Shown: positions 1 to 64,000 of the stretch, one piece after another
Numbering within the stretch: the stretch's first letter is position 1
How the letters are laid out: each line of letters begins with the position of its first letter
Source of the DNA: Candidatus Enterousia sp.
GTDB taxonomy: Bacteria; Pseudomonadota; Alphaproteobacteria; Rs-D84
Direction of reading: 5' to 3'
DNA length: 64,000 bases
NCBI GenBank assembly: GCA_045612805.1
Contig: JAZKZR010000008.1
Span: 6,276-70,275 of the forward strand
Notes under the pieces: generated by a model
The model's input: only the letters and a program-made list of their open reading frames with translations
Told to the model about the DNA's origin: nothing
Databases searched by the model: none
Made by a program: the position numbers and the translations under genes

Positions 1-2
1 AT

Positions 3-116
3 CGCCGGCGCGCACCACACCAATATATTTGGCGTGAAAATCATGCCGCCGCCGTGTGGGATTCGGCGATGCGCGTTATTGATGCGGCCGCGCGTGCCAA
101 AGGTTGGGTCGAATAA
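3..116 (+). CDS. 3' fragment of an upstream gene that ends at TAA 114-116; product unknown
   Basis: Open frame 3 runs from the window edge and ends ...SAMRVIDAARAKGWVE*. No motif recognised. Confidence 0.2.
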   Translation, partial: RRRAPHQYIWRENHAAAVWDSAMRVIDAAARAKGWVE

Positions 117-133
117 GTAAAAAGGATTTAATT

Positions 134-469
134 ATGGTTATTATTGGGTTTACAAAAAAATCTTCAAAAATTTTACCAAATATATTTTGTAAAAAATTTC
201 GGCACTGTGCGGTTATCGTGCGTGGGCGCGCGAAATTTACACTCTATCAATTCGTATCGCATGGACATATTGAAAAAATTAGCCTGGGCGCACGTGATAT
301 GAAAATGTTGCGGCAATATGGTTGGTGCTTTGTTTATGTGCCATGTGATTTACCACGAAATTTCCCGCGAAAAAATTGGACCTGTGTCAATATGGCCAAA
401 GATGCAATTAAAATGCGCGCACCGTTTATACAAACGCCCGATGCGCTTTATCGTGCGTTATCGGAATGA
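134..469 (+). CDS. hypothetical Cys/His-containing protein (111 aa)
   Basis: ATG at 134 preceded by aaaggat SD. The ORF is followed directly by a strong hairpin and T-tract. No recognisable family. Confidence 0.4.
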   Translation: MVIIGFTKKSSKILPNIFCKKFRHCAVIVRGRAKFTLYQFVSHGHIEKISLGARDMKMLRQYGWCFVYVPCDLPRNFPRKNWTCVNMAKDAIKMRAPFIQTPDALYRALSE

Positions 470-470
470 A

Positions 471-499
471 AAAGCCCGTCATAACGACGGGCTTTTTTT
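471..499. terminator. bidirectional rho-independent terminator
   Basis: aaagcccgtc-ataa-cgacgggcttttttt hairpin between the convergent 134-469 gene and yidC. Confidence 0.7.
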
Positions 500-2078
500 A
501 CTTTGTATTCAATCTGCGTTTGATGATGTATGTTTGGACTATGCCAAAAATGTTTGATATCGTCCAATACAAAACCAATCCCGCCGGCATCCATGCGAAC
601 ATTATCGTAAAGATAATTGGCAACCATTTCATCATGCGCCCCGTTTGTGCCGCAACATCGTTTGCATCCGCGCCCTTTGTGCGGCCGGTTTGCAGATATT
701 GTTGCAACCACATTGTCGCGCCCATAAGTATCGGCAAAATAAAGTATGGGTCCATCGCCGCCAAATCATTTATCCACAGGAAATGCGCGTTTCGCATATT
801 CACAGAAACAAGCAACGCTTTATACAGCGCAAAGAAAATCGGAATCTGAATCAGCATCGGCAAACAACCCGACATAGGCGAAGTTTTATGCGTGCGATAC
901 AGGTTCATCATTTCCATTTGCAAACGCACTTTGTCGTTCGCGTAAAGTTTTTGTATGCGTTTTAATTCGGGCTGCATCTGTTGCATCTTTATTGACGACA
1001 CATACGATTTACGCGTAAGCGGCCACATCAGTAATCGCAATAATATCGTTAGCAAAATTATCGCAACACCGTAATTCATCACGAACGAATTCAAAACATT
1101 TAACGCCCACAGTAATGGCCGCGCAAAGAACCAAAACCACCCGTAATCCAATGTTTCACCAATTCCGGGAATCGTTGTTTCCGCCGTATCCAAAACGCGT
1201 TGTTCACGGGGGCCGGCAAAAACCGTCGTTGTGAAAACACCGGTGTCGTTCGGTTTAACGATAATCGGCGCCGCGGTGGAATCCGCAACATATTTATCCG
1301 CGATTGATTTCACGCGCATCGTTTGGTCTGGCGATTTTATGTTTGCGATTGTTTGCCAGTATTGGTCTGCAAACCCAATAAAACCATTTGTTGTGGAATA
1401 GACATAAGATTTCTTGGCCATTTTACCCCAATCCACATAACGCACCCGCGAATTCGTATTCGTCACCGCGCCCGTTGCAACACCCGCCGAAGATTGCGCG
1501 GGCCCACGCACAATGCGCGCATACGGTGCAAACGAAATATCGCGCGCGGTATTGTTTTCGACACTGTCGGTAATCGTGACCAAGTATCCATCGACGCTTA
1601 TGTCGCGCGTGAACACAACCCCGTCCGAATTGCGCCAGGTCATTTTACCCGCACTGTCTTGCCAAACCGTATTCACATCTGGCGCGGTTGTGCCGGTTGC
1701 GTTCAGACCGACCTCCAGAAAATCATTTTCCGTGCCAAGCAATTTTACGCGTTCGGATTCCGCACCCGATGTCGCCGCAAAGTCCATCAATGCAACATTT
1801 GAAATGCGCAGTCCACGAACATTTGCAACAATTTTATCCGAAGAAATTTTATGCGCCGGCGTATCGGTGGTGGTTGCCGAAATAATCGCAACATCTGCAT
1901 CGGTCGGTGCGGGCACGTTCTTTGGCGATGTCCACATACTTATCAACCACCATGACCCGATGAACAAAATAAACCACCACAAAAACCCGCCGAACCTGGA
2001 TTTTGGTTTTGCGGTTGCATTACGATTTGCGTTCCATGCCGCAAATCCCGAATTATTGTTATCAAGAAATTTTACCAT
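498..2078 (-). CDS. yidC: membrane protein insertase YidC
   Basis: 526 aa with a large periplasmic domain and a C-terminal 5-TM core (PLTRKSY...MQPELKRIQ...GCLPMLIQIPIFFALY). SD aaaaggat upstream. Confidence 0.93.
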   Translation of the reverse strand: MVKFLDNNNSGFAAWNANRNATAKPKSRFGGFLWWFILFIGSWWLISMWTSPKNVPAPTDADVAIISATTTDTPAHKISSDKIVANVRGLRISNVALMDFAATSGAESERVKLLGTENDFLEVGLNATGTTAPDVNTVWQDSAGKMTWRNSDGVVFTRDISVDGYLVTITDSVENNTARDISFAPYARIVRGPAQSSAGVATGAVTNTNSRVRYVDWGKMAKKSYVYSTTNGFIGFADQYWQTIANIKSPDQTMRVKSIADKYVADSTAAPIIVKPNDTGVFTTTVFAGPREQRVLDTAETTIPGIGETLDYGWFWFFARPLLWALNVLNSFVMNYGVAIILLTILLRLLMWPLTRKSYVSSIKMQQMQPELKRIQKLYANDKVRLQMEMMNLYRTHKTSPMSGCLPMLIQIPIFFALYKALLVSVNMRNAHFLWINDLAAMDPYFILPILMGATMWLQQYLQTGRTKGADANDVAAQTGRMMKWLPIIFTIMFAWMPAGLVLYWTISNIFGIVQTYIIKRRLNTK

Positions 2079-2081
2079 TTT

Positions 2082-2612
2082 TTATCCTTTTAAATTACGC
2101 ATACAACGACGGCGCGCCAACCACCAATTCAAAATGTAAAGCAAAACACCAACGGTAATAAAGCTGTCCGCGACATTAAATGCCGGCCAATGTGCGCCAC
2201 CAATATGAAAGTCCAAGAAATCGATTACCGCGCCGAAACGCAACCTGTCCACGAAATTACCAAGTGCGCCACCGGCAATCATAACAAGTGGAACGCGTTC
2301 ATAATTTTTCGCACGCGCAAACAGGTAATATAAAATCAATGCGATTATTGCGCCCGTTGCAATTGTCATTATCATCGGTAAATTATCACCGAAATTCCGA
2401 AACAACGAAAACGCCGTGCCCGGATTCCACGTGAACACAACATTAAAAAAGTTTGTCACGTGCCGCATTAAATATGGCACCGGCACAACGGTCCACGCCG
2501 CGCCCCAAACAAATGCCGAACCAGTTATTAAATACAGCAGCGTGCCCTTGGTAATTTGGTCAATCAGAACGATTGCGATTATCGCGATAATTGCCCACAG
2601 TGATTTTTTCAT
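2082..2612 (-). CDS. lspA: lipoprotein signal peptidase II
   Basis: MKKSLWAIIAIIAIVLIDQITK...FNVADSFITVGV, LspA-like motifs. Start chosen at the internal ATG that has an aaaggaaag SD. The stop lies 3 bp before the yidC start. Confidence 0.85.
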   Translation of the reverse strand: MKKSLWAIIAIIAIVLIDQITKGTLLYLITGSAFVWGAAWTVVPVPYLMRHVTNFFNVVFTWNPGTAFSLFRNFGDNLPMIMTIATGAIIALILYYLFARAKNYERVPLVMIAGGALGNFVDRLRFGAVIDFLDFHIGGAHWPAFNVADSFITVGVLLYILNWWLARRRCMRNLKG

Positions 2613-2703
2613 TTTTCTTTCCTTTGTAAAGGTTTTGCACAATATAGCAAGATAGATAAATAAAAGCAAACATAAAAACGACGTGTGTGTGACGAATTAT
2701 TTT

Positions 2704-4413
2704 TTATTTATTTTTATCCGTAATTGCGTTATCAAGTTTCGAATAATTTTCACTGCGCATTTCTTGCAATGTGCGGGAAATTATTTCATCGGATACACCA
2801 AGTTTTTCCAAAACCCCGTGCGCCAACATCAACGAAGATTCCACTGTTTCCGGCCATGCTTCTTCGACGCCTTCGTTGGTCAGTGCGCGTGATTCACACA
2901 AATTGCGCGCACGTGCAAAAATTTTCACCTTTGGTGCGATGCCCCTTATTGTTAAAACCGCATTACGCGCGGTCGCCGCATTATCAAGCGCAACAACAAC
3001 CGCACGCACGCGACGCGATGCCAAACCAAATTCACGCAAAACCGTGTGATTCGTGCTGTCGCCATAAAATACATTGTACCCATGTTCACGCCCAAGCATG
3101 ACCGCATTTACATCCAAATCAAGTGCGACGTATGGTATTTTTCGCGCACGCAAAACATGCGCAATTATTTGCCCCACACGACCGAAACCACATATTAAAA
3201 CTTCGGGTTTTGTTTCATTGTCGGTTGCGTTTAATTGGCGCATACGCGAACGTGCAAACATTTTTTTCGAACGGAAAATTTTATCGTGCAAGGTTAGCAA
3301 GAACGGCGTTGACACCATAGATAAGATTATTATCGCGGTCAAAATTTCTTGGTCCGCGGCGGGCACGGCGGAAATGCCACTGGTTTTCATTGTCTGAAAC
3401 ATCAGCAACGCGAATTCGCCGCCCTGGCTTAACACCAATGCGATAAGGCGCGCATCAAAAACCGGAATGCCACGCACGCGCGACACCATAAACAGCGCAA
3501 AGAATTTTATAAAGACCAATCCGACCATACCGCCAATAACCCAATACCAATTCCGTGCAAGCACTTCAAGATTTAATCCCATCCCAAGCGATATAAAGAA
3601 TAACGACAAAAACAATAATGCATATGGGTCGATTTCTGCGCGGACCTGGTGACTGTATATTGTTTCAGACATTAGCATACCCGCCAAAAATGCACCAAGT
3701 CCCGTCGGCAATCCCAAAAGGTTCATCAACACCGCCCAAAGTGCGATGTTTAACATGATGGCAAGTAAAAATGCCTCTTTGGATTTTAATTTTGCCACAC
3801 GTTTTAGCACCGGATTCAAAACAAAACGGCCGATTACAACAACACCCAAAATCAATGTGACCGATGTCACCGTGACATCAATCAATGTTGCACCAAGGTT
3901 AAATGAACGTCCGGCAAACACCGGTAACATGGCAAGAAGCGGAATCGACAACAAATCTTGGAACAACAAAATTGAAAAAGTTTGATGTCCCATGGTCGTG
4001 TTTAACTGATTACGGTCGGTTAGTAATTGCAGGTCTTCGGACGTACTGGACATTGCGAACAAAAGTGAAATCGTGATTGTGCCAATCACCGACCATGTTG
4101 TCATTCCAAACAGAATTGGAAACAACATCATTGCAACCATTAAAACCTGGGTCGCACCGAAACCAAAAATTGTTCGACGCATGTTCCAAAGGCGTTTTAT
4201 ATTTATTTCCAAACCGATGGTGAACCACAAAAATAAAATTCCAAGGTCGCCAAGAAATGTCCATGTAGAATTCAGTTGAAACAAATCCAAAATATATGGT
4301 CCTGATATCATACCGGCGACCAAAAATGCAACCAATGCCCCAACACGCAACGTGCGCAGCAAGAACACCAGCACAAAAATCATCGCAAAAAATATCAGGA
4401 CCGATAAAGACAA
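2704..4413 (-). CDS. CPA2-family monovalent cation/H+ antiporter with a C-terminal TrkA-N (Rossmann) domain (KefB/KefC-like)
   Basis: About 12 TM helices, then a GFGRVGQIIAHVL Rossmann motif. Confidence 0.8.
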   Translation of the reverse strand: MSLSVLIFFAMIFVLVFLLRTLRVGALVAFLVAGMISGPYILDLFQLNSTWTFLGDLGILFLWFTIGLEINIKRLWNMRRTIFGFGATQVLMVAMMLFPILFGMTTWSVIGTITISLLFAMSSTSEDLQLLTDRNQLNTTMGHQTFSILLFQDLLSIPLLAMLPVFAGRSFNLGATLIDVTVTSVTLILGVVVIGRFVLNPVLKRVAKLKSKEAFLLAIMLNIALWAVLMNLLGLPTGLGAFLAGMLMSETIYSHQVRAEIDPYALLFLSLFFISLGMGLNLEVLARNWYWVIGGMVGLVFIKFFALFMVSRVRGIPVFDARLIALVLSQGGEFALLMFQTMKTSGISAVPAADQEILTAIIILSMVSTPFLLTLHDKIFRSKKMFARSRMRQLNATDNETKPEVLICGFGRVGQIIAHVLRARKIPYVALDLDVNAVMLGREHGYNVFYGDSTNHTVLREFGLASRRVRAVVVALDNAATARNAVLTIRGIAPKVKIFARARNLCESRALTNEGVEEAWPETVESSLMLAHGVLEKLGVSDEIISRTLQEMRSENYSKLDNAITDKNK

Positions 4414-4462
4414 TTCTCTCTCCGTACGACTCGCGATTTATTATAGCAAAAATTTGCGGTGT

Positions 4463-5290
4463 TTATGCAACAAGTTTTTTTGAAAGTTCAAGAAATTTTT
4501 CCGCCGTTAAATCTTCGGCGCGTTCCGTTCCCAATAAACCAAAACTTTCCCAATCAACATCGCGCATAATTCCGCGAATCATTTTTCGCCGCATTCCAAA
4601 AAGTTTTGCGGTTAAATTTTCAAGTGCCGAAATGTTTTCAATTTTCTTTATCTTTGCGGTGTTCGGAATTATTTGCACAACCGCGCTTTCCACCCGTGGC
4701 CGTGGCACAAACGCGGTTGATGGCACACCGAACAAAATTTTCGCGTCCGAAACGGTCGATGTTAAAACCGCCAAACGGCCATACGCATTATCACCCATTT
4801 TTGCAACAATTCTTTCCGCAACTTCGCGTTGAAACATTAGTGTCATTGATTTTATTGGTACGCCGTTCGCAATATCTTGCAACCAATTTACCAATAATTC
4901 CGTGCCGACATTATAAGGTAAATTTGCACAAATAGAAAATTCACCGCCCGCAATTTTTTTCATATCGACACGCAACGCATCATCATAGATAACTTGCAAC
5001 CGACCATTTGCGGCGGATTCAATTTGCGACAAAATTGGTTCAGTGGTTTTATCTTTTTCAATTGCAATTACGCGTCGCGCACCCGCGTGTAACAATGCCC
5101 GTGTAAGGCCGCCCGGTCCGGGACCAATTTCGATAATTGTTGTGTGTTCTAAATCTGGCACGGCGCGTGCGATGCGGCCGGTTAAATTTAGGTCAAACAA
5201 AAAATTCTGGCCGAATTGTTTTTTCGGTTCCAACCCCGCGTCACGCATCATTTCTGACACCGGCGGCAAAGATGAAATTTTATCCGTCAT
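4463..5290 (-). CDS. rsmA: 16S rRNA (adenine1518/1519-N6)-dimethyltransferase
   Basis: QNFLFD...IIEIGPGPGGLT, the KsgA SAM-binding motif. Confidence 0.9.
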   Translation of the reverse strand: MTDKISSLPPVSEMMRDAGLEPKKQFGQNFLFDLNLTGRIARAVPDLEHTTIIEIGPGPGGLTRALLHAGARRVIAIEKDKTTEPILSQIESAANGRLQVIYDDALRVDMKKIAGGEFSICANLPYNVGTELLVNWLQDIANGVPIKSMTLMFQREVAERIVAKMGDNAYGRLAVLTSTVSDAKILFGVPSTAFVPRPRVESAVVQIIPNTAKIKKIENISALENLTAKLFGMRRKMIRGIMRDVDWESFGLLGTERAEDLTAEKFLELSKKLVA

Positions 5291-5883
5291 ATTGTGCGCC
5301 GCCCCCCAAACGCCAACGATAATGTACCGTCATCGATGTAATCCAGTTCGCCACCCAACGGCACACCCGACGCAAGTTCGGAAAACTTTATATTTTCTTT
5401 ATCAATTATCGACATAATATATTGCTGGGTCGTTTTGCCTTCGATAGTGTTTGGCAATGCGAAAATAATTTCCGTGATTTTTTCGTCCGCAATTCGCGCC
5501 GATAAATTCGCCAAATTCAAATCTTCGGGCGTAATTCCCGCAACGCCCGAAAGCAACCCGCCAATAATATGATAACGTCCGCCAAAAACACCCGATTTTT
5601 CAAGTGTCCAAACATCCGATAAATCACGCACCACACACAGCATTCCATTCGCACGCCGCATATCGCGACAGTATTCGCATTTTTCCGCCCCCCTATCGGT
5701 CAGCACCCCACACACCGGGCATGCATGTATGTTTTCATTTGCATCAACCAATGCTTCGACCAATTTTTCAATGCGACCGGTTTTATCCTGCAAAAGTGCC
5801 AACACAATGCGTTGCGCCGCCCGATTTCCCACACGTGGCAGTTTTGCAAATTGTTTAATAAGTTTTTCAATCTTTGGATTCAT
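5287..5883 (-). CDS. recR: recombination protein RecR
   Basis: LPRVGNRAAQRI HhH motif, a C4 zinc finger (CPVCG...CEYC) and a Toprim region. Overlaps the rsmA start by 4 nt. Confidence 0.93.
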   Translation of the reverse strand: MNPKIEKLIKQFAKLPRVGNRAAQRIVLALLQDKTGRIEKLVEALVDANENIHACPVCGVLTDRGAEKCEYCRDMRRANGMLCVVRDLSDVWTLEKSGVFGGRYHIIGGLLSGVAGITPEDLNLANLSARIADEKITEIIFALPNTIEGKTTQQYIMSIIDKENIKFSELASGVPLGGELDYIDDGTLSLAFGGRRTI

Positions 5884-5899
5884 AACCGTATAATATCAA

Positions 5900-7021
5900 T
5901 CAATGAAACACATAGCAATCAATTCCCGCGGACGATGCGCGATTTTTTAAGTTTTGGGCCGCGGATTCGGAAAGTCCCGTCACACGCACACGATAAAGTC
6001 CCGCGCCGTTCGGTTCCAAATGCGCGGTCGCACCGGTCGCATTTTTAACACGCGCAATCATCGCGTTTGCGGAATCCGTACTGCCGAACGCACCAAATTG
6101 AACACCAACGCCGCCGGTCGCATAGGTCGGTGTGGTCACCGGCGCAACCCTTGGTGCATCGTCCGCGTATTTTTGGACGATGGGCGATGTCACGGGCGCG
6201 GGTTCAACGGTATAGTTTGCCGCCGCACCGATACCATATGTTTCAAAACCACGATTCAACAGCCGCGTTGATACCGCCGCACGAACATCTTTGTTTTCCG
6301 CCCCCAATACAACCGACAGCAAGTGATGCCCCCCACGCGCCGCCGTTGCAACCAACGAATACTTTGATTTATCCGTATAGCCCGTTTTCATACCATCGCA
6401 CCCCGGATATGTTTCCAACAATCGATTTCCGTTCGTGTATGTTTTTCCGTTATAGGTCCACGTTTTTATTCCAAAATATTTCCAATACTGTGGGAAATGC
6501 TTATAAACCGCCATGGACAGCAACGCAATATCACGCGCGGTGGATAAATGGTCGTCGTCCGGCAAACCGGATGAATTTTCAAAATTTGTGTGTGACAGGC
6601 CGATTTCGCGCGCGACACGCGTCATCAATGATGCAAATGTTCCCTCTTTGCCACCCTTAAGGTTTTCGGCCAAAACCCGTGCGACATCGTTCGCGCTGTA
6701 CACCGCAAGTGCGATTATCGCATCTTCGACACGAATCTTGGAACCGGCGGCAAGCCCCAGTTTCACAGACGGTGCGGCGGCGGCACTTTGCGACACAATC
6801 AAATAATCATCCAAATGCAAACGCCCGTGTTCCAACGCATCAAATGTCAAATACAATGTCATAATCTTGGTCAAACTTGCCGGATAATTTGCATCGTTCG
6901 CATGTTCGGAAAAAATCACGCGTCCCGTGTCCATATCCGCAACCAGTGCCGCACGATAATCCGCCGCAAACGCGCCACCACAAAGTAAAACCGCAATAAT
7001 AAAAGATAAAATTTTTCTCAT
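5900..7021 (-). CDS. D-alanyl-D-alanine carboxypeptidase (PBP5/6 class) with a C-terminal SPOR domain
   Basis: Signal peptide MRKILSFIIAVLLCGGAFA, active-site SLTK, and a C-terminal FGAFGS...YRVRVTG SPOR-like module. An alternative GTG start exists at 7051. Confidence 0.8.
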   Translation of the reverse strand: MRKILSFIIAVLLCGGAFAADYRAALVADMDTGRVIFSEHANDANYPASLTKIMTLYLTFDALEHGRLHLDDYLIVSQSAAAAPSVKLGLAAGSKIRVEDAIIALAVYSANDVARVLAENLKGGKEGTFASLMTRVAREIGLSHTNFENSSGLPDDDHLSTARDIALLSMAVYKHFPQYWKYFGIKTWTYNGKTYTNGNRLLETYPGCDGMKTGYTDKSKYSLVATAARGGHHLLSVVLGAENKDVRAAVSTRLLNRGFETYGIGAAANYTVEPAPVTSPIVQKYADDAPRVAPVTTPTYATGGVGVQFGAFGSTDSANAMIARVKNATGATAHLEPNGAGLYRVRVTGLSESAAQNLKNRASSAGIDCYVFH

Positions 7022-7071
7022 GCTTTTTATGTTATTAAAAAAATGTGTCACGGGTCAACAGGAAATTAGTG

Positions 7072-7200
7072 AATAGTGTTAGTGGTTAGTGGTTAGTGAG
7101 ATGCGTCACCCCGCTGAAAAGCGGGGCCTACGCGGAGTTGCAGAGAATTATTCTACGAATATGGCAACAAGATACCGCTTTACAGCGGTATGACGGAACT
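7072..7200. repeat. composite intergenic repeat element, copy A (TTAGTGG heptads + GC hairpin + GATACCGC hairpin)
   Basis: tagtgttagtggttagtggttagtg, then ccccgctgaaaagcgggg, then gataccgctttacagcggtatgacgg. The same architecture recurs at 31672, 39700 and 50540. Confidence 0.7.
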
Positions 7201-8985
7201 TTATTTTTCTTCCTGTAAAAATCCGCCGGATTGCATTTTCCAAAGTCGTGCGTATTCGCCACGTCGCCGTAAAAGCGCATTGTGCGTGCCGGATTCAACA
7301 ATTTTGCCGTTGTCCAAAACAACAATTCTATCCATGTTGCGTAATGTCGAAAGACGGTGTGCAATCGCGATTGTTGTTCGGTCATGCGACAATTTTTCAA
7401 ACGAATGTTGAATTGCAACCTCGGTTTCACTGTCCAGTGCGGATGTCGCCTCGTCAAGAATCAAAATCGGTGCATCTTTCAAAAACGCGCGTGCAATTGC
7501 GATGCGCTGACGTTGACCACCCGACATTTTTATTCCGCGGTCACCAACCAGTGTATCGTATTTCTTTTCCGTGCTACTGATGAATTTATCCGCCGATGCA
7601 AACCGCGCCGCATTTTTGATTTCCGCGAGGGTTGCGTCGGGGCGACCATATGCGATATTTTCACGAATCGTCCGATTGAACATCGCGGGGTCTTGGGGAA
7701 TAAAGGATATATTTTCACGCAAAGATTGCTGGGTTATCGTGCGAATGTCGGTGCCATCAATTAAAATTTCACCATGTGCAACATCGTAAAAACGCATCAG
7801 TAAATTTACAAGTGTCGTTTTTCCCGCACCCGATGGCCCAACAATTCCAACGCGTTCACCGGGTTTAATAGTAAGTGTCAAATCGCGCAAGACATATTTA
7901 TTTTTATATTTGAATGAAACATTTTTGAATTCAATTTTGCCACGTTTAACAACCAAATCCGGCGCATTCGGGGCATCGACCACTGTCAACGGGGTTGATA
8001 GTTCTTTATACCCCTTGTTCGCCGAAGCCATGCCATCAATTACAGTTGGTATTTTATTAATCAGGTTGCTTATCATACCCATAACATTATAATATACCGC
8101 CATACTGTAAACTATATCAGAAATTTTCATCATTCCGCGCGAATATAGGTATGCGCATAATACCAATGTTGCGCCAAACATAGCATCCCAGAAATATATC
8201 GGAACCGCCCATGATAAACGTTGCCAAAACGCGGCTGTCCTTATTGCCTGCACATGATCTTCACGCGGTTTCTCTAAATAGTCGTGTTCGTGCGTTTCGC
8301 CCGCAAAAAGTTTTACCGCTGTTTGATTTGCAAATCCGTCTAAAATTTTACCCGACAAAGCCGAATCTGTGCTGGCGCGGGTTTCAGCCGATTTTTTAAT
8401 TTTCTTGCGCAAAGCCCACACAAATCCGCCACGCAATATGAACATAATTATAAACGTCCACGCAATGTATTTGTTCACGGTAAATAATAATGTTGAATTT
8501 ATGGCAATCATTATTACACGCAAACATATCGCCCATACTTCTTGGATTAGTGTTTGCGCCCCATTTTGAACAAATCGTAAATTTGCGCTTACCGACCCAG
8601 CCATACGATTTACCCAAAACACCATAGATTGCAAATGAACATAATCGGTCAATACAGACGATATACGTTTGTTAACGTATGGTGTCATAACAGATAGACT
8701 GCGATTGCTTAAAATAGCAATTGTTGAGAAACTCATTTGTATACCAACCAGTAATAAAATTGTCGGCATTACATGGTGATATATTGCTGTCCCAAGTGGT
8801 GCACCTTCAAACATGGCGACTATCCACCGTTCAATAAATGGATAAACAACCGAACCCGAAAATTCTAAAAAACATAGAACCATAAATGGAATTATGTATT
8901 TATACAGGCCTGGAAAACACCGTTTAAAATAAAACCCAAGTAAAGTTTTTGGCATGAAATTATTTTGCGTTTCTGACTTTTTCAT
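7201..8985 (-). CDS. ABC exporter, fused permease + ATPase (MsbA/lipid A-exporter-like)
   Basis: N-terminal 6 TM, then Walker A GPSGAGKTT, signature LSGGQRQRIAIARA and Walker B ILILDEATSALD. Confidence 0.8.
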   Translation of the reverse strand: MKKSETQNNFMPKTLLGFYFKRCFPGLYKYIIPFMVLCFLEFSGSVVYPFIERWIVAMFEGAPLGTAIYHHVMPTILLLVGIQMSFSTIAILSNRSLSVMTPYVNKRISSVLTDYVHLQSMVFWVNRMAGSVSANLRFVQNGAQTLIQEVWAICLRVIMIAINSTLLFTVNKYIAWTFIIMFILRGGFVWALRKKIKKSAETRASTDSALSGKILDGFANQTAVKLFAGETHEHDYLEKPREDHVQAIRTAAFWQRLSWAVPIYFWDAMFGATLVLCAYLYSRGMMKISDIVYSMAVYYNVMGMISNLINKIPTVIDGMASANKGYKELSTPLTVVDAPNAPDLVVKRGKIEFKNVSFKYKNKYVLRDLTLTIKPGERVGIVGPSGAGKTTLVNLLMRFYDVAHGEILIDGTDIRTITQQSLRENISFIPQDPAMFNRTIRENIAYGRPDATLAEIKNAARFASADKFISSTEKKYDTLVGDRGIKMSGGQRQRIAIARAFLKDAPILILDEATSALDSETEVAIQHSFEKLSHDRTTIAIAHRLSTLRNMDRIVVLDNGKIVESGTHNALLRRRGEYARLWKMQSGGFLQEEK

Positions 8986-9065
8986 ATGAATATTCCCCCA
9001 CGATACAAACAGTCCTATTGTGGTGCAACACCCAAAAAAACGCAAGTGCATTTTTATAAAACAGG

Positions 9066-9093
9066 TTGAAAAATAAAATAAATTGGTTAAAAT
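9066..9093 (+). promoter_or_regulatory. sigma70-like promoter for tRNA-Glu (TTGAAA-16-TAAAAT)
   Basis: Hexamers seen directly. The predicted TSS is about 7 nt before the tRNA 5' end. Confidence 0.45.
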
Positions 9094-9107
9094 TGTTCTG
9101 TTTCGCC

Positions 9108-9182
9108 GGTCCCATCGTCTAGCGGTTAGGACATCGGATTCTCATTCCGGTAACACGGGTTCGATTCCCGTTGGGACTGCCA
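9108..9182 (+). tRNA. tRNA-Glu, anticodon CUC
   Basis: Hand-folded cloverleaf aligning to E. coli tRNA-Glu (GTCTAG D-arm, GGTTCGATTCC T-arm). Anticodon loop TTCTCAT, G1-U72 wobble, encoded CCA. Confidence 0.75.
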
Positions 9183-9188
9183 TAAAAA

Positions 9189-9216
9189 TTAAATTCGGCC
9201 TTGGCCGGATTTTATT
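9189..9216 (+). terminator. putative terminator after tRNA-Glu
   Basis: Hairpin attcggcc..ggccggat followed by ttttattttt. Confidence 0.45.
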
Positions 9217-9326
9217 TTTACACGTGTTTCTTGGAATCGAACCCGTGAGACACGGGTTCGAACCGTGGCCGAAAGGCAGGCGAAAGCATGCCGGCGAGCA
9301 CAGCGAGTGAGGCAAGGTGGCGAAGC

Positions 9327-9345
9327 ATTCCCGTTGGGACTGCCA
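9327..9345 (+). repeat. direct repeat of the tRNA-Glu 3' end (attcccgttgggactgcca); att-like footprint
   Basis: Exact 19-mer copy of 9164-9182, 163 bp downstream. The intervening DNA carries inverted T-arm fragments. Confidence 0.6.
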
Positions 9346-9407
9346 AATTTCGTTATTGCGCGCAAAGCGCACAATTAAGAAATTTGAGCATCGCGCCGTA
9401 GCAAAGT

Positions 9408-9803
9408 TTATCTTTTCCGTGGGTATAGATGTTCGGCGGCAAAGCCAAATTTCATAACGTTCATCGCGTTTGCGTATTCTTCGATTTCACGACGATTCAG
9501 GTCCGCACCCATAATTCCGCGCGTGTTCTTTTTATCCAATGCCGCGCGTATTTCCGGTGTGATTCCGTGAATCATCGGTTCGGTCGTGTAATCTAATTTT
9601 GCCGCAATCATGCGCACCATGTGACTTTGGTTATCAATAAACCCCAAAACATGCGGATTTAGAAAGACGGCAGCACGCATGAATTCTTCGGATGGATTTG
9701 GGGCGCGTAAAAACGCCGCGGGGCATTCCGCAATTTGCGGTAAAAGCCCCCTTTCAAATTCAGTCATATATGTCATACCGTTCATTTTAATTTTTTCCGC
9801 CAT
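9408..9803 (-). CDS. conserved hypothetical protein (131 aa)
   Basis: Intact ORF, last gene of the gyrA-merR-X co-directional set. No family recognised. Confidence 0.5.
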   Translation of the reverse strand: MAEKIKMNGMTYMTEFERGLLPQIAECPAAFLRAPNPSEEFMRAAVFLNPHVLGFIDNQSHMVRMIAAKLDYTTEPMIHGITPEIRAALDKKNTRGIMGADLNRREIEEYANAMNVMKFGFAAEHLYPRKR

Positions 9804-9814
9804 TTCTAATCCTT

Positions 9815-10273
9815 TTAATTCAGCAGTTCGCGCGCCTGGTGCAGTAAATCGACCGCGATATCCAACTTTGTTAAATCAATTGATGTGGCACCCGCGGGGC
9901 GTTCGTTCATAAAGTTATCATACACACTTTGCAACCGCGATTCCGGGTCGAAACTTTGCGGACGCGGTTCGGGACGCAACGCAGGCCGTGGGCGTGGCAC
10001 CGGTGTCCAAGACGCATTCGAATCAATCGCAGAAAATTCACCACTGCGTATCATTTTTTTGACCCCCGCGATGGTAAGCCCCCGGTTATACAATAAATCC
10101 TTTATCGTGCGCAGGCGCGCAACCATTTCGGCGCGATAATACCGTCGTCCGCCCGCACCCGCGACCGGGCGCACGACACTTGGAAATTGTTTTTCCCAAT
10201 AACGAAGTGTGTACGCTGGTATCCCAAGTTCTTGGGACACCGTATTTATTGATGCAAAATATTCGTTATCCAT
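9815..10273 (-). CDS. MerR-family transcriptional regulator
   Basis: HTH region [22 protein letters not shown]...RRYY, then a Pro/Arg-rich linker. Start taken at MDNEYF; overlaps the gyrA stop by 8 nt. Confidence 0.75.
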
Positions 10274-12998
10274 TCGTAACTTCTTCTGTTTCGGTTTCGT
10301 CTGCGCCGTCCGATTCAATAGATATTGCCGACATAACCTTTTCATTTTCCGCCGTGCGGAACAGTGTCACACCGGCGGTGCTGCGTCCGGCGATGCGAAT
10401 GTCCGATGCCGGCGTGCGGATGATTTTACCGCCGTCCGTCACCATAATAACATCGTTTTCCGCCGTAACCGGGAACGAACCCGCCACCGCGGTATTTTTC
10501 CCGCCAAGTTTGATATTTGCAAAACCGCCACCACCACGATGCGTTAGGCGATATTCATACGAACTGGTGCGCTTTCCAAATCCGTTTTCGGAAATCGTCA
10601 AAATGAATTCTTCGCGTGCCGCCAATTCCGCCATTTTCGCGTCGTCCAAGACAAGTGTTGTTGTTTCTTCTTCGTTGTCGGCCTCTTCTTCTATACCGGT
10701 GGCGGCACGACGCGCGGCGCGGCTTTGTTTCACATACGCCGCACGCACCGCGGAATCAGATTCGCCACGATTCAACATCGACATACCGATAATGCGGTCA
10801 TCTTTGCCAAGTGTGATTCCACGCACGCCCGTTGAATTGCGGCCGGCAAAGATACGAATTTCCGGAACCGGGAAACGAATACAACGCCCGCGATAGGTCG
10901 CCAAAAACACATCTTGGTCTTCGGTGCACGGCAACACGGAAACCAAACTGTCGCCATCGTCCAACTTCATTGCGATTTTTCCGTTCGCGCGAATTGAATC
11001 AAAGTCCGCCATACGATTGCGACGCACCGTTCCCGACGCCGTCACGAACATAAGGAAGTGTTCTTTGCCAGAATCCTTTATCGCCGCCACATCATCTTCG
11101 GGCACCGGCAAAATTGCGGTAATCGTTTCGTTTTCGGAAAGTGGCAACAGATTCACCAACGGCCGTCCCTTGGCCGCGGCCGCCGCCTCTGGCAATTTAT
11201 AGGTTTTTAATTTATAGCACAAACCACGCGACGAGAAGAACAACAATGGCGTATGCGTGTTTGCAACGAAAACCTGAACCACATAGTCGTCATCCTTGGT
11301 CGACATTGCGTTGCGGCCCTTGCCCCCGCGTTTTTGTGCGCGGTATGTATCCAAAGACACACGTTTGATATAGCCCGTATTGGAAACGGTCACAACCATA
11401 TCTTCACGGGCAATTAAATCTTCGATATCAATGTCGATTTCCGCATCAGAAATTTCCGTCCGACGTGGCGAAGCCCAATTATCGCGCACCGCGGCGGTTT
11501 CTTCACGAATAATTTGCACAATGCGTTCGTGCGACGCAAGTATGTCCAACAAATCGCGAATCTGCGCGCCCAATTCCACCAAATCCGCGTGCAATTTGTC
11601 GCGCTCAAGCCCCGTTAGCCGGTGCAATTGCAATTCCAAAATCGCACGCGCCTGGTCTTCGGACATATAGAACATGCCGTCTTTGTATTCCGTGTTTGGG
11701 TCATCAATAAGTTGAATATAATTTTCAATATCCGATGCCCGCCACCCGCGCGATACAAGTGCAATACGCGCCTCTTCTGGGTTGGCGGACGATTTAATAA
11801 GTTCAATAACTTCGTCCAAATTGCCAACCGCAACCGAAAGTCCCAACAATGTGTGTGCACGATTACGCGCCTTGTTCAAATCAAAGATTGTTCGACGGCG
11901 AATAACCTCCTCACGAAATTCAATAAACGCATCAAGGACACCGCGAACATTGAACAACATCGGCCGCCCGCGGTTTAGTGCCATCATATTCACAGGGAAA
12001 TTCGTCTGCATTTCCGTGTATTGGAACAGATGATTCAACACAACGTCCGGAATCGCATCGCGTTTCAGTTCGATAACGATACGCAAACCTTCCTTGGACG
12101 ATTCATCGCGGATTTCAGAAATACCTTCTATCTTTTTATCCTTGGTCAATTCGGCAATTTTGATAATCATTTGCGCTTTGTTTACCTGGTACGGGATTTC
12201 GTCGACAACAATCGCCTCGTGATCATGGAATTTTTCAGTATGTGTTTTTGCGCGAACAATTATCGAACCGCGTCCGGTCGTATGTGCCTTGTACGCGCCA
12301 GTGCGCCCCATGATAATCGCGCCCGTCGGAAAGTCCGGACCGGGGATAATTCCAAACAATTCATCATCGGAAATTTCCCGATTATCCAAAATCGCCAAAA
12401 TTCCATTACAAATTTCACCCAAATTATATGTCGGTACATTTGTCGCCATACCAACCGCGATACCCGAACCACCATTGACCAAGAAATTTGGAAACTTGGT
12501 CGGCAAAACAACCGGTTCTTGGAGTGTTCCGTCAAAGTTCGGTTGCCAATCAACGGTGTCTTTGTCCATATCTTCCATGAGTGACGCGCCAAGTTTTGAA
12601 AGGCGCGCTTCGGTGTAACGCATGGCGGCGGCCTTGTCCCCGTCGCGCGAACCGAAATTACCCTGCCCCTGGACCAGCATTTCGCCCATAGAGAAATCTT
12701 GACCCATGCGGACCATGGCCTCGTATATTGAACTATCGCCATGGGGATGGTATTTACCCATAACATCACCGACAATACGCGCAGATTTAACCGTTGGCTT
12801 GGTTGCCGGCGCAACATCGTTCATAACATATAAAATACGGCGGTGCACCGGTTTGCAACCGTCGCGCACATCAGGCAACGCGCGGTCAACAATAACCGAC
12901 ATCGCATAGTCCAAAAACGATGTCCGCATTTCATGTTCAATCGAAGATTGTGGAATTTTGATTGCGTTTATTTCGTTTGTATTTTCAATTTCTGACAT
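10266..12998 (-). CDS. gyrA: DNA gyrase subunit A
   Basis: Start at MSEIEN with aaggaaag SD. Contains the AMRYTEARL active-site Tyr region and C-terminal beta-pinwheel repeats; 910 aa. Confidence 0.95.
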
Positions 12999-13094
12999 GA
13001 TAAAACTTTCCTTATGTTTTTCGCATATAAAACATAGCAAATTTTTACCGCGCGGGTCAAGAAATAAAGCAAATTTTGCACACCAAAATTCAGA

Positions 13095-13123
13095 TTGACA
13101 AAGCGATTTGTTTGTAATACAGT
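13095..13123 (+). promoter_or_regulatory. candidate promoter (TTGACA-17-TACAGT)
   Basis: Perfect -35 hexamer and a 4/6 -10 hexamer upstream of the small ORF and rpmH. Confidence 0.4.
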
Positions 13124-13147
13124 TAAAATAGAACAAAAGGAAAACTT

Positions 13148-13249
13148 ATGAAATTATTTTTACCTTTTTATAATTTATTTGCGGCGTTGTTCGCGTGGCA
13201 CCTTGTTGTGTTGGCGTTGCAAAAATTGGGATTGACAAAAAGTAAATAA
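13148..13249 (+). CDS. possible small hydrophobic peptide (33 aa, [33 protein letters not shown])
   Basis: aaagga SD 8 nt upstream, a single predicted TM. Below the ORF-track size cutoff. Unproven. Confidence 0.3.
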
Positions 13250-13304
13250 AATATTTGCTTTTTTGCAAAAGGTATGGTTAAATATACACACAAAAGGATT
13301 TGAA

Positions 13305-13457
13305 ATGGCAACTAAAAGAACATATCAACCGTCAAAAACACGTCGCATTCGCACACACGGGTTCCGTGCGCGCATGGCAACCAAGGGTGGTCGCGATGTA
13401 TTAAATCGTCGCCGTGCGACGGGCCGCAAAAGAATCGCGGTTACGGCGGCAAATTAA
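13305..13457 (+). CDS. rpmH: 50S ribosomal protein L34
   Basis: [46 protein letters not shown]; SD aaaagga. Confidence 0.93.
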
Positions 13458-13485
13458 AAAAATCGCCAAATGGCGATTTTTTTTA
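13456..13485 (+). terminator. rho-independent terminator of rpmH
   Basis: aatcgccaaatggcgatt hairpin followed by a T8 run. Confidence 0.75.
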
Positions 13486-13591
13486 GTGGTTAGTGTTAGT
13501 GGCTGGTGGTTAGTGATAGCAAACAACAAAAACCGCCGGATTTCCGGCGGTTCACTAACTACTAACACTGGCCACTTAAACTAACCACTAA
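13483..13591. repeat. composite repeat copy B: TTAGTGG heptads as imperfect inverted arms around a GC hairpin
   Basis: ttagtggttagtgttagtggctggtggttagtg ... aaaccgccggatttccggcggtt ... cactaactactaacactggccacttaaactaaccactaa. The right arm supplies the last codons and the TAG stop of the 13581 gene. Confidence 0.7.
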
Positions 13592-14288
13592 TTTTTCCAT
13601 TTGTGGCGGTGATGTCGGCACCGATTTCAATTTTGCCGCCCGATTCACGCACAATCAATTCACCGGCACATATTTCCGCAAAATCAATTGTGCCGGACAT
13701 AAATGCATCAAATTTTCCCGCGGCAACCCATGCCAAATCCATCGCCGGGCAACCGGTTTCACGGACCGCACCAACGCCAAGCGGATTTCCCGCAATACCG
13801 TTGTATGCCGCCGTCATATCCGCCGGGTCTTTGATATTAGAAACGCGAATGCGCGCCGAATGAAATGCCGAATATGCAAATGCGCCCGCGCCCGATTCCG
13901 CATAATACAGATATTCATCAATTGGGGAATATATAAGTGCGATTTTCGTTTCATAACCCGTGCGCAGTGCAAGTGATATCGCAAATCGTGGATTTGCACG
14001 CACAAAATTTTCCGCCCCTGACAACGCCAAAACAAATTCATCGCGTCCGTCACCGTCACGCGTTAAATTCGGTGTCAAAAGTCCCGCCGACGGGCGAACA
14101 AGTGATAAATCTGATAAAATTTCTTCTTCGATTCGTGTGGCGGCACGATGCACAAAATCCCGCGCCCCGCGCAGGGATTGTTGCAGATTTTCAACTTCGC
14201 CAAAATCGTGACGCAAACCGGTTGCCGTTCGTTGCAACGCCATAAACATTTTATTCAGTTCCGGCGAACCCTTAATCAGCAAATCCAT
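13581..14288 (-). CDS. inositol monophosphatase family protein (SuhB-like)
   Basis: IMPase motifs LIYSPIDEY, WVAAGKFDAF and DFAEICAGELIV. C-terminal ...KISG* is encoded within repeat B. Confidence 0.8.
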   Translation of the reverse strand: MDLLIKGSPELNKMFMALQRTATGLRHDFGEVENLQQSLRGARDFVHRAATRIEEEILSDLSLVRPSAGLLTPNLTRDGDGRDEFVLALSGAENFVRANPRFAISLALRTGYETKIALIYSPIDEYLYYAESGAGAFAYSAFHSARIRVSNIKDPADMTAAYNGIAGNPLGVGAVRETGCPAMDLAWVAAGKFDAFMSGTIDFAEICAGELIVRESGGKIEIGADITATNGKISG

Positions 14289-14318
14289 AATGCGCCCCCC
14301 AAATGCATAAAGTTTTTC

Positions 14319-14531
14319 TTAGAAACCAAATCCGGCGTATTTCTTTTTGAAACTTTCCGTCCTGCGGCCCTTTTCACCGGTGTTTGAACGTTGACCGGTC
14401 CACGCGGAATGATTCAAATTATCGGTCGAAAGAACCAAATCTTTCTTAACCGAGGAATACATTTTAACCGTTTTGCCATCAGTCATTGTGACATTGATTT
14501 CATGATATTCTGGATGAATGCCTTTTTTCAT
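14319..14531 (-). CDS. rpmE: 50S ribosomal protein L31
   Basis: MKKGIHPEYHEINVTMTDGKTVKMYSS... Confidence 0.9.
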   Translation of the reverse strand: MKKGIHPEYHEINVTMTDGKTVKMYSSVKKDLVLSTDNLNHSAWTGQRSNTGEKGRRTESFKKKYAGFGF

Positions 14532-14597
14532 CGCTTTTACCCTTTTTGTTTTTTATTTGTCACGGGATTATACCGCCTTTTTTTGAAAAAGCAAGGG

Positions 14598-14637
14598 AAT
14601 TAGTGGTTAGTGTTAGTGGTTAGTGTTAGTGGGCGGT
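14598..14637. repeat. TTAGTGG heptad repeat block (copy C)
   Basis: ttagtggttagtgttagtggttagtgttagtggg between rpmE and the flavodoxin-like gene. Confidence 0.65.
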
Positions 14638-14638
14638 A

Positions 14639-15154
14639 TCAATACTGGCCGATGCAACCAAGATATGAATTTCCGGTCGATTCAAGGATATTTACAAACT
14701 TGTTCTTATCATGCCCGGCAAACAGTGCAAGTATTGTTCCCGCATCCGTCGCCAACATATCCGCAACGGTTGCGATTTCGGAACTCATTTTCTTGAAAAA
14801 TCCACTTGTTGGGTATATTTCCGCCGCGAACAGTTGGTGTGCCGCACGCCGGCCATGATGCGTTGCGGGCGCGCTTTCAATTACCATCAATTGGCATTCG
14901 GGGGAAACAATAACCTTGTCCGTTATGGCCGCGTCCCCACCCAGCAATTCGCCCCACCAACCGGTTGAACCGCAAAACACAGGGTAATAGATAACCGCAT
15001 CGGGGTGCGTGGCAAAAATATCGGCGACATTTAAATCGCCTGTGACAACTTCTGGCATTGCGCCAATTGCCGCATTTATAACTTTGCGCGCCGTCTGATA
15101 TGTGGTATCGGACTTCGTGCTGTGTGGCCAATAAAGAATCGGAAATCTACTCAT
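14639..15154 (-). CDS. flavodoxin-like fold NAD(P)H oxidoreductase family protein (KefG/MdaB-like)
   Basis: ILYWPHS...S N-terminal pattern and AVIYYPVFCGSTGWW resemble the Flavodoxin_2 family. Judged by eye only. Confidence 0.5.
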   Translation of the reverse strand: MSRFPILYWPHSTKSDTTYQTARKVINAAIGAMPEVVTGDLNVADIFATHPDAVIYYPVFCGSTGWWGELLGGDAAITDKVIVSPECQLMVIESAPATHHGRRAAHQLFAAEIYPTSGFFKKMSSEIATVADMLATDAGTILALFAGHDKNKFVNILESTGNSYLGCIGQY

Positions 15155-15223
15155 TGCTAAGAATTATATCAGATTCGGTGCGAATAAAAAAGGGGGGATA
15201 AAAAAATAAATTTCTTGATTTTT

Positions 15224-16519
15224 TTATTTTTTTAGGTTTTTCCACCATTTCCCAAGTGTTGCGCGGGTTAAATCGAAATCTTTTTTCGCCGTCACATAGA
15301 ATTTATCGGATATTTTGACATTGAATAATGTCTTTACCAGATTCGGTATCGATGTCATAAACACCGCAAAAAACGCCCCAAGCATTATGATGGACAACAG
15401 TCCCCCGTCCCGCAACATAAGGCCATCCATAAGAATTTGCGAATCGCCACTGGAAATTGCCGCCGCGATTCGGGATATTCCCCCAATGTGTCCCACAATC
15501 GCGTCTAAAAATGACAGACCAAACACCAAAAACACGACCGTCATGGCGATTCCGACCGTTCCGGTTATAACATCGTCTATCATGCCTTGGATATTTTTGC
15601 CACCCTTTGGAAAGATTTTATCCCACCCCTTAAACAGCCACGACAGCAACATCAGCGGCAACATAACCATATCCAGCGCAAGCGTCACGAATATTTCAAG
15701 AAAATAAAGCGGTATCGGCAAAAGTGCCATAAAATACAACGCCAAAACAAGAAGGCCTGCAAAAAATATCGGAACATTTGGGAAAATCGGAATATCCCAC
15801 ATAATTTTATGCATATATTCGGCGTTAAATGCCATATTCAACATTGTCCACCCAACCGTCATCCCAAGACCGGTCACTTGGTGCACATTGGCCAGTTCAC
15901 AGGTCAGACCACTGCGCAATTTTACCGGGAACGCCCCCGCCGGCATATTTCCGTTTGCCAATGATGTGCGATTCGCGTTTTCATCCAAAAGCGCCGTCGC
16001 CACCATACATTCGGAAAACTTTTCGGTGTCACCGATTATATGATTCACCGATAAACCAAGATTGAAAATCGGTTCAATAACAACGCCACTTATTAAACGT
16101 GGCAACGGAAATACCAACAACGCACTTACTATCGCCAATCGGATTAAATGCGTTCCAAAATTCGATGCCGTTGTCCAACCACTTTCAACCTTGCCGTTCA
16201 TAAAGTTTGATGCAAGTGTCCATGTGAAATACACCGCCGTAAGCATCGCCGCAATTGGAATTATGACTTCGCCGATGCCGTAATAAATCGGTGGTAAAAT
16301 GTTTGAAAGTTTCGCCATGATGGAAGAAAACATTTCGCATGTCCAACACGAAGAAAAAAAACTAAGCGCATCTTGCATATCAACCGGTGCCGTACTGCGC
16401 CAGATTGAAAATCCCGCAATCGTTGCCGCGCCCGCCGCAAGCAGCCATGGCAATATCGCGCCCGCCGATAATGGAAAGAACGATAAAAATACAATAAAAA
16501 ATTTTTTTAACTTGCTCAT
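15224..16519 (-). CDS. polytopic membrane protein, paralog 1 of 5 (candidate VirB6/TrbL-like)
   Basis: Signal peptide/TM1, a CWTCEMF motif before TM2, about 7 TM with a ~100 aa central hydrophilic loop, and a Lys-rich C-terminus. Divergent from paralogs 2-5. TATAAT lies 7 nt upstream of the ATG. Confidence 0.7.
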   Translation of the reverse strand: MSKLKKFFIVFLSFFPLSAGAILPWLLAAGAATIAGFSIWRSTAPVDMQDALSFFSSCWTCEMFSSIMAKLSNILPPIYYGIGEVIIPIAAMLTAVYFTWTLASNFMNGKVESGWTTASNFGTHLIRLAIVSALLVFPLPRLISGVVIEPIFNLGLSVNHIIGDTEKFSECMVATALLDENANRTSLANGNMPAGAFPVKLRSGLTCELANVHQVTGLGMTVGWTMLNMAFNAEYMHKIMWDIPIFPNVPIFFAGLLVLALYFMALLPIPLYFLEIFVTLALDMVMLPLMLLSWLFKGWDKIFPKGGKNIQGMIDDVITGTVGIAMTVVFLVFGLSFLDAIVGHIGGISRIAAAISSGDSQILMDGLMLRDGGLLSIIMLGAFFAVFMTSIPNLVKTLFNVKISDKFYVTAKKDFDLTRATLGKWWKNLKK

Positions 16520-16583
16520 TTCATTTAATTATACCACAATTTTGCCAAGATGTGATATAAATCGAATTATAAATGTAGGAAGT
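16520..16583. promoter_or_regulatory. divergent promoter region of the membrane-protein array
   Basis: 64 bp AT-rich spacer between P1 (-) and P2 (+). ggtataat sits on the P1 side and gtaggaagt SD on the P2 side. Confidence 0.4.
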
Positions 16584-17867
16584 ATGTTTTTACATCGTTT
16601 GCTTTTTGCAAAATTTTTAAGGCGGATTATTGTGCCGGCGTTATTGGTCGCGGCCTTTGTCACGCCGGGCGCGGCATTTGCAAAGTGGGAAATTGTTGAT
16701 AAATTAAATCTTGCGCCGTTTGTGCCACGTGTATTGGATGCGTTTATGATGGTTGCGCGTGGCGGTTATGAATACTTTGTGGGTTCGGGTGACGGAATCA
16801 TTTATATTTTTGTTTGGGCGTTTTTGGCGATATCTATTTTTATGTACGCGTTCAAAATGTATTTTCCAAAACGGTGGTTGGAATTTTTCGGAATGTCCGG
16901 CGGTGGCGAAATGTGGGACGGCAATGTTAAAGGTTTCACGATGGTTGAAACGGTCCTTAAAAGTGGTGTTCGCGCAATTGTTGCCGCGGTGTTGCTGTTG
17001 CAGGTTAGGCCGATTTATGTCACACAATGGTTGGTGAATCCGTTCTTGGAATTTGGTGCAATTTATACATCAGCGATTACCGACCAGGCGAATATCACCG
17101 GAGTAAAAAAGCAAAACATCGAATGTCCTGAAAGTATTTTATCAAATGATTGGATAAGTAAAAAAAGTTGCAATTTTTTAATACAACCAATATCTGATTT
17201 GTCGGCGGTGAATAATGCGGTTGTTAAACGCGGGTTTGAATTTGTGTCGCGTGGAATTCGTGGGTTATTCACTATATTTTCACACGGCGGTCAAAACATA
17301 ATGGATATGATAACGGGCGTGTTGTTGATATTTACCTTTGTTGGATGCAATTTGTTTATGGCGTTGCTAATTATCCAAGGTATATTTGATTTTGGCGTTG
17401 CACTTATTCTTTATCCGTTTAATGTTTTGGCATGGGTTGCAAAGAAAAGTGACAAGTGGCTTGATATCTGGCCGGCGTTTGATGGAATTATTACGGCACT
17501 GCGCAAACTGGTTATCACGATGATTGCGTGCGCGTTTATTATGATTATAAATGTTGCGATTGTGCATGCGTTGTTTGGTTTGAATAACAGTGTATTTAAT
17601 GTTGTGGCGGGCGGAACCGCGACAAGTAATTTGGTCACGAACAGTGCGATTGGATTTGGTGGACATTCTATGCTGTGGCTATCGTCGATACTTACGTTCT
17701 TTTTAATGAATGCGATATTTGAAATGACCAAAGACCAACTAAACAAATATGCGCCGGGCATGACAGGCATGTACGAACAGGTCAAAGGTGATTTTAACGC
17801 GACAACGGCAAAGGCCAAGGGAACATATGAATCAATAAAAAAGATATTGGGGCTTATTAAAAAATGA
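16584..17867 (+). CDS. polytopic membrane protein, paralog 2 of 5
   Basis: Start moved to ATG 16584 (SD aggaag, signal peptide MFLHRLLFAKFLRRIIVPALLVAAFVTPGAAFA). The longer 16299 ORF would overlap P1. About 6-7 TM, C-terminal KKILGLIKK. Confidence 0.7.
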   Translation: MFLHRLLFAKFLRRIIVPALLVAAFVTPGAAFAKWEIVDKLNLAPFVPRVLDAFMMVARGGYEYFVGSGDGIIYIFVWAFLAISIFMYAFKMYFPKRWLEFFGMSGGGEMWDGNVKGFTMVETVLKSGVRAIVAAVLLLQVRPIYVTQWLVNPFLEFGAIYTSAITDQANITGVKKQNIECPESILSNDWISKKSCNFLIQPISDLSAVNNAVVKRGFEFVSRGIRGLFTIFSHGGQNIMDMITGVLLIFTFVGCNLFMALLIIQGIFDFGVALILYPFNVLAWVAKKSDKWLDIWPAFDGIITALRKLVITMIACAFIMIINVAIVHALFGLNNSVFNVVAGGTATSNLVTNSAIGFGGHSMLWLSSILTFFLMNAIFEMTKDQLNKYAPGMTGMYEQVKGDFNATTAKAKGTYESIKKILGLIKK

Positions 17868-19084
17868 ACGGGATATTGAACGGTTTTGTTGATACCGCGG
17901 TGCAATGTTGGGGGTGCGCTGTGTTTGATAACCTGTTCCGCGTTGTGTCAAATGCGGGTGCCGCCGTTTATAATAAAATCGCCGACATATGTTTTATACT
18001 GTTTGCGGTGCTGTTTGTGTTCTTTGTTGTGTGGGCGGTGTGGAAACATGTGAACCCGAAAAAGCCGGAAACAGGCGACCCGTTTTATATGAAATCGGTT
18101 GTGCGCGTTGTTATAAATTCACTGTTTGCACTAACATTACTTGGCGTTGGTGTTGGGTTTCCACGCTTTATAACACGCGTCACATTTGAACCGGTTGCCG
18201 ATGTGACGTTGATATACAGCCAGGCAATGTTGCAAACGACCCCGGCGGCGGTTGATGAACGCGTACCATATAAGTTAGAAAAAATGAACGATGATGGTTT
18301 TTTTAGACCTGCGCTGCGCAACACAATTATATCGATAATGAAAACAACCGTGACAATGTTTCAAGATTATATGAAACTTGGGATTGCGGTTATGGACGGT
18401 GCATTTTCATGGAAACATATTCATAACCTTGGCGATATATTCCGACATATTATTATGTTTTTTGTGGGGCTATATTTGTTCTATGGATTTTTCAAGTTGT
18501 TTATAAAATTTTGTTTTTATTTCGTAGATGTGATTGTAGATATGGCGATGTTTGCGTTTCTGTTTCCGATTGGACTTATGATGATGTCGTTTCGTGGTGG
18601 TGAAATGCCCGATTGGATGTCGTCATTGGGCAAAGGTCTTGGCACAAACCAACTAAAAAAACTTATTAGTGCGATTATAACACTTGCATCGGCGGTGATA
18701 ACATACATGGTAATCCTTGCGATTATATCACGGTATTTTTCTGATGCCGGCATGGATACCAACGAATTGATGAACTCAATTTTATCGGGCGAAGTTTTTG
18801 CATCTGATTTATCAGAAGAAAACCTTGCAAGTATTACATTGATTGGCGCAATAATTTTGGTGTATGTTTTGAATTATATATACAAGCAAATTCCAAATGT
18901 TTCAAAAATGGTACTTGGGGCATTTGGTGCAAGTGACGGCGAAAATAAACTAAGTGAACAAATGGCAAACGATGCAGAAAAATTAGTTGCGCTTGTTACA
19001 AACGGGATAAAAAATGTCGGCAACAAAATTATAAATAACGGTGAAAAGAAAGACGAAAAAACGGGTGACGAGAAAACTAAATGA
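17864..19084 (+). CDS. polytopic membrane protein, paralog 3 of 5
   Basis: ATGA overlap with P2. A CWGCAVFD motif before TM1 aligns with the CWTCEMF of P1. Lys/Glu-rich C-terminal tail. Confidence 0.7.
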   Translation: MNGILNGFVDTAVQCWGCAVFDNLFRVVSNAGAAVYNKIADICFILFAVLFVFFVVWAVWKHVNPKKPETGDPFYMKSVVRVVINSLFALTLLGVGVGFPRFITRVTFEPVADVTLIYSQAMLQTTPAAVDERVPYKLEKMNDDGFFRPALRNTIISIMKTTVTMFQDYMKLGIAVMDGAFSWKHIHNLGDIFRHIIMFFVGLYLFYGFFKLFIKFCFYFVDVIVDMAMFAFLFPIGLMMMSFRGGEMPDWMSSLGKGLGTNQLKKLISAIITLASAVITYMVILAIISRYFSDAGMDTNELMNSILSGEVFASDLSEENLASITLIGAIILVYVLNYIYKQIPNVSKMVLGAFGASDGENKLSEQMANDAEKLVALVTNGIKNVGNKIINNGEKKDEKTGDEKTK

Positions 19085-20538
19085 AAAAATTATTCCTTGG
19101 GTATCTTGTTCGATTCTTGTTCGGCGCAATCGCGTTGGGTGTTGGCGTTTGGTATGTAAGTTCATCGCTATCGGGTGCGTCATTGACATACACCAGTATG
19201 GATGGATTCTTGCGTTCAATCGGTGCGGGGGACGGAAATGTTGCGTCCACCAATGGTTGTTTCCTTTGCAAATATGTGAATGATTTGTTCTTTGTCCTGG
19301 GCGATGCGTCGGAATCTTTTTGGCATGCAATTGTTTCACACCTTTGGATTTTAATGGTGATTGGGTTTGGTGTTTTCCTGTTTATACACAGTGCGAAATA
19401 TATTTACAAGGCAATGATGGAAACAACAAAATTGGACACGGGTGAAAAGAAACTTGCGTTCGGTCCGTGGTTCGATGATGTTTGGAAAAATGGCGTGCGA
19501 ATTATGATTGTCGGTGCAATTATCGGTGCGTTTGGTATGGGTGGCATATCATCAATAAAGGCATTATCAAACATAACGATTCAACCGGTGATGTATGTCG
19601 GAACGGAACTGTCCATGGCGGCAATGGGCATATCAAGTTCCGCACAATGCGTGCCGGCGGAAATCGGTGCGGATAATCCGATGTCATCGGTTTCAAATTC
19701 ATTTATGTGTATTGTTGGGAATATCAACAGTGTTATGCTTGCGGGCGCGGCGGGCGGATTCGCACTGATGAATTACGCGTGGATGGGATTGGGTGGTGGC
19801 GCATTCACATGGATTGCGGGATTGTTGGTTGTGATTATGTTTGTGGTGATTGGGTTCAATTTGTTCTTTGAAATTTTGTCGGTGATATTCAAACTTGTTT
19901 TCCTTGTGATATTTTTACCATTACTTGCGGCGGCGGCGGCATTTGAAAAAACATGGAAAAAGGCATCGGGTGTTGTGAACGGTGCGGTAAAAATGTTGAT
20001 TGAATCCGCGATCAAGGTTGTTGCAATATCATTAAAGGTTGTGATTGTTTACGCGATGGTGTTCTTTGCCGCCGACGAATTTTTCCCCGGGCCGGTGGAT
20101 AAATATAGTGCGATATTCCCACCATTGTTGGTTGGTGAAGTAATGCCAACCGATGCCACCGCGTTGTCCATAAGAAATGTTTTTGCAACATGTGAATCGG
20201 CGGCAACGATAAACGGCACGGTGGATAAAGACGCATTCAAAAATTGCTTTAATTTGCATCGGGCACAAATCGAATCACGATATCCGGGCGCATTTGATTT
20301 TATGCGTGACGGTTTTGGATTTTTGCTATTGATGGCGGGGTTGATATTTATATATTTCTATGTTTTGGCGCCACGTGTTGATAAACTTATTGCAAGTGTG
20401 CCATCATTTGAACCGTTTGGAAAATCCGATGATAGTGGCGGCGGTGTTGATAATTTTGGCACAGATTTGAAAAAATTGGTCAAAATGACATGGAAAAAGC
20501 CACAAGAATTTGCGGATAAATTGATAAAGGAAAAATGA
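19081..20538 (+). CDS. polytopic membrane protein, paralog 4 of 5
   Basis: ATGA overlap with P3. N-terminal signal anchor, a GCFLCKY motif, and an Ala/Gly-rich double TM. Confidence 0.7.
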   Translation: MKKLFLGYLVRFLFGAIALGVGVWYVSSSLSGASLTYTSMDGFLRSIGAGDGNVASTNGCFLCKYVNDLFFVLGDASESFWHAIVSHLWILMVIGFGVFLFIHSAKYIYKAMMETTKLDTGEKKLAFGPWFDDVWKNGVRIMIVGAIIGAFGMGGISSIKALSNITIQPVMYVGTELSMAAMGISSSAQCVPAEIGADNPMSSVSNSFMCIVGNINSVMLAGAAGGFALMNYAWMGLGGGAFTWIAGLLVVIMFVVIGFNLFFEILSVIFKLVFLVIFLPLLAAAAAFEKTWKKASGVVNGAVKMLIESAIKVVAISLKVVIVYAMVFFAADEFFPGPVDKYSAIFPPLLVGEVMPTDATALSIRNVFATCESAATINGTVDKDAFKNCFNLHRAQIESRYPGAFDFMRDGFGFLLLMAGLIFIYFYVLAPRVDKLIASVPSFEPFGKSDDSGGGVDNFGTDLKKLVKMTWKKPQEFADKLIKEK

Positions 20539-21815
20539 AAAACATAATTAAAAAATTTTTATTGTTTGTTGTTTGTATCGCTTTTTGCGGTGTGGCGGTG
20601 GCGGCGGAATCTAATTTGGTGACCGGCGACATTGGCGATTTCGGTGCATGGACAACCGAACACAATCGCGAAGAACTTATTCAAACCGTGCAAAATGATT
20701 TGGATGGTTTTGAGTCAGGATTCGAACGCGAATATGTTGAAACCGGTGTTCCGATAGAGGCAAAACTTGGGATATCTTTTATGAGTGCATTGACATACAC
20801 GGCACATATTTTGGATGATTCGTTGGTGCGGTTTGTAAATATATTTTTGATTGTCGCTTTCATTTTTTGGGTTATGTTCGAAGCGTACCGAATGATTAAA
20901 GATTCCAAAGTCAAAGCGATGCCGACGGTCGAAGACATAATAAAAAAAGGTATCACACTTGCGATATGGTTGATAATTTTGGGAATCGGATTGCCACGAT
21001 TGTTTGGAATGATTATGGGGCCGATTGTTGCGTTTGGTTCGTATGTTGCGAATCTGATTTTGGATACGGTTGCGAAAATTGGTAATTTTGAACTTTCCGA
21101 CACATGCGCCGCAATTCAAAATTATGCCGCGACACATATGACAGACACATCAATTGTTGATGCAAAAACCGCCGCAGATATTATGTGTGTGCCAACGCGT
21201 ATGTCCGGGTTTTATTATGGTGCGATAAAGTTCGGTTGGAAAATGATGGGCGCGGGATTGGGGACCAGCACATTTACATTTTTAATGGGATTGGTGTTTG
21301 TTGTCTTGTTCATATACACCGCATTTAAGTTTGCATTTGTTGCGTTTGGTGTGATTGCGGATTTATTTTTAGTGATAATACTGTTGCCATTTACGGCGAT
21401 TGCGGAAACGGTTCAAAAGACATCGTACAAAGGTATCGCCGGCGATATATATAATGGGTTCCTTGGCATATTCAAAACTTCAAATCTTTCGTCCCAGGTT
21501 AAAAAGTTCATTGATGCGGCGATTTATTTTGTCGCGCTTGCAATTGTTGTTTCGATTGGTGGCGCGTTGCTTGGTGGGGCGGTTCAATTAAACACGCAAA
21601 CACATATTATTTCTATATTGGACGGCAATGTTATCACATTACTTATGACCGGTGCGTTGGTTGCGTATATTGCAACGCATGCGGATGAAATTGCAAAGTC
21701 AATTGGTGGTGGAATTGATGCGGGAATCGGAACAAACCTGCAAAAAGATTTGAAAACACTTTATACCGACACCAAGAAAAAGGCCGAAGAATTTATCAAG
21801 GCGTTAAAGAAATAA
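20535..21815 (+). CDS. polytopic membrane protein, paralog 5 of 5
   Basis: ATGA overlap with P4, SD aagga. Signal peptide MKNIIKKFLLFVVCIAFCGVAVAA. The stop is 4 bp from the convergent uvrD stop. Confidence 0.7.
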   Translation: MKNIIKKFLLFVVCIAFCGVAVAAESNLVTGDIGDFGAWTTEHNREELIQTVQNDLDGFESGFEREYVETGVPIEAKLGISFMSALTYTAHILDDSLVRFVNIFLIVAFIFWVMFEAYRMIKDSKVKAMPTVEDIIKKGITLAIWLIILGIGLPRLFGMIMGPIVAFGSYVANLILDTVAKIGNFELSDTCAAIQNYAATHMTDTSIVDAKTAADIMCVPTRMSGFYYGAIKFGWKMMGAGLGTSTFTFLMGLVFVVLFIYTAFKFAFVAFGVIADLFLVIILLPFTAIAETVQKTSYKGIAGDIYNGFLGIFKTSNLSSQVKKFIDAAIYFVALAIVVSIGGALLGGAVQLNTQTHIISILDGNVITLLMTGALVAYIATHADEIAKSIGGGIDAGIGTNLQKDLKTLYTDTKKKAEEFIKALKK

Positions 21816-21819
21816 AAAT

Positions 21820-23901
21820 CTAATCGATAATTTTTACAAAACTTTCGGCAACTTTTTTAATTCCTGTGCGATTAAATGCAACCGTCAAAATTCCGCCGTT
21901 TGATTCAATAACAACACCACGCCCAAGTTCACCGTGTTCAACCAATTTTCCAACAATACTTTTAACCGTATGTGTTTTCTGTTGCGTTGGTCGTGCGGGC
22001 GTTTCATACCGCGGTGTACGTCCACCAAAGTCCAAATACCGATTATCCATTTCGGTTATGAATCGCGCCGGCGAATAGTATTGACGCGCACCGAAAATAA
22101 CACGTGACATTGTGTTTGTGATAATCGCACGCCGCCGCGCGCGTGTCAGGGCGACATAGGCCAAGCGGCGTTCTTCTTCCATTCCGCCTTCTTTGATTGA
22201 TTTATCATTTGGGAAAATTCCATCTTCCCATGCGGGCAAAAACACCGTATCAAATTCCAAACCTTTGGCGGCGTGAATCGTCATTATATTTACCGCCTGG
22301 GTATTATCGGCGATTTCATTATCGTTATCATCGGTTGTCATCAATGCCGCGTGTTCCAAAAAGTCCGGCAAACTGTCGTATGTTGAAATAACATTTGTAA
22401 TTAAATCACGAATGTTTGAAATTCTTTCTTCGGCGTCGGGGTCTTTGGATTCGCGCCAGTATTGCATATATTTTGCATCTTCAAGTAATTTTTTCACCGC
22501 ATCCGCCGGGCGCATAGATTGCCATTCAAAATCAAACACAGATAAAAATTCATTGGCGGCGATTCCTTGCTTGCCCCCAAAATTTGCCGCGCGCAATCCG
22601 GCCATCAGTGAACCGCCCGCCGCGCGCATTTTTGCAATTGCCGTTGGACCAAATCCGCGGCGCGGTCGCGCAATCACGCGGGCGAACGAAACATCATCTT
22701 CCGCATGCACCAACAAACGCACATATGCGATAACATCGCGAATTTCCATACGGTCATAGAACTTGGTTGTTCCAATCAACCGATACGGAATACGCGCATT
22801 TGCGAATTCTTCTTCGAATCCGCGCGAAAGTGAACCCGTGCGAATCAAAACCGCAAAATTCGAATAATTGCCATTTGCATATCGCAAAATTGTGTCGGCA
22901 ATCAGTTTTACTTCGTCATAATTTGATGGCACCGTTAGGACATAGACCGGTTCGCCAACGCTTTTTTCATCCGCCGGGCGCAGGTCTTTGCCCAATCGCC
23001 CGTTGTTGTGTCGTATCAATGAATTCGCCGCGCCAAGTATGTTTCCGGTACTGCGGTAATTTGTTTCAAGGCGTATGATTTGCGCGCCCGGAAAATTTTT
23101 TTCAAATTCCAAAATGTTTTTTATTTCCGCCCCGCGCCAAGAATAAATCGATTGGTCATCATCGCCCACGCAACACACATTAGGTTTTTCCACATCACGC
23201 GTTAGCAATTTTATAAACTGCATTTGCGCATTATTTGTATCTTGGAATTCATCGACCATAATGTATTTGAATTGCCGGGCGTATTTTTCGCGCACATCCG
23301 GCGCAGATTCAAACAATTTCAGAACAAGCAAAATAATATCGCCAAAATCAACCGCACCCAATCGCCGCAATTCCGCATTGTAATCACTTAGGATTTTTTT
23401 CGTGCGCGCACCGATGTCGGGGCTTTCGATATTTCCGCGGTCTTTGATATTTGAAATTTTTTCGACCCAATCGCCGGCATCGTATTCCTTGGCGTCCGCA
23501 CCCATCGCGGCAAAGACATTTTTCAAAACCGCCTTTTGGTCATCTTCGCCAAAGATTATAAAATCCGACTTTAACCCCGCGCGCGCGGCGTTCGCCCGCA
23601 AAATACGCAGACATATTGAATGAAATGTTCCGCACCATAAATCGCGCGCATAAAAATTGCCGCCGCCCGCGTTTAAAATTTCCGCGATGCGATTTTTCAT
23701 CTCGTTTGCGGCCTTGTTCGTAAAGGTCAGTGCCAAAATTTGCCACGGCAACGCCAAATTCATATTTAATATGTGCGCAACCCGCATAACCAGCACGCGC
23801 GTTTTTCCCGTTCCCGCACCCGACAGCACCAAAACCGGCCCCGCGGTTGTTTCGACCGCTTTCTTTTGTTCGGGGTTAAGATTTTCTAGATTTACATTCA
23901 T
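21820..23901 (-). CDS. uvrD: ATP-dependent DNA helicase, UvrD/Rep family
   Basis: Walker A GAGTGKT, motif II DEFQDTN, and the VALTRAR motif VI region. Confidence 0.88.
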   Translation of the reverse strand: MNVNLENLNPEQKKAVETTAGPVLVLSGAGTGKTRVLVMRVAHILNMNLALPWQILALTFTNKAANEMKNRIAEILNAGGGNFYARDLWCGTFHSICLRILRANAARAGLKSDFIIFGEDDQKAVLKNVFAAMGADAKEYDAGDWVEKISNIKDRGNIESPDIGARTKKILSDYNAELRRLGAVDFGDIILLVLKLFESAPDVREKYARQFKYIMVDEFQDTNNAQMQFIKLLTRDVEKPNVCCVGDDDQSIYSWRGAEIKNILEFEKNFPGAQIIRLETNYRSTGNILGAANSLIRHNNGRLGKDLRPADEKSVGEPVYVLTVPSNYDEVKLIADTILRYANGNYSNFAVLIRTGSLSRGFEEEFANARIPYRLIGTTKFYDRMEIRDVIAYVRLLVHAEDDVSFARVIARPRRGFGPTAIAKMRAAGGSLMAGLRAANFGGKQGIAANEFLSVFDFEWQSMRPADAVKKLLEDAKYMQYWRESKDPDAEERISNIRDLITNVISTYDSLPDFLEHAALMTTDDNDNEIADNTQAVNIMTIHAAKGLEFDTVFLPAWEDGIFPNDKSIKEGGMEEERRLAYVALTRARRRAIITNTMSRVIFGARQYYSPARFITEMDNRYLDFGGRTPRYETPARPTQQKTHTVKSIVGKLVEHGELGRGVVIESNGGILTVAFNRTGIKKVAESFVKIID

Positions 23902-23947
23902 TGTTTTATTATAATTGGCCTATGGATAATAAAACTATGGTGGAATT

Positions 23948-24625
23948 ATGGCAAGGGTAATTTGTTTTGATATTGAAACGACCGGATTCGAATACCTGCG
24001 CGGCGACCGGTGCATCGAAATCGGCGCGGTGGAAATTGTGGATGGAAAAATCACCGATAAAACTTTTCACGAATACATAAATCCCGAAGGTAAAATTATT
24101 CCGCCGGAAACATATATGGTTCATAAAATTTCAAACGCGTTTTTGGATGACAAACCGAAAATGTCCGTTGTTGCACCAAAGTTTTTGGAATTTGTTGGTG
24201 ATTCAACAATTGTTGCACATAACGGATTGGACTTTGACTTTCCGTTTGTGAATCACGAATTGGAAATGTTGCACTTGCCGCCGATTCCGCGTTCGCAAAT
24301 GGCGGACACATTGGTCATCGCGCGCAATCGTGTGTTTGGTCCAAAAAGTTATACACTGGACGCACTTGCGAAATGGTTTGGAATATCACTGACCGCGCGT
24401 GCTGATGCACACGGGGCGTTGATTGACTCTGAAATTTTGGCCAAGGTTTATTTGGAACTTGAAAACACCGCGCCCGCGCCGGAAATTTCGGAAATTGTCG
24501 CGAAACAGCACGAGGCATTTTTGAAACACCCAAAAATTGGTGCGAATTTTCCATACCGTCAATTCCCGGTGTCAGATGCCGAACAAAAAATCCACGACGA
24601 ATTCATGGCAAAGTTGGGGGAATAA
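23948..24625 (+). CDS. dnaQ: DNA polymerase III epsilon subunit (3'-5' exonuclease)
   Basis: Exo motifs FDIETTG, VAHNGLDFDFPF and HGALIDSEIL. Confidence 0.88.
   Translation: MARVICFDIETTGFEYLRGDRCIEIGAVEIVDGKITDKTFHEYINPEGKIIPPETYMVHKISNAFLDDKPKMSVVAPKFLEFVGDSTIVAHNGLDFDFPFVNHELEMLHLPPIPRSQMADTLVIARNRVFGPKSYTLDALAKWFGISLTARADAHGALIDSEILAKVYLELENTAPAPEISEIVAKQHEAFLKHPKIGANFPYRQFPVSDAEQKIHDEFMAKLGE
24585..24625 (+). repeat. direct repeat copy 1 (native 3' end of dnaQ: aaaaaatccacgacgaattcatggcaaagttgggggaataa)
   Basis: Matched by two further near-identical copies at 25261 and 26241. Confidence 0.8.
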
Positions 24626-24629
24626 AATG

Positions 24630-24658
24630 TTGTCAAACACCACAATTTATAATAAAAT
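24630..24658 (+). promoter_or_regulatory. promoter of the cassette-1 lipoprotein gene (TTGTCA-17-TAAAAT)
   Basis: Hexamers with a 17 bp spacer immediately after the dnaQ stop. Confidence 0.5.
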
Positions 24659-24684
24659 TATAATGCTATAAAAAAGGAGAAAAA

Positions 24685-25056
24685 ATGAAACCGCTATATG
24701 TTTTATCAATTTTATTGGGGTTGTGTGCTTGTGACAAAATAAACTTTCACGAAACAGATATAGAATGTTTGAATGTAACTTGTGTAGAGGAAGAATGCGA
24801 CAGTGTTTGGGACAAGTATAAGTCGCTTGATGTAGATTCCGAAAAAGCGGTGTTAAGAACAGATGACCGAACAATAGTGTTTAAACTATATACACAGGAT
24901 GCGACGGAAGAAACACCGGCGGTTTATGCAGATTTTCAAATCTATAAAAATGAAAACGATGAACAACCAATGTTCCTGCATTTTGTAGACAATGATACCT
25001 ATTCATTGGGAACAGATTTAAATCATTGGTCACAATGTCGTAAAGCGCGCAAATAA
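24685..25056 (+). CDS. hypothetical lipoprotein (123 aa)
   Basis: Lipobox LLGLCAC after the signal peptide; SD aaaggag. Confidence 0.6.
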   Translation: MKPLYVLSILLGLCACDKINFHETDIECLNVTCVEEECDSVWDKYKSLDVDSEKAVLRTDDRTIVFKLYTQDATEETPAVYADFQIYKNENDEQPMFLHFVDNDTYSLGTDLNHWSQCRKARK

Positions 25057-25086
25057 TTACTATTGGTAAATACATTAAAGAAGAAT

Positions 25087-25185
25087 TGTCATTGCGGCGT
25101 AGGCCGCAATAGGGCTAGGCATTTGTGACGAATATTTCGTAATAGTAAAATGTTTTTTGTCATTCTGAACTTGTTTCAGAACCCT
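25087..25185. repeat. two tandem GTCATT-hairpin elements
   Basis: gtcattgcggc-gtag-gccgcaat and gtcattctgaa-cttgtt-tcagaa. These belong to the same hairpin family seen inside the composite repeats. Confidence 0.55.
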
Positions 25186-25260
25186 ATGGCGGACCAGAAT
25201 CACCCAAAAAATGCTTTGCATTTTTTGGGGCCCGATGCCCGCCATGACAAAAAAACAACA

Positions 25261-25300
25261 AAAAACCCACGACGAATTCATGGCAAAGTTGGGGGAATAA
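25261..25300 (+). repeat. direct repeat copy 2 of the dnaQ 3' terminal 40-mer
   Basis: aaaaacccacgacgaattcatggcaaagttgggggaataa (1 mismatch to copy 1). Confidence 0.8.
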
Positions 25301-25301
25301 T

Positions 25302-26201
25302 TTATCCCATTACGGTCATCATTACACCAATACTAATCATGATAAAACATAATATTTTTTTTATCATGATTTGGCGTGATATATCTTCGTGAAAACGTTT
25401 GCCAAATAATTTTGCAAGAATGATTCCATATACGGCAACAAAAATTGGTTGAACTGATTGAATTCCCGAATCCACAATAATCGGTATCAATGCCAGTGCG
25501 AACACAAGGCTTAATGAAGCCAACCTGTCAAAACATTCCATCAATACAAACATGCCGAATTTTTTACGATATGCGCCGAAACTTTTTATGATATCTTGAC
25601 GAACGGGGCGAATAAATAACATTGTAAATTGTCCAATGAAAGATGTCACCATAACCCAAAATGCCACCGATACCCAGTTAGTATTTTCTAACAAGACCTT
25701 GTAAAAACTCCCTTCAAACGACAACATTATACTGGCCAAGCACATTAACCAAAAACCAGAATTTATCTTGATACGATTTTCATGGGTTAGATTCAAAAAC
25801 ACAGAAAACAATATTATTATACCAAAACCTATATATTGAATGGGATGTAAAGTTTCGCCAACTATTAAAAAAGCCCATAACGGAACAAAAACTTTTTCCA
25901 TTTGAAATAATGCGGCCACCACAGATGTATCAAGTTTATTCAATGCAGCAAAATATGGAAATTGATATCCAATCTGTATGATTGATAACAGACCAACGAA
26001 TAACCATGCTTCCAACGGCAATGAATGAATTTGGCCAAACAGTGGCAAACACAAAATCCCCAATATATTTGTCAAATTCATGTAAAAAATGGTTGTTGGC
26101 ACCCGCTTAAAAACACTACCCAATACATAGGAATCAAATATATTGGATACAGCCCACATCATAGGCCCAATAAAAGCAACCAAAATTCCAAACAAATTCA
26201 T
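25302..26201 (-). CDS. EamA/DMT-superfamily transporter (10 TM)
   Basis: 299 aa, two internally repeated 5-TM halves typical of the drug/metabolite transporter family. Confidence 0.7.
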   Translation of the reverse strand: MNLFGILVAFIGPMMWAVSNIFDSYVLGSVFKRVPTTIFYMNLTNILGILCLPLFGQIHSLPLEAWLFVGLLSIIQIGYQFPYFAALNKLDTSVVAALFQMEKVFVPLWAFLIVGETLHPIQYIGFGIIILFSVFLNLTHENRIKINSGFWLMCLASIMLSFEGSFYKVLLENTNWVSVAFWVMVTSFIGQFTMLFIRPVRQDIIKSFGAYRKKFGMFVLMECFDRLASLSLVFALALIPIIVDSGIQSVQPIFVAVYGIILAKLFGKRFHEDISRQIMIKKILCFIMISIGVMMTVMG

Positions 26202-26240
26202 AACATGGGAATTATATCATAAAACGGTTGGAGTGTAACA

Positions 26241-26280
26241 AAAAATCCACGACGAATTCATGGCAAAATTGGGGGAATAA
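26241..26280 (+). repeat. direct repeat copy 3 of the dnaQ 3' terminal 40-mer
   Basis: aaaaatccacgacgaattcatggcaaaattgggggaataa (1 mismatch). Confidence 0.8.
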
Positions 26281-26295
26281 AGGAATTAAAGTGTT

Positions 26296-27534
26296 TTAAC
26301 GGGCTTTGATGCTAAATTGACCAGTTAACATATTGATACACACATAATCGCCTTTTTTTATTTTTTCAAACTCAGCACGGCGGCCCCAAGTTTCCAAAAC
26401 TGTAAAATCAAGATTTTCACGCAACATATTACCATGATGCCCATATAGGCCATCGAATGGGGAATTTGACCAATCAAAATCAAACTTGAATTGCACCCCA
26501 ACAGAATTTTTGGTAAAAACATATACAGATTCACCAGATTTCCAAATATTTATATCATTATATTCTTGTGTTGGTACGGGCCTTATACTATCTATGAAAC
26601 CGACATAACCTTCTATAATTGGTTTGTCCAATGAAAATACGGATTTAGTGCTTGCATCTATATCGCGTCCATAAAATTCAGGCAAACAATATGGACGCTG
26701 TTGCACTATATTTATTTTATTATCTTTTGACACAACAAATTCCATATCCACAGGATAACCTAAATCTGGTTCCAATTCTGAACACAAAGCAGAAATTAAA
26801 AAATGATTTCGGTATGTTTCACGGTCCTGTGCGTAAACCCTTTGTGGTGAACCAGTAAAAGAGTTAGGATAAAACATCATATTATATTCTAAATTATCGA
26901 TACTGGACAAATTAAACCTGATCATCTTGTGGTTTTTATCAGAAATGGGTTTGGCTGTGGCAAATCTATGAAAATTAGAAAAATTTTTATCAGATAACAA
27001 TTTATCTGCAAAATCATTTTGAACATAATTCATTACGATAAAAGGTGCACCCAAAAATGTTTCAGAATACACAACGCCGGCCATTTGCGACGTTGGAACC
27101 ATTGATTGTAATATAACACCCATTTTGGCATTTGGCACATTTGCCGCAGATGCATAAACAGTATTTAGTGCCTTGGCCATATGTTCGCGTGTTCTTACAT
27201 TTAAAACACTTTCAAATTGACCCGAAAAAGTTTTCCCTTTTTTATCTTCTATATCCGCAGAAGAACGCACAGCGATATTGCCACCCAATCTGTCCATATA
27301 AAGCATCGCCGAATCTATTAAATCTTCTTGGATATACCCTTGTTTTTTATAATCATTAAACCTTGATACCGGAATCACAAATGTGTCTGGGACAATGAAA
27401 CCCGTTTTGTATTGCGCGTTATACTTTTCAATCAGTGTTTTTAATTGATAAAGCCCTGCAAATTTGCCGCCACCAATACTACTTGCGGTATGGGCGTTTA
27501 CATTTTCTAACGAAATGATTGTGTTATCTGTCAT
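26296..27534 (-). CDS. stand-alone PEP-utilising-enzyme N-terminal (PPDK_N, ATP-grasp-like) domain protein
   Basis: IGGGKFAGLYQL nucleotide-binding loop, RSSADIEDKKGKTFSGQFESVLNV, and DMEFVVSKDNKINIVQQRP match the ATP-binding domain of PEP synthase / PPDK / rifampicin phosphotransferase. No His swivel domain or PEP/pyruvate domain is present. Confidence 0.6.
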   Translation of the reverse strand: MTDNTIISLENVNAHTASSIGGGKFAGLYQLKTLIEKYNAQYKTGFIVPDTFVIPVSRFNDYKKQGYIQEDLIDSAMLYMDRLGGNIAVRSSADIEDKKGKTFSGQFESVLNVRTREHMAKALNTVYASAANVPNAKMGVILQSMVPTSQMAGVVYSETFLGAPFIVMNYVQNDFADKLLSDKNFSNFHRFATAKPISDKNHKMIRFNLSSIDNLEYNMMFYPNSFTGSPQRVYAQDRETYRNHFLISALCSELEPDLGYPVDMEFVVSKDNKINIVQQRPYCLPEFYGRDIDASTKSVFSLDKPIIEGYVGFIDSIRPVPTQEYNDINIWKSGESVYVFTKNSVGVQFKFDFDWSNSPFDGLYGHHGNMLRENLDFTVLETWGRRAEFEKIKKGDYVCINMLTGQFSIKAR

Positions 27535-27585
27535 TTTATATTTTCGGCACCAAACTTATTAAACATCGCCCGAATGGGCGGTGGA

Positions 27586-29970
27586 TTATAATTGTGCTTT
27601 TATTTCTTGGACTTCGTAACATTCAACGCGGTCGCCTTCTTTGATATCGTTATACTTATCAAAACTCATACCGAATTCGACACCGCCGGAAACCTCTTTA
27701 ACCTCGTTCTTTTCGCGGCGCAGTTCGCCGATTTTTCCATCGTACACCACAACATTGTCGCGCAGCAATCGCACAAACGCGTCTTTTTTAATCACGCCTT
27801 CGGTCATACGGCAACCCGCAACACGAATACCCTTGCCGACCGTGAACAGTGCGATAACATCGGCATAGCCAATAAAGTTTTCTTTCTTTTCCGGCGCAAG
27901 TTTTCCGGACAAAATTTCTTTGATTTCATCGGTGATACGATACACGACACTGTGATAACGAATATCAACATTTGCCGCGCGCGCCATATCACGCACCGCC
28001 GCATCCGCACGAACATTAAATGCGATTATGACCGCGCCCGACGCGGACGCAAGGCGCACATCGCCTTCGGTAATTTGACCAACCCCGGACGACAGAATTT
28101 CAACCGACGCCTTGTCCGTTTTAATATCACGCAACATGTCGTTTATCGCCTCTACACTACCCTGGACATCGGCACGCAAAACAATTGGCAAAGTCAATTT
28201 TTTATCGCCCGTTTGTTTTGCAAACAGTTCTTCGAGTGACGAACGTTTCATCGCGTTTGCACGGTCACGCGCGCGCTGTATGCGCCATGCCGCAACTTCA
28301 CGTGTTTGCGCTTCGGTTTCCATAACGTTCAACATATCGCCCGCCAATGGCACCGCATCAAGCCCCAATACCATAACGGGCTGTGCCGGTTTGACCATTT
28401 TCACGCGTTCGCCATTTGACATAACCAGGCCCCTTACGCGACCAAATGTTTCGCCGACAACAAACACGTCACCAATCTTTAATGTTCCTTCACGAATTAT
28501 AACCGTTGCAACCGCGCCCAGGCCCCGTTCCATTTTCGCCTCTACCACCGTGGCGACCGCCGGCATATCCGGGTCCGCGCGCAGGTCCATCATTTCGGCT
28601 TGCAATAAAATTGCGTCTTCCAATTTATCAAGCCCGATTTTTTGTTTTGCGGAAATTTCAACGCATTGAACGTCGCCGCCCATTTCTTCGACCTGGACTT
28701 CCTGTTGCAGCAAATCCGTTTTGACCTTTTGCGGGTTGGCTTCGGGTAAATCGATTTTGTTTATTGCGACAATAAACGGAACTTTGGCCGCACGAATATG
28801 ATTTATGGCCTCTATCGTTTGTGGCATAATCGAATCATTTGCCGCAACGACCAAGACCACAATATCCGCCATTTGCGCACCACGCGCACGCATCGCGGTA
28901 AATGTTTCATGTCCCGGCGTATCAAGGAAAGTTATGACCGCACCGGATTTTGTTTTAACCTCGTACGAAGAAATGTGTTGGGTTATGCCGCCCGCTTCGC
29001 CCGCAACAACGTTTGCATTGCGGAACGCATCAAGCAATGATGTTTTACCATGGTCAACATGTCCGACAACCGTCACAATCGGCGCGCGCGGTTTAAGGTT
29101 TTCCGGATTCGGCGCACGTTCCAACAAATCGGCGTATGGTTTAACCTCTACACGTTTTACGGTTGCACCAAATTCGCCGGCGATAATTTCCGCCGTGTCC
29201 GCATCAATAGATTGATTTTGGGAAACCATCATTCCCATTTCCATCAGTTTTTTGATAACGTTGCCAACCTTTTCCGCCATCGCCGCCGCCAAATCTTTGA
29301 CGACAATTGTGTCACCGATAACGACTTCGTGTGCGACCTTTTGCGGTGCATTGAACATCGCACGCGCCTTTTCGCGGAAACGTTTAAGTGACGCTTCGGA
29401 CCGGCGGCGATTTGCCCCACGCAGGCCGATTTCATCGTCATCATCGTCATTACCAATAACAATATCACGCAACGATATTTTCCCACCGCGTGCAAAGTCA
29501 CGCTTGCCACCAGATTTTTGATTCCGGCGCGTGGGCATGTTATCGTCATCATCTGATTTGTTTTGCCGATGTGCGGGATTTTTCTGGCCAAAATTGCGTG
29601 GAACGGCGACCGGTTCCGGATCTTCTTCGGTATTTTGCATCGCATTTTCACGCGCAGCAAGTTGCTCTTTGACCTGTTCATATTCGCGGGTTTCGCGGGC
29701 AATTTCTGCCTCACGCGCGGCACGGGCCGCGGCTTCTTCCGCTTCGCGTTGTTTGCGTTCTTCTTCGCGGGCACGTGCGGCCTCTAAGACCGCGCGCAAT
29801 TTTTCATCCGCCGGATTATTCTTTGTTGCGGTTGGCGCGACCGGTTCTTCGCGCAATTCGTTACTGCCCGGTGCAACAACACGGCGACGGCGTTCCACGA
29901 AAACAGAATCGCCCTTTTTGCTTTGCACCGCCCCCAAAGTCACAGATTTTCCAAGTGTCAGTGTCGCCAT
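27586..29970 (-). CDS. infB: translation initiation factor IF-2
   Basis: GTPase [20 protein letters not shown] and NKID motifs, with a charged, repetitive N-terminal region. Confidence 0.95.
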
Positions 29971-29993
29971 ATTTTGCCCTTTGTTTTTTTATT

Positions 29994-31547
29994 TTACCGA
30001 TTTTCTTCTTCGTTTTCCGCCACCGTTATACCGAATGCGATTTCCCGCGCCTTCATAATCACGCGACCGGCAAGGCGGTGACTCATTGTTTCTTCGCCAA
30101 GGATTTCAACCAATTCGTCCGATGCCAAATCCGCCAAATCAGAAAGTGTTTTGATTCCCGCTGCGCCCAACTTCATAATTATCGGGCGTTTGATAAAATC
30201 AAAGTTCAACAAATCGTCGGACATACCAAGGTTGTGACCCTGTTCAAAATAATCTTTTTCGATTTTTTCAAGATATGCCTTGGCGCGGTTTTGCAATTCC
30301 GTGGCCAATTCAGTATTGAAACCTTCGATTGATTCAAGTTCTTTTAATTCAACGAACGCAACTTCTTCGATTGTGCGGAAACCTTCGGATACCAACAATT
30401 GCGCAATCATTTCATCAACGTCCAGGCCCGTCATAAAGAGTTCGGTTTTTTCTTTGACTTCCTTAGCCCTACGTTCTTGTTCTTCGGCTTCGTTCAAAAC
30501 ATCGATGTTCCACCCCGTCAATTGTGATGCAAGGCGAACATTTTGACCACGACGGCCAATGGCAAGTGATTGTTGATCTTCGTTCACAACAACGACCGCG
30601 CCGCGCGTGTCTTCGTCAACGATAATTTTTGCGACCTTGGCCGGTTGCATGGCATTCACAATGAACACCGCCGGGTCTTCGGAATACAAAATAACATCGA
30701 TTTTTTCACCGTGGCATTCGTTGATAACCGGTTGAATACGTGTTCCCTTGATACCAACGGTCATACCAACCGCATCGATGGATGGGTCCTGGGTTTCGAC
30801 GGCGATTTTCGCATGTGAACCCGGCGCGCGTGCCACAGATTTGATTTTGATGATGCCTTCGTAAATTTCAGGAACTTCTTGGGTAAACAGTTTTTCCATA
30901 AACAACGGATGTGTCCGGGTCAAGAAAATTTGTGGTCCCGAATTTGAACGCGCAACATCCATAATTAGCGCGCGCACGCGGTCGCCAACCCCCAAACGTT
31001 CACCTGGGATAAGTTCAGTATTTTTAATGTAACCTTCGGCCTTGCCATTTATATCAACATAGACATTTCCGAATTCGATACGTTTTACAACACCATTTAT
31101 AATGTCGCCGATATTGTCTTTGAATTCTTCGTATTGACGACCCTTTTCCGCGTCACGCACGCGTGCAGTCATAATTTGACGCGCGGTTTGGAAAGCCATA
31201 CGGCCGAATTCCGGTTCCGGCAACGAATCTTCAACGACATCACCAACCGATGGATTTTTGCTATATTTCTTTGCCTCTGATACCGTAAGCATTGTAAACG
31301 GGTTATACTCTTCGCCCATAGATTCCGGCGATTCAATAACATCGAACAAACGCTTTACATGAATAGACCCGTTTTTGCGGTCGATGTTGGCGACGATGTT
31401 AAATTCTTCGCCATATTTATGCTTTGCAATTTTCGCGATTGCAATTTCCAATGATTCAAAAACGGTTTCACGATCAATCTGCTTTTCAGATGCCAAAGAA
31501 TCAATGGACAAAAGCAAATCTTGACGCGGCATAGAAACAAACGACAT
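29994..31547 (-). CDS. nusA: transcription termination/antitermination factor NusA
   Basis: N-terminal domain, S1 and two KH regions (VDIN...ARAPGS...IAIGRRGQNVRLA), and C-terminal acidic repeats. SD aagggagaaaa. Confidence 0.93.
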   Translation of the reverse strand: MSFVSMPRQDLLLSIDSLASEKQIDRETVFESLEIAIAKIAKHKYGEEFNIVANIDRKNGSIHVKRLFDVIESPESMGEEYNPFTMLTVSEAKKYSKNPSVGDVVEDSLPEPEFGRMAFQTARQIMTARVRDAEKGRQYEEFKDNIGDIINGVVKRIEFGNVYVDINGKAEGYIKNTELIPGERLGVGDRVRALIMDVARSNSGPQIFLTRTHPLFMEKLFTQEVPEIYEGIIKIKSVARAPGSHAKIAVETQDPSIDAVGMTVGIKGTRIQPVINECHGEKIDVILYSEDPAVFIVNAMQPAKVAKIIVDEDTRGAVVVVNEDQQSLAIGRRGQNVRLASQLTGWNIDVLNEAEEQERRAKEVKEKTELFMTGLDVDEMIAQLLVSEGFRTIEEVAFVELKELESIEGFNTELATELQNRAKAYLEKIEKDYFEQGHNLGMSDDLLNFDFIKRPIIMKLGAAGIKTLSDLADLASDELVEILGEETMSHRLAGRVIMKAREIAFGITVAENEEENR

Positions 31548-31583
31548 TTATTTTCTCCCTTGGTTGGTGTGTATCGTTTATCT

Positions 31584-31614
31584 TTAAGGGCGGGGTTTTT
31601 CGCCCCGCCCTTAA
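31584..31614 (-). promoter_or_regulatory. GC-rich perfect hairpin in the nusA 5' leader (candidate attenuator/regulatory stem-loop)
   Basis: ttaagggcgggg-tttttcg-ccccgcccttaa. On the sense (minus) strand it is not followed by a U-tract. Confidence 0.45.
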
Positions 31615-31639
31615 AATTTAATCTTTTAAGAACACGTTG

Positions 31640-31667
31640 ATTATAACACCGAATCGCACAAATGCAA
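31640..31667 (-). promoter_or_regulatory. near-consensus promoter of nusA-infB (TTGCAT-16-TATAAT on the minus strand)
   Basis: Reverse complement of 31640-31667 gives TTGCATttgtgcgattcggtgtTATAAT. Confidence 0.55.
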
Positions 31668-31671
31668 ATGT

Positions 31672-31850
31672 TTTTTTAGTGGTTAGTGGGGGGGAGTTGA
31701 TGGTTGGCAACGCCGTCATTCCGGCGAAAGCCGGGATCCCGTCGGATATGTCGCAATCCAATTCTCTGCAACATTGGTAGAGAAAAGATACCGGCCTGCG
31801 CCGGTATGACGTCAATGACACTTACACTAATCACTAACACTAATAATATA
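31672..31850. repeat. composite repeat copy D (heptads + GTCATTCC hairpin + GATACCGG hairpin + inverted heptads)
   Basis: ttagtggttagtggggg ... gtcattccggcgaaagccgggatcc ... gataccggcctgcgccggtatgacgtca ... cactaatcactaacactaa. Confidence 0.7.
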
Positions 31851-31885
31851 TTTGACGGGGTTAGTTTTCGGCACTATACTTGGTG

Positions 31886-32947
31886 ATGATGAAGACCATA
31901 AATGGGTATTTTATACGGCAACTAACCATGATATTTACGTTGTTGCTGCTTATTCTTACTGGACTTGCGTGGATGGTCCAGATTGTCGCTATGATGAAAT
32001 TCTTGGTCAATTATGGTGTGGAACTTAGCAGTTTTTTGGGCCTTACCGCCATGATGATTCCGTTTATTGTTTCCATAATTTTGCCATTTGTGACATTTAT
32101 TACGGTGCTGTTTGTATATAACAAAATGATTGGCGATAACGAGGTTGTAGTTATGGCATCGTCGGGTTGTTCCCCAGCGCAAATCGCGCGACCGGCATTA
32201 TTCTTGGCGGGGATTTTGGTTGCGGTGCATTTTATTTTAAACCTTTGGGTTGTCCCAATTACCCAGGCAAAGTTTTACGACACACAATGGAATTTGCGAT
32301 ATGGACTTGCGCATATGAAATTGCAAGAAGGCGCGTTTACGGAACTTTCCCGCGGGTTGGTTGTTTATGTGGATAAAGTTTCCGGACATGATTTAAGCCA
32401 GGTTATGTTGTCCGACATGCGCGACGCAAAATCCCAGGTCACAATTTTTGCAAAAACCGGTAAATTGGTCGCAACGATGCGCGGGCTTTCCATTGTAATG
32501 ACCGACGGTTCGTTGCACGCCGTAAATAATGGCAGTGTGATTGGAACATTTGATACATTTGATATGGATTTAAGTATCGCAGAAAAAAATAATGATACCG
32601 CGTTCAAGGCACGGCGTATGTCGACGGGGGCACTCTTTAAAAGTTTGCAAACGGAACTTGCGCCAAAGCAATATAAAACCGTTATGTCCGAACTTTGCAA
32701 TCGGTTGTTTGGCCCAACAATGAATTTTATCTTGGTGGCGATTTGTTTGGCGGTGCTGTTGCGTTCTTCGCTGCTGCGGCGGCGGACAAGTTTTGCACCT
32801 GCGATATCCGTCCTTTGCATGGGGGGCGTTATGGCGGCATTTATGTCGTTGTCGAATATGCTGGCGGGCGCTTTCGACCTTTGGTTGATGGGCGGTGGAA
32901 TCGCATTAGTTTTATGTATAACAATGGTGATATTGTTGCGGAAATGA
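31886..32947 (+). CDS. LPS export ABC permease LptF/LptG family
   Basis: YjgP/YjgQ-type: 3 TM, a periplasmic beta-jellyroll region, then 3 TM. Confidence 0.8.
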   Translation: MMKTINGYFIRQLTMIFTLLLLILTGLAWMVQIVAMMKFLVNYGVELSSFLGLTAMMIPFIVSIILPFVTFITVLFVYNKMIGDNEVVVMASSGCSPAQIARPALFLAGILVAVHFILNLWVVPITQAKFYDTQWNLRYGLAHMKLQEGAFTELSRGLVVYVDKVSGHDLSQVMLSDMRDAKSQVTIFAKTGKLVATMRGLSIVMTDGSLHAVNNGSVIGTFDTFDMDLSIAEKNNDTAFKARRMSTGALFKSLQTELAPKQYKTVMSELCNRLFGPTMNFILVAICLAVLLRSSLLRRRTSFAPAISVLCMGGVMAAFMSLSNMLAGAFDLWLMGGGIALVLCITMVILLRK

Positions 32948-34956
32948 GACGGTTTATTGTTGCCTTTTTATCGATTTTATGCACGCGCACCGCATTTCCA
33001 ATAACGGTGAATCAAAATGAACCCACAACAATCAAGGCGGATAAAATTGAATACAATCTTAAATCCGGCACTTTGAAAACCGTTGGAAAAACCGAAATTA
33101 CCAACAAATCTGGGCAAAAAATGACACTGCGTGATTCATACATTACAAATAATGGGAAAAATTTATCGGGCAATGATATTGAAATATGGTTGGGACCACA
33201 TGTTTATCTTGAATCTGAAAATGTTTCGCGCGATGGCGATATAACGGTTGCAAAGTCCGCGATATTTACCGCGTGCAAAAATTGCGACAGTTATGGCGAA
33301 GCGTGGGAAATAACCGCAAAAAAAGTTAAACACGACCTTGGTTCACGAATGCTTTATTTCAAAAATATGGTGTTTTGGATTTACGATTTGCCGGTTATGT
33401 GGTTGCCTTATTTCAGTATGCCAGACCCAGGCGTTAAACACAAGACCGGTTTTTTAACACCCACTCTGGAATCAACCAATAAAATGGGAACGCAAATAAA
33501 TATTCCGGTGTATTTTTATATATCGGACACACACGATTTGACAACAACATTTTCGTATTTGACCAAGGAAAATCCGCTGTTTCAATTGGAACATCGGTTG
33601 AATTTGTCGCATGCGGAATTTCGTTCGCGTGGTTCTTTTACCCATAATCGCGAAGGTGAAAATCGTTGGCATATCTTCAATGATGATATTATTGAACTTG
33701 GCGAAAATGCGCGTGCAACGGTGTTCTTGGACCGCGCGTCTGATAAAACATACCTCCAGAAATACGGATTCTATGAAGAACAACCGTATTTGGATTCTGG
33801 GGCGCGTGTTGAATTGTTCGGTCAATCAGGATATGTGACCGCGGATGCGCATATATTCCAAGAATTGCGTAATGATGTGTATAATTATTCTGTGCCGAAC
33901 GGAAATATTTTGCCAAATGTTCGCGGCATATATCAAACAAGTCCTTTGTTTGCCGCCACGTACGCAACATTTATGGGCGATATACTTGGTATATCGGGCG
34001 ATGGAATTTCATCTGAACGTGTAATTGGCGAAGCACGCATAACATCGCCATGGACGGTTTTGGGTGGCAACCGCATAACCGCAAGTATCGCCGCGCGATA
34101 CGATGTTTATAATTTCAAAAATACACCAATGGTTGATGGCGATATTTATTCCGGTGTTCGTGACAGGTTTTTACCAAGTGGATATTTGGAATGGGGATTG
34201 CCATTATTTAGGCCCGGTGAAAAATGGACAAATGTTGTTGAACCGCGCGCGCGAATAACCGTAATGCGGCACACACATGAAAATCAATTTGCGGTTGATA
34301 ATGATTCCGCCGGTGCATTGTTGTCGGATGCAACCTTGTTTTCGGCCAATCGTTTTTCGGGACTTGATTTATGGGAAAATGGAACATTCGCGGATTATGG
34401 GCTGCGTTGGGCGGCATTTAACCCAGATGGCGAAACAATTGAAACATTTTTTGGTCAAAGTTATGATTTTACACGGCGCGAAGCAACCGACCCCAACAGC
34501 GGTTTCCGCAACGGGCAATCGGACTATGTTGGGCGCATCGGGTATAATAATATGAAGTGGATGGATATATATTCGCGTTTTCGTTTTTCCCAGGAAAATT
34601 TTGGTCTGCGCCATATTGAAACAAATGCGGTTATCGGAACACCAAGAAATTTTGTAAATGTTGGGCATATTTGGTCAAAGCAATTTGTCGATGTGCAAAC
34701 CGTTGCGGAATCAATTCATGAATTTGCGGGCGGTGTTGGATTTGCAATAACCGACCGGTGGTCTGTGCGGTGGACGGGAATATATAACGCGACCAATGAC
34801 CGTTTTCAACAACACAGTGGTGCGGTATACTATGAACATCCGTGTTATTATCTAAGTGTTGGATATCGGCGCGATAATGCGTACAAGGAAGATTATGTCG
34901 GAAACACGACTTTTCAATTTAGATTCGGAATAAGTATGGACGGGAAACATTATTAA
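32944..34956 (+). CDS. lptD: LPS-assembly protein LptD
   Basis: Signal peptide, OstA-like N-terminal domain and a large beta-barrel. ATGA overlap with lptF/G. Conserved lptD-surA order. Confidence 0.88.
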   Translation: MRRFIVAFLSILCTRTAFPITVNQNEPTTIKADKIEYNLKSGTLKTVGKTEITNKSGQKMTLRDSYITNNGKNLSGNDIEIWLGPHVYLESENVSRDGDITVAKSAIFTACKNCDSYGEAWEITAKKVKHDLGSRMLYFKNMVFWIYDLPVMWLPYFSMPDPGVKHKTGFLTPTLESTNKMGTQINIPVYFYISDTHDLTTTFSYLTKENPLFQLEHRLNLSHAEFRSRGSFTHNREGENRWHIFNDDIIELGENARATVFLDRASDKTYLQKYGFYEEQPYLDSGARVELFGQSGYVTADAHIFQELRNDVYNYSVPNGNILPNVRGIYQTSPLFAATYATFMGDILGISGDGISSERVIGEARITSPWTVLGGNRITASIAARYDVYNFKNTPMVDGDIYSGVRDRFLPSGYLEWGLPLFRPGEKWTNVVEPRARITVMRHTHENQFAVDNDSAGALLSDATLFSANRFSGLDLWENGTFADYGLRWAAFNPDGETIETFFGQSYDFTRREATDPNSGFRNGQSDYVGRIGYNNMKWMDIYSRFRFSQENFGLRHIETNAVIGTPRNFVNVGHIWSKQFVDVQTVAESIHEFAGGVGFAITDRWSVRWTGIYNATNDRFQQHSGAVYYEHPCYYLSVGYRRDNAYKEDYVGNTTFQFRFGISMDGKHY

Positions 34957-34968
34957 AAAGGAGAAGAA

Positions 34969-35793
34969 ATGAAAAAATTTGTTTTGTTTATAATGTTGGC
35001 TTTTGTTGGATTTTATGCAAATGCGGCGACGGTTATTGCGACGGTTGACGGCAAACCGGTGACCGATACCGATATTACCGCGCGAACAAAACTTATGGCG
35101 CGTCAAGGCAACACATCGACCGACAATCGGCGCCAGGCATTACAGAATATAATCGACGACAGTGTGAAATTAAACTATGCCGCAAAGTTTAATGCGGTTC
35201 CGTCTGATAAAGATGTAGATAGTGAATTAAAACGTATGGATTTGTGTGATTTAAGTGCGTCTGAACGCGAAATGGCACGCAGCGCCGTCCGCGCAAACAT
35301 CGCATGGCAGGTAATAGTTGCACGAACAATTATGCCGACGGTTGACGTTTCTGATGAAGATATAAAAAACGAAAAAACAACACTTGAACGTGAACATGGA
35401 TTGCCAATTGAAATGACTATGGTGCGTTTGCTTTCCGTGCCGGATGATGTGATAAAAAAACTAAGCACCCCCAAAAGTTGCGATGATGCGATAAGTATTG
35501 CGACACGTCTTGGTGGGGCGCCACAAAAATTCACCGCGGTCCAGTATGAATTGGCATCTGATATTCGTGAACGCATTGCGGGGCTGAAAAAACTAACCTG
35601 GTCAAAGCCAACCGCGGATGGTTCGGTGTTTCTGATTTGCGACACGAAAAAGACCAAGGAATATGGAAAACTTGATAACATAATAAAACAAAATGCGATA
35701 TATAAACAATCTATGTTTATCGCGGACCAGCAACTTAAACAATTACGCCGGCGTGCGGTTGTAATTATAAATGACAACAGGTATAAAATATAA
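34969..35793 (+). CDS. SurA N-terminal-domain periplasmic chaperone (no PPIase domain seen)
   Basis: Signal peptide and a SurA_N-like helical region. Position downstream of lptD. Confidence 0.6.
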   Translation: MKKFVLFIMLAFVGFYANAATVIATVDGKPVTDTDITARTKLMARQGNTSTDNRRQALQNIIDDSVKLNYAAKFNAVPSDKDVDSELKRMDLCDLSASEREMARSAVRANIAWQVIVARTIMPTVDVSDEDIKNEKTTLEREHGLPIEMTMVRLLSVPDDVIKKLSTPKSCDDAISIATRLGGAPQKFTAVQYELASDIRERIAGLKKLTWSKPTADGSVFLICDTKKTKEYGKLDNIIKQNAIYKQSMFIADQQLKQLRRRAVVIINDNRYKI

Positions 35794-36878
35794 TGAAAAC
35801 CGTATTATTTAATTTAACCGGCGCTGAATTGGAAAAGTTTGTCACCGATATGGGGCAACCGCGTTTTCGCGCAAAACAGATTTCAGAATGGCTGTCGCGC
35901 GGGGCACCTGATTTTTCGGCGATGAAAAATTTGCCGGAAAAATTGCGTAATGATTTGGACGCGTGTGCGGAAACTTTGCCGGTAAAAATTGTGAAAAAAT
36001 TACAATCTTCCGACGGACAAACGACCAAGTTTTTATTGGAACTGTGCGATGCGGAACAAATTGAATGCGTTTTAATGCGAACCAGTTATGGCAACAGTGT
36101 TTGTGTCAGTTCCCAGGCTGGATGCGCAATGGGGTGCAAATTTTGTGCAAGTACATTACTTGGACTTAAACGCAATTTAACCGTAAACGAAATTTTTGCA
36201 CAAATACTTGTTGCCCAATGGGAATTGCGAAATGACAAATTTTCTGAAAAAACAATTCATGCAAACGGCGATGCAAACAATGATGATGTGTCGCATATCG
36301 TGATTATGGGCACGGGCGAACCATTGCAAAATGTGCAAAATGTTATTGGGTTTATGGAACGCGCGAACCGTGAAATGGGAATTGGGTGGCGACGTATCAC
36401 GGTTTCAACCTGTGGAATTGTGCCGGGGATATATGAATTGATTGATTGGGGGCGACCGATAAATTTGGCAATATCGTTGCATGCGCCGAACGATGAATTG
36501 CGCCGGAAATTGATGCCGATTGCGAACAAATATAGTATTGCGGAAATAATGGATGCGGCGCTTCAATTTACCGACTTGCATAATCGGCAATTGATGATAG
36601 AATACTTGCTGGTTGCGGACAAAGACGGCAATTTATTGAACGCAACAAATGAATGCGCGGAACAATTGTCGGACCTGGTACGTGGGAAAAATTGCATGGT
36701 GAATTTAATTCCATGGAACACGGTTGCGGAACGTGAATTTACCGCGCCATCGGGCAATGCGGTACATCGATTCCAAGATGTGCTAATTAAAAACGGAATT
36801 CATGCACGCATACGCCGCGAACGTGGAACGGATATTGGTTCGGCATGCGGGCAATTGCGAATTAAAAGAAATAATTAA
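35793..36878 (+). CDS. rlmN: 23S rRNA/tRNA (adenine-C2)-methyltransferase RlmN (radical SAM)
   Basis: CAMGCKFCAS radical-SAM cluster motif and the second Cys motif GSACGQL. Confidence 0.92.
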   Translation: MKTVLFNLTGAELEKFVTDMGQPRFRAKQISEWLSRGAPDFSAMKNLPEKLRNDLDACAETLPVKIVKKLQSSDGQTTKFLLELCDAEQIECVLMRTSYGNSVCVSSQAGCAMGCKFCASTLLGLKRNLTVNEIFAQILVAQWELRNDKFSEKTIHANGDANNDDVSHIVIMGTGEPLQNVQNVIGFMERANREMGIGWRRITVSTCGIVPGIYELIDWGRPINLAISLHAPNDELRRKLMPIANKYSIAEIMDAALQFTDLHNRQLMIEYLLVADKDGNLLNATNECAEQLSDLVRGKNCMVNLIPWNTVAEREFTAPSGNAVHRFQDVLIKNGIHARIRRERGTDIGSACGQLRIKRNN

Positions 36879-36924
36879 TAGGGACATATCGGGGAGAGAG
36901 CAGGATTTATAAAAAGGAGAAAAC

Positions 36925-37701
36925 ATGAACATAGAATATATAACCTGCAGTGGTATCGGTCCACATAACGATATATCAGAAATTATCAATCTTGGTAAAA
37001 ATTATGAAAATGCAGAATTTGCGGTTCAGGTAAGTCGTGAAAAATTTTTCCCATATAATGATAGGTATAATTTCTTTCGAACATTGGTTGCCACATGCAC
37101 CGTGAATGACGTGAATCTTGCAATGCATGTGAATCTTGAATATAGGACAGATTTGTGTCGCGGAATTGTCCCGGAATTTTTTCAAGATTTATGGAGTATC
37201 AAGCGTCAAAAAGGAACACAGAATGCGGACAAACCTGTTATCGGTCGGGTTCAAATAAATATAAACGGCGGAAATGATAAATTTACGTTTTATGCCGATA
37301 AAGTCGCAGACATAATTCGCGCATACCCGGGTATTAAATTTATTTTTCAATATGCGCCGGAACAATACGAGCGCATTTCGAAACTTGATAAAAGACATGT
37401 ATCATTTGCGTTATTGTATGATGCATCAGGTGGACGTGGTATTTCCCCAGAAATGTGGGATGCACCGGTTTTTCAGAATCATCAAATGGGATACAGTGGG
37501 GGTATGTCGCCGGATAATGTTGTTAATAACTTAAATGATATAAACGAAATTTTACCCATGGATTATTCGACCTGGATTGATGCCGAAGGAAAATTAAAAA
37601 GTCCCGATGATAATGGCAAAAAACTGTTCGATACGACACTCGCCGAAAAATATATTAAAAACGCATGCGCATGGCAGATGAAAAACGGGTATAATCGGTA
37701 A
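36925..37701 (+). CDS. TIM-barrel protein resembling phosphoribosylanthranilate isomerase (TrpF-like)
   Basis: FALLYDASGGRGISPEMWD...GYSGGMSPDNV follows the TrpF pattern (LLD..GGsG..fdW...laGGl.p.NV). AT-rich relative to neighbours. Confidence 0.45.
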   Translation: MNIEYITCSGIGPHNDISEIINLGKNYENAEFAVQVSREKFFPYNDRYNFFRTLVATCTVNDVNLAMHVNLEYRTDLCRGIVPEFFQDLWSIKRQKGTQNADKPVIGRVQININGGNDKFTFYADKVADIIRAYPGIKFIFQYAPEQYERISKLDKRHVSFALLYDASGGRGISPEMWDAPVFQNHQMGYSGGMSPDNVVNNLNDINEILPMDYSTWIDAEGKLKSPDDNGKKLFDTTLAEKYIKNACAWQMKNGYNR

Positions 37702-37704
37702 AAA

Positions 37705-37733
37705 ATATCGCCGAATTTCGGCGATGTTTTTAT
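37705..37733. terminator. bidirectional terminator between the TrpF-like and ACP-like genes
   Basis: atcgccgaa-tt-tcggcgat hairpin followed by gttttta. Confidence 0.65.
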
Positions 37734-38080
37734 TAATATCTTTCTTTTGTTTTGCTATATAACCCGTCACGAAGTAATGATTTTTTTTGATTGATTTGTT
37801 TAATCTGGGTTTGAACATTCATGTTATTATACAAAAAATCTATAATATCGTTCACGGTTATATTCGATTTGGTTGTTAAACCATCCTTGGGGTCACAATT
37901 CATTTCGGTACCAAATTCGTGTTCCAAATGTTCCCAAAGGTTGTACCAATCGAATGAATCTAGGGCCAACAGAATATCGCCATTATTCTTGGATTTAACA
38001 CTAATAATATCGCAAGCATACAACGCGTTATTCAGTTTATTTTGAATTTCTGGCCGGGTCCAGTTTTTATTTTTCATCAC
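37733..38080 (-). CDS. acyl/peptidyl carrier protein-like protein
   Basis: LALDSFDWYNLWEHLEHEFGTEM aligns with the ACP helix II ([21 protein letters not shown]), with Ser in DSF. Confidence 0.5.
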   Translation of the reverse strand: MMKNKNWTRPEIQNKLNNALYACDIISVKSKNNGDILLALDSFDWYNLWEHLEHEFGTEMNCDPKDGLTTKSNITVNDIIDFLYNNMNVQTQIKQINQKKSLLRDGLYSKTKERY

Positions 38081-38225
38081 ATATCTCTTGATTTACAGGC
38101 GATACCATAGCATTGAAATATAGTATTGTCAAAAAAATTTCAAATTGCCACTATTACCCTATTGACTTTTTTTTATAAATAATGCTAGGATTTGGGTGGA
38201 TTAGTAAAATCAAAGGAGAAAACAC

Positions 38226-38603
38226 ATGAAAAAAATACTTATCTATGGTGTCGCGGTCGCCGCTATTGCGGGATGTTCGACAAAGGAAGAAACAAAAGAA
38301 GTCAAGGTTTTTGATGCATCTTGTGAAAAGGTCGCCGTTTTCGAACAGGGCGATATGATTGTGAAATGTCCAATCAATGAAACACTGTCTTCGTTGCAAG
38401 ACCAAACCCCAACTGGCATGTTTGTTCCGCACGACAATTTCAACGTTTCAGAATTGGCTGCGGATGCGGAACATGTCTATGTGAACGTTATTCCGGCGGG
38501 CGCGTATGAATGGGCGACATATAAAGAATACCGCATAATGGTGAAAAATCCGGTTATGGATGAAAATTCCCTTTATACCGTTAGCGTTGTGGTTCAAGAA
38601 TAA
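38226..38603 (+). CDS. hypothetical lipoprotein (125 aa)
   Basis: Lipobox AIAGCS; SD aaaggag. Confidence 0.6.
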   Translation: MKKILIYGVAVAAIAGCSTKEETKEVKVFDASCEKVAVFEQGDMIVKCPINETLSSLQDQTPTGMFVPHDNFNVSELAADAEHVYVNVIPAGAYEWATYKEYRIMVKNPVMDENSLYTVSVVVQE

Positions 38604-38616
38604 ATATCTTTGAAAC

Positions 38617-38644
38617 AAAACCGCCATTTGTTTGGCGGTTTTTT
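38617..38644 (+). terminator. rho-independent terminator
   Basis: aaaaccgccatttgtttggcggtttttt. Confidence 0.75.
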
Positions 38645-38650
38645 ATTATA

Positions 38651-38679
38651 TTGCAAAATTGGGTAAATTGGAATATAAT
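38651..38679 (+). promoter_or_regulatory. near-consensus sigma70 promoter (TTGCAA-17-TATAAT)
   Basis: Exact hexamers with optimal spacing, followed by SD aaaggag and the 36 aa ORF. Confidence 0.6.
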
Positions 38680-38707
38680 CATAATGTATCAACAAAAGGA
38701 GTAAAAA

Positions 38708-38818
38708 ATGCTAACCCTTATATTTGTGATATTAAAACTAACAAACGTGTTAAATTGTTCTTGGTGGTGGATTGTTTTAACATTGTTATTGGATTTTGGT
38801 GTTATACGGATTTTGTAA
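38708..38818 (+). CDS. small hydrophobic peptide, 36 aa (MLTLIFVILKLTNVLNCSWWWIVLTLLLDFGVIRIL)
   Basis: Complete expression unit of promoter, SD (7 nt spacing), ORF and terminator. Below the ORF-track cutoff. Confidence 0.45.
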   Translation: MLTLIFVILKLTNVLNCSWWWIVLTLLLDFGVIRIL

Positions 38819-38838
38819 TTGCCACAATAAAACCACAG

Positions 38839-38864
38839 GGCCCGCGCACGGCGGGTCTTTTTTT
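38839..38864 (+). terminator. rho-independent terminator of the mini-gene
   Basis: gcccgc-gcacg-gcgggt hairpin followed by a T7 run. Confidence 0.65.
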
Positions 38865-38889
38865 AGCATAGATTTAAAAGGGGAATTTT

Positions 38890-39168
38890 ATGAATACTTT
38901 TTGGGGCGAAATCGTGGGTTATTTATCCGGTGTTTGCACGACACTGGCATTTTTACCCCAGGCAATAAAGTCCATTACCACAAAAAACGTGTCGGGGCTT
39001 TCCCTGTATATGTATATCATATATTGCATGGGGTTGGTGTTTTGGATTCTTTACGGTGTGTATTTGCATTCATTTCAAATAATGTTGTTCAACAGCATTA
39101 CACTGGTGTTCAATGGAATAATATTGTATATGATAATAAAATCTGGAACGCGGCGTAAGAAGAAATAA
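38890..39168 (+). CDS. SemiSWEET / PQ-loop sugar transporter (3 TM, 92 aa)
   Basis: TLAFLPQAIKS PQ-loop motif and 3 TM; SD aaagggg. Confidence 0.75.
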   Translation: MNTFWGEIVGYLSGVCTTLAFLPQAIKSITTKNVSGLSLYMYIIYCMGLVFWILYGVYLHSFQIMLFNSITLVFNGIILYMIIKSGTRRKKK

Positions 39169-39263
39169 GATTATGCGCGCCAATTATTCACGAAAATTTC
39201 ATTTTCGTATGGCACTGTCGTGCCATGGCGCTCTTGCGCATCCACCCACCCCACATTGCAAAA

Positions 39264-39296
39264 TAAAAAATGACCCAAACGGGTCATTTTCTATTT
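39264..39296. terminator. bidirectional terminator (SemiSWEET / tRNA operon)
   Basis: aaaatgacccaaacgggtcatttt flanked by A/T runs on both strands. Confidence 0.7.
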
Positions 39297-39383
39297 TGGT
39301 GGGAGTGGGTGGATTCGAACCACCTCAGGCTTAAGCCAACAGATTTACAGTCTGCCCCGGCTCTCCAACTCCGGCGCACGCCC
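39297..39383 (-). tRNA. tRNA-Tyr, anticodon GUA
   Basis: Hand-folded. Anticodon loop CTGTAAA, long variable arm, T-arm GGTTCGAATCC, encoded CCA. One acceptor-stem mismatch as read. Confidence 0.75.
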
Positions 39384-39478
39384 GATCTCTAATCTGCCCG
39401 TCTCTGTGTGCTTCGCACACTCCGCCGCGGCACAGGATTTTCTTAATTGTGCGCGCTGCGCGCAATAATGAAAATCCG

Positions 39479-39553
39479 TGGTGCGGGCAGCGGGACTCGA
39501 ACCCGCATATCAAGCTTGGAAGGCTTGCGTACTAGCCCTTGTACTATGCCCGC
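39479..39553 (-). tRNA. tRNA-Gly, anticodon UCC
   Basis: GCGGGCA acceptor stem, anticodon loop CTTCCAA, T-arm GGTTCGAGTCC, encoded CCA. Confidence 0.8.
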
Positions 39554-39699
39554 AACGAGTTCACAGTACGCAGATTATATAATATATTTGATAAAAATCA
39601 AGTGGTAAATTGTGGGACAGTGTTATCCGTCTTCGTCCGTCACCGCGAAGCGGTGCCGCGACTACGCCGAGACTGCGCCAGGGCTTTCGCCCCGGCTTG

Positions 39700-39850
39700 G
39701 TGTAAGTGGATAGTGATTAGTAAAGAACAAGTCATACCGCGGAAGCGCGGTATCTGGTGGGTTCAACGGTGACGACAAGATACCGCCCGAAATCACCCAC
39801 GCAAAACAAAGTTTTGCGCGGGGCCTGATACGGCGGTATGACGGGAATTT
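39700..39850. repeat. composite repeat copy E (heptad-like + GTCATACCGCG hairpin + long nested GATACCGC hairpin)
   Basis: gtaagtggatagtgattag ... gtcataccgcggaagcgcggtatc ... gataccgcccgaaatcacccacgcaaaacaaagttttgcgcggggcctgatacggcggtatgacgg. Confidence 0.65.
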
Positions 39851-39867
39851 TTTTTGGGCGTGAAAAA

Positions 39868-41073
39868 TTACTTTACTGATTGATTTTTATTTTCGCATTT
39901 TTTGATTGCCGCATTCCAATGTTGACCTTTGCTACAAAGAACACAATTTTTGTATTCCGATGGACTTGATTTCATCCAACATTTTCCAACATTGTGCATC
40001 CCGTCTAACAAATCTTTTGCATACAGCGTATATTCAACACACTTTTCACCGTTGACACCTTGCGTTTTGGTCGTTGCGCACGGAATACATGTTTTATTTT
40101 CATCAAGCCCATAGCCATCTATGCAAGTATATTTTTGGCACGTTCCATCTTTGTATATTTTGTAATTTTCTGTGTAACTAGTTGGTTCAGACCAACCACT
40201 GCACCATCCATTACTAGATTGATTATCGTTGTTGCATTCACAAGCAGTAGCATCGCTGTTTGGCACATAACCATCATAACACAACAATACAGGGCTTTCA
40301 TTTGAATATGCGGAACTTATCCAGCTTTTTATTCCACCACCAGTTTTACTCCGTTGTCCGACAATTTTAATTGGTGCAACCTTTATTCCATGCGCAACTT
40401 TCCCAACAACCCCAAGGACGACATGATCTGTTTTACGGTCTTCATCATCTGTTCCATACTTACTGGTATAAGATATTACTTCCATTTCCGTCGTATGGCG
40501 ATAGGTAGTCCCTGTTTCAGCATAATAACTCGTATATTCTGAGCGTAGATTTGTCCATTTTGGTAACCCGGTAAAATATCCAGTTGGTCCACGTCCCATT
40601 AAACCGCCACCTTGTGAGGCAGGTGTACCTGTCACAGAACACATCTCAGCACCCGGCACCCCACATGTTGCTCCAGTATACCCTTTGACACAGACAGTTT
40701 TGCAATTTTTCCAAACATCGTCGTCATTGTTCCAATAATAATCCAGCCAAACCCAATATTTACCATTTTTATTAGCGGCCTGTATTTGCACTGGGCAAAA
40801 TTCCGCACCGTTATCATAAATTTTTCGTGCCGCCCAGATTATAATCGCCCCTTCGTCATCGTATGTACCATGTCGAACGTGATTTTCGTTTTTGGCAAAT
40901 TCCGCCTCCACGTCCGGATAAAAATCTGTAATACTCGTTGAAAAAGAATTGCTTGCCTTCCACCATGGTGAAACTTGTGTTTTTTGAGGCTCGGGTAACC
41001 AACTTGGGACTTCTGCCCCCATCGCACCGCTGGCCAAGATTATTCCGCAAATTGCAATAATTATTTTTCTCAT
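39868..41073 (-). CDS. secreted Cys-rich protein (401 aa) with CxC..GY..C repeats; family member C
   Basis: Signal peptide MRKIIIAICGIILASGAMGA, plus modules CKTVCVKGYTGATC, CYDGYVPNSDATACEC and CIDGYGLDENKTCIPC. Confidence 0.65.
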   Translation of the reverse strand: MRKIIIAICGIILASGAMGAEVPSWLPEPQKTQVSPWWKASNSFSTSITDFYPDVEAEFAKNENHVRHGTYDDEGAIIIWAARKIYDNGAEFCPVQIQAANKNGKYWVWLDYYWNNDDDVWKNCKTVCVKGYTGATCGVPGAEMCSVTGTPASQGGGLMGRGPTGYFTGLPKWTNLRSEYTSYYAETGTTYRHTTEMEVISYTSKYGTDDEDRKTDHVVLGVVGKVAHGIKVAPIKIVGQRSKTGGGIKSWISSAYSNESPVLLCYDGYVPNSDATACECNNDNQSSNGWCSGWSEPTSYTENYKIYKDGTCQKYTCIDGYGLDENKTCIPCATTKTQGVNGEKCVEYTLYAKDLLDGMHNVGKCWMKSSPSEYKNCVLCSKGQHWNAAIKKCENKNQSVK

Positions 41074-41167
41074 TGGAATTCTCCCTGATTAAAAATCCTT
41101 TCGGGTTTAGCGTAGCAATTTCATATCGCACTTGCAAATGAATTTTTTTTATTTTACAATTAAACTC

Positions 41168-43207
41168 ATGAAATTAAAAAAAGTTTTTCGTTTCTTTCTG
41201 CATGTGATTTTTTGGTGCGTGGTCGCGGGAATTGCCGCGGTGGCCGCGTTGTTTTTGATATATGGTGGGAATTTGCCGGACTATCGGAAACTTGCCACAT
41301 ACGCGCCACCGGTTGCAACCCGGCTTTATGCCGCGGACGGTTCGTTGCTGATTGAATATGCCGAAGAACGTCGCGTGTTTATTGACTTTGAAGATATGCC
41401 GCCGCAACTTGTGAATGCATTTGTCGCCGCCGAAGATCAAAATTTCTGGACCCATCCGGGGATTGATATTCAGGGAATTTTGCGCGCATCGATAAATAAT
41501 TTTATGCGCACACTTGGGTTCAATACGACTTTTACCGGCGCGTCAACCATCACGCAACAGGTTGCAAAAAATTTCTTTCTGTCGTCCGACCGCACGATTT
41601 CGCGCAAGATTAAAGAGGCGATTTTGGCGTTGCGCCTGGAACGCGCGTTTTCGAAAAAGCATATTATGACGCTTTATTTGAATCAAATCTTTTTGGGTGC
41701 GCGCGCGTATGGTGTTGGGTCGGCGGCGCTGATGTATTTTAATAAACCGGTAAAAGATTTAACACTATCAGAGTGCGCGTTTTTGGCATCGTTGCCAAAG
41801 GCACCAAATGACCGCGCGCGCGCCGAAGAACGCCGGAACTATGTGTTGCGCCGCATGGCCGCGGAAAAATATATCACACGCGAACAGGCCGATGCCGCCG
41901 CCGCGGAACCGTTGAACATCAACAGTGGTTTTACCGCACAAATGGAAGATGATTTTCAATACTTTGCCGAAGATGTACGCCGGCAATTGCTAAATCAACT
42001 TGGGCGCGAAACACTTTATAATCAAGGGTTATATATAAAAACAACAATTATTCCGGAATATCAACGCGCCGCGTCCGCCGCGCTAAACAAAGCGTTGGAT
42101 GCGTATAACGAAGGGCGCACGGAAAAATTACAGGGCGCAATTATCGTCATGAATCCGCATACCGGGCGAATACTTGCCATGGCGGGCGGACGTTCATTCG
42201 CACAAAGTTCGTTCAACCGCGCGACCCAGGCGATGCGCCAGATTGGCAGTACGATAAAACCGTTCGTGTATTTGGCGGCGTTGGAACGTGACTTTTCACC
42301 CGAAGGTTTGATTTCGGATACGCCGATTGTTGGGTGGCGTGAAAATAATATGCAATGGAAGCCGGAAAATTACGATAAAAAATTCCTGGGCGATGTGCCG
42401 TTGCGTTTGGCATTGGAAACTTCGCGTAATGTCCCAAGTGTTCGCATGGTTGATAAGATTGGTGTTGAAAATGCCGTAGAGGTTGCAAAACGATTCGGTG
42501 TATATCCCGAAGATATGAATAATTTGAACCTGTCGATGGCACTTGGGTCGGGCGAAACGACACTTGAAAGATTGGTGCTTGGGTATTCCGCGTTTGTGAA
42601 CGGTGGCCGCCGGATTCAACCGAAAATGGTGGACTATATCGAAGACCGGTATGGTAATGTCATCGGCGGCAACAAAACCGAAATTATCGAATGGGTTGAT
42701 GGTATGGAACCCGAACCCGAAGTGGCGGATTCCGAACCTTTGTCCGACCCGCAAAGTTTATATCAATTGGTGTCGATTTTGCAAGGTGCGGTTGAACGCG
42801 GAACGGGACGCCAGGCCGCCGTTGCCGGGCATACAATTGCCGGAAAAACCGGAACGACCAACGATGTCAAAGATGTTTGGTTTGTCGGATTTACAAAAAA
42901 CCTTATTGCGGGTGTGTATTTGGGTTATGACACGCCAAAACCGCTTGGCAAAGGCGCGGGCAGCCATATGGCCGCGCGTGCATTTGCGGACTTTATGACC
43001 GTGGCACTTGCCAACGAAAAGAATCAGCCGTTTGCCGTGCCGGACGGATTAAACTTTGTGCGGGTGAATCGTGCGACCGGTGTTTCCGCCGCCGAAGACC
43101 CGTCGGGCACCATTATTACCGAAGCGTTTAAGCCCGGGCAATATCCAAACCCCGCAAAGGCGAAAACAACCGAACAATCCGATGCGGTTGTCGGTGGAAT
43201 TTTCTAA
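41168..43207 (+). CDS. mrcA: penicillin-binding protein 1A (bifunctional transglycosylase/transpeptidase)
   Basis: GT51 motifs EDQNFWTHPGID and RKIKE, plus the transpeptidase SXXK (STIKP), SRN and KTGT. Confidence 0.9.
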   Translation: MKLKKVFRFFLHVIFWCVVAGIAAVAALFLIYGGNLPDYRKLATYAPPVATRLYAADGSLLIEYAEERRVFIDFEDMPPQLVNAFVAAEDQNFWTHPGIDIQGILRASINNFMRTLGFNTTFTGASTITQQVAKNFFLSSDRTISRKIKEAILALRLERAFSKKHIMTLYLNQIFLGARAYGVGSAALMYFNKPVKDLTLSECAFLASLPKAPNDRARAEERRNYVLRRMAAEKYITREQADAAAAEPLNINSGFTAQMEDDFQYFAEDVRRQLLNQLGRETLYNQGLYIKTTIIPEYQRAASAALNKALDAYNEGRTEKLQGAIIVMNPHTGRILAMAGGRSFAQSSFNRATQAMRQIGSTIKPFVYLAALERDFSPEGLISDTPIVGWRENNMQWKPENYDKKFLGDVPLRLALETSRNVPSVRMVDKIGVENAVEVAKRFGVYPEDMNNLNLSMALGSGETTLERLVLGYSAFVNGGRRIQPKMVDYIEDRYGNVIGGNKTEIIEWVDGMEPEPEVADSEPLSDPQSLYQLVSILQGAVERGTGRQAAVAGHTIAGKTGTTNDVKDVWFVGFTKNLIAGVYLGYDTPKPLGKGAGSHMAARAFADFMTVALANEKNQPFAVPDGLNFVRVNRATGVSAAEDPSGTIITEAFKPGQYPNPAKAKTTEQSDAVVGGIF

Positions 43208-43283
43208 AGCCAAAAAAATTTCTAAATAACATTTCACTATTCAAACTATTGTGATAAAATATAGGCATAAAAAAGGAGAAATT

Positions 43284-44372
43284 ATGCTTACGGATTATTT
43301 GTTATCACACGGGTTTGGATTGTTCTTTGGCGGTTGGACGCAGTTTGGCGCGGCGTTTGGCACGGCGTTTATTATTATGATGCTGTTTGGGCGGCCGTTT
43401 ATTCGCGCGATGCACGCGTGGCAGAAAAAAGGTCAACCGATTAGTGAAAATGTCCCGGAATCGCATCGGCAAAAGGCGGGAACACCGACGATGGGCGGAA
43501 TGCTGATTGTAATTGCGACATTGGTTGGGGCGATTTTGTTTATGCCGGTCGATAGTATGACGGGGTGGATTGCGTTGCTGTCGCTTGTTATGTTTTCAAT
43601 TATCGGGTTTATCGATGACTATAAAAAAGTGACAAGCCAATCGAAAAAGGCATCAAATGGGCTTTCGCCGGCGCTACGTTTGATTGTCGAAGGTGTTTGC
43701 GTTGTGGTGCTTGCGTATCTTATCAACCTGACTATGCCGTCGTATATTCCGGATAATTCGCTTGCGTTGCCGTTTGGAATAATCTTTCCACTTGGGATAT
43801 TTTACTATGTGTTTGCGTATTTTGTTATATGCGGTGGTGCGAACGCGACAAATATCACGGACGGGTTGGATGGAATGTTGGTTAAACTTTATATTCCGGT
43901 GTTGATTGTGTTGGTTGTTGCACTTTATGGTGCAACGCGCATCGGGTTTATGGATACGGTTTTATTTATGCCGGCGACCAGTGGTTTGTACCCGGTCCTT
44001 GGGGCGGTGTTTGGTGCGGTCCTTGGGTTTTTGTGGTTTAATGCGCGGCCGGCGGCGATATTTATGGGCGATGTTGGGTCACTTGCACTTGGCGGATTTA
44101 TGGGAACGGTCGCGATGTTGTTAAAATCCGAAGTCATCATGGGTATTGCGGCGGCGATGATGGTGTTGATTTTGCTGTCGTCATTTTTGCAAACGATGTT
44201 TTTCAAAATCACAAGACATGCAACCGGCACAGGACGGCGGATTTTCCTGCGCGCGCCGTTGCACCATCATTTTGAAGAATTGGGGTGGCCGGAAACGAAA
44301 ATCGTGGATAGGTTTTTTGTATTGTCGATTTTGTTTTCGGGACTTGCGTTGATGTTGTTGAAATTTGCATAA
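43284..44372 (+). CDS. mraY: phospho-N-acetylmuramoyl-pentapeptide transferase
   Basis: SD aaaaaggaga. Conserved NATNITDGLDG and the HHHFE motif. Confidence 0.93.
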   Translation: MLTDYLLSHGFGLFFGGWTQFGAAFGTAFIIMMLFGRPFIRAMHAWQKKGQPISENVPESHRQKAGTPTMGGMLIVIATLVGAILFMPVDSMTGWIALLSLVMFSIIGFIDDYKKVTSQSKKASNGLSPALRLIVEGVCVVVLAYLINLTMPSYIPDNSLALPFGIIFPLGIFYYVFAYFVICGGANATNITDGLDGMLVKLYIPVLIVLVVALYGATRIGFMDTVLFMPATSGLYPVLGAVFGAVLGFLWFNARPAAIFMGDVGSLALGGFMGTVAMLLKSEVIMGIAAAMMVLILLSSFLQTMFFKITRHATGTGRRIFLRAPLHHHFEELGWPETKIVDRFFVLSILFSGLALMLLKFA

Positions 44373-44385
44373 AGGAAAATCGCGT

Positions 44386-45531
44386 ATGTTTAAACGGACG
44401 GAAGAAAGCAAACTTACCAGTTGGTTTTTCGAAATCGATAGACGATTGCTATATATGGTTTTGTTGCTGATGCTGATTGGTATGTTCTTTGCCGTTTCCG
44501 CCGGCAGTGTCGTTGCGTATCAAAAAGGATGGCCGTGGTATACGTTCTTGGTCAAAGGGTTGCCTTTTTATGGATTGGGACTGGTGTTTTTGTTCGGGGC
44601 AAGTTTGTTAAACAAAAAAACGATTTTGAAATTGTCGTTTTTGGATGTTATTGTTGGCCTTGTATTGCTTGCGGTCACATTTATTGCACCGACCAGATTA
44701 AATAATTCCGACCGTTTTATTGTTATTTCGGGTTTGCCCAATATTATGCCGGCCGATATTATGAAACCCGGATTTATTATTGTTACCGCGTGGTTTTTGG
44801 CGGAAATGCACCGGCGGTTTGGTGAAAAACTTTTTACCGCGCGTGACGCGTGGAAATGGCGCGCACCGAATTGGTGGATGTATATTGCGGTGTTTATTCC
44901 GGCATTGGCAATAATTTTCCAACACCCTGATGTTGGCACAAGTTTACTTTACCTTGGGGTTTTGATTTGTATGTTGTTGATTGCGGGATTGCCATGGTTG
45001 GCGGTTGGTGGTATGGTCGGCGCGGGCGCGGGGCTTTTAACACTGGCCTATTATATTGTGCCGCATGTACAAAAACGTATAAACACATTATTTACCGGTA
45101 CCGGTGATAATTTACAGGTCAGCCGATCTGTTCAGTCAATCCAACACGGTGGTTTTTTTGGCAGTGGCGACAACGCGTTCGTCAAAGAAGGCCTGCCCGA
45201 TGCGCATACTGATTTTATCTATGCCGCAATTGTCGAAGATTTGGGCGCGATATTGGCGGTTATTATGTTGTGCCTTTTGATATATGTATTGAAATTGTTG
45301 GTGACGGATGCAATGAACGCACGCGATAGGTTCGTGTTCTATGCGGTTGGTGGCACGGCGGCGCTGTTCGGGATTCAGTGTTGTATAAACCTGGTATCGA
45401 CATTGGGACTGTTTGCGCCAAAGGGTATGACTTTGCCATTTATATCGTACGGGGGTAGTTCGCTGGTCGGATTTTGCCTGCTGTTTGGAATGGTACTTGC
45501 CATTGTGCGCGAAGATAAATGGCGCGGATAA
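44386..45531 (+). CDS. ftsW: SEDS-family lipid II flippase/polymerase FtsW
   Basis: 10 TM SEDS protein directly after mraY. No murD between them. Confidence 0.85.
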   Translation: MFKRTEESKLTSWFFEIDRRLLYMVLLLMLIGMFFAVSAGSVVAYQKGWPWYTFLVKGLPFYGLGLVFLFGASLLNKKTILKLSFLDVIVGLVLLAVTFIAPTRLNNSDRFIVISGLPNIMPADIMKPGFIIVTAWFLAEMHRRFGEKLFTARDAWKWRAPNWWMYIAVFIPALAIIFQHPDVGTSLLYLGVLICMLLIAGLPWLAVGGMVGAGAGLLTLAYYIVPHVQKRINTLFTGTGDNLQVSRSVQSIQHGGFFGSGDNAFVKEGLPDAHTDFIYAAIVEDLGAILAVIMLCLLIYVLKLLVTDAMNARDRFVFYAVGGTAALFGIQCCINLVSTLGLFAPKGMTLPFISYGGSSLVGFCLLFGMVLAIVREDKWRG

Positions 45532-45555
45532 TTTTTTGCCAAAAAGGGGGTCAAA

Positions 45556-46602
45556 ATGAAAATCTGGATTGCAACTGGCGGAACAGGTGGACATGTTTTT
45601 CCGGCACTGGCGGTGGCGGACGAAATTGCCGCACGCGGACATAAAATAATTATTTCTTGCGATGGGCGCGTTCGTAAAATGGTTGCAGACGGCGCACCGC
45701 GCGGTGCAAAACGCGTTCACATTTGGGCGGCGGGTGTTGGCGCAAAAAGTCGCGTACATCAAATGTGGGCATTGTTTAAAATTGGCGTTTCGGCCATCGC
45801 ATTGGTTTTGCGATTCGCGTTCACACGTCCGAACCGGGTCGTTGCGTTCGGCGGATATGCGTCTGTGCCGGCGGTTTTCGCAGCGCATGTGTGGAAAATT
45901 CCAACATACCTGCATGAACAGAACGGCGCAATCGGGCGCGCAAACCGTTTTACCATGCGTTGGGTTAAAACATTGATGACCAGTTTCCATGATGTTTCCG
46001 GAATTCCAAAGAATAAAAATGTGCGCGTGGTTTATACTGGACTGCCGGTGCGGCGTGATTTTATCGAACGCGCGGGCGCACCGTTGCCAAAGAAATCACA
46101 CTTACTCGTGACGGGCGGGTCATTGGGCGCGCAAATCTTGGACGATGTTGTGCCGCGCGCGGTTGCGGCGATGGGCAATAAAAAGATTTTCGTCACGCAC
46201 CAAACACGACCGGAAAATGTTGTGCGTTTGCAAAAATTCTATGCCGACAACAAAATTCACGCAAATGTGTTGTCGTTTATTCGTGATATGGCGGGCGCGA
46301 TTGCGGATTCGGACCTTGTCATCGGGCGCAGCGGGGCCAGCACCGTCGTCGAACTTATGACCATCGGCCGGCCGGCGATATTGGTGCCATTGGCCATCAA
46401 TCCAGACCAGGCGGCAAACGCGGCAAACTATGAAAAATTGGGTGGTGGATTTGCCATAGATCAAAAGAAATTCACCGAAAAATGGTTGTCGGCGACATTG
46501 TCCGAATTGTTTGAAAACGAGGCACGTCTTGAAAAAATGGCAAAGAAATCATTGGTGAAAAACACCGCCGTTGAAATGATTGCAGATACGGTTTTGCGTT
46601 AA
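45556..46602 (+). CDS. murG: UDP-GlcNAc:undecaprenyl-PP-MurNAc-pentapeptide GlcNAc transferase
   Basis: ATGGTGGHVFPALAVA N-terminal motif; SD aaaagggggt. Confidence 0.92.
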   Translation: MKIWIATGGTGGHVFPALAVADEIAARGHKIIISCDGRVRKMVADGAPRGAKRVHIWAAGVGAKSRVHQMWALFKIGVSAIALVLRFAFTRPNRVVAFGGYASVPAVFAAHVWKIPTYLHEQNGAIGRANRFTMRWVKTLMTSFHDVSGIPKNKNVRVVYTGLPVRRDFIERAGAPLPKKSHLLVTGGSLGAQILDDVVPRAVAAMGNKKIFVTHQTRPENVVRLQKFYADNKIHANVLSFIRDMAGAIADSDLVIGRSGASTVVELMTIGRPAILVPLAINPDQAANAANYEKLGGGFAIDQKKFTEKWLSATLSELFENEARLEKMAKKSLVKNTAVEMIADTVLR

Positions 46603-47156
46603 AAACTGTATCCAATCGACAGGCCGGCAAAGTTAAACCCAAGGTTCGTTTCGGTAAAATCGCCGTTCGAAAAGTGCAATGTAAAAAATTCCACACGTGT
46701 ACGTTCGGCAATACGGGCGCCGATGAAAAACTTTTCACCAAAGACCAGGCGACTTGATACCCAACGGTCGTGGTTATCACGATAATACGGTCCAACACCG
46801 ATTCCCGCATAGATTCCGTGCCATGAAATCGGCGCGATATCCCACGAAATTCCACCACCGAAAAATGACAATCCGTCCGCAGAATTGTATGCGATATTTT
46901 GAATCAGATTAAAATTCATACGCGCCGGAAAACGAAAAATTGTCATTGGTTGTGAATACTGGACCATAATTGATGTCATCGGAACGATTTCCCAAATTCC
47001 CGGATACATAAGGTGCAACAGTGAACCTGAACCCGTACTTTGCGCGACATAAATTGACAATGAATTTTCATCCGTATCGTCAAAGAAAACATTGTCCGTC
47101 GCGTTTGCCACACCAAATAAAGTAAAAGCAAAAATTGCAATAAATATCTTTTTCAT
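46599..47156 (-). CDS. outer-membrane lipid A 3-O-deacylase-like protein (PagL family)
   Basis: Signal peptide, HFSNG catalytic His/Ser motif, and a C-terminal aromatic ...SIGYSF barrel signature. Its stop overlaps the murG stop (shared ttaa). Confidence 0.55.
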   Translation of the reverse strand: MKKIFIAIFAFTLFGVANATDNVFFDDTDENSLSIYVAQSTGSGSLLHLMYPGIWEIVPMTSIMVQYSQPMTIFRFPARMNFNLIQNIAYNSADGLSFFGGGISWDIAPISWHGIYAGIGVGPYYRDNHDRWVSSRLVFGEKFFIGARIAERTRVEFFTLHFSNGDFTETNLGFNFAGLSIGYSF

Positions 47157-47259
47157 AATGCGATTATATTGCGAATAAGGTTCATGTGCAATAAAATAAA
47201 CCTATTGACTTTTTTATGTAAAAATACTTACCATAAAGCGCATACAAAAGGGAGAAAAA

Positions 47260-47556
47260 ATGAAAAAGATATTTGTATTGGGAATACTTGTCGGTGCCGT
47301 ATCTGTTTATGGGGCGCGCGCGGAACTTGTCGAAACCGTCACCACCACGGAAAGCGATGTTGTTACGGTTGAAAATCCAACAGTGGCAGAACCGGTTGCC
47401 GAACCAACGGTGGTCGCGGTGGAACCTGTGGCCGAACCGGTCGTTGTCCAAGAAGAATTTGATGAAACAATCGAAGAAGTTGTTCCACCAGAAGAAGAAC
47501 CGGAACCCGAACCAGTAGAAGAATATCCGGTGCCAACCGAAGATATTCCGGATTAA
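47260..47556 (+). CDS. small secreted acidic Pro/Glu/Val-rich repeat protein (98 aa)
   Basis: Signal peptide, then a low-complexity run of (EPVAEP / EEEPEPEP) repeats. Confidence 0.5.
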   Translation: MKKIFVLGILVGAVSVYGARAELVETVTTTESDVVTVENPTVAEPVAEPTVVAVEPVAEPVVVQEEFDETIEEVVPPEEEPEPEPVEEYPVPTEDIPD

Positions 47557-47572
47557 AAATGATATGTAAAAA

Positions 47573-47598
47573 TTACCCGCCGTGTGGCGGGTTTTATT
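47573..47598 (+). terminator. rho-independent terminator
   Basis: acccgccgtgtggcgggt followed by tttatt. Confidence 0.65.
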
Positions 47599-47627
47599 GT
47601 TTACAAAAATTTATAAATCTGATATAA
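47599..47627 (+). promoter_or_regulatory. promoter of the Cys-rich A gene (TTTACA-17-TATAAT)
   Basis: Perfect -10 hexamer and a 5/6 -35 hexamer. The 5' UTR carries a 16 bp perfect palindrome, agttcgcaatcgaact, at 47647-47662. Confidence 0.55.
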
Positions 47628-47706
47628 TGACATGTGATAGTAGTATAGTTCGCAATCGAACTGTGCGGTGAAAGGGTTGGAATTCCGGGACATTTAGGAG
47701 AGTTTG

Positions 47707-49764
47707 ATGAAGAAAAATTCTTTGCAAAATTTTGGCAAAAATGCATTGGGCACGATGTTCTTGCTGGTTGGTGCGTTTTTGGTTTGTTCAACATTTTTAT
47801 CGATGCGGGTTGTGTTCGCCGATCCGATTGGACCGATGCTTGGGAATGACGAAACCGCGGGTGATGGTTTAACACTGGGGTGGCAAAGTCCGCGCAATAG
47901 CACGGGCCGTAATGTTCGCGCAACCGCGCCGCGGCCCACAACCGGGGTGGCCACAACAACCGCAACACGTAATGTTGTGCAACGCCCAACAACCGATATT
48001 GCACGTGGTGCGACCGCACGCGGTGTCGTTTCACGTGAATTGGCGCGCCGTTCTTCGCGCGCGACCGCGCCGACACGCACCGTTCGCGCACGCACCGCAA
48101 CGACAAATCCCGCGCGCGTGTCTTTACAGGGCGATGCAATTCGTGGAACCAAAACCATTAGCGGGACATATTACACATATTTGAACAGCAAACTTTACAC
48201 CGGGAATTACAGCAATATCGTTGATTCTTCGACGGGGCTTATTTCCGCGGACGCGTATAGCAACTGTTTGGAATCGTACTATACGTGCATGGACGAAATC
48301 TGCACCGCCCGTAACGAGGCACAACGCCGTTGCGCATGCGCCGGCCGGGTCAAAGCATTTGCAGAGGCGGAAAATGCACTAAATTCCGCGAATGAAGAAT
48401 TGATTAAAATTTCCGGACAGTTGGCATTGCTGATTGCAAACAAGGGCAAAGAGGTTAGTGCGGCATTCGAACTGACCGATGCAGAAAGGGTTATGAATTG
48501 CGTTTCATGGCGAGAAGCGAGTGATAACGGAACGAATTCTAACAAATTTGGCGATTGGTGCGCGGAACACGGGCTCTTTAGTTCTGGCGGACGTGACGTT
48601 TGTTCATATAATCAGGCACCATCGTATTGCACAAGCGAACAGGTTTATGGGTTTAATGTCGCCAATTTGGATGGGGCTGGGTCTGATATTTTGGCATCAC
48701 TTTCGGCATGGGCGGATGAAGTAAAGGCGAACACCGATACGATTCTGGCGGATAACACAGATTCCGTGTTCCAAGCGATGGAAAATGTGACAACAATTTT
48801 GAATGGAATCGGCGGTTCGACCGCGTCAATAATCAACGAAGAAACACGCGATACACTTGCGGAAACATGGGGATACGATTTGTTCCGCTATGCACATAAT
48901 AATGTTTGTGCACGTGTTTTGGATTCTTGCTTTAACGGAATATACGAAGGTTGTGGCACACCGCCGTCGGGTGGCCGTTGCGCGAACGGTGCAACATCGT
49001 CTTGTCCGTTTAATTACAACAGCAAAGTGACGATTTCTTCGTCTGGCGATGTAAAATTAAACGAACGCAGCAATATCGGCACCGCCGCGAATGCGTCTTG
49101 CTTTGGTTACAGTTCTTCGAACGACCCGTATGAAAACCTGCGTGGACCGGTTGCGGATGCGCGGCGCAGCGTGATGCAAAAATACTTGCTGGATGCGAAC
49201 GCGGATTGCGATTTGTACGGCGAACAGTTAAAGGCAACCGCACAAAAGATTGCATATCAAAAGGTTGCTGCACAACAGGCGTTGCAACAAAAACGGTTAG
49301 AGTTTTATAACAACGAACGCGATGAGGTCTTGTCCAAGGCGACCGCCGCGGGGACGAACTTTAACGAATGTATAAGTGAACTTTGGGATTGTTATGAAAC
49401 CCAGGCGCAGTCAAATGAAAATTGGCCGGATGCGCGTATTAAAACATATTGCGCACAGATTGCAAATGTTCCGCATTGCTATCAAGATATGATTTGCAAT
49501 CCGTCGTATGCACAATTTCGTGCGGTTATTGACAAACCAGATGGTTCTTGTACATGGAACGCAAGTGATTATACATTAAATACTTGTCGTAATATTGTGA
49601 CATTGAACGAGATATTAAATGGTGCCTCGTCAAATTACGGCAATCCACCAATGCCAAATGGTAGTGGTAATTCTGCGGATTTCCGTGAACAATGCCTGCG
49701 TGATGCCCTTGGGTGTCCGGGCGATGGATGTATCCGTAACTGGCGACGTTCCAGTGGTAATTAA
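47707..49764 (+). CDS. large secreted Cys-rich protein, paralog A (685 aa)
   Basis: Signal peptide, an Arg/Thr/Ala-rich low-complexity region, a conserved CLESYYTCMDEICTARNEAQRRCAC block shared with paralog B, a coiled-coil-like middle, and a Cys-dense C-terminus. SD aggaga. Confidence 0.7.
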   Translation: MKKNSLQNFGKNALGTMFLLVGAFLVCSTFLSMRVVFADPIGPMLGNDETAGDGLTLGWQSPRNSTGRNVRATAPRPTTGVATTTATRNVVQRPTTDIARGATARGVVSRELARRSSRATAPTRTVRARTATTNPARVSLQGDAIRGTKTISGTYYTYLNSKLYTGNYSNIVDSSTGLISADAYSNCLESYYTCMDEICTARNEAQRRCACAGRVKAFAEAENALNSANEELIKISGQLALLIANKGKEVSAAFELTDAERVMNCVSWREASDNGTNSNKFGDWCAEHGLFSSGGRDVCSYNQAPSYCTSEQVYGFNVANLDGAGSDILASLSAWADEVKANTDTILADNTDSVFQAMENVTTILNGIGGSTASIINEETRDTLAETWGYDLFRYAHNNVCARVLDSCFNGIYEGCGTPPSGGRCANGATSSCPFNYNSKVTISSSGDVKLNERSNIGTAANASCFGYSSSNDPYENLRGPVADARRSVMQKYLLDANADCDLYGEQLKATAQKIAYQKVAAQQALQQKRLEFYNNERDEVLSKATAAGTNFNECISELWDCYETQAQSNENWPDARIKTYCAQIANVPHCYQDMICNPSYAQFRAVIDKPDGSCTWNASDYTLNTCRNIVTLNEILNGASSNYGNPPMPNGSGNSADFREQCLRDALGCPGDGCIRNWRRSSGN

Positions 49765-49784
49765 AGGTTTTCTGACTTCTATTA

Positions 49785-49811
49785 AAACGGCGCGATGGCG
49801 CCGTTTTTTTA
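49785..49811 (+). terminator. rho-independent terminator
   Basis: cggcgc-gatg-gcgccg hairpin followed by a T7 run. Confidence 0.7.
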
Positions 49812-49858
49812 TTAACCGCCGGCACAAACCGTCTTGCATAAAATTTTCAACAAAACAC

Positions 49859-49886
49859 TTGACTTTTGGTATAAAAAGCGTAGTAT
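49859..49886 (+). promoter_or_regulatory. promoter of rplU-rpmA (TTGACT-16-TAGTAT)
   Basis: Hexamers about 45 nt upstream of the rplU ATG. Confidence 0.5.
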
Positions 49887-49929
49887 TTGCATAAACTTTT
49901 AGACAAAAGTTAAAATAAAAGGAAAAAAT

Positions 49930-50229
49930 ATGAGTGACTTTGCAATCTTTCAAACCGGCGGAAAGCAATATCGCGTAAAGGTCGGTGATGTTATCAAGGT
50001 TGAAAAATTGGATGCGACCGGCGATGTCACATTTGACCACGTTCTGATGTTGGGCGAAACCGTTGGAACGCCAACAATCGATGGGGCGCGGGTCGTGGCA
50101 ACCGTTGTCGAACAAAAACGCGCGCCTAAGGTTTTGGTGTTCAAGAAGAAACGTCGTCAAAACTATCGTCGCACACGCGGTCATCGCCAATTTATAACCG
50201 TGTTGAAAATCAAAGAAATCAAGGGCTAA
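49930..50229 (+). CDS. rplU: 50S ribosomal protein L21
   Basis: [24 protein letters not shown]. Confidence 0.93.
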
Positions 50230-50247
50230 AGTTAAAGGAGTTTAATT

Positions 50248-50514
50248 ATGGCACATAAGAAAGGTGGCGCGAGTACCGCAAACGGGCGCGATTCAGCGGG
50301 ACGCAGATTGGGGATTAAAAAATCCGGTGGCGCACGCGTGATTCCGGGCAATATCATTATTCGCCAACGCGGAACCGCCGTTCATCCGGGTGAAAATGTT
50401 GGTATGGGCAAAGACCACACCATATTTGCCAAGGTTGCCGGCAAGGTTTCGTTCAAACGCGGTTTCCGTGACCGCAAGACCGTATCGGTTATCCCCGATG
50501 AAAGCGAAAAATAA
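50248..50514 (+). CDS. rpmA: 50S ribosomal protein L27
   Basis: [24 protein letters not shown]... Confidence 0.93.
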
Positions 50515-50515
50515 C

Positions 50516-50541
50516 AAAAAACCGCCATTTGGCGGTTTTTT
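50516..50541 (+). terminator. rho-independent terminator of rplU-rpmA
   Basis: aaaaaccgccatttggcggttttttt. Confidence 0.75.
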
Positions 50542-50685
50542 TAGTGTTGGTGTAAGTGGTTGGCGAGGGCGCATTAGCACCCGTCATTCCGCGGCAACGC
50601 GGAATATCATCATTTTATCGTAATTCTATTTTCTCCGAGGCATCCTGCGAAGATACCGCCTTTCGGCGGTATGACGTCACTTTTA
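50540..50685. repeat. composite repeat copy F
   Basis: tagtgttggtgtaagtggttgg ... gtcattccgcggcaacgcggaat ... gataccgcctttcggcggtatgacgtca. Confidence 0.7.
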
Positions 50686-50727
50686 TCTTTTTTCCCTTTT
50701 TGTTTTGTGATATAATTACAGGTGAGT

Positions 50728-53301
50728 ATGAGGGTTTTTACACTTGGATTTTTAATTGCGCTGTATGCGCCGACCACGGTTTGCGTGGCGGCGGTGCCAT
50801 CGCGTGTTATTCCCGGAACAAATGCGACAATGGGTGGCGACAACGCGACCGCGACCGAAGAAAGGTCGGTTGCACCGGTTCGCACGGTTTCTGCAACGCG
50901 GACAACAAATGAAAGTCCCGACCGTGGTGCAATCACACGCAATATCGTTCGCACAATTCCAACAGATACAACACGCGAAGTCCAAACGACGACGCGTTCG
51001 GCGGGGCGCGCGGTTTCCGTGACCCGGTCACAAACGAATAAAGATTCAACGCGCAACAATCTGGATGCCGCGGTCCACAATGTTGGTCGGTCACAGCGCA
51101 CCGAATCCGCAAGTATAAACGCAAATCCGGCGGTGCGGCGTATGGGATTGACGTTGCGCCCATCCACCGCAGAGGTTGGCGGTCGCGCGATATTGGAATC
51201 CGGCGCCCAGACCGGGTCAAATATATCATCGGAAATTGGCAACCTTAGCCCGCGTATCGCGACGGTGCAAACACGTAAAGAAGAAAAATTAGACCCCGCA
51301 TCAATCGCCCAGGCCAAAGAACAATTGGAACAAAAGGCGGCATTGAATAAATCTTGCCAAGACCAATATAACGATTGCATGGACCAATTCTGTGCGGTGA
51401 TTGATGCGAATCAAAAGCGGTGTTCATGTTCGGCGAATTTATCAAAATATGTCGCGGTCGAAGAAGCCGTCAAAGAAGCAAATACTAAACTAAATGAAAT
51501 CGCGCAAAATATACGCTATGTGGGGCTTTCCGCCGATGAAATTACCGCGATTATGTCCGCGACCGAGGCCGAAGAGGCCATGACCGATATCACCGATACA
51601 ACGGAAAATCGCATGTTGTTATCAAGAATCGAACAAATGATAAAAGACCCAAAAACAACAAGTTCTTCGTCGTATGCGGTTGATTCATATGGATTGCTTG
51701 ACATAGATTTAGATTTTTCGTCCGAAGATTTGTCGGATATGTTTAGTTTGGATTTTCTTTCTGGGGCAAATAATGGTTTTTCAAACCTGCGCGGGGGCGA
51801 ATTATACAAGGCCGCAAAGCGTCGCTGTGAAACCGTGATAAAACAATGTCGCGATGTTGGCGCAACAAGTGACCAAATTACCGGCAATTATGATTTGGCG
51901 ATTGATAAAGATTGTATCGCGTATGAACAAGGTTTAACCAAGATGAATGAAACATTGGTATCCAATGTGCGCAGTGCAACGCGTATGCTGCAAAAGGCGC
52001 GACTTGCGGTGTTGCAAAATCAAAATACCTATGACGCGATTGGTTGTATTGGCGCACTTGAAAATTGCATGAAAGACGATATGGTGTGTGGCGACAACTA
52101 TTTCAAATGTATCGACCCGACCAAGAAGTATATCGATGAAAACGGTAATGTTGTTTTGGGGCAAAATATAAACAATATCCAAAAATTTATGGCAAATTAC
52201 AGCAACGCCGAAATCAACAGCACAAAATTGCAACAGGCATACGCCATGACATCGTTGGATGACCCAACCTGTTCAGGAAATAACGCAAATGACGGGCGTT
52301 GCGTGATAAAATACCTGCTAAGCAAAATCGGAACCCAGGCGGACGCGACCGCCGAGGGGCTTTGCCGACCGGTTTTGGATAAATGTCGCGCATATACATA
52401 TGATGACCGTGGCGCATATAAATCATATAACGATATTGTTGTGAACTATGTCCAACGTGCGATGGTGAATATAAGTGCCGCCCAGCATCAAATTGTGGCG
52501 GATTATGCGTCAACATGCCTAAACGATATTGCGACATGTTATAATAACCAGGTTTCACAGATAAATTCTTGGTCGGCGACGGCGGCGGCATCCAGTGTAT
52601 ATAACATTATGCGTGGCGCATGCCGTAATGTCGCCCTTACATGTGGATATGCGGTGTTTTCGGCGGACAGCACCAGTTGCCCCGACACCAACCCAACTAA
52701 GTGCATAGAAAGCATTTCAGAGATATTCTATCAATCGTTGCTCTGTCCGGATAATTCTTTCTATACCACTACACGTGGTTCCATTGCCGCAAATAATCAG
52801 TGGGGGTATGTAAACCCAATGTGTATTTGTAATGATGGGTATGTGGTGTTTTCTGGCCAATGCCTGCCCATATGTCAAGAAGGCGGCTATAACCGCAACG
52901 GTGTTTGCGATTCTAATTTGGCATGCCCAGATCATTCTTATAGCGTATTAAACAACACGGGTAATGTTAATGGTGGCAAATGTCAATGCGATGATTCGTA
53001 TGTCGCGTTTAACAATACTTGTGTCCAATGTCCCGAACATTCACAACCGGTGACATCTGGTGGTGACGCGTATAATGGTGCATGTATGTGCGACGCAGAC
53101 GATGAATATGTTTATATAACACGCAGTAAAACATGCAGAAAATGCCCGCAAAATTCCGACTATGTTCCAGCAACGGCCAATTCAAAGAGTAAATGCCAAT
53201 GCACAACAGAGGGGTATTCGTGGGATAGAATGTTTAATGTTTGTATGGATATGACACCGTCTATTGGTGTCGTTACACCCGGTGGCAATGCTAATGATTA
53301 G
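50728..53301 (+). CDS. large secreted Cys-rich protein, paralog B (857 aa) with C-terminal CxCxDxYV..C..CP repeat modules
   Basis: Signal peptide MRVFTLGFLIALYAPTTVCVAA. KSCQDQYNDCMDQFCAVIDANQKRCSC aligns with the paralog A block. The C-terminus carries 4 tandem ~30 aa Cys modules (CICNDGYVVFSGQCLPIC, CQCDDSYVAFNNTCVQCP, CMCDADDEYVYITRSKTCRKCP, CQCTTEGYSW). An extended -10 TGaTATAAT lies just upstream. Confidence 0.7.
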   Translation: MRVFTLGFLIALYAPTTVCVAAVPSRVIPGTNATMGGDNATATEERSVAPVRTVSATRTTNESPDRGAITRNIVRTIPTDTTREVQTTTRSAGRAVSVTRSQTNKDSTRNNLDAAVHNVGRSQRTESASINANPAVRRMGLTLRPSTAEVGGRAILESGAQTGSNISSEIGNLSPRIATVQTRKEEKLDPASIAQAKEQLEQKAALNKSCQDQYNDCMDQFCAVIDANQKRCSCSANLSKYVAVEEAVKEANTKLNEIAQNIRYVGLSADEITAIMSATEAEEAMTDITDTTENRMLLSRIEQMIKDPKTTSSSSYAVDSYGLLDIDLDFSSEDLSDMFSLDFLSGANNGFSNLRGGELYKAAKRRCETVIKQCRDVGATSDQITGNYDLAIDKDCIAYEQGLTKMNETLVSNVRSATRMLQKARLAVLQNQNTYDAIGCIGALENCMKDDMVCGDNYFKCIDPTKKYIDENGNVVLGQNINNIQKFMANYSNAEINSTKLQQAYAMTSLDDPTCSGNNANDGRCVIKYLLSKIGTQADATAEGLCRPVLDKCRAYTYDDRGAYKSYNDIVVNYVQRAMVNISAAQHQIVADYASTCLNDIATCYNNQVSQINSWSATAAASSVYNIMRGACRNVALTCGYAVFSADSTSCPDTNPTKCIESISEIFYQSLLCPDNSFYTTTRGSIAANNQWGYVNPMCICNDGYVVFSGQCLPICQEGGYNRNGVCDSNLACPDHSYSVLNNTGNVNGGKCQCDDSYVAFNNTCVQCPEHSQPVTSGGDAYNGACMCDADDEYVYITRSKTCRKCPQNSDYVPATANSKSKCQCTTEGYSWDRMFNVCMDMTPSIGVVTPGGNAND

Positions 53302-53365
53302 TCGGTTTCACTACCAAAACCCGCGCCATTTGGCGCGGGTTCACTTACACTAAACACTTTCAATA
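53302..53365. repeat. partial composite repeat copy G, containing the ppdK terminator hairpin
   Basis: cactaccaaaa ... aacccgcgccatttggcgcgggtt ... cacttacactaaacactt (inverted-orientation heptad relatives). On the minus strand the hairpin is followed by a T-run. Confidence 0.55.
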
Positions 53366-53376
53366 ACACTCTTGTG

Positions 53377-56034
53377 CTACTTCCGTGGGAATTTGACCGC
53401 CGCCTGGGCCGCGGCTAAGCGTGCAATTGGCACACGGAACGGACTGCACGAAACAGAATTGAATCCGCATTTGTGGAAGAATTCAATCGATTCCGGATCA
53501 CCACCGTGTTCGCCGCACACGCCAAGGTGGATTTTGTCACCCTTGGTCGCGCGTGCCTTTTGCACCGCGTCTTTTATCAGAAGCCCTACGCCCAATTGGT
53601 CAACCGATGCAAATGGGTCGGCAACATAGATTCCGCGCGCACGGTATTCATCCAAAATCTTGCCCGTATCATCACGCGACATTCCAAGTGTTGTTTGTGT
53701 CAAATCGTTTGTGCCAAATTCAAAGAATTCGCAACTTTCCGCGATTTCGTTCGCCAAAACCGCCGCACGCGGCAATTCAATCATAGAACCAACCGTGTAT
53801 TCGACGCTTTCGCCCGTTTCCGCAAACAGTGATTTCGCCGTCGCATCAATTACGGATTTAACAATATCGACTTCTTTTTTCGAACCCACAAGTGGCACTT
53901 CGATTTCAGGATGCACCGAAACGCCCGCCCGTTTGCATTCCAATGCCGCCGACAATATCGCGCGTGTTTGCATTTCGCAAATTTCCGGATATGTAATCGC
54001 AAGACGGCATCCACGATGCCCAAGCATCGGGTTTTGTTCATGCAACGCATCCGCACGCCCCTTTACGAATTCCACCGGTTTACCAATGTGTGCGGCAAGT
54101 TCCGCAATATCCGCATCGGTATGTGGCAAGAATTCATGTAATGGCGGGTCAATCAAACGAATGGTGACCGGCAGGCCGTCCATAATCTTGAACAATTCGA
54201 TAAAGTCCGCCTTTTGATACGGCAACAGTTTTGCCAACGCCGCACGGCGACCGTCTTCGTCTTCGGCCAAAATCATTTCACGCATATCTTGGATACGCGC
54301 CGGATCAAAGAACATGTGTTCCGTCCGCGCAAGTCCGATACCTTCGGCGCCAAAATCGCGCGCCTGTTTTGCGTCCTTGGGCGTTTCGGCGTTTGCCTTG
54401 ACGGTAAGTGTTTTGATTTCATCAACCCATTGCATAAGTGTTCCGAAATTACCCGTCAATTCCACAGAAACCGTTGGGACCGCGCCTTCGATAATTTGCC
54501 CTTTGGCCCCGTCAATGGAAACCCAATCGCCTTCGTGGATAACCGCCCCGGATGTCGTCTTCATCGTTTTGGATTCATAATCGATTTTGATATCCGGGCT
54601 GCCCGAAACACATGGTGTTCCCATACCGCGCGCAACCACCGCCGCGTGTGATGTCATACCACCACGTGCGGTAATCACACCTTGGGCCGCGTTCATACCC
54701 GCGATATCTTCGGGCGATGTTTCAACGCGGATAAGCATAACTTTTTTACCCGCGGCCGCCCATTTTTCGGCATCTTCGGCATTGAACACCGCCTGACCCA
54801 CCGCGGCACCCGGGGACGCAGGTAACCCGTTCGCAATAACCTTGCGTTCCGCCTTGGGGTCCAACATCGGGTGCAACAAGTGATTCAATTGGTCGGCACC
54901 AACGCGCAAAATTGCCTCTTCTTTGGTAAGTAAACCTTCGTTCACCATTTCAACCGCCATGCGAACCGCCGCCGCCGCCGTGCGTTTACCATTACGGCAT
55001 TGCAACATCCAAAGTTTCCCATGTTCGATGGTGAATTCCATATCTTGCATATCTTTATAGTGTTTTTCCAATTTTTCACGCACATCGCAAAGTTCACGAT
55101 AAACATTTGGCATGGCTTCTTCCAATGACACGCGGCCGGAATCATCCTTGCTCATCGGTTGCGGGGTACGAATACCGGCAACAACGTCTTCGCCTTGGGC
55201 GTTAATCAGGTATTCACCATAGTATTTGTTTTCGCCGGTTGCAGGGTCACGGCTGAAACACACACCGGTCGCACTGTCATCGCCGGAATTTCCAAAGACC
55301 ATCGCTTGGACATTGACGGCGGTGCCCCAATCGCCCGGGATATTATTTAATTTGCGGTATGTGATGGCCTTTTTGCTCATCCATGAACCGAACACCGCGC
55401 CGATACCAAGTTTTAACTGTTCCCATGGGTCCTGGGGGAAAACCTTGCCAATTTTAACACCGATTTCTTTGAATTGTTCCACCAATTGTTTCAAATCGTC
55501 GGCGGTCAGTTCGGTGTCAACCTTGTATCCCTTTTCTTCCTTCATGCGTTCCAAAGTGTGTTCGAACAAATCGATATCCGCGCCCAACACAACGTCACTA
55601 AACATCATGATAAAGCGGCGATATGAATCGTATGCAAATCTTTCGTTACCAGAGATTTTTGCCAACGCCCGCACCGTTTCATCATTCAAACCCAAATTCA
55701 AAACCGTATCCATCATCCCCGGCATAGAAACGCGCGCACCCGAACGCACCGACACCAAAAGTGGATTTTCCATATCGGCGAACTTTTTGCCCATAATCTT
55801 TTCAATATGCGCGATACCGGCGCGAACCTGGTCCATCAAATCCGCCGGATATGTTTGGTTGTTTTCATAGTAATATGTACAAACCTCTGTCGTGACGGTA
55901 AAGCCCGCCGGAACCGGCAACCCAACCAAATTCATTTCCGCCAAATTTGCACCCTTGCCCCCAAGCAAGTTACGCATATCGGCGCGACCTTCGGCATGAC
56001 CATCGCCAAATGTATAAACCCATTTATTACTCAT
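53377..56034 (-). CDS. ppdK: pyruvate, phosphate dikinase
   Basis: 885 aa from MSNKWVYTF (SD aaggaga). GGKGANLAEM ATP-grasp loop, phospho-His region GGMTSHAAVVARGMG, and a C-terminal PEP/pyruvate domain. Confidence 0.95.
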   Translation of the reverse strand: MSNKWVYTFGDGHAEGRADMRNLLGGKGANLAEMNLVGLPVPAGFTVTTEVCTYYYENNQTYPADLMDQVRAGIAHIEKIMGKKFADMENPLLVSVRSGARVSMPGMMDTVLNLGLNDETVRALAKISGNERFAYDSYRRFIMMFSDVVLGADIDLFEHTLERMKEEKGYKVDTELTADDLKQLVEQFKEIGVKIGKVFPQDPWEQLKLGIGAVFGSWMSKKAITYRKLNNIPGDWGTAVNVQAMVFGNSGDDSATGVCFSRDPATGENKYYGEYLINAQGEDVVAGIRTPQPMSKDDSGRVSLEEAMPNVYRELCDVREKLEKHYKDMQDMEFTIEHGKLWMLQCRNGKRTAAAAVRMAVEMVNEGLLTKEEAILRVGADQLNHLLHPMLDPKAERKVIANGLPASPGAAVGQAVFNAEDAEKWAAAGKKVMLIRVETSPEDIAGMNAAQGVITARGGMTSHAAVVARGMGTPCVSGSPDIKIDYESKTMKTTSGAVIHEGDWVSIDGAKGQIIEGAVPTVSVELTGNFGTLMQWVDEIKTLTVKANAETPKDAKQARDFGAEGIGLARTEHMFFDPARIQDMREMILAEDEDGRRAALAKLLPYQKADFIELFKIMDGLPVTIRLIDPPLHEFLPHTDADIAELAAHIGKPVEFVKGRADALHEQNPMLGHRGCRLAITYPEICEMQTRAILSAALECKRAGVSVHPEIEVPLVGSKKEVDIVKSVIDATAKSLFAETGESVEYTVGSMIELPRAAVLANEIAESCEFFEFGTNDLTQTTLGMSRDDTGKILDEYRARGIYVADPFASVDQLGVGLLIKDAVQKARATKGDKIHLGVCGEHGGDPESIEFFHKCGFNSVSCSPFRVPIARLAAAQAAVKFPRK

Positions 56035-56231
56035 GGTGTCTCCTTTTTTTATTGTTATTATTTTTGCGAAGCAATTTTTCAAAAAAAAATTCACGATTGC
56101 AACGAAAAATATTTTTATTTTGATTTTTTTGTGGTATAATATATGTATACAAAACAACAACAAACAAAGGTCTGCGTTCAATGCGATAAAACGTGTTGAT
56201 GCAGATTTTTTATTTTTAATCAATTTTATAC

Positions 56232-56260
56232 TTTACAAAAATTTGCAATATTGGTATCAT
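56232..56260 (+). promoter_or_regulatory. candidate promoter (TTTACA-17-TATCAT)
   Basis: Upstream of the 56292 secreted-protein gene. Confidence 0.4.
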
Positions 56261-56291
56261 TAAGACAAAGGAATTCTTTGAAAGGGCGGGA

Positions 56292-56846
56292 ATGATGCAT
56301 TGTTTTCATAAAGTTTGTTTGTTTTCTGTGCTTGTGATGATTGCCGTGCCGTTTGGCGCGATGGCAACCGAAATTATGGCAACCAAGGAATATGTTGATT
56401 TAACCACAGTAACAAAACACCAAGGAACACAGGGGCAAATGTTACAGGTTAATAGTAGTGGTGATGTGGCTCTTGTCACGCCGTCAAGTACGCCGACGAA
56501 TGGTTCCACGCTTCCGATTACATCAGGTGCGGTTTATGATGCGTTGGAAGGCAAAGAAGATGTAAGCAATAAGTTAAATGGAACGTCAACGTCGGGGCAA
56601 AAGATTGGCGACCTTGCCGCCGGTAGTGGCGATGGCCAAGACCAGGTTATGTATCCATCTGCCGCCGCGGTCAAGGAATATGCGGTTCGTAAGCCAACCA
56701 GCGTAAGTAACGGCAAAGTTTTAACATATACAGGCAACGACGTAAATAGCCGGCCAGAGGCAAAATATATTCAGGTTCCGATGGCGACTGGTGATCCGGC
56801 AACCAGTGGCACAGTAAGTGGTGTGGCATCAATTTGGTTGCAATAA
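56292..56846 (+). CDS. secreted hypothetical protein with a thrice-repeated (K/Y)EY(V/A) / AVYDAL-like motif
   Basis: N-terminal hydrophobic signal; Gly/Ser/Thr-rich. Motifs ATKEYVD, SGAVYDAL and SAAAVKEYA. Confidence 0.5.
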   Translation: MMHCFHKVCLFSVLVMIAVPFGAMATEIMATKEYVDLTTVTKHQGTQGQMLQVNSSGDVALVTPSSTPTNGSTLPITSGAVYDALEGKEDVSNKLNGTSTSGQKIGDLAAGSGDGQDQVMYPSAAAVKEYAVRKPTSVSNGKVLTYTGNDVNSRPEAKYIQVPMATGDPATSGTVSGVASIWLQ

Positions 56847-56873
56847 AAAAATCGGCTTTGTGCCGATTTTTTT
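56845..56873. terminator. bidirectional terminator
   Basis: aaaaaaatcggctttgtgccgattttttt between convergent genes. Confidence 0.75.
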
Positions 56874-57609
56874 ATAATTCTTCCCAATAACAAACAATTT
56901 GTGCATTTTCGGGGGTATCGGCGGTCCGAATACGATGACGCGTGGTAAGCCCATCGAACGCGACATCAATATAAACCTCTGGCGTTGTGGGACTTATTTC
57001 ACGTTTATAGTTTAATTCTATGCCGCGCAGTTTATGCGTGTTACGGAATTCGTATCCGACACTTTCCGTTGCCCAAACCGCATAGACCGCGTTATTTATA
57101 TGCTGATTTTCATCAATATCATCAAAACGACATTTTAGCACATGCGTCTTGGTCGCTTCAAAATCCGGGAAACGTTCGAATTTTCGGTCATACGCACGAA
57201 TAACATCGTCCGGCCATTTGCAATTTAACCATTCGTCCAAACGCAACGGCCGACGGCGGTCAAGGTCAATCAACACCCATTGCGACGTCGCACGCACGCG
57301 CAATTTTCCGCTTTCATCACGTATTTCAAAATCGCGTGTCGCACGCAGGTTATCTTGGACCGCGGGCCATGATGAATAGGTCAAAATTTCGCCATTTCGT
57401 GGCATATCAACAATGTCCACAAGGTAATGTGTCACAACCCACGCGATATTGTTTTCATGAATAAATGTCCGCCCGCATCCAAGCAATTCCGCATGCGTGT
57501 CGCCCATGCCTTGGAGTTCGTTCATCAAAATCCCGGGGCGAATATTGCCATACCGGTCGCATTGATACGCCAATAATTCGCGCGTCTTGATAAGTTTTGC
57601 ATCGGACAT
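56872..57609 (-). CDS. acyl-ACP thioesterase family protein
   Basis: Double hotdog fold. DIDENQHINNAVYAVW matches the DxNxHVNNxxY motif of acyl-ACP thioesterases. The start overlaps the valS stop. Confidence 0.7.
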   Translation of the reverse strand: MSDAKLIKTRELLAYQCDRYGNIRPGILMNELQGMGDTHAELLGCGRTFIHENNIAWVVTHYLVDIVDMPRNGEILTYSSWPAVQDNLRATRDFEIRDESGKLRVRATSQWVLIDLDRRRPLRLDEWLNCKWPDDVIRAYDRKFERFPDFEATKTHVLKCRFDDIDENQHINNAVYAVWATESVGYEFRNTHKLRGIELNYKREISPTTPEVYIDVAFDGLTTRHRIRTADTPENAQIVCYWEEL

Positions 57610-57610
57610 T

Positions 57611-60010
57611 TTATTTATCCCCCGCATCCGCCACGACAAAGTCAACCGCATCACCCGCAACAATGTTATTTGCACGCGCACCGGATTTTATAAGGCCATA
57701 AAGCGCGGTCGGCACGTTTTGTGGCACGGTCAATGTTTCAAGTTTTGCGCCGTTTCCAATCTTGCGTTCCGTGCGCAAACCACGAACGGCCTTTATCGTG
57801 TCGATTGCATATTGCATATCTGACACATCGGTATCATATTCCGCGTTTACCATTGGATATTCGGTCAAATGGAGCGTTTTGCCACCTTCGTATGGTTGAT
57901 ATATCTTTTGCCACAATTCTTCGGTCAGGAACGGAATAAACGGCGCATACATACCAATTATCGCACGCAATACCGTCCACAATGTCCACTGGGCCGACAG
58001 AACCGATTCCGCACCATATTTTTCCGGCGACCAAAAACGGTCCTTGATAAATTCGACATATTGGTCACAGAATATGTCATAGAAAAATGTATCAATCGCA
58101 CTGCGTGCATTGAAACTGTCGTATTTATCAAGGTTTTTACGCACTTCGGCAATCGTTTTATTTAATTCGGACAAAATCCAACGGTCCTCAATCGGGCGCG
58201 TTTCAACCGCCGGCGCGTCACCCGTCGGTTCAAAACTTTCCAAATTCCCCAAAACAAACCGCGCAACATTCCAAAGTTTGGTTAGTAATTTTGAACCACG
58301 TTTGACCTCTTCATCACTGTACCGGATATCGGTTCCAATCGGTGCGGTTGACACGAAATAACGCAACGCGTCCGCGCCGAATTTTTCCACCGTGTCCAAC
58401 GGGTCAACACCATTGCCCTTGGTCTTTGACATCTTTTGCCCCTTGGCATCGCGGACCAGGCCGTGGAAATTTAGTGTTTTAATTGGGATATCGCCCATAA
58501 CATAAATTCCAAACATCATCATACGCGCGACCCAGAAAAATATAATATCCGCCGCAGTATAAAGCAAATCCGTCGGATAATAACGTTTTAATTCCGGCGT
58601 ATCATCCGGCCACCCAAGTGTCGAAAACGGCCAAAGCCCCGATGAAAACCATGTATCAAGTACATCCGGGTCACGGGTAAGTGCTTTGCCGCCCGATTGT
58701 TTAATTGCCGCTTCTTCGGTTTCGGCGACATATACTTGACCCTCCGCATCGTACCACGCCGGTATATGATGCCCCCACCAAAGTTGCCGTGAAATTGTCC
58801 ACGGACGAATATTCTTCATCCACGACATAAACAAGTTATAACGGTGTTCCGGCAAAAATTGCACTTTGCCCGATTCAACCGCCGCGATAACCGGTGCCGC
58901 CAATTTTTCGGCATCCACAAACCACTGGGTCGTAAGCATTGGTTCAACCGGCACACCACCACGTTGCGAATACGGTGTCGGAATAATTTTATCTTCGATT
59001 TTTGTTATAAGACCGGCGGCCTCTATATCCTCTATTACCGCTTTGCGTGCCACATACCGGTCCATACCACGATATTTTTCCGGCACGGGCGCGGCATCTA
59101 TCAATTTTGCATCGGGTGTTAAAATACAAACCGGTGTTAAATTATGACGCACACCAACATCCCAGTCATCAAAATCGTGTGCCGGTGTAATTTTCACCGC
59201 ACCAGTTCCCTTTTCCGGGTCCGCATGAACGTCCGCCACAATCGGAATTTCAATATCGGTAAGTGGTATTATCGCCCTTTTGCCAATCAAATGTTTTAAC
59301 TTTTCATTTTCAGGGTGAATTGCAATCGCCGCGTCGCCGAATAATGTTTCCGGGCGCGTTGTCGCGATTTCAACAAACCCACCATCCGCAAGCGGATAAT
59401 TGAAATAATAAAATTTGCCGTGTTCTTCGCGGGTTTCAACCTCCAGGTCTGATACAGATGTTTGTTGGCGCGGACACCAGTTGACCAGGCGTTTTTCACG
59501 ATATATCAAACCTTCGTTATACATTTTCACAAACAGTTTCGTGACCGCGCGCGACAGACCATCATCCATTGTAAACCTTTCACGTTTCCATACCGGTGTC
59601 ACACCCAAAACGTGCAATTGGTTTAATATCTGACCACCCTTTTCATCCTTCCATTTCCATGCATAATTCAATTTTTCATCCAGTGACAATGCATGCGGGT
59701 TTATTCCACGTTTTGACAGGTCGCGTTCCACCAAAAGTTGTGTTGCAATAGACGCATGGTCGGTTCCCGGTTGCCATAAAACATCAAAACCGCACATACG
59801 TTTATACCGGCAAATAATATCGGTCATAACATTATCCAACGCATGCCCCATATGCAAATTTCCGGTGACGTTCGGTGGTGGCATCATAACACAAAAAGGT
59901 GTTTGTTTTGAATTTACATCGTTCGACCAAAAATCGTTTTCATCCCAAAACTTTTGAATACGCGCCTCTATATCACGTGGCGCAATATTTTTGCCCAAAT
60001 CTATTTTCAT
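57611..60010 (-). CDS. valS: valyl-tRNA synthetase (short ~800 aa form)
   Basis: Class I motifs PPPNVTGNLHMGHAL and KMSKTKGN. Start taken at MKIDLG (aagggtaaag SD). Lacks the long bacterial C-terminal coiled-coil extension. Confidence 0.93.
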   Translation of the reverse strand: MKIDLGKNIAPRDIEARIQKFWDENDFWSNDVNSKQTPFCVMMPPPNVTGNLHMGHALDNVMTDIICRYKRMCGFDVLWQPGTDHASIATQLLVERDLSKRGINPHALSLDEKLNYAWKWKDEKGGQILNQLHVLGVTPVWKRERFTMDDGLSRAVTKLFVKMYNEGLIYREKRLVNWCPRQQTSVSDLEVETREEHGKFYYFNYPLADGGFVEIATTRPETLFGDAAIAIHPENEKLKHLIGKRAIIPLTDIEIPIVADVHADPEKGTGAVKITPAHDFDDWDVGVRHNLTPVCILTPDAKLIDAAPVPEKYRGMDRYVARKAVIEDIEAAGLITKIEDKIIPTPYSQRGGVPVEPMLTTQWFVDAEKLAAPVIAAVESGKVQFLPEHRYNLFMSWMKNIRPWTISRQLWWGHHIPAWYDAEGQVYVAETEEAAIKQSGGKALTRDPDVLDTWFSSGLWPFSTLGWPDDTPELKRYYPTDLLYTAADIIFFWVARMMMFGIYVMGDIPIKTLNFHGLVRDAKGQKMSKTKGNGVDPLDTVEKFGADALRYFVSTAPIGTDIRYSDEEVKRGSKLLTKLWNVARFVLGNLESFEPTGDAPAVETRPIEDRWILSELNKTIAEVRKNLDKYDSFNARSAIDTFFYDIFCDQYVEFIKDRFWSPEKYGAESVLSAQWTLWTVLRAIIGMYAPFIPFLTEELWQKIYQPYEGGKTLHLTEYPMVNAEYDTDVSDMQYAIDTIKAVRGLRTERKIGNGAKLETLTVPQNVPTALYGLIKSGARANNIVAGDAVDFVVADAGDK

Positions 60011-60078
60011 ATCTTTACCCTTTGTGGTTAATTTTATCAAATTTTACCAAATCGAAAATGAATTTCAAGTATCTATAT

Positions 60079-60822
60079 TTATTCCGCGCGGACAACACGG
60101 CAAAAGACGACGCCATATACCCCCGCCGCGCCCGCACGCCGCAGAACGCGCGAAAGTTCATTAAATGTTGCACCCGATGTCATAACATCATCGACCAATA
60201 AAATCTTTTTCCCGCGCAACGCATCGCGGTTTTTAACACTGAATACGCCGCGAATATGTTGTGCGCGCTGTGCGTGCGTTTTGTGTCCCATATTTGGACG
60301 ATATTTACGATGCACACTGTTAAAGTCAATCGGCGCACCATACGCACGCGCGATTTCCCGCGACAGCAATGTTGCCTGGTTATATCCGCGTTGAAACAGG
60401 CGCCGATTCGCAAGTGGCACTGGCATAATCAAATCCGGTTTAATATCAACATCGCGCAGTGCCCATATCATCGCATGCGACATAAATCGTGCGAACTTTA
60501 TGCGGCCGCCATGCTTAAACGGCAACATAACAGACCGCGACATATCATCATATCGACATGCGGCACGAACATATTCCAATTCGTTCTTGCCCGCGGCGCA
60601 CACCGGACACAAAGATTTCTTGTTCGATTCGTATTCATCGGGGAACGGATAGCCACAGCATGCACAATGCGCCCCATCAATCCAATCAAAATACCCAAAA
60701 CAATCATCGCACAATTCACCGTGCTTTTTCACCCGCGCCGAACATATCGGACAAGACGGCGGAAACAAAAAATCAATGATTGAATTAAAACATTTGCGAC
60801 AAAAAGACCCGAACACAGACAC
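60079..60822 (-). CDS. comF: ComF-family phosphoribosyltransferase-domain protein
   Basis: N-terminal Cys4 zinc finger (CPIC...CDDC) and a C-terminal PRTase motif ILLVDDVMTSGAT. Confidence 0.75.
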   Translation of the reverse strand: MSVFGSFCRKCFNSIIDFLFPPSCPICSARVKKHGELCDDCFGYFDWIDGAHCACCGYPFPDEYESNKKSLCPVCAAGKNELEYVRAACRYDDMSRSVMLPFKHGGRIKFARFMSHAMIWALRDVDIKPDLIMPVPLANRRLFQRGYNQATLLSREIARAYGAPIDFNSVHRKYRPNMGHKTHAQRAQHIRGVFSVKNRDALRGKKILLVDDVMTSGATFNELSRVLRRAGAAGVYGVVFCRVVRAE

Positions 60823-60828
60823 GGTGCA

Positions 60829-62184
60829 TTACCAACTTAAACTTTTATATTTTTTCGAACTGGTCCCGTATTTATTGCGCGTTTGCTTGGTAAGTGTTTC
60901 ATATTGTTCATTTGAAATCACACGCAGGACAAAACCTTCTTCGTCACGACTTGATAAAATCGGAACAATGCGATTTTCCGAAACGCCCGTATCGCGCAAA
61001 ACCTGTTCCACAATTGCCAGACGTCGCGCTGCAAGTTTCCGCGCATCGGTTGTTTCGGTTGCAACCGCCGGAATTGCGATTTGAATTGCGCGCTTTGGAT
61101 TGCTGACCACTATGCCGGCGTATTCCGAAAGTAAATTGTAATTTTCACGCGACAATGCCGAATCGGTATTTTTGAATTTTATTTTTATTTCCAACGGACG
61201 AATTCTGTCAGATTCTTCGGACAAATCACGCGTGGATGTAAAACCTTCAATGGATGTGTCAATATCACTTGCCGCATCAAAACGGTCATCAATCGGGTAT
61301 GTAGAAAGGTGTTTGTTTTCCGACAAAAATGTTTTCCTGAACGCGCGACGCAATTCCGACGGTGTCATATTTTTCATATCGTTTCGAACTTCTTCGATTT
61401 TAGGTGACGCGTTTTTGCGTGCGACACGGGTGATTACATCGTCACCATCTTCGTCACGTGGCACCACAAGACGCGAAAGTTTTACACCATCGCCCACAGG
61501 TTCCGCAACACCGGCCAGTGTTCGTGTTGGCACCCGTTCCGGTGTGGCCGCAATTTCACGCGTTGGATTTATTGCGACCGACCCGGAAGAATAAATGTTT
61601 GTTTCAACCGATGGTAAATCCGCAACCGGACGCACCGCGACCGATTCTTCGGCGCGACGTTGCATATCCATTAAACGCGTAATCTGTGCATCCAGCGCAC
61701 TGGTCCGGACGGCCAATTCAGAAATTTCGTCATCGCGGTCATTGTTGCGCGCAACCACGGGAATCGGCGCCGGCGCAATCTCTTCCTCTGGCAAAACATC
61801 ATTTGATGTTAGGATCGAAAATTCATTCGCATGCGGCATACGCAATGGCGTGTCATTTTTTGCCCACAAATCAGAACTCGGCCGATTCGGAAGCAAATAA
61901 TCCGCCATAACCGCACTGCGCGTATTTACATCATTTGCGAAATTTTGTGTGGTGGCCGTGCGTGCGACAACACGTTTTTTATCCGTCACCGGATGCACCG
62001 AATCCGCAACCCGCGACGCAACAACCGACACCGGGCGCGCGCCGCGCGTTGATACCGTTGTCAAACCGTATTGTTCGCGTGCCGAAACCGCCGCCCCTGA
62101 TGTATTTACCGCCGGCAACCGTGCGCCCGCAAAGGCCGGCAAAACCAACAAAAATCCCAATCCAGAAACCAGAGTTCGTTTCAT
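60829..62184 (-). CDS. secreted protein with a C-terminal OmpA/MotB-like peptidoglycan-binding domain
   Basis: Signal peptide MKRTLVSGLGFLLVLPAFAGA. The C-terminal DARKLAARRLAIVEQVLRDTGV...RVI resembles the OmpA_C fold. Confidence 0.5.
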   Translation of the reverse strand: MKRTLVSGLGFLLVLPAFAGARLPAVNTSGAAVSAREQYGLTTVSTRGARPVSVVASRVADSVHPVTDKKRVVARTATTQNFANDVNTRSAVMADYLLPNRPSSDLWAKNDTPLRMPHANEFSILTSNDVLPEEEIAPAPIPVVARNNDRDDEISELAVRTSALDAQITRLMDMQRRAEESVAVRPVADLPSVETNIYSSGSVAINPTREIAATPERVPTRTLAGVAEPVGDGVKLSRLVVPRDEDGDDVITRVARKNASPKIEEVRNDMKNMTPSELRRAFRKTFLSENKHLSTYPIDDRFDAASDIDTSIEGFTSTRDLSEESDRIRPLEIKIKFKNTDSALSRENYNLLSEYAGIVVSNPKRAIQIAIPAVATETTDARKLAARRLAIVEQVLRDTGVSENRIVPILSSRDEEGFVLRVISNEQYETLTKQTRNKYGTSSKKYKSLSW

Positions 62185-62242
62185 GTTCCTTTCCTTCCTT
62201 ACCCCATCATAGAACAATTCACGAATCGCACGCAAGTGTTTT

Positions 62243-62275
62243 TTATAGTGCAAGTGGAAAGTGTTAGTGGTTAGT
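62243..62275. repeat. partial heptad repeat copy H
   Basis: gtggaaagtgttagtggttagtatcgg. Confidence 0.5.
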
Positions 62276-62301
62276 ATCGGATAAAAAACCATATAATCAA
62301 T

Positions 62302-62970
62302 TTAACGACCGGTGTTTGCAATATCGGCAATCGGCACCCCCGCATTTATTGCCGCAAGCCGGGCCTTTTTTGCCGCACAACTTCCAAGTTCTGATAAATG
62401 TTCCGATAAAACCTTGCCACGACGTTCAATAAAGTTTTTATATCGTGGATTATTAATTACATTTATTTTATCCCCAACGCCATCCGCAATAAGTTCATAT
62501 TTATCTTCGCCATTGTAATAAATTTTCCACTGGTCAACCTGTTGAACTACGGAATCTATATTGGCCATACTGCGATAATAACGACGACGTATAACATCTT
62601 CGGGAACATCGTGCCCACCAAGCGCAACACGTTGTTTAACACGCGCAATATTTTGTTCCAGTGACGCCAATAGCACATAAACAAAAATTATTTGATACCC
62701 GTTTTCACGTGCTTGCTTTATATAATTATTGTTTCCCGAAAGTGTCGTTTCAAAAATAAAAGAATCGTGTGTAGAAAATAATTCTTTCATTTTTTGTAAA
62801 ACGATACGACCGGCAACCTGGGGGCGAACATTGTTTTCGCGCTGAACATCGTCGGTATTAAGAAATTTTATTCCCGGATTTTCACCGATAATTTCCCGTG
62901 CAAGTGTGGTTTTACCCGAACCATTAGGCCCCGCAATAAGATAAAGAATTTTGCTGTTATAAATTTGCAT
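62302..62970 (-). CDS. zeta-toxin-family P-loop kinase-like protein
   Basis: Walker A LIAGPNGSGKTT and a ...LGGHDVPEDVIRRRY region typical of the Zeta_toxin / AAA_33 kinase fold. No adjacent antitoxin-like gene. Confidence 0.55.
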   Translation of the reverse strand: MQIYNSKILYLIAGPNGSGKTTLAREIIGENPGIKFLNTDDVQRENNVRPQVAGRIVLQKMKELFSTHDSFIFETTLSGNNNYIKQARENGYQIIFVYVLLASLEQNIARVKQRVALGGHDVPEDVIRRRYYRSMANIDSVVQQVDQWKIYYNGEDKYELIADGVGDKINVINNPRYKNFIERRGKVLSEHLSELGSCAAKKARLAAINAGVPIADIANTGR

Positions 62971-63029
62971 AATATTAAATCCCGCCTAATCATAACATTC
63001 TTTTTTATATTTGCAAGCAACAAACAATC

Positions 63030-63057
63030 AAAAACCCGCAAAAATGCGGGTTTTTAT
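63030..63057. terminator. terminator of the 63073 gene (minus strand)
   Basis: aaaaacccgcaaaaatgcgggttttta. Confidence 0.65.
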
Positions 63058-63072
63058 CTAAGATTATTTTCT

Positions 63073-63372
63073 TTAATAACACCCCCCACAATATTCGGCA
63101 CGTGTCGGGTGTGGTGCACAATCAACAACTGGGATATTGTTGTAATTTACGGCCGGTGCCGTATAAACTGGTGTGCCCCCAGCAACCACCACGGGCTCAA
63201 CGCGCGCATATTCACAGTTTACTTCGGTAATAACCGCACGATGTTCGCGCGCCGCACGTTCCAATGTTGCACGCATTGCCGCCGGGTCGCAATTATTCGT
63301 ACGAACACGATAGTAATCCGCCATTGCCGGCACAGTCGCCATCGCAATCAAAGCAAAAAATAATTTTTTCAT
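63073..63372 (-). CDS. small secreted Cys-containing protein (99 aa)
   Basis: Signal peptide MKKLFFALIAMATVPAMA and 6 Cys in the mature part. Confidence 0.45.
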   Translation of the reverse strand: MKKLFFALIAMATVPAMADYYRVRTNNCDPAAMRATLERAAREHRAVITEVNCEYARVEPVVVAGGTPVYTAPAVNYNNIPVVDCAPHPTRAEYCGGCY

Positions 63373-63558
63373 TTTTAATCCTTTTGTTTTTTACACCATG
63401 CAATATAGCACAAACATTATTGTTGTCAAGCAAAGATTCGATTTTTTAATAATTGCATAATTAGGAAAACAAGCAACGGAAAAACCTCTTGTCCTAGGAA
63501 CATATTTCAATTATAATAAGAACATACAAATAAAATCTAGTTTTATCAAAAAGGAGAG

Positions 63559-63810
63559 ATGATGACACATGATGATTTATGGCGGGCGATAGTTAAACTT
63601 GCGGCATCGCGGAATATGTCTTGTTCGGGGTTGGCCAAGTTTGCGGGACTTGACGCAACGACATTTAACAAAAGCAAGCGGTTTAGCAAATATGGTCAAC
63701 CGCGTTGGCCATCAACATACAGTTTGGCCAAAGTTTTGAACGCCACTGGCATCACCATGTCTGAATTTGTGCATTTTATGCCGGAACAGAGCAAAGATAC
63801 ACAAAAATAG
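63559..63810 (+). CDS. small HTH DNA-binding protein (phage-repressor-N-terminal-like, no peptidase domain)
   Basis: MSCSGLAKFAGLDATTFNKSKR...WPSTYSLAKVLNATGITMSEF HTH pattern; SD aaaggagag. Confidence 0.5.
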   Translation: MMTHDDLWRAIVKLAASRNMSCSGLAKFAGLDATTFNKSKRFSKYGQPRWPSTYSLAKVLNATGITMSEFVHFMPEQSKDTQK

Positions 63811-63817
63811 GCACAAA

Positions 63818-63848
63818 AAATCCCGCCCACACGGGCGGGGAATTGGTT
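63818..63848. terminator. bidirectional hairpin terminator
   Basis: cccgccc-acac-gggcggg; a T-run follows on the minus-strand side. Confidence 0.55.
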
Positions 63849-64000
63849 ATTTGTTATGGGACATGAGATGTGCAATTCTTTGACACCAATACTTGTGACG
63901 TAAATCGTCCGGCATATCACATGCTGTCTTATAATTTTTTACTGTAATTTTACCAGAATCATACTTAATAACAACAACCGGTTTATGACCCCGAAAATGA
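63847..64000 (-). CDS. 3' end of a gene continuing beyond the window (…DMPDDLRHKYWCQRIAHLMSHNK*)
   Basis: Open in-frame to the window edge, followed by a terminator. Function unknown. Confidence 0.25.
   Translation of the reverse strand, partial: HFRGHKPVVVIKYDSGKITVKNYKTACDMPDDLRHKYWCQRIAHLMSHNK

Follow-up and report, generated by a model that had tools for sequence, protein, structure and literature searches.

How does a genome of less than 1 Mb keep one small locus at which strains and lineages exchange surface, transport, and enzyme genes although no mobile-element machinery is visible? Reduced-genome symbionts are usually credited with little capacity for gene exchange. The question is raised by an array of small genes that lies between dnaQ and infB, two convergent core genes of the rumen 'Candidatus Enterousia' (order Rs-D84), an uncultured alphaproteobacterium. 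From its genome of roughly 0.9 Mb, a stretch of 64 kb (the window) was inspected, and the features of the locus are listed in Table 1. The DnaQ-like protein matches Pfam RNase_T (6e-30) and NCBIfam dnaQ_proteo (3.7e-52; its 177 bits lie under the cut-off of the model), and at least 22 metagenome contigs encode a DnaQ protein identical to that of the window. The variable block between the flanking genes (24626-27585) has a GC content of 35.3%, compared with 44.8% for the window as a whole, and no other stretch of the window is as low in GC. No known RNA was found with Rfam (E<=1) in the region 23500-28000 of the window, nor in the related loci L017, L076, and L093.

Table 1. Features of the dnaQ-infB region in the window.
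Feature	Position	Strand	Remarks
DnaQ-like gene (DNA polymerase III epsilon family), 225 aa	23948..24625	+	left conserved flank
Repeat r1, last 44 nt of dnaQ including the TAA stop	24582..24625	+	true dnaQ 3′ end
Cassette 1	24626..25256	+	promoter-like site, putative lipoprotein gene, palindromic 3′ tail
Repeat r2	25257..25300	+	C at repeat position 10
Cassette 2, EamA/DMT transporter, 299 aa	25301..26236 (gene 25302-26201)	-	stop codon 1 nt from r2
Repeat r3	26237..26280	+	A at position 32
Cassette 3, 412-aa PPDK_N-like protein	26281..27563 (gene 26296-27534)	-	Pfam PPDK_N 7.5e-20
infB terminator hairpin (T1, GCCCGAATGGGCGG)	27564..27585	-	RNA fold -13.9 kcal/mol
infB (IF-2)	27586..29970	-	right conserved flank; synteny conserved

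A preliminary description of this DNA had reported three same-strand copies of the dnaQ 3′ end, two of them with one mismatch, and this was confirmed. A 41-mer occurs exactly three times in the window, always on the plus strand, at 24585-24625 (0 mismatches), 25260-25300 (1), and 26240-26280 (1). It did not occur in 100 dinucleotide-preserving shuffles, and none is expected by chance. The identity reaches 3 nt further to the left, and the repeat is thus a 44-nt unit (AACAAAAAAYCCACGACGAATTCATGGCAAARTTGGGGGAATAA) with the dnaQ stop codon as its right boundary and AACAAAAAA as its left boundary. The differences between the copies are T>C and G>A; in view of these, and with no RT domain in the window ORFs, a diversity-generating retroelement was rejected. 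The preliminary description had allowed for a repeat that is part of a larger dispersed element, but in the window, IMG/VR (0 matches to the pattern), the JGI metagenomes, and plasmid and phage collections, the 44-mer was found at the dnaQ-infB locus alone, which includes all four JGI metagenome contigs with the pattern.

On the minus strand, the 44-mer forms a weak hairpin (CCATGA-ATTCG-TCGTGG) followed by ATTTTTTGTT, which is a terminator-like match, and the left end of the repeat is the T-tract of this terminator (CCATGAATTCGTCGTGG+ATTTTTTGTT). The folds of the 44-mer have energies of -5.2 and -6.8 kcal/mol (z -0.7 and -1.7), the latter for the minus-strand RNA of r1. Judged from this weak hairpin (z -1.7), the reverse-strand repeat may terminate the EamA and PPDK_N-like minus-strand cassettes directly upstream. 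The 44-mer may be kept because it is terminator-like on the minus strand and could end such cassettes.

Two cassettes had been described before, but the window holds three variable units, including the PPDK_N-like gene, which belongs to the same variable low-GC block as the other two. Each unit is a complete small transcription unit, and the cassettes are single accessory genes of 0.6-1.9 kb. The lipoprotein gene and the TTGTCA-17-TAAAAT site that had been assigned to the first interval are indeed present: the promoter-like site lies at 24630-24658 on the plus strand, and the gene (24685-25056) encodes 123 aa with a lipoprotein-type signal peptide (MKPLYVLSILLGLCAC). The tail of this cassette is a 113-nt nested palindrome (25150-25262; dG -41 kcal/mol, z -5.9), which extends 6 nt into r2. 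The second interval carries an EamA transporter on the opposite strand, as had been stated, with a promoter-like site (GTTACA-17-TATAAT, 26239-26211, minus strand) whose -35 hexamer spans the left edge of r3. The cassette 3 protein has a PPDK_N domain (ATP-grasp, PEP/pyruvate-binding) only, with weak partial NCBIfam matches, and an exact copy of this 412-aa protein is absent from the contig index. The PPDK_N-like unit is always the final one of an array (for example, in L016 and L095) and never has a repeat after it. Segments that are common to cassettes are a 60-nt 5′UTR, a tail of roughly 200 nt, and a 26-nt promoter segment.

Comparison of related dnaQ loci had been proposed to see whether they are empty or occupied, and both states were found. 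In 36 related contigs, the dnaQ-infB interval ranges from 28 to 3,318 nt, with about 17 architectures, 0 to 4 units, and 1 to 3 repeat copies. The close relative L018 has an empty site with 28 nt from the dnaQ stop to the infB stop. Strains with identical DnaQ differ from one another, with 1, 2, or 3 repeats and different cassettes. Cassettes also occur alone, namely EamA in L004 and L098, the lipoprotein gene in L015, and the PPDK_N-like gene in L011 and L092. The order is lipoprotein-EamA-PPDK_N in the window versus EamA-lipoprotein-PPDK_N in L016, and the lipoprotein cassette comes after EamA in L001 as well as in L016. L095 has the arrangement lipoprotein+243aa-EamA-PPDK_N, and L101 has EamA-(165aa+372aa). 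Several joins are free of repeats: lipoprotein tail and 243aa gene (L095, L017), 189aa and lipoprotein (L007), and EamA and a MYG1-like gene (L021). Because units are also joined without any repeat, the repeat is not obligatory for gene gain at this locus.

Every sequence is a metagenome assembly or a MAG of a mixed population, and assemblers might have fused strain variants at the short repeat. Such an artefact is scarcely credible. The same multi-repeat architectures recur across independent samples and assemblers (L005/6/8/9; L001/2/3; L095/L097/L100), and most contig records name a final k-mer (k141) that exceeds the 44 nt of the repeat.

The differences among strains extend across lineages. 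The identities between L020 and the window are 86.8% for uvrD, 91.0% for dnaQ, and 93.1% for infB, but 98.4% for EamA. Among strains, with the diverged L020 lineage included, the identity of the EamA cassette amounts to 98-99.9%. Because this cassette is 98-99% identical while the flanking genes are only 87-93% identical, it has moved horizontally, with a transfer into a lineage that is about 10% diverged. In L020, r1 is a hybrid and r2 retains a lineage-specific right half, and thus the exchange took place inside the repeat, with exchange points near position 19-21. The EamA haplotypes are mosaic: a mid-gene haplotype block and three right-end variants were seen in all six combinations, showing that homologous recombination is active at the locus. 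SNP linkage within the 44-mer, analyzed in search of a fixed crossover point, offered too few informative sites and showed signs of gene conversion.

These results also bear on the possibility, raised before, that local tandem duplication of the dnaQ end together with a neighbouring gene was followed by divergence in place, with no movement between strains. In favour of this origin, the plus-strand cassettes have the 5′UTR and the tail in common, and the lipoprotein genes are paralogs of one another that come in a long and a short form. Nevertheless, this origin is very improbable, as the EamA, PPDK_N-like, and lipoprotein genes are mutually unrelated, their order and number vary among strains with identical DnaQ, and the cross-lineage identity of EamA contradicts it.

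The right end of the array is informative with respect to the mechanism. The T-tract of the infB terminator, at the distal end, also consists of AACAAAAAA, and the left edge of the repeat and the right end of the array have AACAAAAAA(Y)C in common. Where cassette 3 is missing, the minus strand continues after T1 with TTTTTTGTT. Its plus-strand equivalent, AACAAAAAACC, is a partial repeat and corresponds to the first 9 to 11 nt of the 44-mer. A terminal cassette other than the PPDK_N-like one ends in AACAAAAAACC fused to the infB terminator, and no complete array ends in a full repeat. Four different units, i.e., the EamA variants a and c, the lipoprotein tail, and unit 2 of L101, abut AACAAAAA(A)CC plus the infB hairpin. 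The terminal tract is the terminator T-tract (ACCGCCCATTCGGGCGGT+TTTTTGTT), and the length of the A-run differs between junctions. The C at position 10 of r2 is the base of the partial repeat beside the infB terminator in other strains. This terminator-type base in r2 might also be a point mutation.

The array had originally been explained by serial site-specific insertion into an attB at the dnaQ 3′ end. The 44-mer would then be the att site, and integrase-less cassettes would circularise and enter the dnaQ 3′ end with the aid of a tyrosine or serine recombinase that is encoded elsewhere in the genome or on a helper element. Such a mechanism would be similar to the accretion of cis-mobilizable elements at a gene 3′ end or to an integron-like system whose attachment sequence is fixed. 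One part of this claim stands, because the units are strain-variable and are gained and lost at the dnaQ 3′ end; site specificity is unproven, and as a whole we regard serial integration as possible but doubtful. Several observations are in agreement with it. The repeat boundaries are sharp and the same for every cassette, an empty site exists, and the cassette order is shuffled. The exchange points of L020 fall into a 7-nt stretch between the arms of a short inverted pair, CCAYG...CATGG, but these arms comprise only 5 nt and are not statistically notable. In the non-coding repeat copies, which are 91-100% identical to dnaQ, the left 27 nt are less variable than the right 17 nt, and it is possible that the identity marks a recognition site and is not due to recency or gene conversion. 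Six or more different sequences begin exactly after the dnaQ stop codon, a precision that is more typical of a site-specific system. In another species (L076), an independent duplication of the dnaQ end with other boundaries was found, and downstream of it the displaced, different original end is preserved, an arrangement classically seen where an attP provides a gene with a new end.

Other results are hard to reconcile with site-specific integration. As had been stated, no integrase is encoded nearby. Pfam analysis of about 40 window ORFs (64 kb of the roughly 0.9-Mb genome) revealed no tyrosine or serine recombinase, the screen for serine recombinases being confined to these ORFs. A phmmer search with E. 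coli XerD (--max) of 5,564 ORFs from the window and from dnaQ +-10 kb in 80 species yielded no XerD-like tyrosine recombinase. The sole exception in this search was a degenerate protein on the unrelated locus L105. The cassette proteins had no mobility or Pfam MGE match and no remnants of integration or transfer modules, viral contigs contained no relatives of the EamA, PPDK_N-like, or lipoprotein proteins, and the array DNA had no match in plasmid and phage collections. A defence island was rejected, and PADLOC gave no matches for 8 cassette proteins. A tRNA-type att island was also considered and rejected; a repeated tRNA 3′ end was sought, with negative result, in the low-GC stretch at 37-38.5 kb beside tRNA-Tyr. 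The single-cassette strains L004, L015, L011, and L098 have one full repeat each, whereas Campbell integration into an intact attB would leave every insert with a full repeat at either end. The last cassette likewise has no full repeat behind it, and the 11-nt partial copy joined to the terminator is not predicted by attL/attR. Finally, the EamA, lipoprotein, and PPDK_N-like genes are residents at vertical divergence in the diverged relatives L021, L093, and L092, where no repeat follows them.

The explanation to which we incline is that host homologous or short-homology recombination shuffles the repeat-carrying units and that the locus is a recombination hot spot. In a first step, a unit between dnaQ and the infB terminator would have a AACAAAAAA tract on either side. 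Through short-homology recombination or slippage involving both tracts, within or between strains, the array end of one strain would be joined to the dnaQ end plus cassette of another strain, and an internal copy of the dnaQ end would arise. In a second step, once at least two 44-nt copies are present, host homologous recombination could delete, insert, and reorder units, using the homology of the repeats, of shared cassette segments, and of the dnaQ and infB flanks. It would probably act on DNA taken up from other strains. The window encodes RecR and a ComF-family gene (60079-60822), and competence is hinted at by the ComF-family gene only. The outcome of these steps would be what is seen in the related contigs, arrays with 0 to 4 units in varied order and cassettes that cross lineage boundaries, and a dedicated recombinase would not be required. 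The independent dnaQ-end duplication of L076, with its other boundaries, is in line with this reading as well. Some points count against host recombination. Homology of 9 to 44 nt supports recombination only inefficiently, and the exact starts after the dnaQ stop codon are more typical of a site-specific system. In a very compact interval, however, selection for an intact dnaQ gene and an intact neighbouring terminator could also give such precise starts.

Known systems resemble the locus in part. As in integron arrays, single-gene cassettes are stacked at one site, and their number and order vary by strain. In contrast to integrons, the separator is one fixed gene-end sequence, and the cassettes have both orientations and their own promoter-like sites. 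An integron was rejected as neither IntI nor another recombinase was found in the window ORFs, the separator is a near-identical 44-mer with weak folds and not a structure-conserved imperfect palindrome like attC, and the promoter-like sites on both strands (cassettes 1 and 2) do not fit promoterless cassettes driven by a Pc promoter.

The minimal mobile elements of Neisseria, a concept that reportedly goes back to Saunders and Snyder, also resemble the locus. They too place different whole-gene cassettes without mobility genes between the same two conserved genes, and they are exchanged by homologous recombination of the flanks, which fits the mosaic haplotypes. At the dnaQ-infB locus, the cassettes differ between strains and are free of mobility genes, and cassette identity is decoupled from flank identity. 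With minimal mobile elements, each strain usually has a single one of the alternative cassettes, and the end of a flanking gene is not copied inside the locus, whereas the cassettes analyzed here stack and are separated by 44 nt of portable homology. Integrase-free hot spots of HGT between core genes have been described (PMC3787668).

In the case of Streptococcus ICEs and IMEs, cis-mobilizable elements (CIMEs) that lack an integrase are known to accrete in tandem at a target gene 3′ end (PMC5704250). Similarly, direct repeats of the dnaQ 3′ end flank integrase-less segments in the array. CIMEs span several kb, derive from ICEs or IMEs by decay, and have full attL and attR from a known integrase. 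In the array, by contrast, the segments are no decayed ICEs, IMEs, or prophages but encode a DMT transporter, lipoproteins, and an ATP-grasp-like protein, have no mobility remnants, and do not have a full copy on both sides in every case. In Prochlorococcus islands, tycheposons leave partial tRNA repeats upon successive integrations, and older ones are pushed inward (bioRxiv 10.1101/2020.12.28.424599). A streamlined genome, a hypervariable fixed site, and repeated partial copies of the 3′ end of the target gene are common to both systems. Tycheposons carry tyrosine recombinases and target tRNA genes, whereas a protein gene is targeted here and neither a recombinase nor a remnant of one was found.

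Homology-facilitated illegitimate recombination (HFIR) is mentioned in PMC6382021. As in HFIR, a long anchor (infB or dnaQ) together with a microhomology join of 3-12 nt (AACAAAAAA) would yield internal copies of the dnaQ end. HFIR is said to have been described in transformable bacteria by de Vries and Wackernagel in 2002. It is known as a rare laboratory event that gives single insertions, and we know of no description of an array that persists and reshuffles on the basis of a single recurrent microhomology. It is improbable, but conceivable, that the locus represents a non-integron form of cassette exchange, in which the 44-nt core-gene end with its reverse-strand terminator serves as a portable attachment or homology handle that stacks, reorders, and passes single-gene transcription units between diverged lineages, with no dedicated recombinase or with one acting in trans on a protein-gene att site.

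If shuffling needs only a 44-nt copy of a gene end and a shared T-tract, streamlined genomes would have a minimal route to an accessory gene pool. Host recombination, if true, would also explain some integrase-less 'att-like' repeats at gene ends, and the locus cautions that repeated gene-end copies alone do not prove site-specific integration. In addition, the dnaQ-infB locus can readily serve to mark strains of rumen Enterousia.

Outside the locus, EamA homologues with 40-81% identity have unrelated neighbourhoods, and no direct repeats flank them. A self-BLAST of all loci for gene-end duplications returned the dnaQ cases and REP/MITE-like intergenic repeats only. The repeats that flank rpmA-rplU in L054 and L081 are an example of the latter.

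The preliminary description had reported that a 41-mer from the 3′-end of dnaQ recurs twice more in the same orientation, and a search of the window confirmed three plus-strand copies, one exact and two with a single mismatch each; 100 shuffles of the window yielded no copy. The full common unit is 44 nt long (AACAAAAAAYCCACGACGAATTCATGGCAAARTTGGGGGAATAA). Its first copy is the true 3′-end, stop codon included, of a gene for a DnaQ-like protein of 225 aa, and copy 2 carries a C, the terminator-type base, at position 10. The two intervals also have the content that had been described. Interval 1 harbors a gene for a putative lipoprotein of 123 aa, which is preceded by a TTGTCA-17-TAAAAT site, and in addition a strongly structured palindromic tail of 113 nt. 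For interval 2, ORF and domain searches verified an EamA/DMT transporter gene (299 aa) on the minus strand; the -35 element of its promoter-like site lies across the left border of the following repeat. The surrounding low-GC block (35.3% versus a window mean of 44.8%) continues past copy 3 up to the infB stop codon and also contains a gene of 412 aa with PPDK_N as its only domain. The window contains a full-length pyruvate phosphate dikinase gene at another place, so that this protein, limited to the N-terminal ATP-grasp-type domain, is a separate accessory enzyme. The cassette products are orphan lipoproteins or secreted proteins, a DMT transporter, and an ATP-grasp-like protein, and none of them matched a defence or mobile-element family.

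Coordinates of features in the window and, where a locus handle is given, on related contigs
Feature	Position	Remark
41-mer	24585-24625, 25260-25300, 26240-26280	first exact
44-nt repeat, r1, r2, r3	24582-24625, 25257-25300, 26237-26280	
Low-GC block	24626-27585	
Palindrome, TTTTTTGTCAT...ATGACAAAAAAA	25150-25262	113 nt, nested; dG -41 kcal/mol, z -5.9
EamA -10 box to next repeat	26202-26236	
Full-length dikinase	53377-56223	PPDK_N + mobile domain + PEP-utilizers_C
ComF-family gene	60079-60822	competence-type; DZR_2 + phosphoribosyltransferase
Zeta-toxin/AAA-like gene	62302-62970	
TTAGTGG/TTAGTG-type short tandem units	7066-7099, 13483-13516, 14600-14637	intergenic
AAGATACCGSC...GSCGGTATGACG hairpins	7169-7207, 31785-31814, 39829-39855, 50650-50688	dispersed, at gene ends
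Five ORFs	15224-21815	minus strand, 431 aa; then plus strand, 522, 406, 485, 426 aa
Second lowest GC	36900-38600	~36.5%
tRNA-Tyr and tRNA-Gly	39297-39553	
Duplicated dnaQ end with insert	L076:1926-2350	different Enterousia species
GC-rich, hairpin-rich element	L017:10679-10990	~310 nt

The organism, 'Candidatus Enterousia', is an uncultured alphaproteobacterium of the rumen and gut; the genus is placed in the order Rs-D84, and its genomes are <1 Mb (PMC12306168). Contigs were gathered by identical DnaQ, identical EamA, or identical lipoprotein, and GTDB species representatives and metagenome contigs matching the repeat pattern were added. This yielded 36 clade contigs with dnaQ and infB as convergent neighbors, among which the interval between the two genes is hypervariable (28 nt to 3,318 nt). 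The proposed comparison of related dnaQ loci revealed both empty and occupied sites: contig L018 (DnaQ 97% identical) contains nothing between the stop codons except a bidirectional terminator hairpin, and strains with identical DnaQ carry one, two, or three copies of the 44-mer. The architectures show that one cassette can stand alone, first, second, or last, and L016 has the lipoprotein and EamA units in the reverse of the window's order. The recurrence of identical architectures with several repeats in independent samples speaks against assembly chimeras.

Architectures between dnaQ and infB (Q, dnaQ; r, repeat; dR, partial repeat AACAAAAA(A)CC; lipoS and lipoL, short and long lipoprotein genes; PPDK, PPDK_N-like gene; T1 and T2, types of infB-adjacent sequence)
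Architecture	Loci
Q r EamA dR T1	L004, L098, L102
Q r lipoS dR T1	L015
Q r PPDK T1	L011, L092
Q r EamA r lipoL dR T1	L001-3
Q r lipoS r EamA r PPDK T1	the window
Q r EamA r lipoL r PPDK T1	L016
Q r 190aa r EamA r lipoL T2	L005/6/8/9
Q r 190aa r EamA dR T1	L096
Q r lipoS+243aa r EamA r PPDK T1	L095, L097
Q r EamA r (165aa+372aa) dR T1	L101
Q r EamA r lipoS T2	L020

Each unit begins directly past the TAA of a repeat, where at least six unrelated sequences start, and every internal unit ends with AACAAAAAA, the opening bases of the following repeat. The last unit of an array never has a full repeat at its end. In four differing units (EamA with two different end variants, a lipoprotein tail, and the second unit of L101), the final sequence is AACAAAAA(A)CC, which runs straight into the infB hairpin CCGCCCGAATGGGCGG. 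Neither the PPDK_N-like unit nor the T2-type lipoprotein unit has even this partial copy, and both always take the last position. Some joins are free of repeats, i.e. lipoprotein tail to 243-aa gene (L095, L017), 189-aa gene to lipoprotein gene (L007), and EamA to a MYG1-like gene (L021). Plus-strand units have a common 60-nt 5′-UTR and a tail of ~200 nt around differing ORFs, and EamA has a promoter segment of 26 nt in common with the 243-aa gene.

On the minus strand, the infB hairpin followed by TTTTTTGTT is a standard intrinsic terminator (-13.9 kcal/mol, RNA fold). The 44-mer is terminator-like on this strand as well (CCATGA-ATTCG-TCGTGG, then ATTTTTTGTT), with a weak hairpin (-6.8 kcal/mol, z -1.7, RNA fold). 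For this reason, the repeat at its left edge and the array at its right end share one sequence of 9 to 11 nt, in each case the end of a T-tract on the minus strand. The repeat lies just beyond the stop codons of minus-strand cassettes, at a distance of 1 nt (EamA) or 15 nt (PPDK_N-like gene), i.e. by its position it sits where their terminator should be.

Nucleotide identities of L020 to the window were 86.8% for uvrD, 91.0% for dnaQ, 93.1% for infB, but 98.4% for EamA (up to 99.4% to other strains). Similarity is much higher for the cassette than for its flanks, which indicates that the cassette is a recent arrival by horizontal transfer. The dnaQ copy of the L020 repeat is a hybrid, with lineage-specific bases at positions 19-20 and main-group sequence thereafter, and the right half of the second copy is lineage-specific and adjoins that lineage's own lipoprotein gene; therefore, exchange took place inside the repeat. 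For L021, the values were 87% (uvrD), 92% (dnaQ), 88% (infB), and 87% (EamA). Its EamA occupies the corresponding position, separated by 1 nt from the stop codon of dnaQ, and is about as divergent as the flanks, without a repeat before the next gene; by sequence, it looks like a vertically inherited resident. The EamA of L004 (~97%) and the PPDK_N-like gene of L092 (88-89% to the main group, versus 92-93% for dnaQ) look like residents too. L093 has a plain dnaQ-lipoprotein-infB layout, and EamA homologues in other Enterousia species (40-81% identity) are found in unrelated contexts without flanking repeats. The cassettes pass between lineages, yet are local genes.

The earlier statement that no integrase lies nearby held. 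Pfam revealed no recombinase in about 40 window ORFs or in the precomputed lists for ±10 kb on ten contigs, and a phmmer search with XerD of 5,564 ORFs (the window plus dnaQ ±10 kb in 80 species) retrieved nothing but a degenerate integrase-like protein, which is encoded on L105, an unrelated locus. The 44-mer and the cassettes were absent from the viral, plasmid, and phage sequences searched. EamA haplotypes are mosaic, a mid-gene haplotype block and three right-end variants occurring in all six combinations, a clear sign of active homologous recombination at the locus. The window also encodes RecR and contains a gene of the ComF family, the latter being the sole hint of DNA-uptake machinery there.

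Because no recombinase was found and homologous recombination is active, we lean towards a short-homology origin of the repeat copies and shuffling of units by host recombination. AACAAAAAA before the infB terminator would recombine with AACAAAAAA inside dnaQ, within or between strains and with infB or dnaQ as long anchor, generating internal dnaQ-end copies. These copies, shared cassette segments, and core-gene flanks would then be substrates by which units are deleted, inserted, and reordered. This would explain where the repeat begins on the left, why the terminal repeat is missing, why units without an A-tract are always last, the differing A-run lengths at junctions, and possibly the mismatch of copy 2. 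The main rival, serial site-specific integration at an attB at the dnaQ end with the recombinase supplied in trans, had been put forward in the preliminary description and appears rather unlikely to us. It is in agreement with the variable units and the empty site, boundaries exact to the nucleotide at the stop codon, non-coding copies that are conserved, exchange within the L020 repeat, and an independent dnaQ-end case in another species (L076), but not with the lack of a full repeat at the array end.

The locus behaves like a minimal mobile element or recombination hot spot. It stacks cassettes similarly to integrons or CIME accretion, but IntI and attC are absent and promoters have both orientations, which rejects an integron, and the array end has no full attR and remnants of mobile elements are absent, which rejects CIME accretion. 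The sole likeness to tycheposon-built islands of streamlined Prochlorococcus is the trail of partial target-gene copies.

In L076 (DnaQ 79% identical), two copies of this species' own dnaQ 3′-end (98% identity over 44 nt, total length ~57 nt) enclose an insert of 330 nt with GC-rich terminal inverted repeats of ~45 nt and, judged by eye only, a DUF559-like ORF fragment; the downstream copy retains a differing C-terminus (KLLNSEK*) and the terminator. The L017 element lies directly past the dnaQ stop and upstream of an alternative lipoprotein promoter, and had no Rfam match. L035 has a TTAGTGG-like run after the dnaQ stop codon. The palindrome, the tail of lipoprotein and 190-aa cassettes, resembles a MITE/REP element or bidirectional terminator and had no Rfam match; L016 and L017 have a shorter variant without the inner hairpin. 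Between the EamA -10 box and the following repeat lie 12-15 nt that occur (window, L001, L096) in three unrelated-looking variants (AGTCCAAACGC, CGGTTGGAGTGT, TAATTTGGACGT), two of which carry one 7-mer in opposite orientation (GTCCAAA/TTTGGAC). The dispersed hairpins may be REP-like terminators. The ORFs at 36900-38600 have no Pfam matches and adjoin two tRNA genes, and a repeated tRNA 3′-end was not found there. The five ORFs without Pfam matches upstream of dnaQ may represent a second variable surface-protein region, because the first two differ in length (325-431 aa and 411-523 aa) among strains with identical DnaQ.

Follow-up and report, generated by a model that had tools for sequence, protein, structure and literature searches.

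A lineage-restricted two-domain protein of Candidatus Enterousia with an ATP-grasp domain and a predicted cryptic phospho-histidine domain

What can an ATP-grasp domain of the kind found in PEP synthase, PPDK and Rph accomplish in a protein of just 412 amino acids, when a complete PPDK is encoded in the same stretch of DNA? This is the question raised by a gene at the infB-dnaQ locus of Candidatus Enterousia. The window analysed here is the whole stretch of 64 kb around it. The answer depends on whether the gene is intact, on what the part of the protein following the ATP-grasp domain represents, and on where a phosphoryl group taken from ATP would go.

The gene and its ATP-grasp domain

The following features concern the reading frame, its N-terminal half and the PPDK of the window:

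26296..27534, minus strand: complete gene for the 412-aa two-domain protein (ORF list, full-length homologues, dN/dS)
26686..27534, minus strand: PPDK_N-type ATP-grasp nucleotide-binding domain, residues 1-283, assigned by Pfam, profile search against PDB and Foldseek
27463-27465, minus strand: codon of K24, the predicted ATP-site lysine
53377..56034, minus strand: canonical three-domain PPDK, 885 aa (PPDK_N, PEP-utilizers, PEP-utilizers_C), with the motif GGMTSHAAVVARGMG

The ORF begins with an ATG and ends with a stop codon at 26296-26298, and the three motifs quoted in the initial annotation are all present in its translation. Clear frameshifts had been named there as the mark of a pseudogene fragment; the window copy contains neither frameshifts nor internal stops. 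The atypical, AT-rich codon usage pointed out earlier is real: the gene has a GC content of 0.354 and a GC3 of 0.284, the lowest GC3 among the 50 ORFs of the window (mean 0.439, sd 0.065), and its composition is foreign and atypical for this window. In the databases, the members of the family carry no other labels than 'hypothetical' or 'PEP/pyruvate-binding domain protein'.

In Pfam, residues 86-281 match PPDK_N (PF01326) with an E-value of 7.5e-20 (71.9 bits; cut-off 27), in agreement with the superfamily signature recognised before, and the GGGK at residues 21-24 completes the start of this domain. When the family profile was searched against PDB, residues 68-286 matched PEP synthase (2ols, 1.6e-10) and Rph (5fbs/5hv6, 4e-8 to 6e-9) and also the HpeI structure 9goj_A (3.5e-4); PPDK reached 0.48 in this same search, in which PEP synthase and Rph rank at 1e-10 to 1e-8. 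An AF2 model of the whole protein (pLDDT 88.4, pTM 0.86) gave Rph-Lm (5hv1, E 8e-15) and PPDK as top matches when compared with PDB by Foldseek. Matches to the NCBIfam models PRK05849, PEP synthase, PigC/RedH and Rph are partial, lie far below threshold and are all confined to the N-terminal domain. PRK05849 is presumably linked to the glutamine kinase Cj1418 of Campylobacter. By domain homology, the protein is thus assigned to the PPDK_N/ATP-grasp members of the PEP synthase/Rph/PPDK superfamily.

The family alignment shows little or no variation at K24, R90-S91-S92, S109, D263/E265 and Q279-R280-P281, and the features typical of this domain in the superfamily, a Lys in GGK, an Arg in xVRSSA and the Mg/phosphate ligands, are present. 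Four of these residues (K24, R90, S109 and E265) align with Lys22, Arg117, Thr136 and Glu297 of Rph, which position the ATP phosphates and a Mg ion and for which a role in ATP handling follows from mutagenesis (PMC4844700). From this conservation of residues the ATP site is predicted to be intact.

A complete PPDK elsewhere in the window had been reported before, and all three of its domains were found. A BLASTP comparison of the 412-aa protein with this resident PPDK gave an E-value of 0.79, which is not significant. Therefore, an origin of the gene as a truncated duplicate of ppdK was rejected. With the exception of the PPDK, no other ORF with a swivel domain was found within the 64-kb window.

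A diverged phospho-histidine domain

Two features describe the C-terminal part:

26299..26685, minus strand: putative diverged PEP-utilizers-type phospho-histidine (swivel) domain, residues 284-412 (profile-profile comparison, His motif)
26437..26439, minus strand: codon of H366, the predicted phosphoryl-carrying His, within the signature Y364-x-H366-x-G368-N369-x-x-R372-E373

The initial annotation had stated that a phospho-His swivel domain is lacking. The alignment of the family speaks against this. H366, G368 and N369 are invariant in 45 out of 45 members, R372 is found in 43 and E373 in 42 of the 45, and G309, F389 and G395-D396 are also conserved in the C-terminal part. The canonical swivel motif is S-H-A-A-I-x-A-R-E (PMC12167813). 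In the family, the distances from the His to the Arg (+6) and to the Glu (+7) are the same as in this motif, and H366 is in register with the His of the canonical S-H-A-A-I-x-x-R-E. The sequence around H366 departs from the canonical GG-x-T/S-S/C-H-A-A-I in having no GG and no Thr/Ser preceding the His.

Profile-profile comparison by hhalign led to the same assignment. A first alignment of the C-domain against 65 canonical swivel domains gave a probability of 78.9% (E 1.6e-5, score 34.2), while 60 column-shuffled controls scored 10.9 +/- 2.7 (maximum 22.6) and the reversed alignment 14.3. With 45 members in the C-domain alignment, the match to the canonical swivel profile rose to 93.1% (E 3.1e-7, score 42.9); it spans 96 columns and pairs H366 with the canonical His. 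Here, shuffled controls scored 9.4 +/- 1.5 (maximum 13.2), with a probability of at most 0.6%. Significance was reached only with the 65-sequence canonical swivel profile and not with a single PPDK sequence: compared with the single swivel sequence of the window PPDK, the C-domain profile matched just the last hairpin, at 14% probability. Furthermore, a full-length family HMM (HMMER) could be aligned with P0094, a protein of 796 aa with Pfam matches to PPDK_N (49-289) and PF00391 (323-392). Positions 46-412 of the HMM align to residues 30-401 of this protein in one stretch that runs through PF00391, placing the family His on the His of GGMVSHAAIVSRE, R-E on R-E and IKEGDY on kDGDYILVNG, the terminal GD hairpin. 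In the AF2 model H366 is the first residue of a helix (366-373), and a helix begins at this position also in known phospho-His domains.

Several more direct searches remained negative. Pfam returned only noise and no PF00391 for the isolated C-terminal domains of 20 members. An HMM of the C-domain alone, run with HMMER against canonical proteins, aligned the terminal hairpin only, at a non-significant E of about 0.07, and Foldseek found no match below E 0.25 for the isolated C-domain model in PDB. Taken together, the profiles and the motif argue well for residues 284-412 being a diverged swivel domain, and the fold comparison of the model hints faintly at the same.

The C-terminus of the protein lies 46 residues past H366, directly behind this second domain, so the earlier statement that a substrate domain is missing holds. 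No third, acceptor-binding domain, be it a PEP-utilizers_C TIM barrel or a rifampin-binding domain, was detected, and no Pfam or NCBIfam match exists outside PPDK_N. The NCBIfam models for Rph gave 24.9 bits against a cut-off of 999 (NF041857) and 14.8 against 1700 (NF000283), those for PEP synthase 35.2 against 739.75 (TIGR01418) and 36.6 against 598 (NF005057). Because the acceptor domain is absent and these scores are far below the curated cut-offs, the sequence does not qualify the protein as a PEP synthase, PPDK or Rph. Very probably, its architecture consists of the ATP-grasp domain joined by a short linker to a cryptic phospho-His domain, with no acceptor domain. It may be best described as a lineage-restricted minimal 'dikinase core' that is marked by a particular His motif, Y-x-H-x-G-N-x-x-R-E; this is not categorically new and has mechanistic precedent. 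A literature search with these domain names gave no description of a two-domain family that combines PPDK_N and PEP-utilizers.

Family, selection and genomic location

A search of 5.8 billion clustered proteins returned 28 clusters with 36-98% identity, nearly all of 408-470 aa and with 95-100% query coverage; four shorter clusters among them have 335-362 aa and 76-81% coverage. In a profile search of 1.84 billion representatives about 32 clusters (50% identity) were found at E <1e-30, which match over the full length, a few short fragments excepted. Beyond these the scores fall steeply, and from about E 1e-22 generic PPDK_N proteins appear in which the N-terminal domain alone is matched. Judged from these scores, the family appears sharply bounded. 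Nearly all its members have 410-515 aa; two longer ones (P0029 and P0030) add a fused degenerate half-copy of the same module. Among GTDB species genomes about 21 full-length loci were found, all from uncultured gut or rumen Alphaproteobacteria. Cattle, yak, buffalo, horse, roe deer and human are among the sources of these matches, and Candidatus Enterousia is the name given to one of the MAGs. Candidatus Enterousia is placed in the order Rs-D84, for whose members genomes smaller than about 1 Mb and a lifestyle presumed to depend on partners have been described; these small genomes show no accumulation of pseudogenes (PMC12306168).

In comparison with seven orthologues, dN/dS is 0.16-0.24 for the N- and the C-terminal half alike, and this extends to dS > 1. 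These ratios indicate that purifying selection acts on both domains. One lineage (L011, L012, L013 and L017, with 80-82% identity) has an in-frame TAA at about codon 36, by which the product is cut to 335-338 aa. Thus, the gene is dispensable in that lineage. The window gene itself is probably an intact and working phosphoryl donor, as predicted from its sequence, and not a broken enzyme.

The surroundings of the gene contain the following elements:

27564..27583, no strand assigned: GC-rich terminator-like hairpin between the infB stop and the start of the gene (consensus scan)
27562-27533: weak promoter-like site (consensus scan)
26237..26281, no strand assigned: third copy of a 45-nt repeat, 14 nt downstream of the stop codon, at the boundary of a cassette array
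25302..26201, minus strand: EamA/DMT transporter gene (Pfam EamA)

The hairpin is also present in the relatives L010 and L011. The 45-nt sequence is identical to the 3' end of dnaQ and occurs in three copies (24582-24626, 25257-25301 and 26237-26281), the third of which, read on the minus strand, forms a hairpin followed by a T-run and is likely to be the terminator of the gene. Adjacency to an insertion hotspot, as noticed before, is borne out by these repeats and by an empty site: in L014, whose protein is 98% identical, the order is infB - gene - dnaQ - uvrD with a single repeat copy. The window has the order gene - repeat - EamA - repeat - truncated lipoprotein - dnaQ and L015 the order gene - repeat - lipoprotein - repeat - EamA - dnaQ; in L010 the position of EamA also differs from that in the window. 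From these arrangements, the EamA gene is recognised as a mobile cassette, inserted at the duplicated 45-nt site of the dnaQ 3' end. Being absent in L014 and repositioned in L015 and L010, the EamA transporter was rejected as an operon or functional partner. The gene itself is no part of the cassette array; within its species group, it is a resident of the infB-dnaQ locus.

Across 28 distinct loci no conserved neighbour or operon partner was found beyond the closest relatives, which share the arrangement with infB upstream. In other genera the gene is located elsewhere, often following a housekeeping operon in the same direction (behind rplO in L003), and also in variable regions that contain GNATs, a MatE exporter, an HD hydrolase, a resolvase and toxin-antitoxin genes. 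A role in anti-phage defence or a phage origin was considered as well and rejected: there was no PADLOC match, and PHROGs gave just two (E about 0.07-0.1), in one relative.

Possible function and relation to known systems

The chemistry of PEP synthase, PPDK and Rph (PMC4844700) and of VadK (PMC13400623) served as the basis for a proposed mechanism. We lean towards the view that the protein is an intact dikinase core, which would phosphorylate itself on H366 from ATP and pass the phosphoryl group to an acceptor encoded elsewhere. Mg-ATP would be bound by the ATP-grasp domain; H366 would attack the beta-phosphate, giving AMP and pyrophosphoryl-His and then phosphoryl-His; and the phospho-His domain would finally hand the phosphoryl group to an acceptor supplied in trans. 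This acceptor would most likely be a partner protein, making the 412-aa protein a VadK-like regulatory phospho-donor; it could possibly also be a small molecule, held on another protein or at the interdomain surface. Hence the partner-dependent enzyme that had been suggested initially survives in a modified form: what the protein misses is the acceptor site, and not the swivel domain.

VadK (Rv1127c) of M. tuberculosis is a truncated PPDK which autophosphorylates with Mg-ATP on the swivel His422 and which interacts with methylcitrate-cycle enzymes and regulates enzymes in trans (PMC13400623). Both proteins combine an ATP-grasp with a phospho-His domain and neither carries a PEP/pyruvate domain, none being separately encoded (PMC13400623). 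VadK is the closest known architectural match and the best functional model for the 412-aa protein, and since it is the only characterised protein found with this architecture, a role as a trans-acting phospho-donor or regulator is favoured. However, VadK is a recognisable derivative of PPDK with canonical domains and is located beside methylcitrate-cycle genes, whereas the 412-aa protein has no conserved neighbours, its ATP-grasp domain is nearest to the PEP-synthase/Rph type, and its swivel domain, with the His motif Y-x-H-x-G-N, is beyond detection by Pfam. It looks as if the family arose independently of VadK and PPDK, within the Alphaproteobacteria.

The other known systems differ more. 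Rph (5hv1, 5fbs) has a rifampin-binding domain of about 430 residues between ATP-grasp and swivel, which is fully absent in the 412-aa protein. PEP synthase (PpsA; 2ols, 8a8e) provides the best profile match of the ATP-grasp domain and has a homologous swivel, and the same His-mediated dikinase chemistry may be assumed for both. Compared with PEP synthase and PPDK, the 412-aa protein has no PEP-utilizers_C TIM barrel, a short linker and a different His motif. In HpeHI, CreHI and the phenylphosphate synthase PpsAB the ATP-grasp module is separable and works together with a separate acceptor-binding polypeptide (PMC12167813). There the swivel His is on the substrate-binding subunit, in contrast to the 412-aa protein, which has its own His domain and hence is not an ATP-grasp-only protein.

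Four other explanations have to be weighed against a phospho-donor acting in trans. The main rival, possible though on the whole doubtful, is a self-sufficient small-molecule kinase, in which a metabolite, nucleotide, xenobiotic or antibiotic would enter the interdomain cleft or the emptied nucleotide site and be phosphorylated by a ping-pong reaction that needs no partner. Small molecules are indeed phosphorylated by most of the characterised relatives (PEP synthase, Rph, PigC/RedH, HpeHI), the gene stands alone without a conserved neighbour, its frequent setting in variable regions, where GNAT acetyltransferases, a MatE exporter and an HD hydrolase occur close by, is compatible with detoxification, and K195, Y127, Y156 and N369 are family-specific invariant residues outside the canonical ATP motifs. 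However, all characterised members of the superfamily have an additional domain or subunit for holding a small-molecule acceptor, and the 412-aa protein has nothing of this kind; neither a pocket nor a ligand could be deduced for it, and the neighbours change from genus to genus. An improbable reading is that of an ATP-grasp subunit of a split dikinase like HpeI, PpsB or CreI, with a swivel-plus-substrate partner elsewhere and a C-domain that serves only for docking or as a structural element. Stand-alone ATP-grasp subunits of about 40 kDa are known, such as HpeI, whose structure is matched as given above (PMC12167813), and PPDK_N is the sole Pfam match of the 412-aa protein. Against this stand its own His domain with the invariant His-x-G-N-x-x-R-E, the location of the His on a separate substrate-binding component in HpeHI, CreHI and PpsAB (PMC12167813), and the genomic context, with no recurring neighbour family in the 28 loci beyond the closest relatives and the PPDK as the sole other swivel ORF in the 64-kb window.

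The remaining two explanations question the protein's function as a phosphoryl carrier altogether. The initial annotation had considered a degraded phosphotransferase such as an antibiotic kinase remnant, i.e. a decaying, non-functional three-domain enzyme (an Rph-like antibiotic kinase or a PEP synthase) whose substrate domain was lost. The low GC, the adjoining insertion hotspot, the nonsense mutation in one related lineage and the degenerate half-copies fused in P0029 and P0030 would fit such decay. Yet an architecture of 410-480 aa is common to about 32 clusters (50% identity) and about 21 species-level genomes, dN/dS is about 0.2 for both domains out to dS > 1, the catalytic residues are invariant or nearly so, the window copy has no frameshifts or stops, and the gene is kept in genomes of <1 Mb that do not accumulate pseudogenes (PMC12306168). 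Together with the low Rph score (24.9 against 999), this largely refutes the remnant, which we regard as very improbable. It is likewise improbable, to about the same degree as a split dikinase subunit, that the C-domain is no phosphoryl carrier at all, for instance a beta-barrel or OB-like binding module, and that the protein is an ATP-grasp ligase or an ATP-binding regulator. Such a reading would agree with the lack of a significant Foldseek match for the isolated C-domain and of a PF00391 detection by Pfam. It is contradicted by a profile-profile score far above the shuffled controls, by the register of His, Arg-Glu and GD hairpin, which is that of the canonical domains, and by an absolutely invariant His at the N-terminus of a helix.

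With the conserved catalytic His recognised, an apparent fragment becomes a testable enzyme, and the case suggests for annotation that proteins showing PPDK_N only should be screened by profile-profile methods for cryptic swivel domains. The retention of the gene under purifying selection in symbiont-like gut bacteria that have lost most of their metabolism and have genomes of less than about 1 Mb suggests a real role. More speculatively, and in our estimate rather unlikely, the family may represent an independent, ATP-driven and non-PPDK-derived phospho-His donor in the extremely reduced genomes of the Rs-D84 gut bacteria, which would stand at the head of a phosphorelay or control metabolic enzymes in trans, as a second, convergent case of the VadK type or as an ATP-dependent substitute for the function of PTS Enzyme I. 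If this were true, 'domain-stripped' dikinases would form a recurrent class of non-canonical histidine kinases. Together with the description of VadK in 2026, this second and apparently independent domain-stripped dikinase, coming from poorly known gut symbionts with reduced genomes, points to the possibility that dikinases without their acceptor domain recur as a design for ATP-driven phospho-His donors.

Cassettes at the 3' end of dnaQ

Between the gene for the 412-aa PPDK_N ATP-grasp protein and dnaQ, the window holds an array (24582-26281) with the following features:

24582-24626, 25257-25301 and 26237-26281: three copies of a 45-nt direct repeat, 96-100% identical
24685-25056, plus strand: putative lipoprotein of 123 aa (MKPLYVLSILLGLCAC...), no Pfam family

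The repeat sequence is that of the dnaQ 3' end (...QKIHDEFMAKLGE*), and on the minus strand every copy contains the hairpin CCATGAATTCGTCGTGG followed by a T-run. The repeats flank two very small cassettes without an integrase, one with the lipoprotein gene and the other with an EamA transporter gene. In a 98%-identical relative (L014) a single repeat copy is found, that is, an empty site, and in another relative (L015) both cassettes are present in the order reversed to that of the window. The 123-aa putative lipoprotein is an internally deleted form of a 253-267-aa protein encoded in L015 and L010. The array looks like the result of att-site duplication with insertion and shuffling of cassettes; no recombinase was identified for it.

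Alleles of the ATP-grasp gene

In L011 (7727-8000; protein identity 80-82%) the orthologous gene carries an in-frame TAA at about codon 36, where the window has GAA. Orthologs with this TAA occur also in L012, L013 and L017, and the product is shortened to 335-338 aa, lacking the GGGK motif of the ATP site. Since the same allele is common to three independent assemblies, it is real and lineage-specific, reflecting either inactivation or re-initiation.

At the infB junction and over the 5' portion of the coding sequence, the DNA of L010 (330-700) is virtually identical to that of the window (27240-27620), yet the whole proteins are only 86% identical, which suggests a recombination mosaic inside the gene.

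Duplicated modules and genomic position

Two family proteins, P0029 with 786 aa and P0030 with 716 aa (the latter's gene at L025 5962-8112), combine a full module with a degenerate second half-copy, which spans about positions 184-412 of the family profile and has lost the catalytic His motif. The MAG contig encoding P0030, JAZUMA010000029.1, also carries a normal 437-aa paralog (L026, P0024).

Next to the canonical ppdK of the window lies a gene (50722-53301, plus strand) for a large, Cys-rich protein of 859 aa with repeated C-x-C motifs, which is probably secreted.

The ATP-grasp gene is recurrently found co-directional with and directly 3' of highly expressed housekeeping operons (L003, 7378-9275; window, 27534-27586). 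It follows rplO in L003, in the usual place of secY-adk, and nusA-infB in the window, in the usual place of rbfA-truB. Such a location may provide for its expression by read-through.

Follow-up and report, generated by a model that had tools for sequence, protein, structure and literature searches.

The window, by which we mean the whole 64,000-nucleotide (64-kb) stretch of Candidatus Enterousia DNA that was analysed, contains on its plus strand a 36-codon open reading frame (ORF) lying between a putative lipoprotein gene and a SemiSWEET gene, and this ORF is accompanied by promoter, Shine-Dalgarno (SD) and terminator sequences of its own. The features of the region are as follows.

36925-37701, plus strand: 258-aa ORF, no Pfam family.
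37733-38080, minus strand: 115-aa ORF, no Pfam family.
38226-38603, plus strand: 125-aa putative lipoprotein upstream of the peptide gene, no Pfam family.
38651-38656, plus strand: predicted -35 hexamer TTGCAA from a motif scan (conserved form TTG[C/A]AAAA).
38674-38679, plus strand: predicted -10 hexamer TATAAT, 17-nt spacer from the -35 hexamer.
38686-38707, plus strand: predicted 5' UTR of about 22 nt, from an inferred transcription start.
38695-38701, plus strand: SD AAAGGAG, spacer of 6 nt to the ATG.
38708-38818, plus strand: coding sequence of a 36-aa Trp-rich hydrophobic protein, MLTLIFVILKLTNVLNCSWWWIVLTLLLDFGVIRIL (ATG at 38708, TAA at 38816-38818).
38837-38864, plus strand: predicted Rho-independent terminator (stem 38837-38859, T7 run 38858-38864).
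38890-39168, plus strand: SemiSWEET/PQ-loop gene (Pfam PQ-loop, E 5e-12), a neighbour outside the conserved unit.
39297-39383, minus strand: tRNA-Tyr(GTA), just downstream of SemiSWEET in the variable region.
39479-39553, minus strand: tRNA-Gly(TCC), just downstream of SemiSWEET in the variable region.
39868-41073, minus strand: 401-aa Cys-rich ORF with a signal-peptide-like N-terminus, no Pfam family.

The 36-aa hydrophobic ORF with its WWW cluster was found where the original prediction had placed it, and so was the GC hairpin with a run of seven T residues behind it; the terminator stem has 9 pairs (6 of them G-C) and a 5-nt loop, and begins 18 nt past the peptide stop codon. The promoter had been called an exact consensus, which it is not, as it matches 10 of 12 consensus positions (TTGCAA vs TTGACA), while the spacing of 17 nt is optimal as claimed. 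Likewise, the SD aaaggag is present, but at 6 nt from the ATG rather than 7. A simple promoter scan of a 6-kb region gave 20 promoter-like sites against 17.2 expected (no enrichment), so that such signals by themselves prove nothing; their conservation, described below, goes far beyond chance. A second terminator at 38617-38642 belongs to the upstream 125-aa lipoprotein gene, and the peptide unit is therefore bracketed by two terminators. In the 5' UTR of the peptide gene only a weak local hairpin was predicted (whole-transcript fold z = -1.09). From these signals and their conservation, the unit of about 180 nt reads as an independently transcribed, monocistronic gene. The SemiSWEET gene does lie just downstream, as had been noted, starting 72 nt past the peptide stop and about 22-25 nt past the terminator. 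A search for a plus-strand promoter-like site between 38680 and 38890 found none, and SemiSWEET therefore probably relies on read-through of the peptide terminator.

Residues 1-28 of the peptide form a hydrophobic stretch, within which three consecutive Trp codons (UGG UGG UGG, 38762-38770) encode the WWW cluster. In the single-repeat subfamily to which the peptide belongs, T3, F6, K10, W19-21 and D29 were invariant; K10 lies 19 residues from D29, which in a helix would span roughly the thickness of one bilayer, and W19/W20 mark the midpoint. AlphaFold2 (AF2) gave a single helix for residues 2-35 of the peptide with moderate confidence (pLDDT 78), whereas its model of a tandem homologue has three helices (2-9, 18-42 and 51-65) joined by two loops (10-17 and 43-50; pLDDT 70), which puts the K-x8-W segment in an inter-helix loop, unlike the continuous helix of the single peptide. 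As the two models disagree, we infer a topology of either a helix or a short helix-loop-helix. A search of PDB sequences with the peptide gave no match. We also considered a lipoprotein or signal-peptide reading of the N-terminal part and rejected it: V-L-N-C is not a lipobox (L-[ASTVI]-[GAS]-C), N stands at position -1, the N-terminus is uncharged, and relatives have W, I, L, V or G in place of the Cys of VLNC. The sequence TGGTGGTGG occurred four times in the window against 0.52 expected, the other sites being at 10528-10536 (minus strand, within gyrA in another frame), 21704-21712 (plus strand) and 40334-40342 (minus strand); a second copy of the peptide was sought in the 64-kb window and none was found.

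We assembled 38 loci, which collapsed to 20 distinct DNA versions of the ORF and 15 protein variants, part of the set having been retrieved by exact-protein or motif look-up and being to that extent biased toward conserved copies and identical products. The -35, -10 and SD elements stood at fixed positions in 18 of the 20 versions; the -10 was invariant in all 18 promoter-bearing loci, its end lying 25-28 nt upstream of the ATG, and the SD AAAGGAG was kept in 18/20. A hairpin with a T-run followed the stop codon in 20/20 versions, at a distance of 10-45 nt. The terminator stems were non-homologous (GGGCCCGC, AACCGACC, ATACCCCG, GCCCCC, GACGGGC, GGGCCCAGAT), yet a terminator was always present, which indicates that termination is preserved and not a particular sequence. 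Between differing genomic contexts, including the RlmN...lipoprotein context and a PNPOx-like (minus strand) context near FtsW/MurG, homology started exactly at the -35 and stopped at the stop codon. The claim of a self-contained mini-gene was thus borne out by promoter and SD (18/20), by terminator (20/20) and by the coding pattern given next. Two copies, L035 (4001-4114) and L036 (2535-2648), had the terminator and lacked the promoter; their SD is weaker (AAAGGTGG and AAAGGGG, respectively) and the sequence upstream is different and possibly coding, and these copies may be co-transcribed with an upstream gene.

The substitution pattern was that of a protein-coding gene. Variable alignment columns at codon positions 1, 2 and 3 numbered 20, 5 and 33 of 37 codons among the 20 DNA versions; compared with the window, pS was 0.21-0.83 (near saturation), pN was 0.01-0.17, and dN/dS was about 0.02-0.1 where computable. 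The window and locus L002 differed at 12 of 111 bases (6 transitions and 6 transversions), every one of them synonymous. With per-site synonymous fractions of 0.36 for transitions and 0.17 for transversions, the analytic probability of such an all-silent pattern was about 5e-8, and 200,000 random placements yielded no case in which the protein was unchanged. Twelve silent changes with no replacement would not be expected under neutrality, the look-up bias notwithstanding, and a motif-based scan of species-representative genomes gave the same substitution pattern. The sole length change among variants was one in-frame codon, which separates the 36-aa and 37-aa types. A conservation check that included the synonymous pattern had been proposed at the outset, with loss of the frame among relatives as the opposing outcome; we found the ORF frame open in 20/20 versions and no other frame open, the remaining five being interrupted by stops in 18-20 of the 20 versions (three frames), in 12 (one frame) and in 8 (one frame). 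These comparisons thus point to strong purifying selection on all parts of the product, and we are highly confident that the gene is genuine and encodes a small membrane protein. It had been expected to escape standard annotation, which was incorrect, because the identical protein is already in NCBI and JGI records as 'hypothetical protein'.

The exact peptide was encoded on at least 17 metagenome contigs, and a scan with one genome per species gave 17 loci in 16 metagenome-assembled genomes (MAGs), all of rumen or gut Alphaproteobacteria and several of them named 'Candidatus Enterousia'. The locus L026, from an Enterousia MAG, had a peptide 97% identical to that of the window and a SemiSWEET neighbour likewise, which places the window in this group. 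Each genome carried one or two copies. In MAG Tb.RUG.342 (JAEEQU01) a 36-aa copy (L029, 4001-4111) and a 37-aa copy (L033, 605-718) were on separate contigs, which points to genuine paralogues or else to contamination of the MAG. Enterousia, of the order Rs-D84, has metabolically reduced genomes of about 0.75-1.0 Mb (PMC12306168), and retention of the gene in genomes below 1 Mb argues for a useful function.

The surroundings of the unit were far more variable than the unit itself. SemiSWEET was next to the peptide in only 5 of 38 loci (the window, L009, L022, L025 and L026), and the exact SemiSWEET protein, when looked up, had no record; at other loci the downstream gene was a convergent 679-aa Cys-rich gene, a convergent 166-aa gene, a Peptidase_S51 gene or an OMP-like gene. 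Even relatives with identical peptides differed downstream, having the 679-aa Cys-rich gene, Peptidase_S51, an OMP beta-barrel-like gene or SemiSWEET-tRNA-Tyr-tRNA-Gly. Synteny broke directly after the peptide terminator (from 38865 onward in the window, from about 3160 in L001-L010), and the region downstream of the terminator resembles a hot spot of rearrangement or insertion. The counterparts of the 401-aa product in relatives were 679-681 aa long and gave a faint Ephrin_rec_like match; the 401-aa product and its counterparts may be variable surface proteins. On the upstream side, a homologue of the 125-aa lipoprotein preceded the peptide in 27/38 loci, a count that includes the FtsW/MurG-type context, where a lipoprotein homologue with 60% identity was present 1.3-1.9 kb upstream (L011, 2321-2692). 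Moreover, L028 mixed features of the RlmN...lipoprotein and FtsW/MurG-type contexts; together with the lipoprotein homologue in the latter, this suggests that both contexts are probably one ancestral, rearranged locus. The lipoprotein and the peptide may form a conserved pair, or their association may simply reflect a common origin of the locus.

Relatives of the peptide were sought at several levels. An exhaustive search of 1.84 billion representatives gave 19 relatives and a profile search of 5.8 billion proteins gave 68, all of them unnamed or 'hypothetical'. Three variants of the peptide matched the profile phrog_1374 directly (E 1.6e-7, 1.3e-7 and 4.7e-8, 32-34 bits, PHROGs having no curated cut-off), residues 1-33 aligning to profile positions 21-54 of 89. 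A search of Pfam with the peptide, including PF10269 (Tmemb_185A, gathering score 23.1 bits), gave no match even at E<=10, and the NCBIfam model TIGR04438 (small Trp-rich protein) gave 11.9 bits (E 0.18), below its curated cut-off of 36. The five-repeat protein P0019, a relative at E 8.5e-6, scored 45 bits on PF10269 and 31 bits on TIGR04438, and hhalign of the peptide profile A1 against P0019 gave 73% probability (E 3e-5, 23 columns). The link to PF10269 and TIGR04438 is thus transitive, through intermediate sequences, and the phrog_1374 match is direct.

The relatives fell into four architectures with the common core hhFhhLKhTx5SWWWh7: a single repeat of 32-41 aa with an invariant Asp at its end; a single repeat with a long acidic C-terminal tail (e.g. 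P0053, found in a MAG of Candidatus Wolfebacteria); proteins of 68-83 aa made of two tandem repeats; and proteins of 64-75 aa in which a polar N-tail leads into the motif, followed by a full TM helix and a basic C-tail. P0076, P0077 and P0083 (68-75 aa) belong to this last architecture and carry precomputed PF10269 matches. By alignment, the core of the single-repeat family can be written h-h-F-h-h-L-K-h-T-x5-S-W-W-W-h7-D. PF10269 ('Transmembrane Fragile-X-F protein') and TIGR04438 share with the peptide the repeat motif hhFIhLKLTxVIxWSWWWV; the peptide differs in having a single truncated repeat, in which K is preceded by 9 hydrophobic residues and WWW is followed by 7 more and then D, and lacks the full flanking TM helices of these two families, both of which are functionally uncharacterised. 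On sequence grounds, therefore, the peptide is a single truncated LKL-x7-SWWW repeat of a known and widespread, functionally uncharacterised Trp-rich membrane family. No account of bacterial members came up in a literature search on the names and motifs of the family; a paper on the WWW motif of Chlamydia YtgR (PMC7755916) concerns a different protein.

As to function, a toxin, a leader peptide and a small membrane or regulatory protein had been offered, and the last is the sole option of the three that remains after the comparisons below. Several bacterial small accessory membrane proteins of less than 50 aa, namely AcrZ, KdpF, CydX, MgtS and MgrB, consist of a single hydrophobic helix and are encoded by conserved genes. 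The peptide has no sequence similarity to any of these and its gene is not part of an operon encoding a complex, so the likeness is a functional analogy only. Our preferred reading, to which we give reasonable but far from complete credence, is of a monocistronic gene whose product is a non-toxic structural or accessory membrane subunit acting by specific helix packing. Selection on every position, retention in genomes below 1 Mb and constitutive-looking signals favour the accessory role; we infer it by analogy and from the retention in reduced genomes, and taken alone, such a non-toxic structural or accessory role is an even bet or slightly better. In this scheme the mRNA would be short, abundant, constitutive and efficiently translated, and the peptide would enter the cytoplasmic membrane as a helix or short helix-loop-helix and serve there as a non-toxic structural or accessory subunit, with K10, WWW and D29 mediating specific helix packing, through self-association or with a partner membrane protein. 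SemiSWEET 72 nt downstream would be a secondary arrangement of the window's lineage and not the purpose of the unit.

The size and hydrophobicity of the peptide also fit phage membrane proteins or pore-forming toxins, and the phage reading is the first to be weighed. It supposes a phage-derived membrane protein kept by the host, e.g. to exclude superinfecting phages or to interact with phages at the envelope in some other way. The best family match, phrog_1374, is indeed a phage protein family (function unknown) which is, like the peptide, small, hydrophobic and Trp-rich; weak tblastn matches occurred in 237 phage records, and the distant single-repeat proteins P0021 and P0062 were on phage-like contigs with RusA, PDDEXK and AAA_24. 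However, the phrog_1374 profile is 89 positions long, and the Enterousia-type gene is instead at syntenic loci among housekeeping genes (RlmN, FtsW/MurG), outside prophage, and is thus chromosomal. A scan of 2.9 million viral contigs with the family profile gave 1 related locus, PADLOC gave no match, and exclusion genes are seldom conserved vertically for so long under strong purifying selection. We therefore regard a phage-derived role as unlikely, while giving it some weight.

The original prediction had compared the unit with type I toxins, and a membrane toxin, whether type I or orphan, would on expression make the membrane permeable or depolarise it and normally be checked by an RNA antitoxin. 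The likeness to TisB, Hok, Fst, Ibs and Ldr lies in suitable size and hydrophobicity (<60 aa) and in the stand-alone intergenic unit, here beside a synteny breakpoint; in addition, K10, N13 and N16/C17 could, from our own reading of the sequence, make a polar helix stripe. Unlike these toxins, the peptide gene has no long structured 5' UTR (about 22 nt predicted, with the SD not stably sequestered and the local hairpin non-conserved), no antisense or adjacent RNA was found, and conservation is vertical and syntenic. The suggested check of the opposite strand turned up no positionally conserved promoter over or after the ORF in the 20 loci scanned, and a recurrent weak minus-strand site at -30 would point away from the mRNA. 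Flanks able to encode an antitoxin were not conserved either, and there was no match to a toxin, antitoxin or defence family in Rfam, Pfam or PADLOC. The promoter appears strong and constitutive, the gene occupies a syntenic chromosomal position in 1-2 copies in genomes below 1 Mb with dN/dS of 0.02-0.1, and homologues exist as tandem repeats inside larger proteins, all of which speaks against toxicity; a toxin is accordingly an improbable identity for the product.

A leader peptide had also been put forward, and its specific form here would be a Trp-sensing attenuator of SemiSWEET, in which stalling at UGG-UGG-UGG modulates termination at the hairpin. The order of three Trp codons, terminator and a transporter gene with no promoter-like site of its own resembles the trp operon leader (RF00513, consecutive Trp codons and then an intrinsic terminator), and a permissive Rfam scan of 38560-38960 gave a Trp_leader match at 38756-38864, weak at 21.7 bits against a gathering score of 41. 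Unlike the trp leader, the unit has no conserved downstream operon, since SemiSWEET follows in so few loci and a different, often convergent gene elsewhere, and similarity to relatives ends directly after the terminator. No antiterminator pairing with the terminator arms was apparent in MFE or centroid folds, where the terminator forms independently; the ORF-internal hairpin lacks covariation, and the distance from stop to terminator and the sequence between them vary. It is the full peptide that is conserved rather than the Trp codons alone, WWW being a family motif in many lineages, and attenuation is thus highly improbable. The weakest alternative, in which the unit yields a small non-coding RNA or the ORF between the two terminators is there by chance, could point to about 180 nt flanked by promoter and terminator and to an AU-rich hairpin (38725-38806) that contains many G-U pairs, but was effectively refuted by codon-periodic substitutions that are all silent between the nearest lineages, by the conserved SD and ATG, by fold z-scores of just -0.75 to -1.09 and by the absence of excess covariation in that hairpin (73.9% paired vs 73.5% in shuffles, 20 sequences), Rfam at gathering thresholds giving 3 tRNAs in the whole window and nothing at the peptide unit.

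Returning to the accessory-subunit reading, a more specific form of it would have the peptide as a minimal free-standing LKL-x7-SWWW unit that works as an oligomer and forms a membrane component essential to gut Alphaproteobacteria whose genomes are below 1 Mb. Here the same LKL-x7-SWWW unit would be the building block both of the tandem proteins of bacteria and phages and of the TMEM185 domain of eukaryotes, and one option for the oligomer would be an antiparallel dual-topology dimer, with K10-D29' salt bridges flanking a stacked Trp core. We consider this form improbable; if true, it would provide a first hold on the function and structure of the family.

What the locus adds to the catalogue of bacterial small proteins is modest and reveals no new mechanism: a 36-codon ORF flagged from the raw sequence is very probably a real, selected gene with complete expression signals. 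Further, with its single repeat the peptide would be the simplest representative of the phrog_1374/TIGR04438/Tmemb_185A family to work on, and its retention by uncultured gut bacteria with genomes below 1 Mb suggests that the peptide likely does something useful for them.

Follow-up and report, generated by a model that had tools for sequence, protein, structure and literature searches.

Two paralogous cysteine-rich proteins beside rplU-rpmA in Candidatus Enterousia: conserved cores and a strain-variable tail

The window analyzed here, a 64-kb stretch of a contig from Candidatus Enterousia, an alphaproteobacterium of the rumen and gut that is uncultured and has a small genome, encodes two large cysteine-rich proteins, A and B, which judging from their alignments are ancient paralogs and belong to a large, uncharacterised protein superfamily. 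Our preferred reading, held with moderate confidence, is that A and B are disulfide-stapled scaffolds of the envelope or cell surface that display strain-variable binding modules. Their ORFs, and that of a smaller protein, C, are all present as an earlier note on this DNA had described them (Table 1).

Table 1. Positions of the features discussed, numbered from the first letter of the window
Feature	Positions	Strand	Residues or length	Basis or remark
C, gene (predicted secreted Cys-rich protein)	39868-41073	-	401 aa	ORF
C, conserved C-terminal module (...LYAKDLLDGMHNVGKCWMKSSPSEYKNCVLC...)	39935-40055	-	aa ~340-380	89% DNA island
C, hypervariable body	40056-41013	-	aa ~21-339	BLASTN vs RGIG2769
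C, predicted signal-peptide codons (MRKIIIAICGIILASGAMGA)	41014-41073	-	aa 1-20	nearly invariant in family
PagL-like outer-membrane beta-barrel gene, upstream of A	46599-47156	-		Pfam PagL, E 4.4e-12
Terminator-like hairpin just before the promoter-like site of A	47575-47592			
Promoter-like TTTACA-17-TATAAT with TG, 5' of A	47600-47628	+		11/12 matches
A, gene	47707-49764	+	685 aa	ORF
A, predicted signal sequence, hydrophobic N-terminus (...VFA/DP)	47707-47820	+	aa 1-38	inspection
A, basic disordered R/T/A-rich arm	47821-48168	+	aa 39-154	charge, pLDDT, motifs
A, block common to B (CLESYYTCMDEICTARNEAQRRCAC and next helix)	48259-48498	+	aa 185-264	BLASTP, hhalign
A, Cys-rich core, mostly helical	48499-49764	+	aa 265-685	homolog alignment, AF2
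Terminator-like hairpin 3' of A	49784-49807	+		10-bp stem, then T-run
rplU, between A and B	49930-50229	+		ORF; Pfam Ribosomal_L21p on ortholog contig
rpmA, between A and B	50248-50514	+		ORF; Pfam L27 on ortholog contig
Symmetric A6-stem-T6 hairpin directly 3' of rpmA	50516-50541			terminator-like, both strands
TGaTATAAT, extended -10-like, 11 nt 5' of the ATG of B	50708-50716	+		read directly
B, gene	50728-53301	+	857 aa	ORF
B, predicted signal sequence (...VAA/VPSR)	50728-50799	+	aa 1-24	inspection, alignment
B, basic disordered T/R/S/A-rich arm	50800-51084	+	aa 25-119	charge, pLDDT
B, conserved linear motif in disordered region	51085-51222	+	aa 120-165	many invariant columns, 86 homologs
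B, helical Cys-rich core	51295-52743	+	aa 190-672	AF2 helices, pLDDT ~55-85
B, block common to A, within core	51349-51585	+	aa 208-286	
B, variable tail, four tandem 4-Cys modules	52744-53301	+	aa 673-857	module parsing
Recombination cassette covering B tail	52758-53316	+		BLASTN vs strain L084

Arrangement and kinship of A and B

As the earlier note held, A and B lie on either side of rplU-rpmA, and of 80 related species loci about 45 show this order; the rplU and rpmA homologs found at this position are 74-100% identical. In two related loci (L037 and L058) A lies right next to B, and in a third (L065) rplU-rpmA lies downstream of both. These arrangements make the proposed duplication around a core operon plausible, but it would be an old one, with only ~80 residues of the two proteins still aligning directly. 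The promoter-like sequences reported ahead of A and B are both present. That of B was not called as a full promoter in a consensus scan and, if used, would give a leader of ~5 nt. The terminator-like hairpins after A and rpmA suggest that A, rplU-rpmA and B are transcribed separately. The PagL-like gene adjoins A in most related loci.

Alignment of A with B is significant only over these ~80 residues (BLASTP, 2e-9), for which comparison of the two profiles gives an hhalign probability of 97% (E 8.4e-11). Three paralogs encoded within 10 kb at another locus (L081) bridge the A and B profiles, one of their ORFs giving matches to both (A3, E 1.8e-30; A4, E 9.6e-14). Both proteins share a layout of signal peptide, basic R/T-rich disordered arm, CxxxYxxCMDxxC block and helical Cys-rich core. 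The earlier note had counted C as a third family member; the paralogy of A and B stands, and the inclusion of C finds no support in BLASTP (0.012 and 0.69 against A and B, not significant), in hhalign (probability 3% and 8%) or in local HMM searches, which gave no match between them.

A and B each have more than 1000 homologs at 55-100% identity, all of them unnamed or "hypothetical" and none with a Pfam domain. The profile of B matches 660 representative clusters (50% identity), and relatives are encoded in 281 species genomes; the 80 loci listed from these lie in MAGs of uncultured gut and rumen organisms, most of which carry the label Alphaproteobacteria or Ca. Enterousia. Most representatives of the family have the CMD motif at about residue 200. 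The counts of clusters and genomes are at odds with the earlier remark on rarity in bacteria.

Arms, helical cores and cysteine pairing

A and B would each be made with a Sec-type signal sequence. Inspection agrees with the signal peptides called earlier, in that A, B and C all begin with hydrophobic segments followed by plausible SPase I sites. The predicted signal sequence of A is unusually well conserved (L19, L20, A23, F24, S28, T29, S32, R34 and A38 are invariant in 85 homologs), and AF2 places a helix at residues 5-34. Behind it lie the Arg/Thr/Ala-rich regions that had been noted, which are basic and predicted to be disordered, with pLDDT below 40. The arm of A (net charge +12, pLDDT 25-32) repeats an RxVxx[RT] motif at residues 68, 88, 105 and 124, and R88, V90, R93, R105, V107, R110, R124, V126 and R129 are invariant in its homologs. 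In B, residues 23-190 carry a net charge of +7. Its arm is poorly conserved (mean identity to homologs 38%, pLDDT 24-40); residues 120-189 average 76% identity and include the motif GRSxRTEAASINANPAVRRMGLTLRPSTAEVGGRA...TGSN. Basic, disordered and marked by short conserved motifs, the arms may tether the proteins to an acidic envelope component, candidate partners being LPS, peptidoglycan or another protein.

The second element shared by A and B is the CxxxYxxCMDxxC...RCxC block, and the Cys blocks quoted in the earlier note were located at residues 187-211 of A and 210-234 of B. The middles described as coiled-coil-like coincide with long AF2 helices, one of which spans 94 residues in the core of A. 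The A of this window has no C-terminal tail. Cx6C motifs are enriched in both proteins. A has four, against 1.27 expected from shuffled sequences; the core of B has eight, against 0.96, a number reached in 0 of 20000 shuffles, and all 16 cysteines of these motifs are invariant among 86 homologs. The Cx6C cysteines of A are likewise invariant in its homologs, and those of both proteins mostly fall in predicted helices. On one face of an acidic alpha-helical core, such pairs could allow neighbouring helices to be stapled by disulfides. With mean pLDDT values of 60 and 56 the two AF2 models are of middling quality, so this helical-hairpin picture is a prediction only.

Helices with fixed-spacing Cys pairs on one face are known from the Sel1-like Hcp proteins, which are secreted by the host-associated bacterium Helicobacter, from Cx9C CHCH proteins and from Cx3C small Tim proteins, and in all of these disulfides staple helix pairs. 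A and B differ from them in their Cx6C spacing, in matching neither the Sel1 nor the CHCH Pfam model and in being much larger, with a putative 13-20 disulfides.

A contains 27 cysteines, 26 of them in the mature protein; B contains 41, and C 19, of which 18 are mature. The mature count is even in 113 of 113 homologs of A, 108 of 109 of B and 25 of 26 of C, over ranges of 24-54, 28-47 and 14-24, respectively, these sequences being phylogenetically related rather than independent. A preference for even Cys numbers in exported proteins is a strong indicator of disulfide formation (PMC2823432). Every mature cysteine of A, B and C thus appears to be in a disulfide, which would amount to 13 such bonds in A and to 20 in B. 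The Ca. Enterousia group belongs to the order Rs-D84, whose genomes measure 0.67-1.6 Mb and encode neither respiration nor standard transporters, and whose members are thought to depend on a partner (PMC12306168). Weighing against so many disulfides (13-20 per protein), the lineage has no respiratory chain and the 64-kb window shows no Dsb or VKOR gene that could account for their oxidation.

The exchangeable tail of B and protein C

The C-terminal display region proposed for B comprises four 4-Cys modules, predicted to be beta-hairpin stacks with short strands and block-mean pLDDT mostly of 76-88 (AF2). They start at residues 673, 733, 768 and 806 and have the form CP[DEQ][NH]S-x9-21-CxC-x3-5-Y-x6-7-C-x2, with C1, P2, CxC and the last C invariant in an alignment of 60 modules. 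The tandem repetition reported earlier is real, but its period is 35-42 aa rather than ~30 aa, and the first module spans ~60 aa owing to a 17-aa insert. Across 120 homologs the number of modules varies from one to four. The modules are periodic, and searches with A, B and C turned up no adhesin, peptidase or other ordinary family of bacteria; neither of the two outcomes that would have spoken against the earlier proposal was therefore observed.

Comparison with strain L084 revealed that the tail DNA is replaced as a unit. The cassette has no BLASTN-detectable similarity to that strain, whereas identity is 96% on its 5' side (50678-52757) and 92% on its 3' side (53317 onward). The breakpoints are sharp, at 52757/52758 and 53316/53317, and the 5' one falls near residue 677, in the conserved LLCPDNS junction. 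One relative of B (P0006) is 99% identical in the core and 33% in the tail; another (P0003) has the reverse pattern, with 91% in the core and 92% in the tail. Longer relatives have, in place of this region or in addition to it, further Cys modules or Listeria-Bacteroides repeats (Flg_new/TIGR02543); the tails of five of them (P0274, P0271, P0272, P0277 and P0282) score above the Pfam cutoff for the repeat. In this they resemble Listeria-Bacteroides repeat surface proteins, and the repeat takes the C-terminal position that Cys modules occupy in the B of this window; the A of the window has no tail.

C would be a separate hypervariable disulfide-rich secreted protein at a fixed locus, its gene always divergent from mrcA (PBP1A). 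It had been credited with tandem CxDGY-type modules, but the motifs are scattered. Relative to its positional ortholog in RGIG2769, DNA identity of 95% runs from mrcA exactly to 41014, covering the signal-peptide codons; the body shows no BLASTN similarity between flanks that are 88-95% identical. At the protein level C is 32% identical to this ortholog (P0263), while A and B of the same genome (L003) are 96% and 87% identical to theirs. The C-terminal module is nearly unchanged in two family members (P0248 and P0249) that are otherwise 41-43% identical. Retention of only the signal peptide and last module between strains may reflect the same kind of selection as in the tail of B.

A conserved 5' end and flanks around a hypervariable body or tip that is exchanged by recombination at sharp junctions, as seen here, are also found in variable surface proteins such as Mycoplasma Vlp/Vsa, Neisseria pilin/Opa and phage tail-fibre tips. 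The window differs in showing neither silent cassette arrays nor invertible elements or repeats. A, B and C are not lipoproteins and are unrelated in sequence to any of these proteins.

Cellular location and possible function

The window encodes LptD, LptF/G, SurA, the PagL-like protein, PBP1A, MraY, FtsW and MurG, which identifies the organism as a diderm with LPS and peptidoglycan. In such a cell a Sec-exported protein stays in the periplasm by default, and nothing that would carry A or B across the outer membrane or anchor them there was found, be it an autotransporter barrel, a lipobox or a sorting motif. A and B might therefore form a periplasmic, disulfide-cross-linked scaffold from the inner membrane or peptidoglycan to the outer membrane of a reduced-genome cell, comparable to that of chlamydiae, with the variable tail as a weakly constrained spacer that is not surface-exposed. 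We regard this as possible but rather unlikely. The Sec-type signal is the sole export feature, the core is highly conserved in every genome of a lineage with ~850 genes, the neighbours are envelope genes (the PagL-like gene and the mrcA-mraY-ftsW-murG cluster), and the basic arm could bind peptidoglycan or LPS. Sharp tail cassettes, and tails more conserved than cores in some pairs, point however to selection on the tail and not drift, and the Listeria-Bacteroides repeats of relatives are typical of exposed surface proteins. A and B resemble the Cys-rich chlamydial proteins OmcA/OmcB in being probably exported, disulfide-cross-linked envelope proteins of a reduced-genome, host-dependent bacterium, but they match neither the sequences nor the Pfam models of these proteins, their fold is predicted to be helical, and this organism keeps its peptidoglycan synthesis genes.

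A further reading of A and B, as secreted effectors or toxins in which conserved delivery or pore-forming helices carry a polymorphic C-terminal specificity domain, as in alpha-pore-forming toxins, colicins and polymorphic toxins, is improbable. Long helical bundles are predicted, the N-terminal part is conserved and the C-terminus swappable, and chains of ClyA, SmhB, colicin Ia and Tc toxin appear in the Foldseek lists at non-significant E of 4 to 10. Neither structural nor HMM searches gave a significant toxin match, however; the gene downstream of B is a convergent PPDK gene, not an immunity-like gene, the tail consists of small Cys modules rather than a catalytic domain, and twenty disulfides would hinder membrane insertion.

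The CxC..[YF]..C-x2-CP..S motif of the tail resembles CxxCPxG[TS]Y-type repeats, and like furin-like, GCC2_GCC3 (ephrin-receptor-like) and protist surface repeats (Giardia VSP/HCMP, Plasmodium Pfs25/Pvs28 EGF arrays) the modules form presumably secreted arrays of ~35-40 aa units, in which an aromatic residue accompanies CxC and CxxC(P) spacings; further likenesses are the predicted beta-hairpin stacks, strain variability and a carrier in the anaerobic gut. The earlier assignment to eukaryote-like, furin-like or EGF-like repeats nevertheless found no footing: with full-length A, B and C no Pfam-A model, including Furin-like, EGF, VSP and Ephrin_rec_like/GCC2_GCC3, reached E<=1, and the 60-module profile matched no PDB sequence at E<=10, whether EGF, furin or TNFR. 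That the modules are true homologs of these repeats, acquired horizontally from a gut protist or animal host as ligand or receptor mimics, is very improbable, in spite of sub-threshold matches of the tail alone (EB module, E 0.04; Pvs28 EGF, 1.3; cEGF, 7.8) and a best Foldseek match to the four-EGF protein Pfs25 (E 0.13), as nothing reaches curated thresholds, GC content at the locus is unremarkable, and the modules occur in hundreds of bacterial clusters, appended to a conserved helical core that is confined to MAGs of bacteria. The tail differs from those repeats also in its motif, CP[DEQ][NH]S in place of CPxG[TS]Y, and TM and GPI anchors are absent.

Returning to the surface-scaffold reading, the conserved core of A and B may be a scaffold or stalk that resists proteases. 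The hypervariability of the tail could also stem from recombination together with relaxed constraint. The earlier proposal of surface or secreted interaction proteins gains circumstantial support from cassette replacement in the B tail and C body and from the Listeria-Bacteroides repeats in the tails of longer relatives. The exchanged Cys-rich segments suggest, without proving, exposed binding or antigen surfaces, and the tail may be a strain-specific surface of this kind, directed toward a partner cell, host mucus, IgA or phage.

Gene layout and the kinship of A, B and C

The open reading frames of the predicted secreted Cys-rich proteins A, B and C lie exactly where the earlier note had placed them, the Cys blocks that it quoted for A and B are both present in the sequences, and A and B do stand on either side of rplU-rpmA. 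A promoter-like site precedes A, and terminator-like hairpins follow A and rpmA, which suggests that A, rplU-rpmA and B are transcribed as three units, each on its own. Of the promoter proposed for B, the TGaTATAAT motif is present (50708-50716, 11 nt before the ATG), while a consensus scan made no call of a full promoter. At least two more inverted repeats can be read by eye in the 210-bp rpmA-B spacer (50542-50727). An Rfam search of the window returned three tRNAs only, with no family in this spacer and no ribosomal-protein leader near rplU.

Features of the window and, in the last line, of the L081 contig
Feature	Position	Strand	Remarks
Five tandem polytopic membrane-protein genes (m1-m5)	15224-21815	first on -	431, 522, 406, 485, 426 aa
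412-aa ORF	26296-27534	-	separate ORF; matches the PPDK_N AMP/ATP-binding domain alone
PQ-loop / MtN3 (SemiSWEET-like) protein	38890-39168	+	92 aa; Pfam E 5e-12
C	39868-41073	-	ORF, 401 aa, 19 Cys
PagL-like (lipid A 3-O-deacylase family) outer-membrane barrel	46599-47156	-	Pfam E 4.4e-12
98-aa ORF	47260-47556	+	signal peptide, then very acidic Val/Pro/Glu-rich low-complexity sequence
Promoter-like site	47600-47628		near-consensus; upstream of A
A	47707-49764	+	ORF, 685 aa, 27 Cys
Terminator-like hairpin	49784-49807		after A
rplU	49930-50229		between A and B
rpmA	50248-50514		between A and B
Terminator-like hairpin	50516-50541		after rpmA
Inverted repeat attccgcg-gcaa-cgcggaat	near 50587-50606		rpmA-B spacer, by eye
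Inverted repeat ataccgcc-tttc-ggcggtat	near 50653-50672		rpmA-B spacer, by eye
B	50728-53301	+	ORF, 857 aa, 41 Cys
Pyruvate phosphate dikinase (PPDK)	53377-56223	-	long ORF, apparently full-length; identified from sequence
222-aa ORF	62302-62970	-	Zeta_toxin and AAA_33 kinase-like domains, E 1e-10
L081 A/B-superfamily region	13221-15527 and 16549-18067	- and +	three members within 10 kb

The order (PagL-like)-A-rplU-rpmA-B is present in approximately 45 of 80 listed species loci. A directly adjoins B in loci L037 and L058, and the order in L065 is A, B, rplU, rpmA. A and B are genetically linked, and the duplication that had been proposed around rplU-rpmA is plausible as an old tandem duplication. 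Most related loci have the PagL-like gene next to A as a conserved neighbor, in one orientation or the other. Synteny of the acidic 98-aa ORF between the PagL-like gene and A extends to the closest relatives (L001, L003, L005-L007), and the basic N-terminal arms of A and B may have a counter-charged partner in its product.

Significant alignment of A with B is limited to approximately 80 residues (A185-264 with B208-286; BLASTP E 2e-9; hhalign profile-profile probability 97%, E 8e-11), which rules out full-length paralogy at the level of direct alignment. The two proteins nevertheless share a layout in which a signal sequence is followed by a basic R/T/A/S-rich arm of about 100-150 residues, the CMD block (CxxxYxxCMDxxC...RCxC) and an acidic core. 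In both, the CMD block lies some 200 residues from the N-terminus with a helix after it, and this places them in one superfamily. The arm has a net charge of +12 in A and +7 in B, carries repeated RxVxx[RT] motifs along its length, and is predicted to be disordered in the AF2 models (pLDDT 24-40). The core after the CMD block is Cys-rich, has a net charge of -21 (A) or -17 (B), and is mostly helical in the same models. A more distant alphaproteobacterial MAG (L081, GCA_964576135.1) encodes its three A/B paralogs among housekeeping genes for a CcrM-like methyltransferase, ParC/GyrA, SecG and IF-1, indicating that the family is multi-copy and clustered in some genomes. One of these paralogs is matched by the B profile (E 1.8e-30, over B positions 211-482) as well as by the A profile (E 9.6e-14), so A/B homology reaches further through intermediates. 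The window itself yielded no further paralogs.

C had been counted as the third member of the family, but the tests do not support this: profile-profile comparison gives a probability of 3% with B and 8% with A, BLASTP against the two gives 0.012 and 0.69, and no local HMM cross-match between C and A/B was found.

Elsewhere in the window, the five tandem membrane proteins are distant paralogs (m1-m3 E 2e-10, m4-m5 E 6e-10, m3-m4 7e-4). Their arrangement is reminiscent of the tandem VirB6-like arrays in Rickettsiales; a check for VirB6/TrbL membership gave no Pfam match, even at E<=1. The SemiSWEET-like gene is of note because the lineage has been reported to be without standard sugar transporters (PMC12306168). 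PPDK homologs are 91-100% identical across the lineage.

Predicted cysteine pairing, export and placement of A and B

Inspection of the N-terminal hydrophobic segments identified putative SPase I sites closing them in A (...VFA/DP), B (...VAA/VP) and C (...AMGA/E). Once the signal peptide is removed, all 113 A homologs have an even number of cysteines (range 24-54), as do 108 of 109 B homologs (28-47) and 25 of 26 C homologs (14-24); because these sequences share a phylogeny, no formal probability is attached to these counts. Even counts over such varied totals suggest that cysteines are gained and lost in pairs, and the variety makes coincidence an unlikely cause. In exported proteins, a preference for even numbers of cysteines is accepted as a sign that disulfides form (PMC2823432). 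Every mature cysteine in A, B and C appears to be disulfide-paired, which would give 13, 20 and 9 disulfides, respectively, in the window proteins. A metal-cluster role for the cysteines is judged unlikely given the strictly even counts and the absence of a Tat motif. The 13-20 cysteine pairs per protein pose a redox puzzle in a non-respiring anaerobe; DsbA/DsbB and VKOR were not found among the scanned window ORFs of at least 150 aa.

The B core contains eight Cx6C pairs (CQDQYNDC, CETVIKQC, the three consecutive CIGALENC-MKDDMVC-GDNYFKC, CRPVLDKC, CLNDIATC and CRNVALTC) against a shuffle mean of 0.96, and none of 20000 shuffles reached eight. A has four, where 1.27 are expected (P 0.03). All 16 of the B Cx6C cysteines are invariant over 86 homologs, and the Cx6C cysteines lie mostly within AF2-predicted helices. 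An i, i+7 spacing places both cysteines on the same helical face. We propose that the Cx6C cysteines staple neighboring helices, as paired cysteines do in twin-CxnC hairpins.

On balance we lean towards a reading in which A and B are Sec-exported, fully disulfide-bonded scaffolds of the envelope or surface, of a type so far seen solely in these gut and rumen MAGs. The basic arm would tether the stapled helical core, and the B core would present a strain-variable array of Cys modules outward. C would be an independent, hypervariable secreted protein under similar selection.

The main rival, in which A and B are purely periplasmic and structural, is a serious contender of clearly lower probability. 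It draws on the lack of any outer-membrane export or anchoring feature found in A/B. Lipoproteins were rejected by inspection, as no lipobox ([LVI][ASTVI][GAS]C) closes the signal peptides, whose cysteines occur in FLVC (A), TTVC (B) and IAIC at residue 9 (C); this cysteine is not invariant in A or B homologs. Autotransporters and outer-membrane-anchored adhesins were also rejected, as Pfam and NCBIfam detected no C-terminal beta-barrel or translocator domain. The C-termini of A/B-type proteins are Cys modules or short tails. That A and B are toxins or effectors has little support and is quite improbable; a polymorphic toxin in particular was rejected because the B tail contains no toxin domain and the gene downstream is the convergent PPDK gene, not an immunity gene.

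Modules and cassette replacement in the B tail and the C body

The B tail, the variable C-terminal region from residue 673, is made up of four tandem units of the form CP[DEQ][NH]S-x9-21-CxC-x3-5-Y-x6-7-C-x2, starting at residues 673, 733, 768 and 806. From 121 B proteins, 233 distinct modules were extracted, and an alignment of 60 of them shows no variation at the first C, the P, the CxC or the last C. Together, the four units and the invariant positions bear out the periodic conservation that repeat modules imply. The tails of 120 listed B homologs carry one to four CxC..aromatic..C units each, and some A orthologs (P0192, P0204) have gained C-terminal Cys-module extensions.

The likeness to furin, EGF and other eukaryotic modules that the earlier note had seen is one of Cys spacing. 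Pfam gave no match to full-length A, B or C, with no Pfam-A family at E<=1 for A and B, and NCBIfam returned nothing at E<=1 for the three. The gathering scores of EGF, Furin-like, GF_recep_IV, Ephrin_rec_like (GCC2_GCC3) and Giardia VSP in Pfam were not reached by A or B. The isolated B tail gave sub-threshold matches to the EB module (E 0.04, 14.4 bits, cutoff 24.3) and Pvs28 EGF (E 1.3, 9.6 bits, cutoff 26), and the C-terminal fragment of C gave a likewise sub-threshold match to cEGF (E 7.8, 6.9 bits, cutoff 26.6). At E<=10 the B tail, the C fragments and the homologs P0023, P0204, P0192 and P0055 had sub-threshold or compositional Pfam matches alone (for example EB, Pvs28, cEGF, HC2). Searching all PDB sequences with the profile of 60 tail modules retrieved nothing below E 1, and the A, B and C family profiles retrieved nothing significant.

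Mean pLDDT of the AF2 models is 60 for B and 56 for A. The B tail is the sole confidently modelled part (block-mean pLDDT mostly 76-88); its stacked short beta-hairpins are compatible with small disulfide-knotted modules in general. Foldseek against the PDB produced no match at E<=0.001 for A or B. The best match for B, with the whole model as query, was the four-EGF protein Pfs25 (E 0.13, TM 0.22), and the best for A had an E of 0.6; entries for ClyA, colicin, glypican, clusterin, a trypanosome receptor and a Babesia surface antigen were not taken as evidence. With no significant match among Pfam families or PDB sequences, true homology of the tail modules to eukaryotic repeats has little support and is more improbable still than a toxin.

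Listeria-Bacteroides repeats (Flg_new, PF09479) scored above the gathering score in five of the 11 long B-superfamily members scanned (P0274, P0271, P0272, P0277 and P0282), downstream of the core, and another member, P0312, bears the JGI name of a TIGR02543 repeat protein. Pfam did not find Flg_new in A, B or C of the window. Such repeats in the tails of relatives suggest that the C-terminus of the B superfamily is a modular display position accepting surface-type domains.

Relative to the window B, P0006 is 99% identical in the core and 33% in the tail, P0010 96% and 33%, and P0003 91% and 92%, so that the history of the tail is incongruent with that of the core. The P0006 contig is 96% identical to window DNA over 50678-52757, has no BLASTN-detectable similarity to 52758-53316, and is 92% identical again from 53317, through the terminator and PPDK gene. 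The 5' junction of the replacement falls at residue ~677, inside the conserved LLCPDNS motif.

RGIG2769 (L003) matches the window at 96% protein identity for A and 87% for B, yet its positional C ortholog (P0263) reaches only 32%. The DNA is 95% identical from mrcA to 41014, the exact end of the 20-codon signal peptide of C, and has no similarity to the C body (40056-41013); an island at 39935-40055 (C residues ~340-380) is 89% identical and the tRNA genes 88%. As in the window, the C-family genes of the two other contigs examined lie divergent beside mrcA-mraY-ftsW. With 26 proteins at 27-76% identity, the C family is small and fast-evolving, and its C-terminal module is nearly identical between members otherwise 41-43% identical. 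The tail and C cassettes are possible strain-typing markers for metagenomes.

Strain L084 matches the window at 96-100% identity across the rplU-rpmA-B region, and similarity ends at 49831, just past the A terminator. Upstream of rplU, L084 273-1289 (versus window 48400-49830) encodes an unrelated 338-aa secreted protein (MLKKILLASMF...KAYVDTKIETKQ...) instead of A, which suggests that the left flank of rplU is also a point of rearrangement or recombination. In L082, GIY-YIG endonuclease-like genes lie on both sides of the C ortholog (4513-4878 and 6272-6550) and might promote recombination at this hypervariable locus; none adjoins C in the window.

Distribution and meaning for the lineage

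The homologs of A number more than 1000, as do those of B (55-100% identity), all unnamed or "hypothetical" and without a Pfam domain. A scan of one genome per species revealed B relatives in 281 species genomes. The 80 loci listed are from uncultured MAGs of the rumen or gut. Most bear the label Alphaproteobacteria or Candidatus Enterousia, a few are labelled Rickettsiales or evidently mislabelled, and a complete 716-kb chromosome is among them. An exhaustive search with the B-family profile returned 660 clusters (50% identity) at E<=1e-3 and 225 at E<=1e-30, with superfamily lengths of up to 2338 aa; most of 149 representatives have the CxxxYxxCMDxxC motif, which in most full-length members lies near residue 200. 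No described family or fold accommodates A and B, and their own family is a large one: the 660 clusters of the B-profile superfamily alone, without a Pfam or NCBIfam model, constitute an annotation gap. As a general kind, secreted modular proteins that are rich in disulfides and vary in their exposed parts are already familiar.

Enterousia belongs to the order Rs-D84, whose genomes in one study measured 0.67-1.6 Mb and were without a respiratory chain, TCA cycle or standard transporters; the bacteria are thought to be partner-dependent, and how they interact with other cells is not known (PMC12306168). The window encodes LptD, LptF/G, SurA, the PagL-like barrel, PBP1A, MraY, FtsW and MurG, which shows the cell to be diderm, with LPS and peptidoglycan.

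A more far-reaching proposal, tentative and on present evidence unlikely, is that A and B, assisted by C in an accessory role, build an undescribed disulfide-cross-linked surface coat or attachment structure. It would dock Rs-D84/Enterousia cells, which are without respiration, biosynthesis and standard transporters, to a partner cell or to the surface of a host, and the swappable B tail and C body would set partner or host specificity or evade IgA or phage. If true, it would mean that a non-respiring anaerobe has an oxidative-folding route so far unrecognised.

Rs-D84/Ca. Enterousia recur in gut and rumen metagenomes with genomes of ~0.7-1 Mb, and this locus holds two large lineage-restricted proteins kept in many genomes of the lineage, together with one hypervariable protein. 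In view of their predicted obligate disulfides, their cassette-swapped tips and the surface-type repeats of their relatives, they are the most concrete candidates for the machinery by which these bacteria would interact with other cells.
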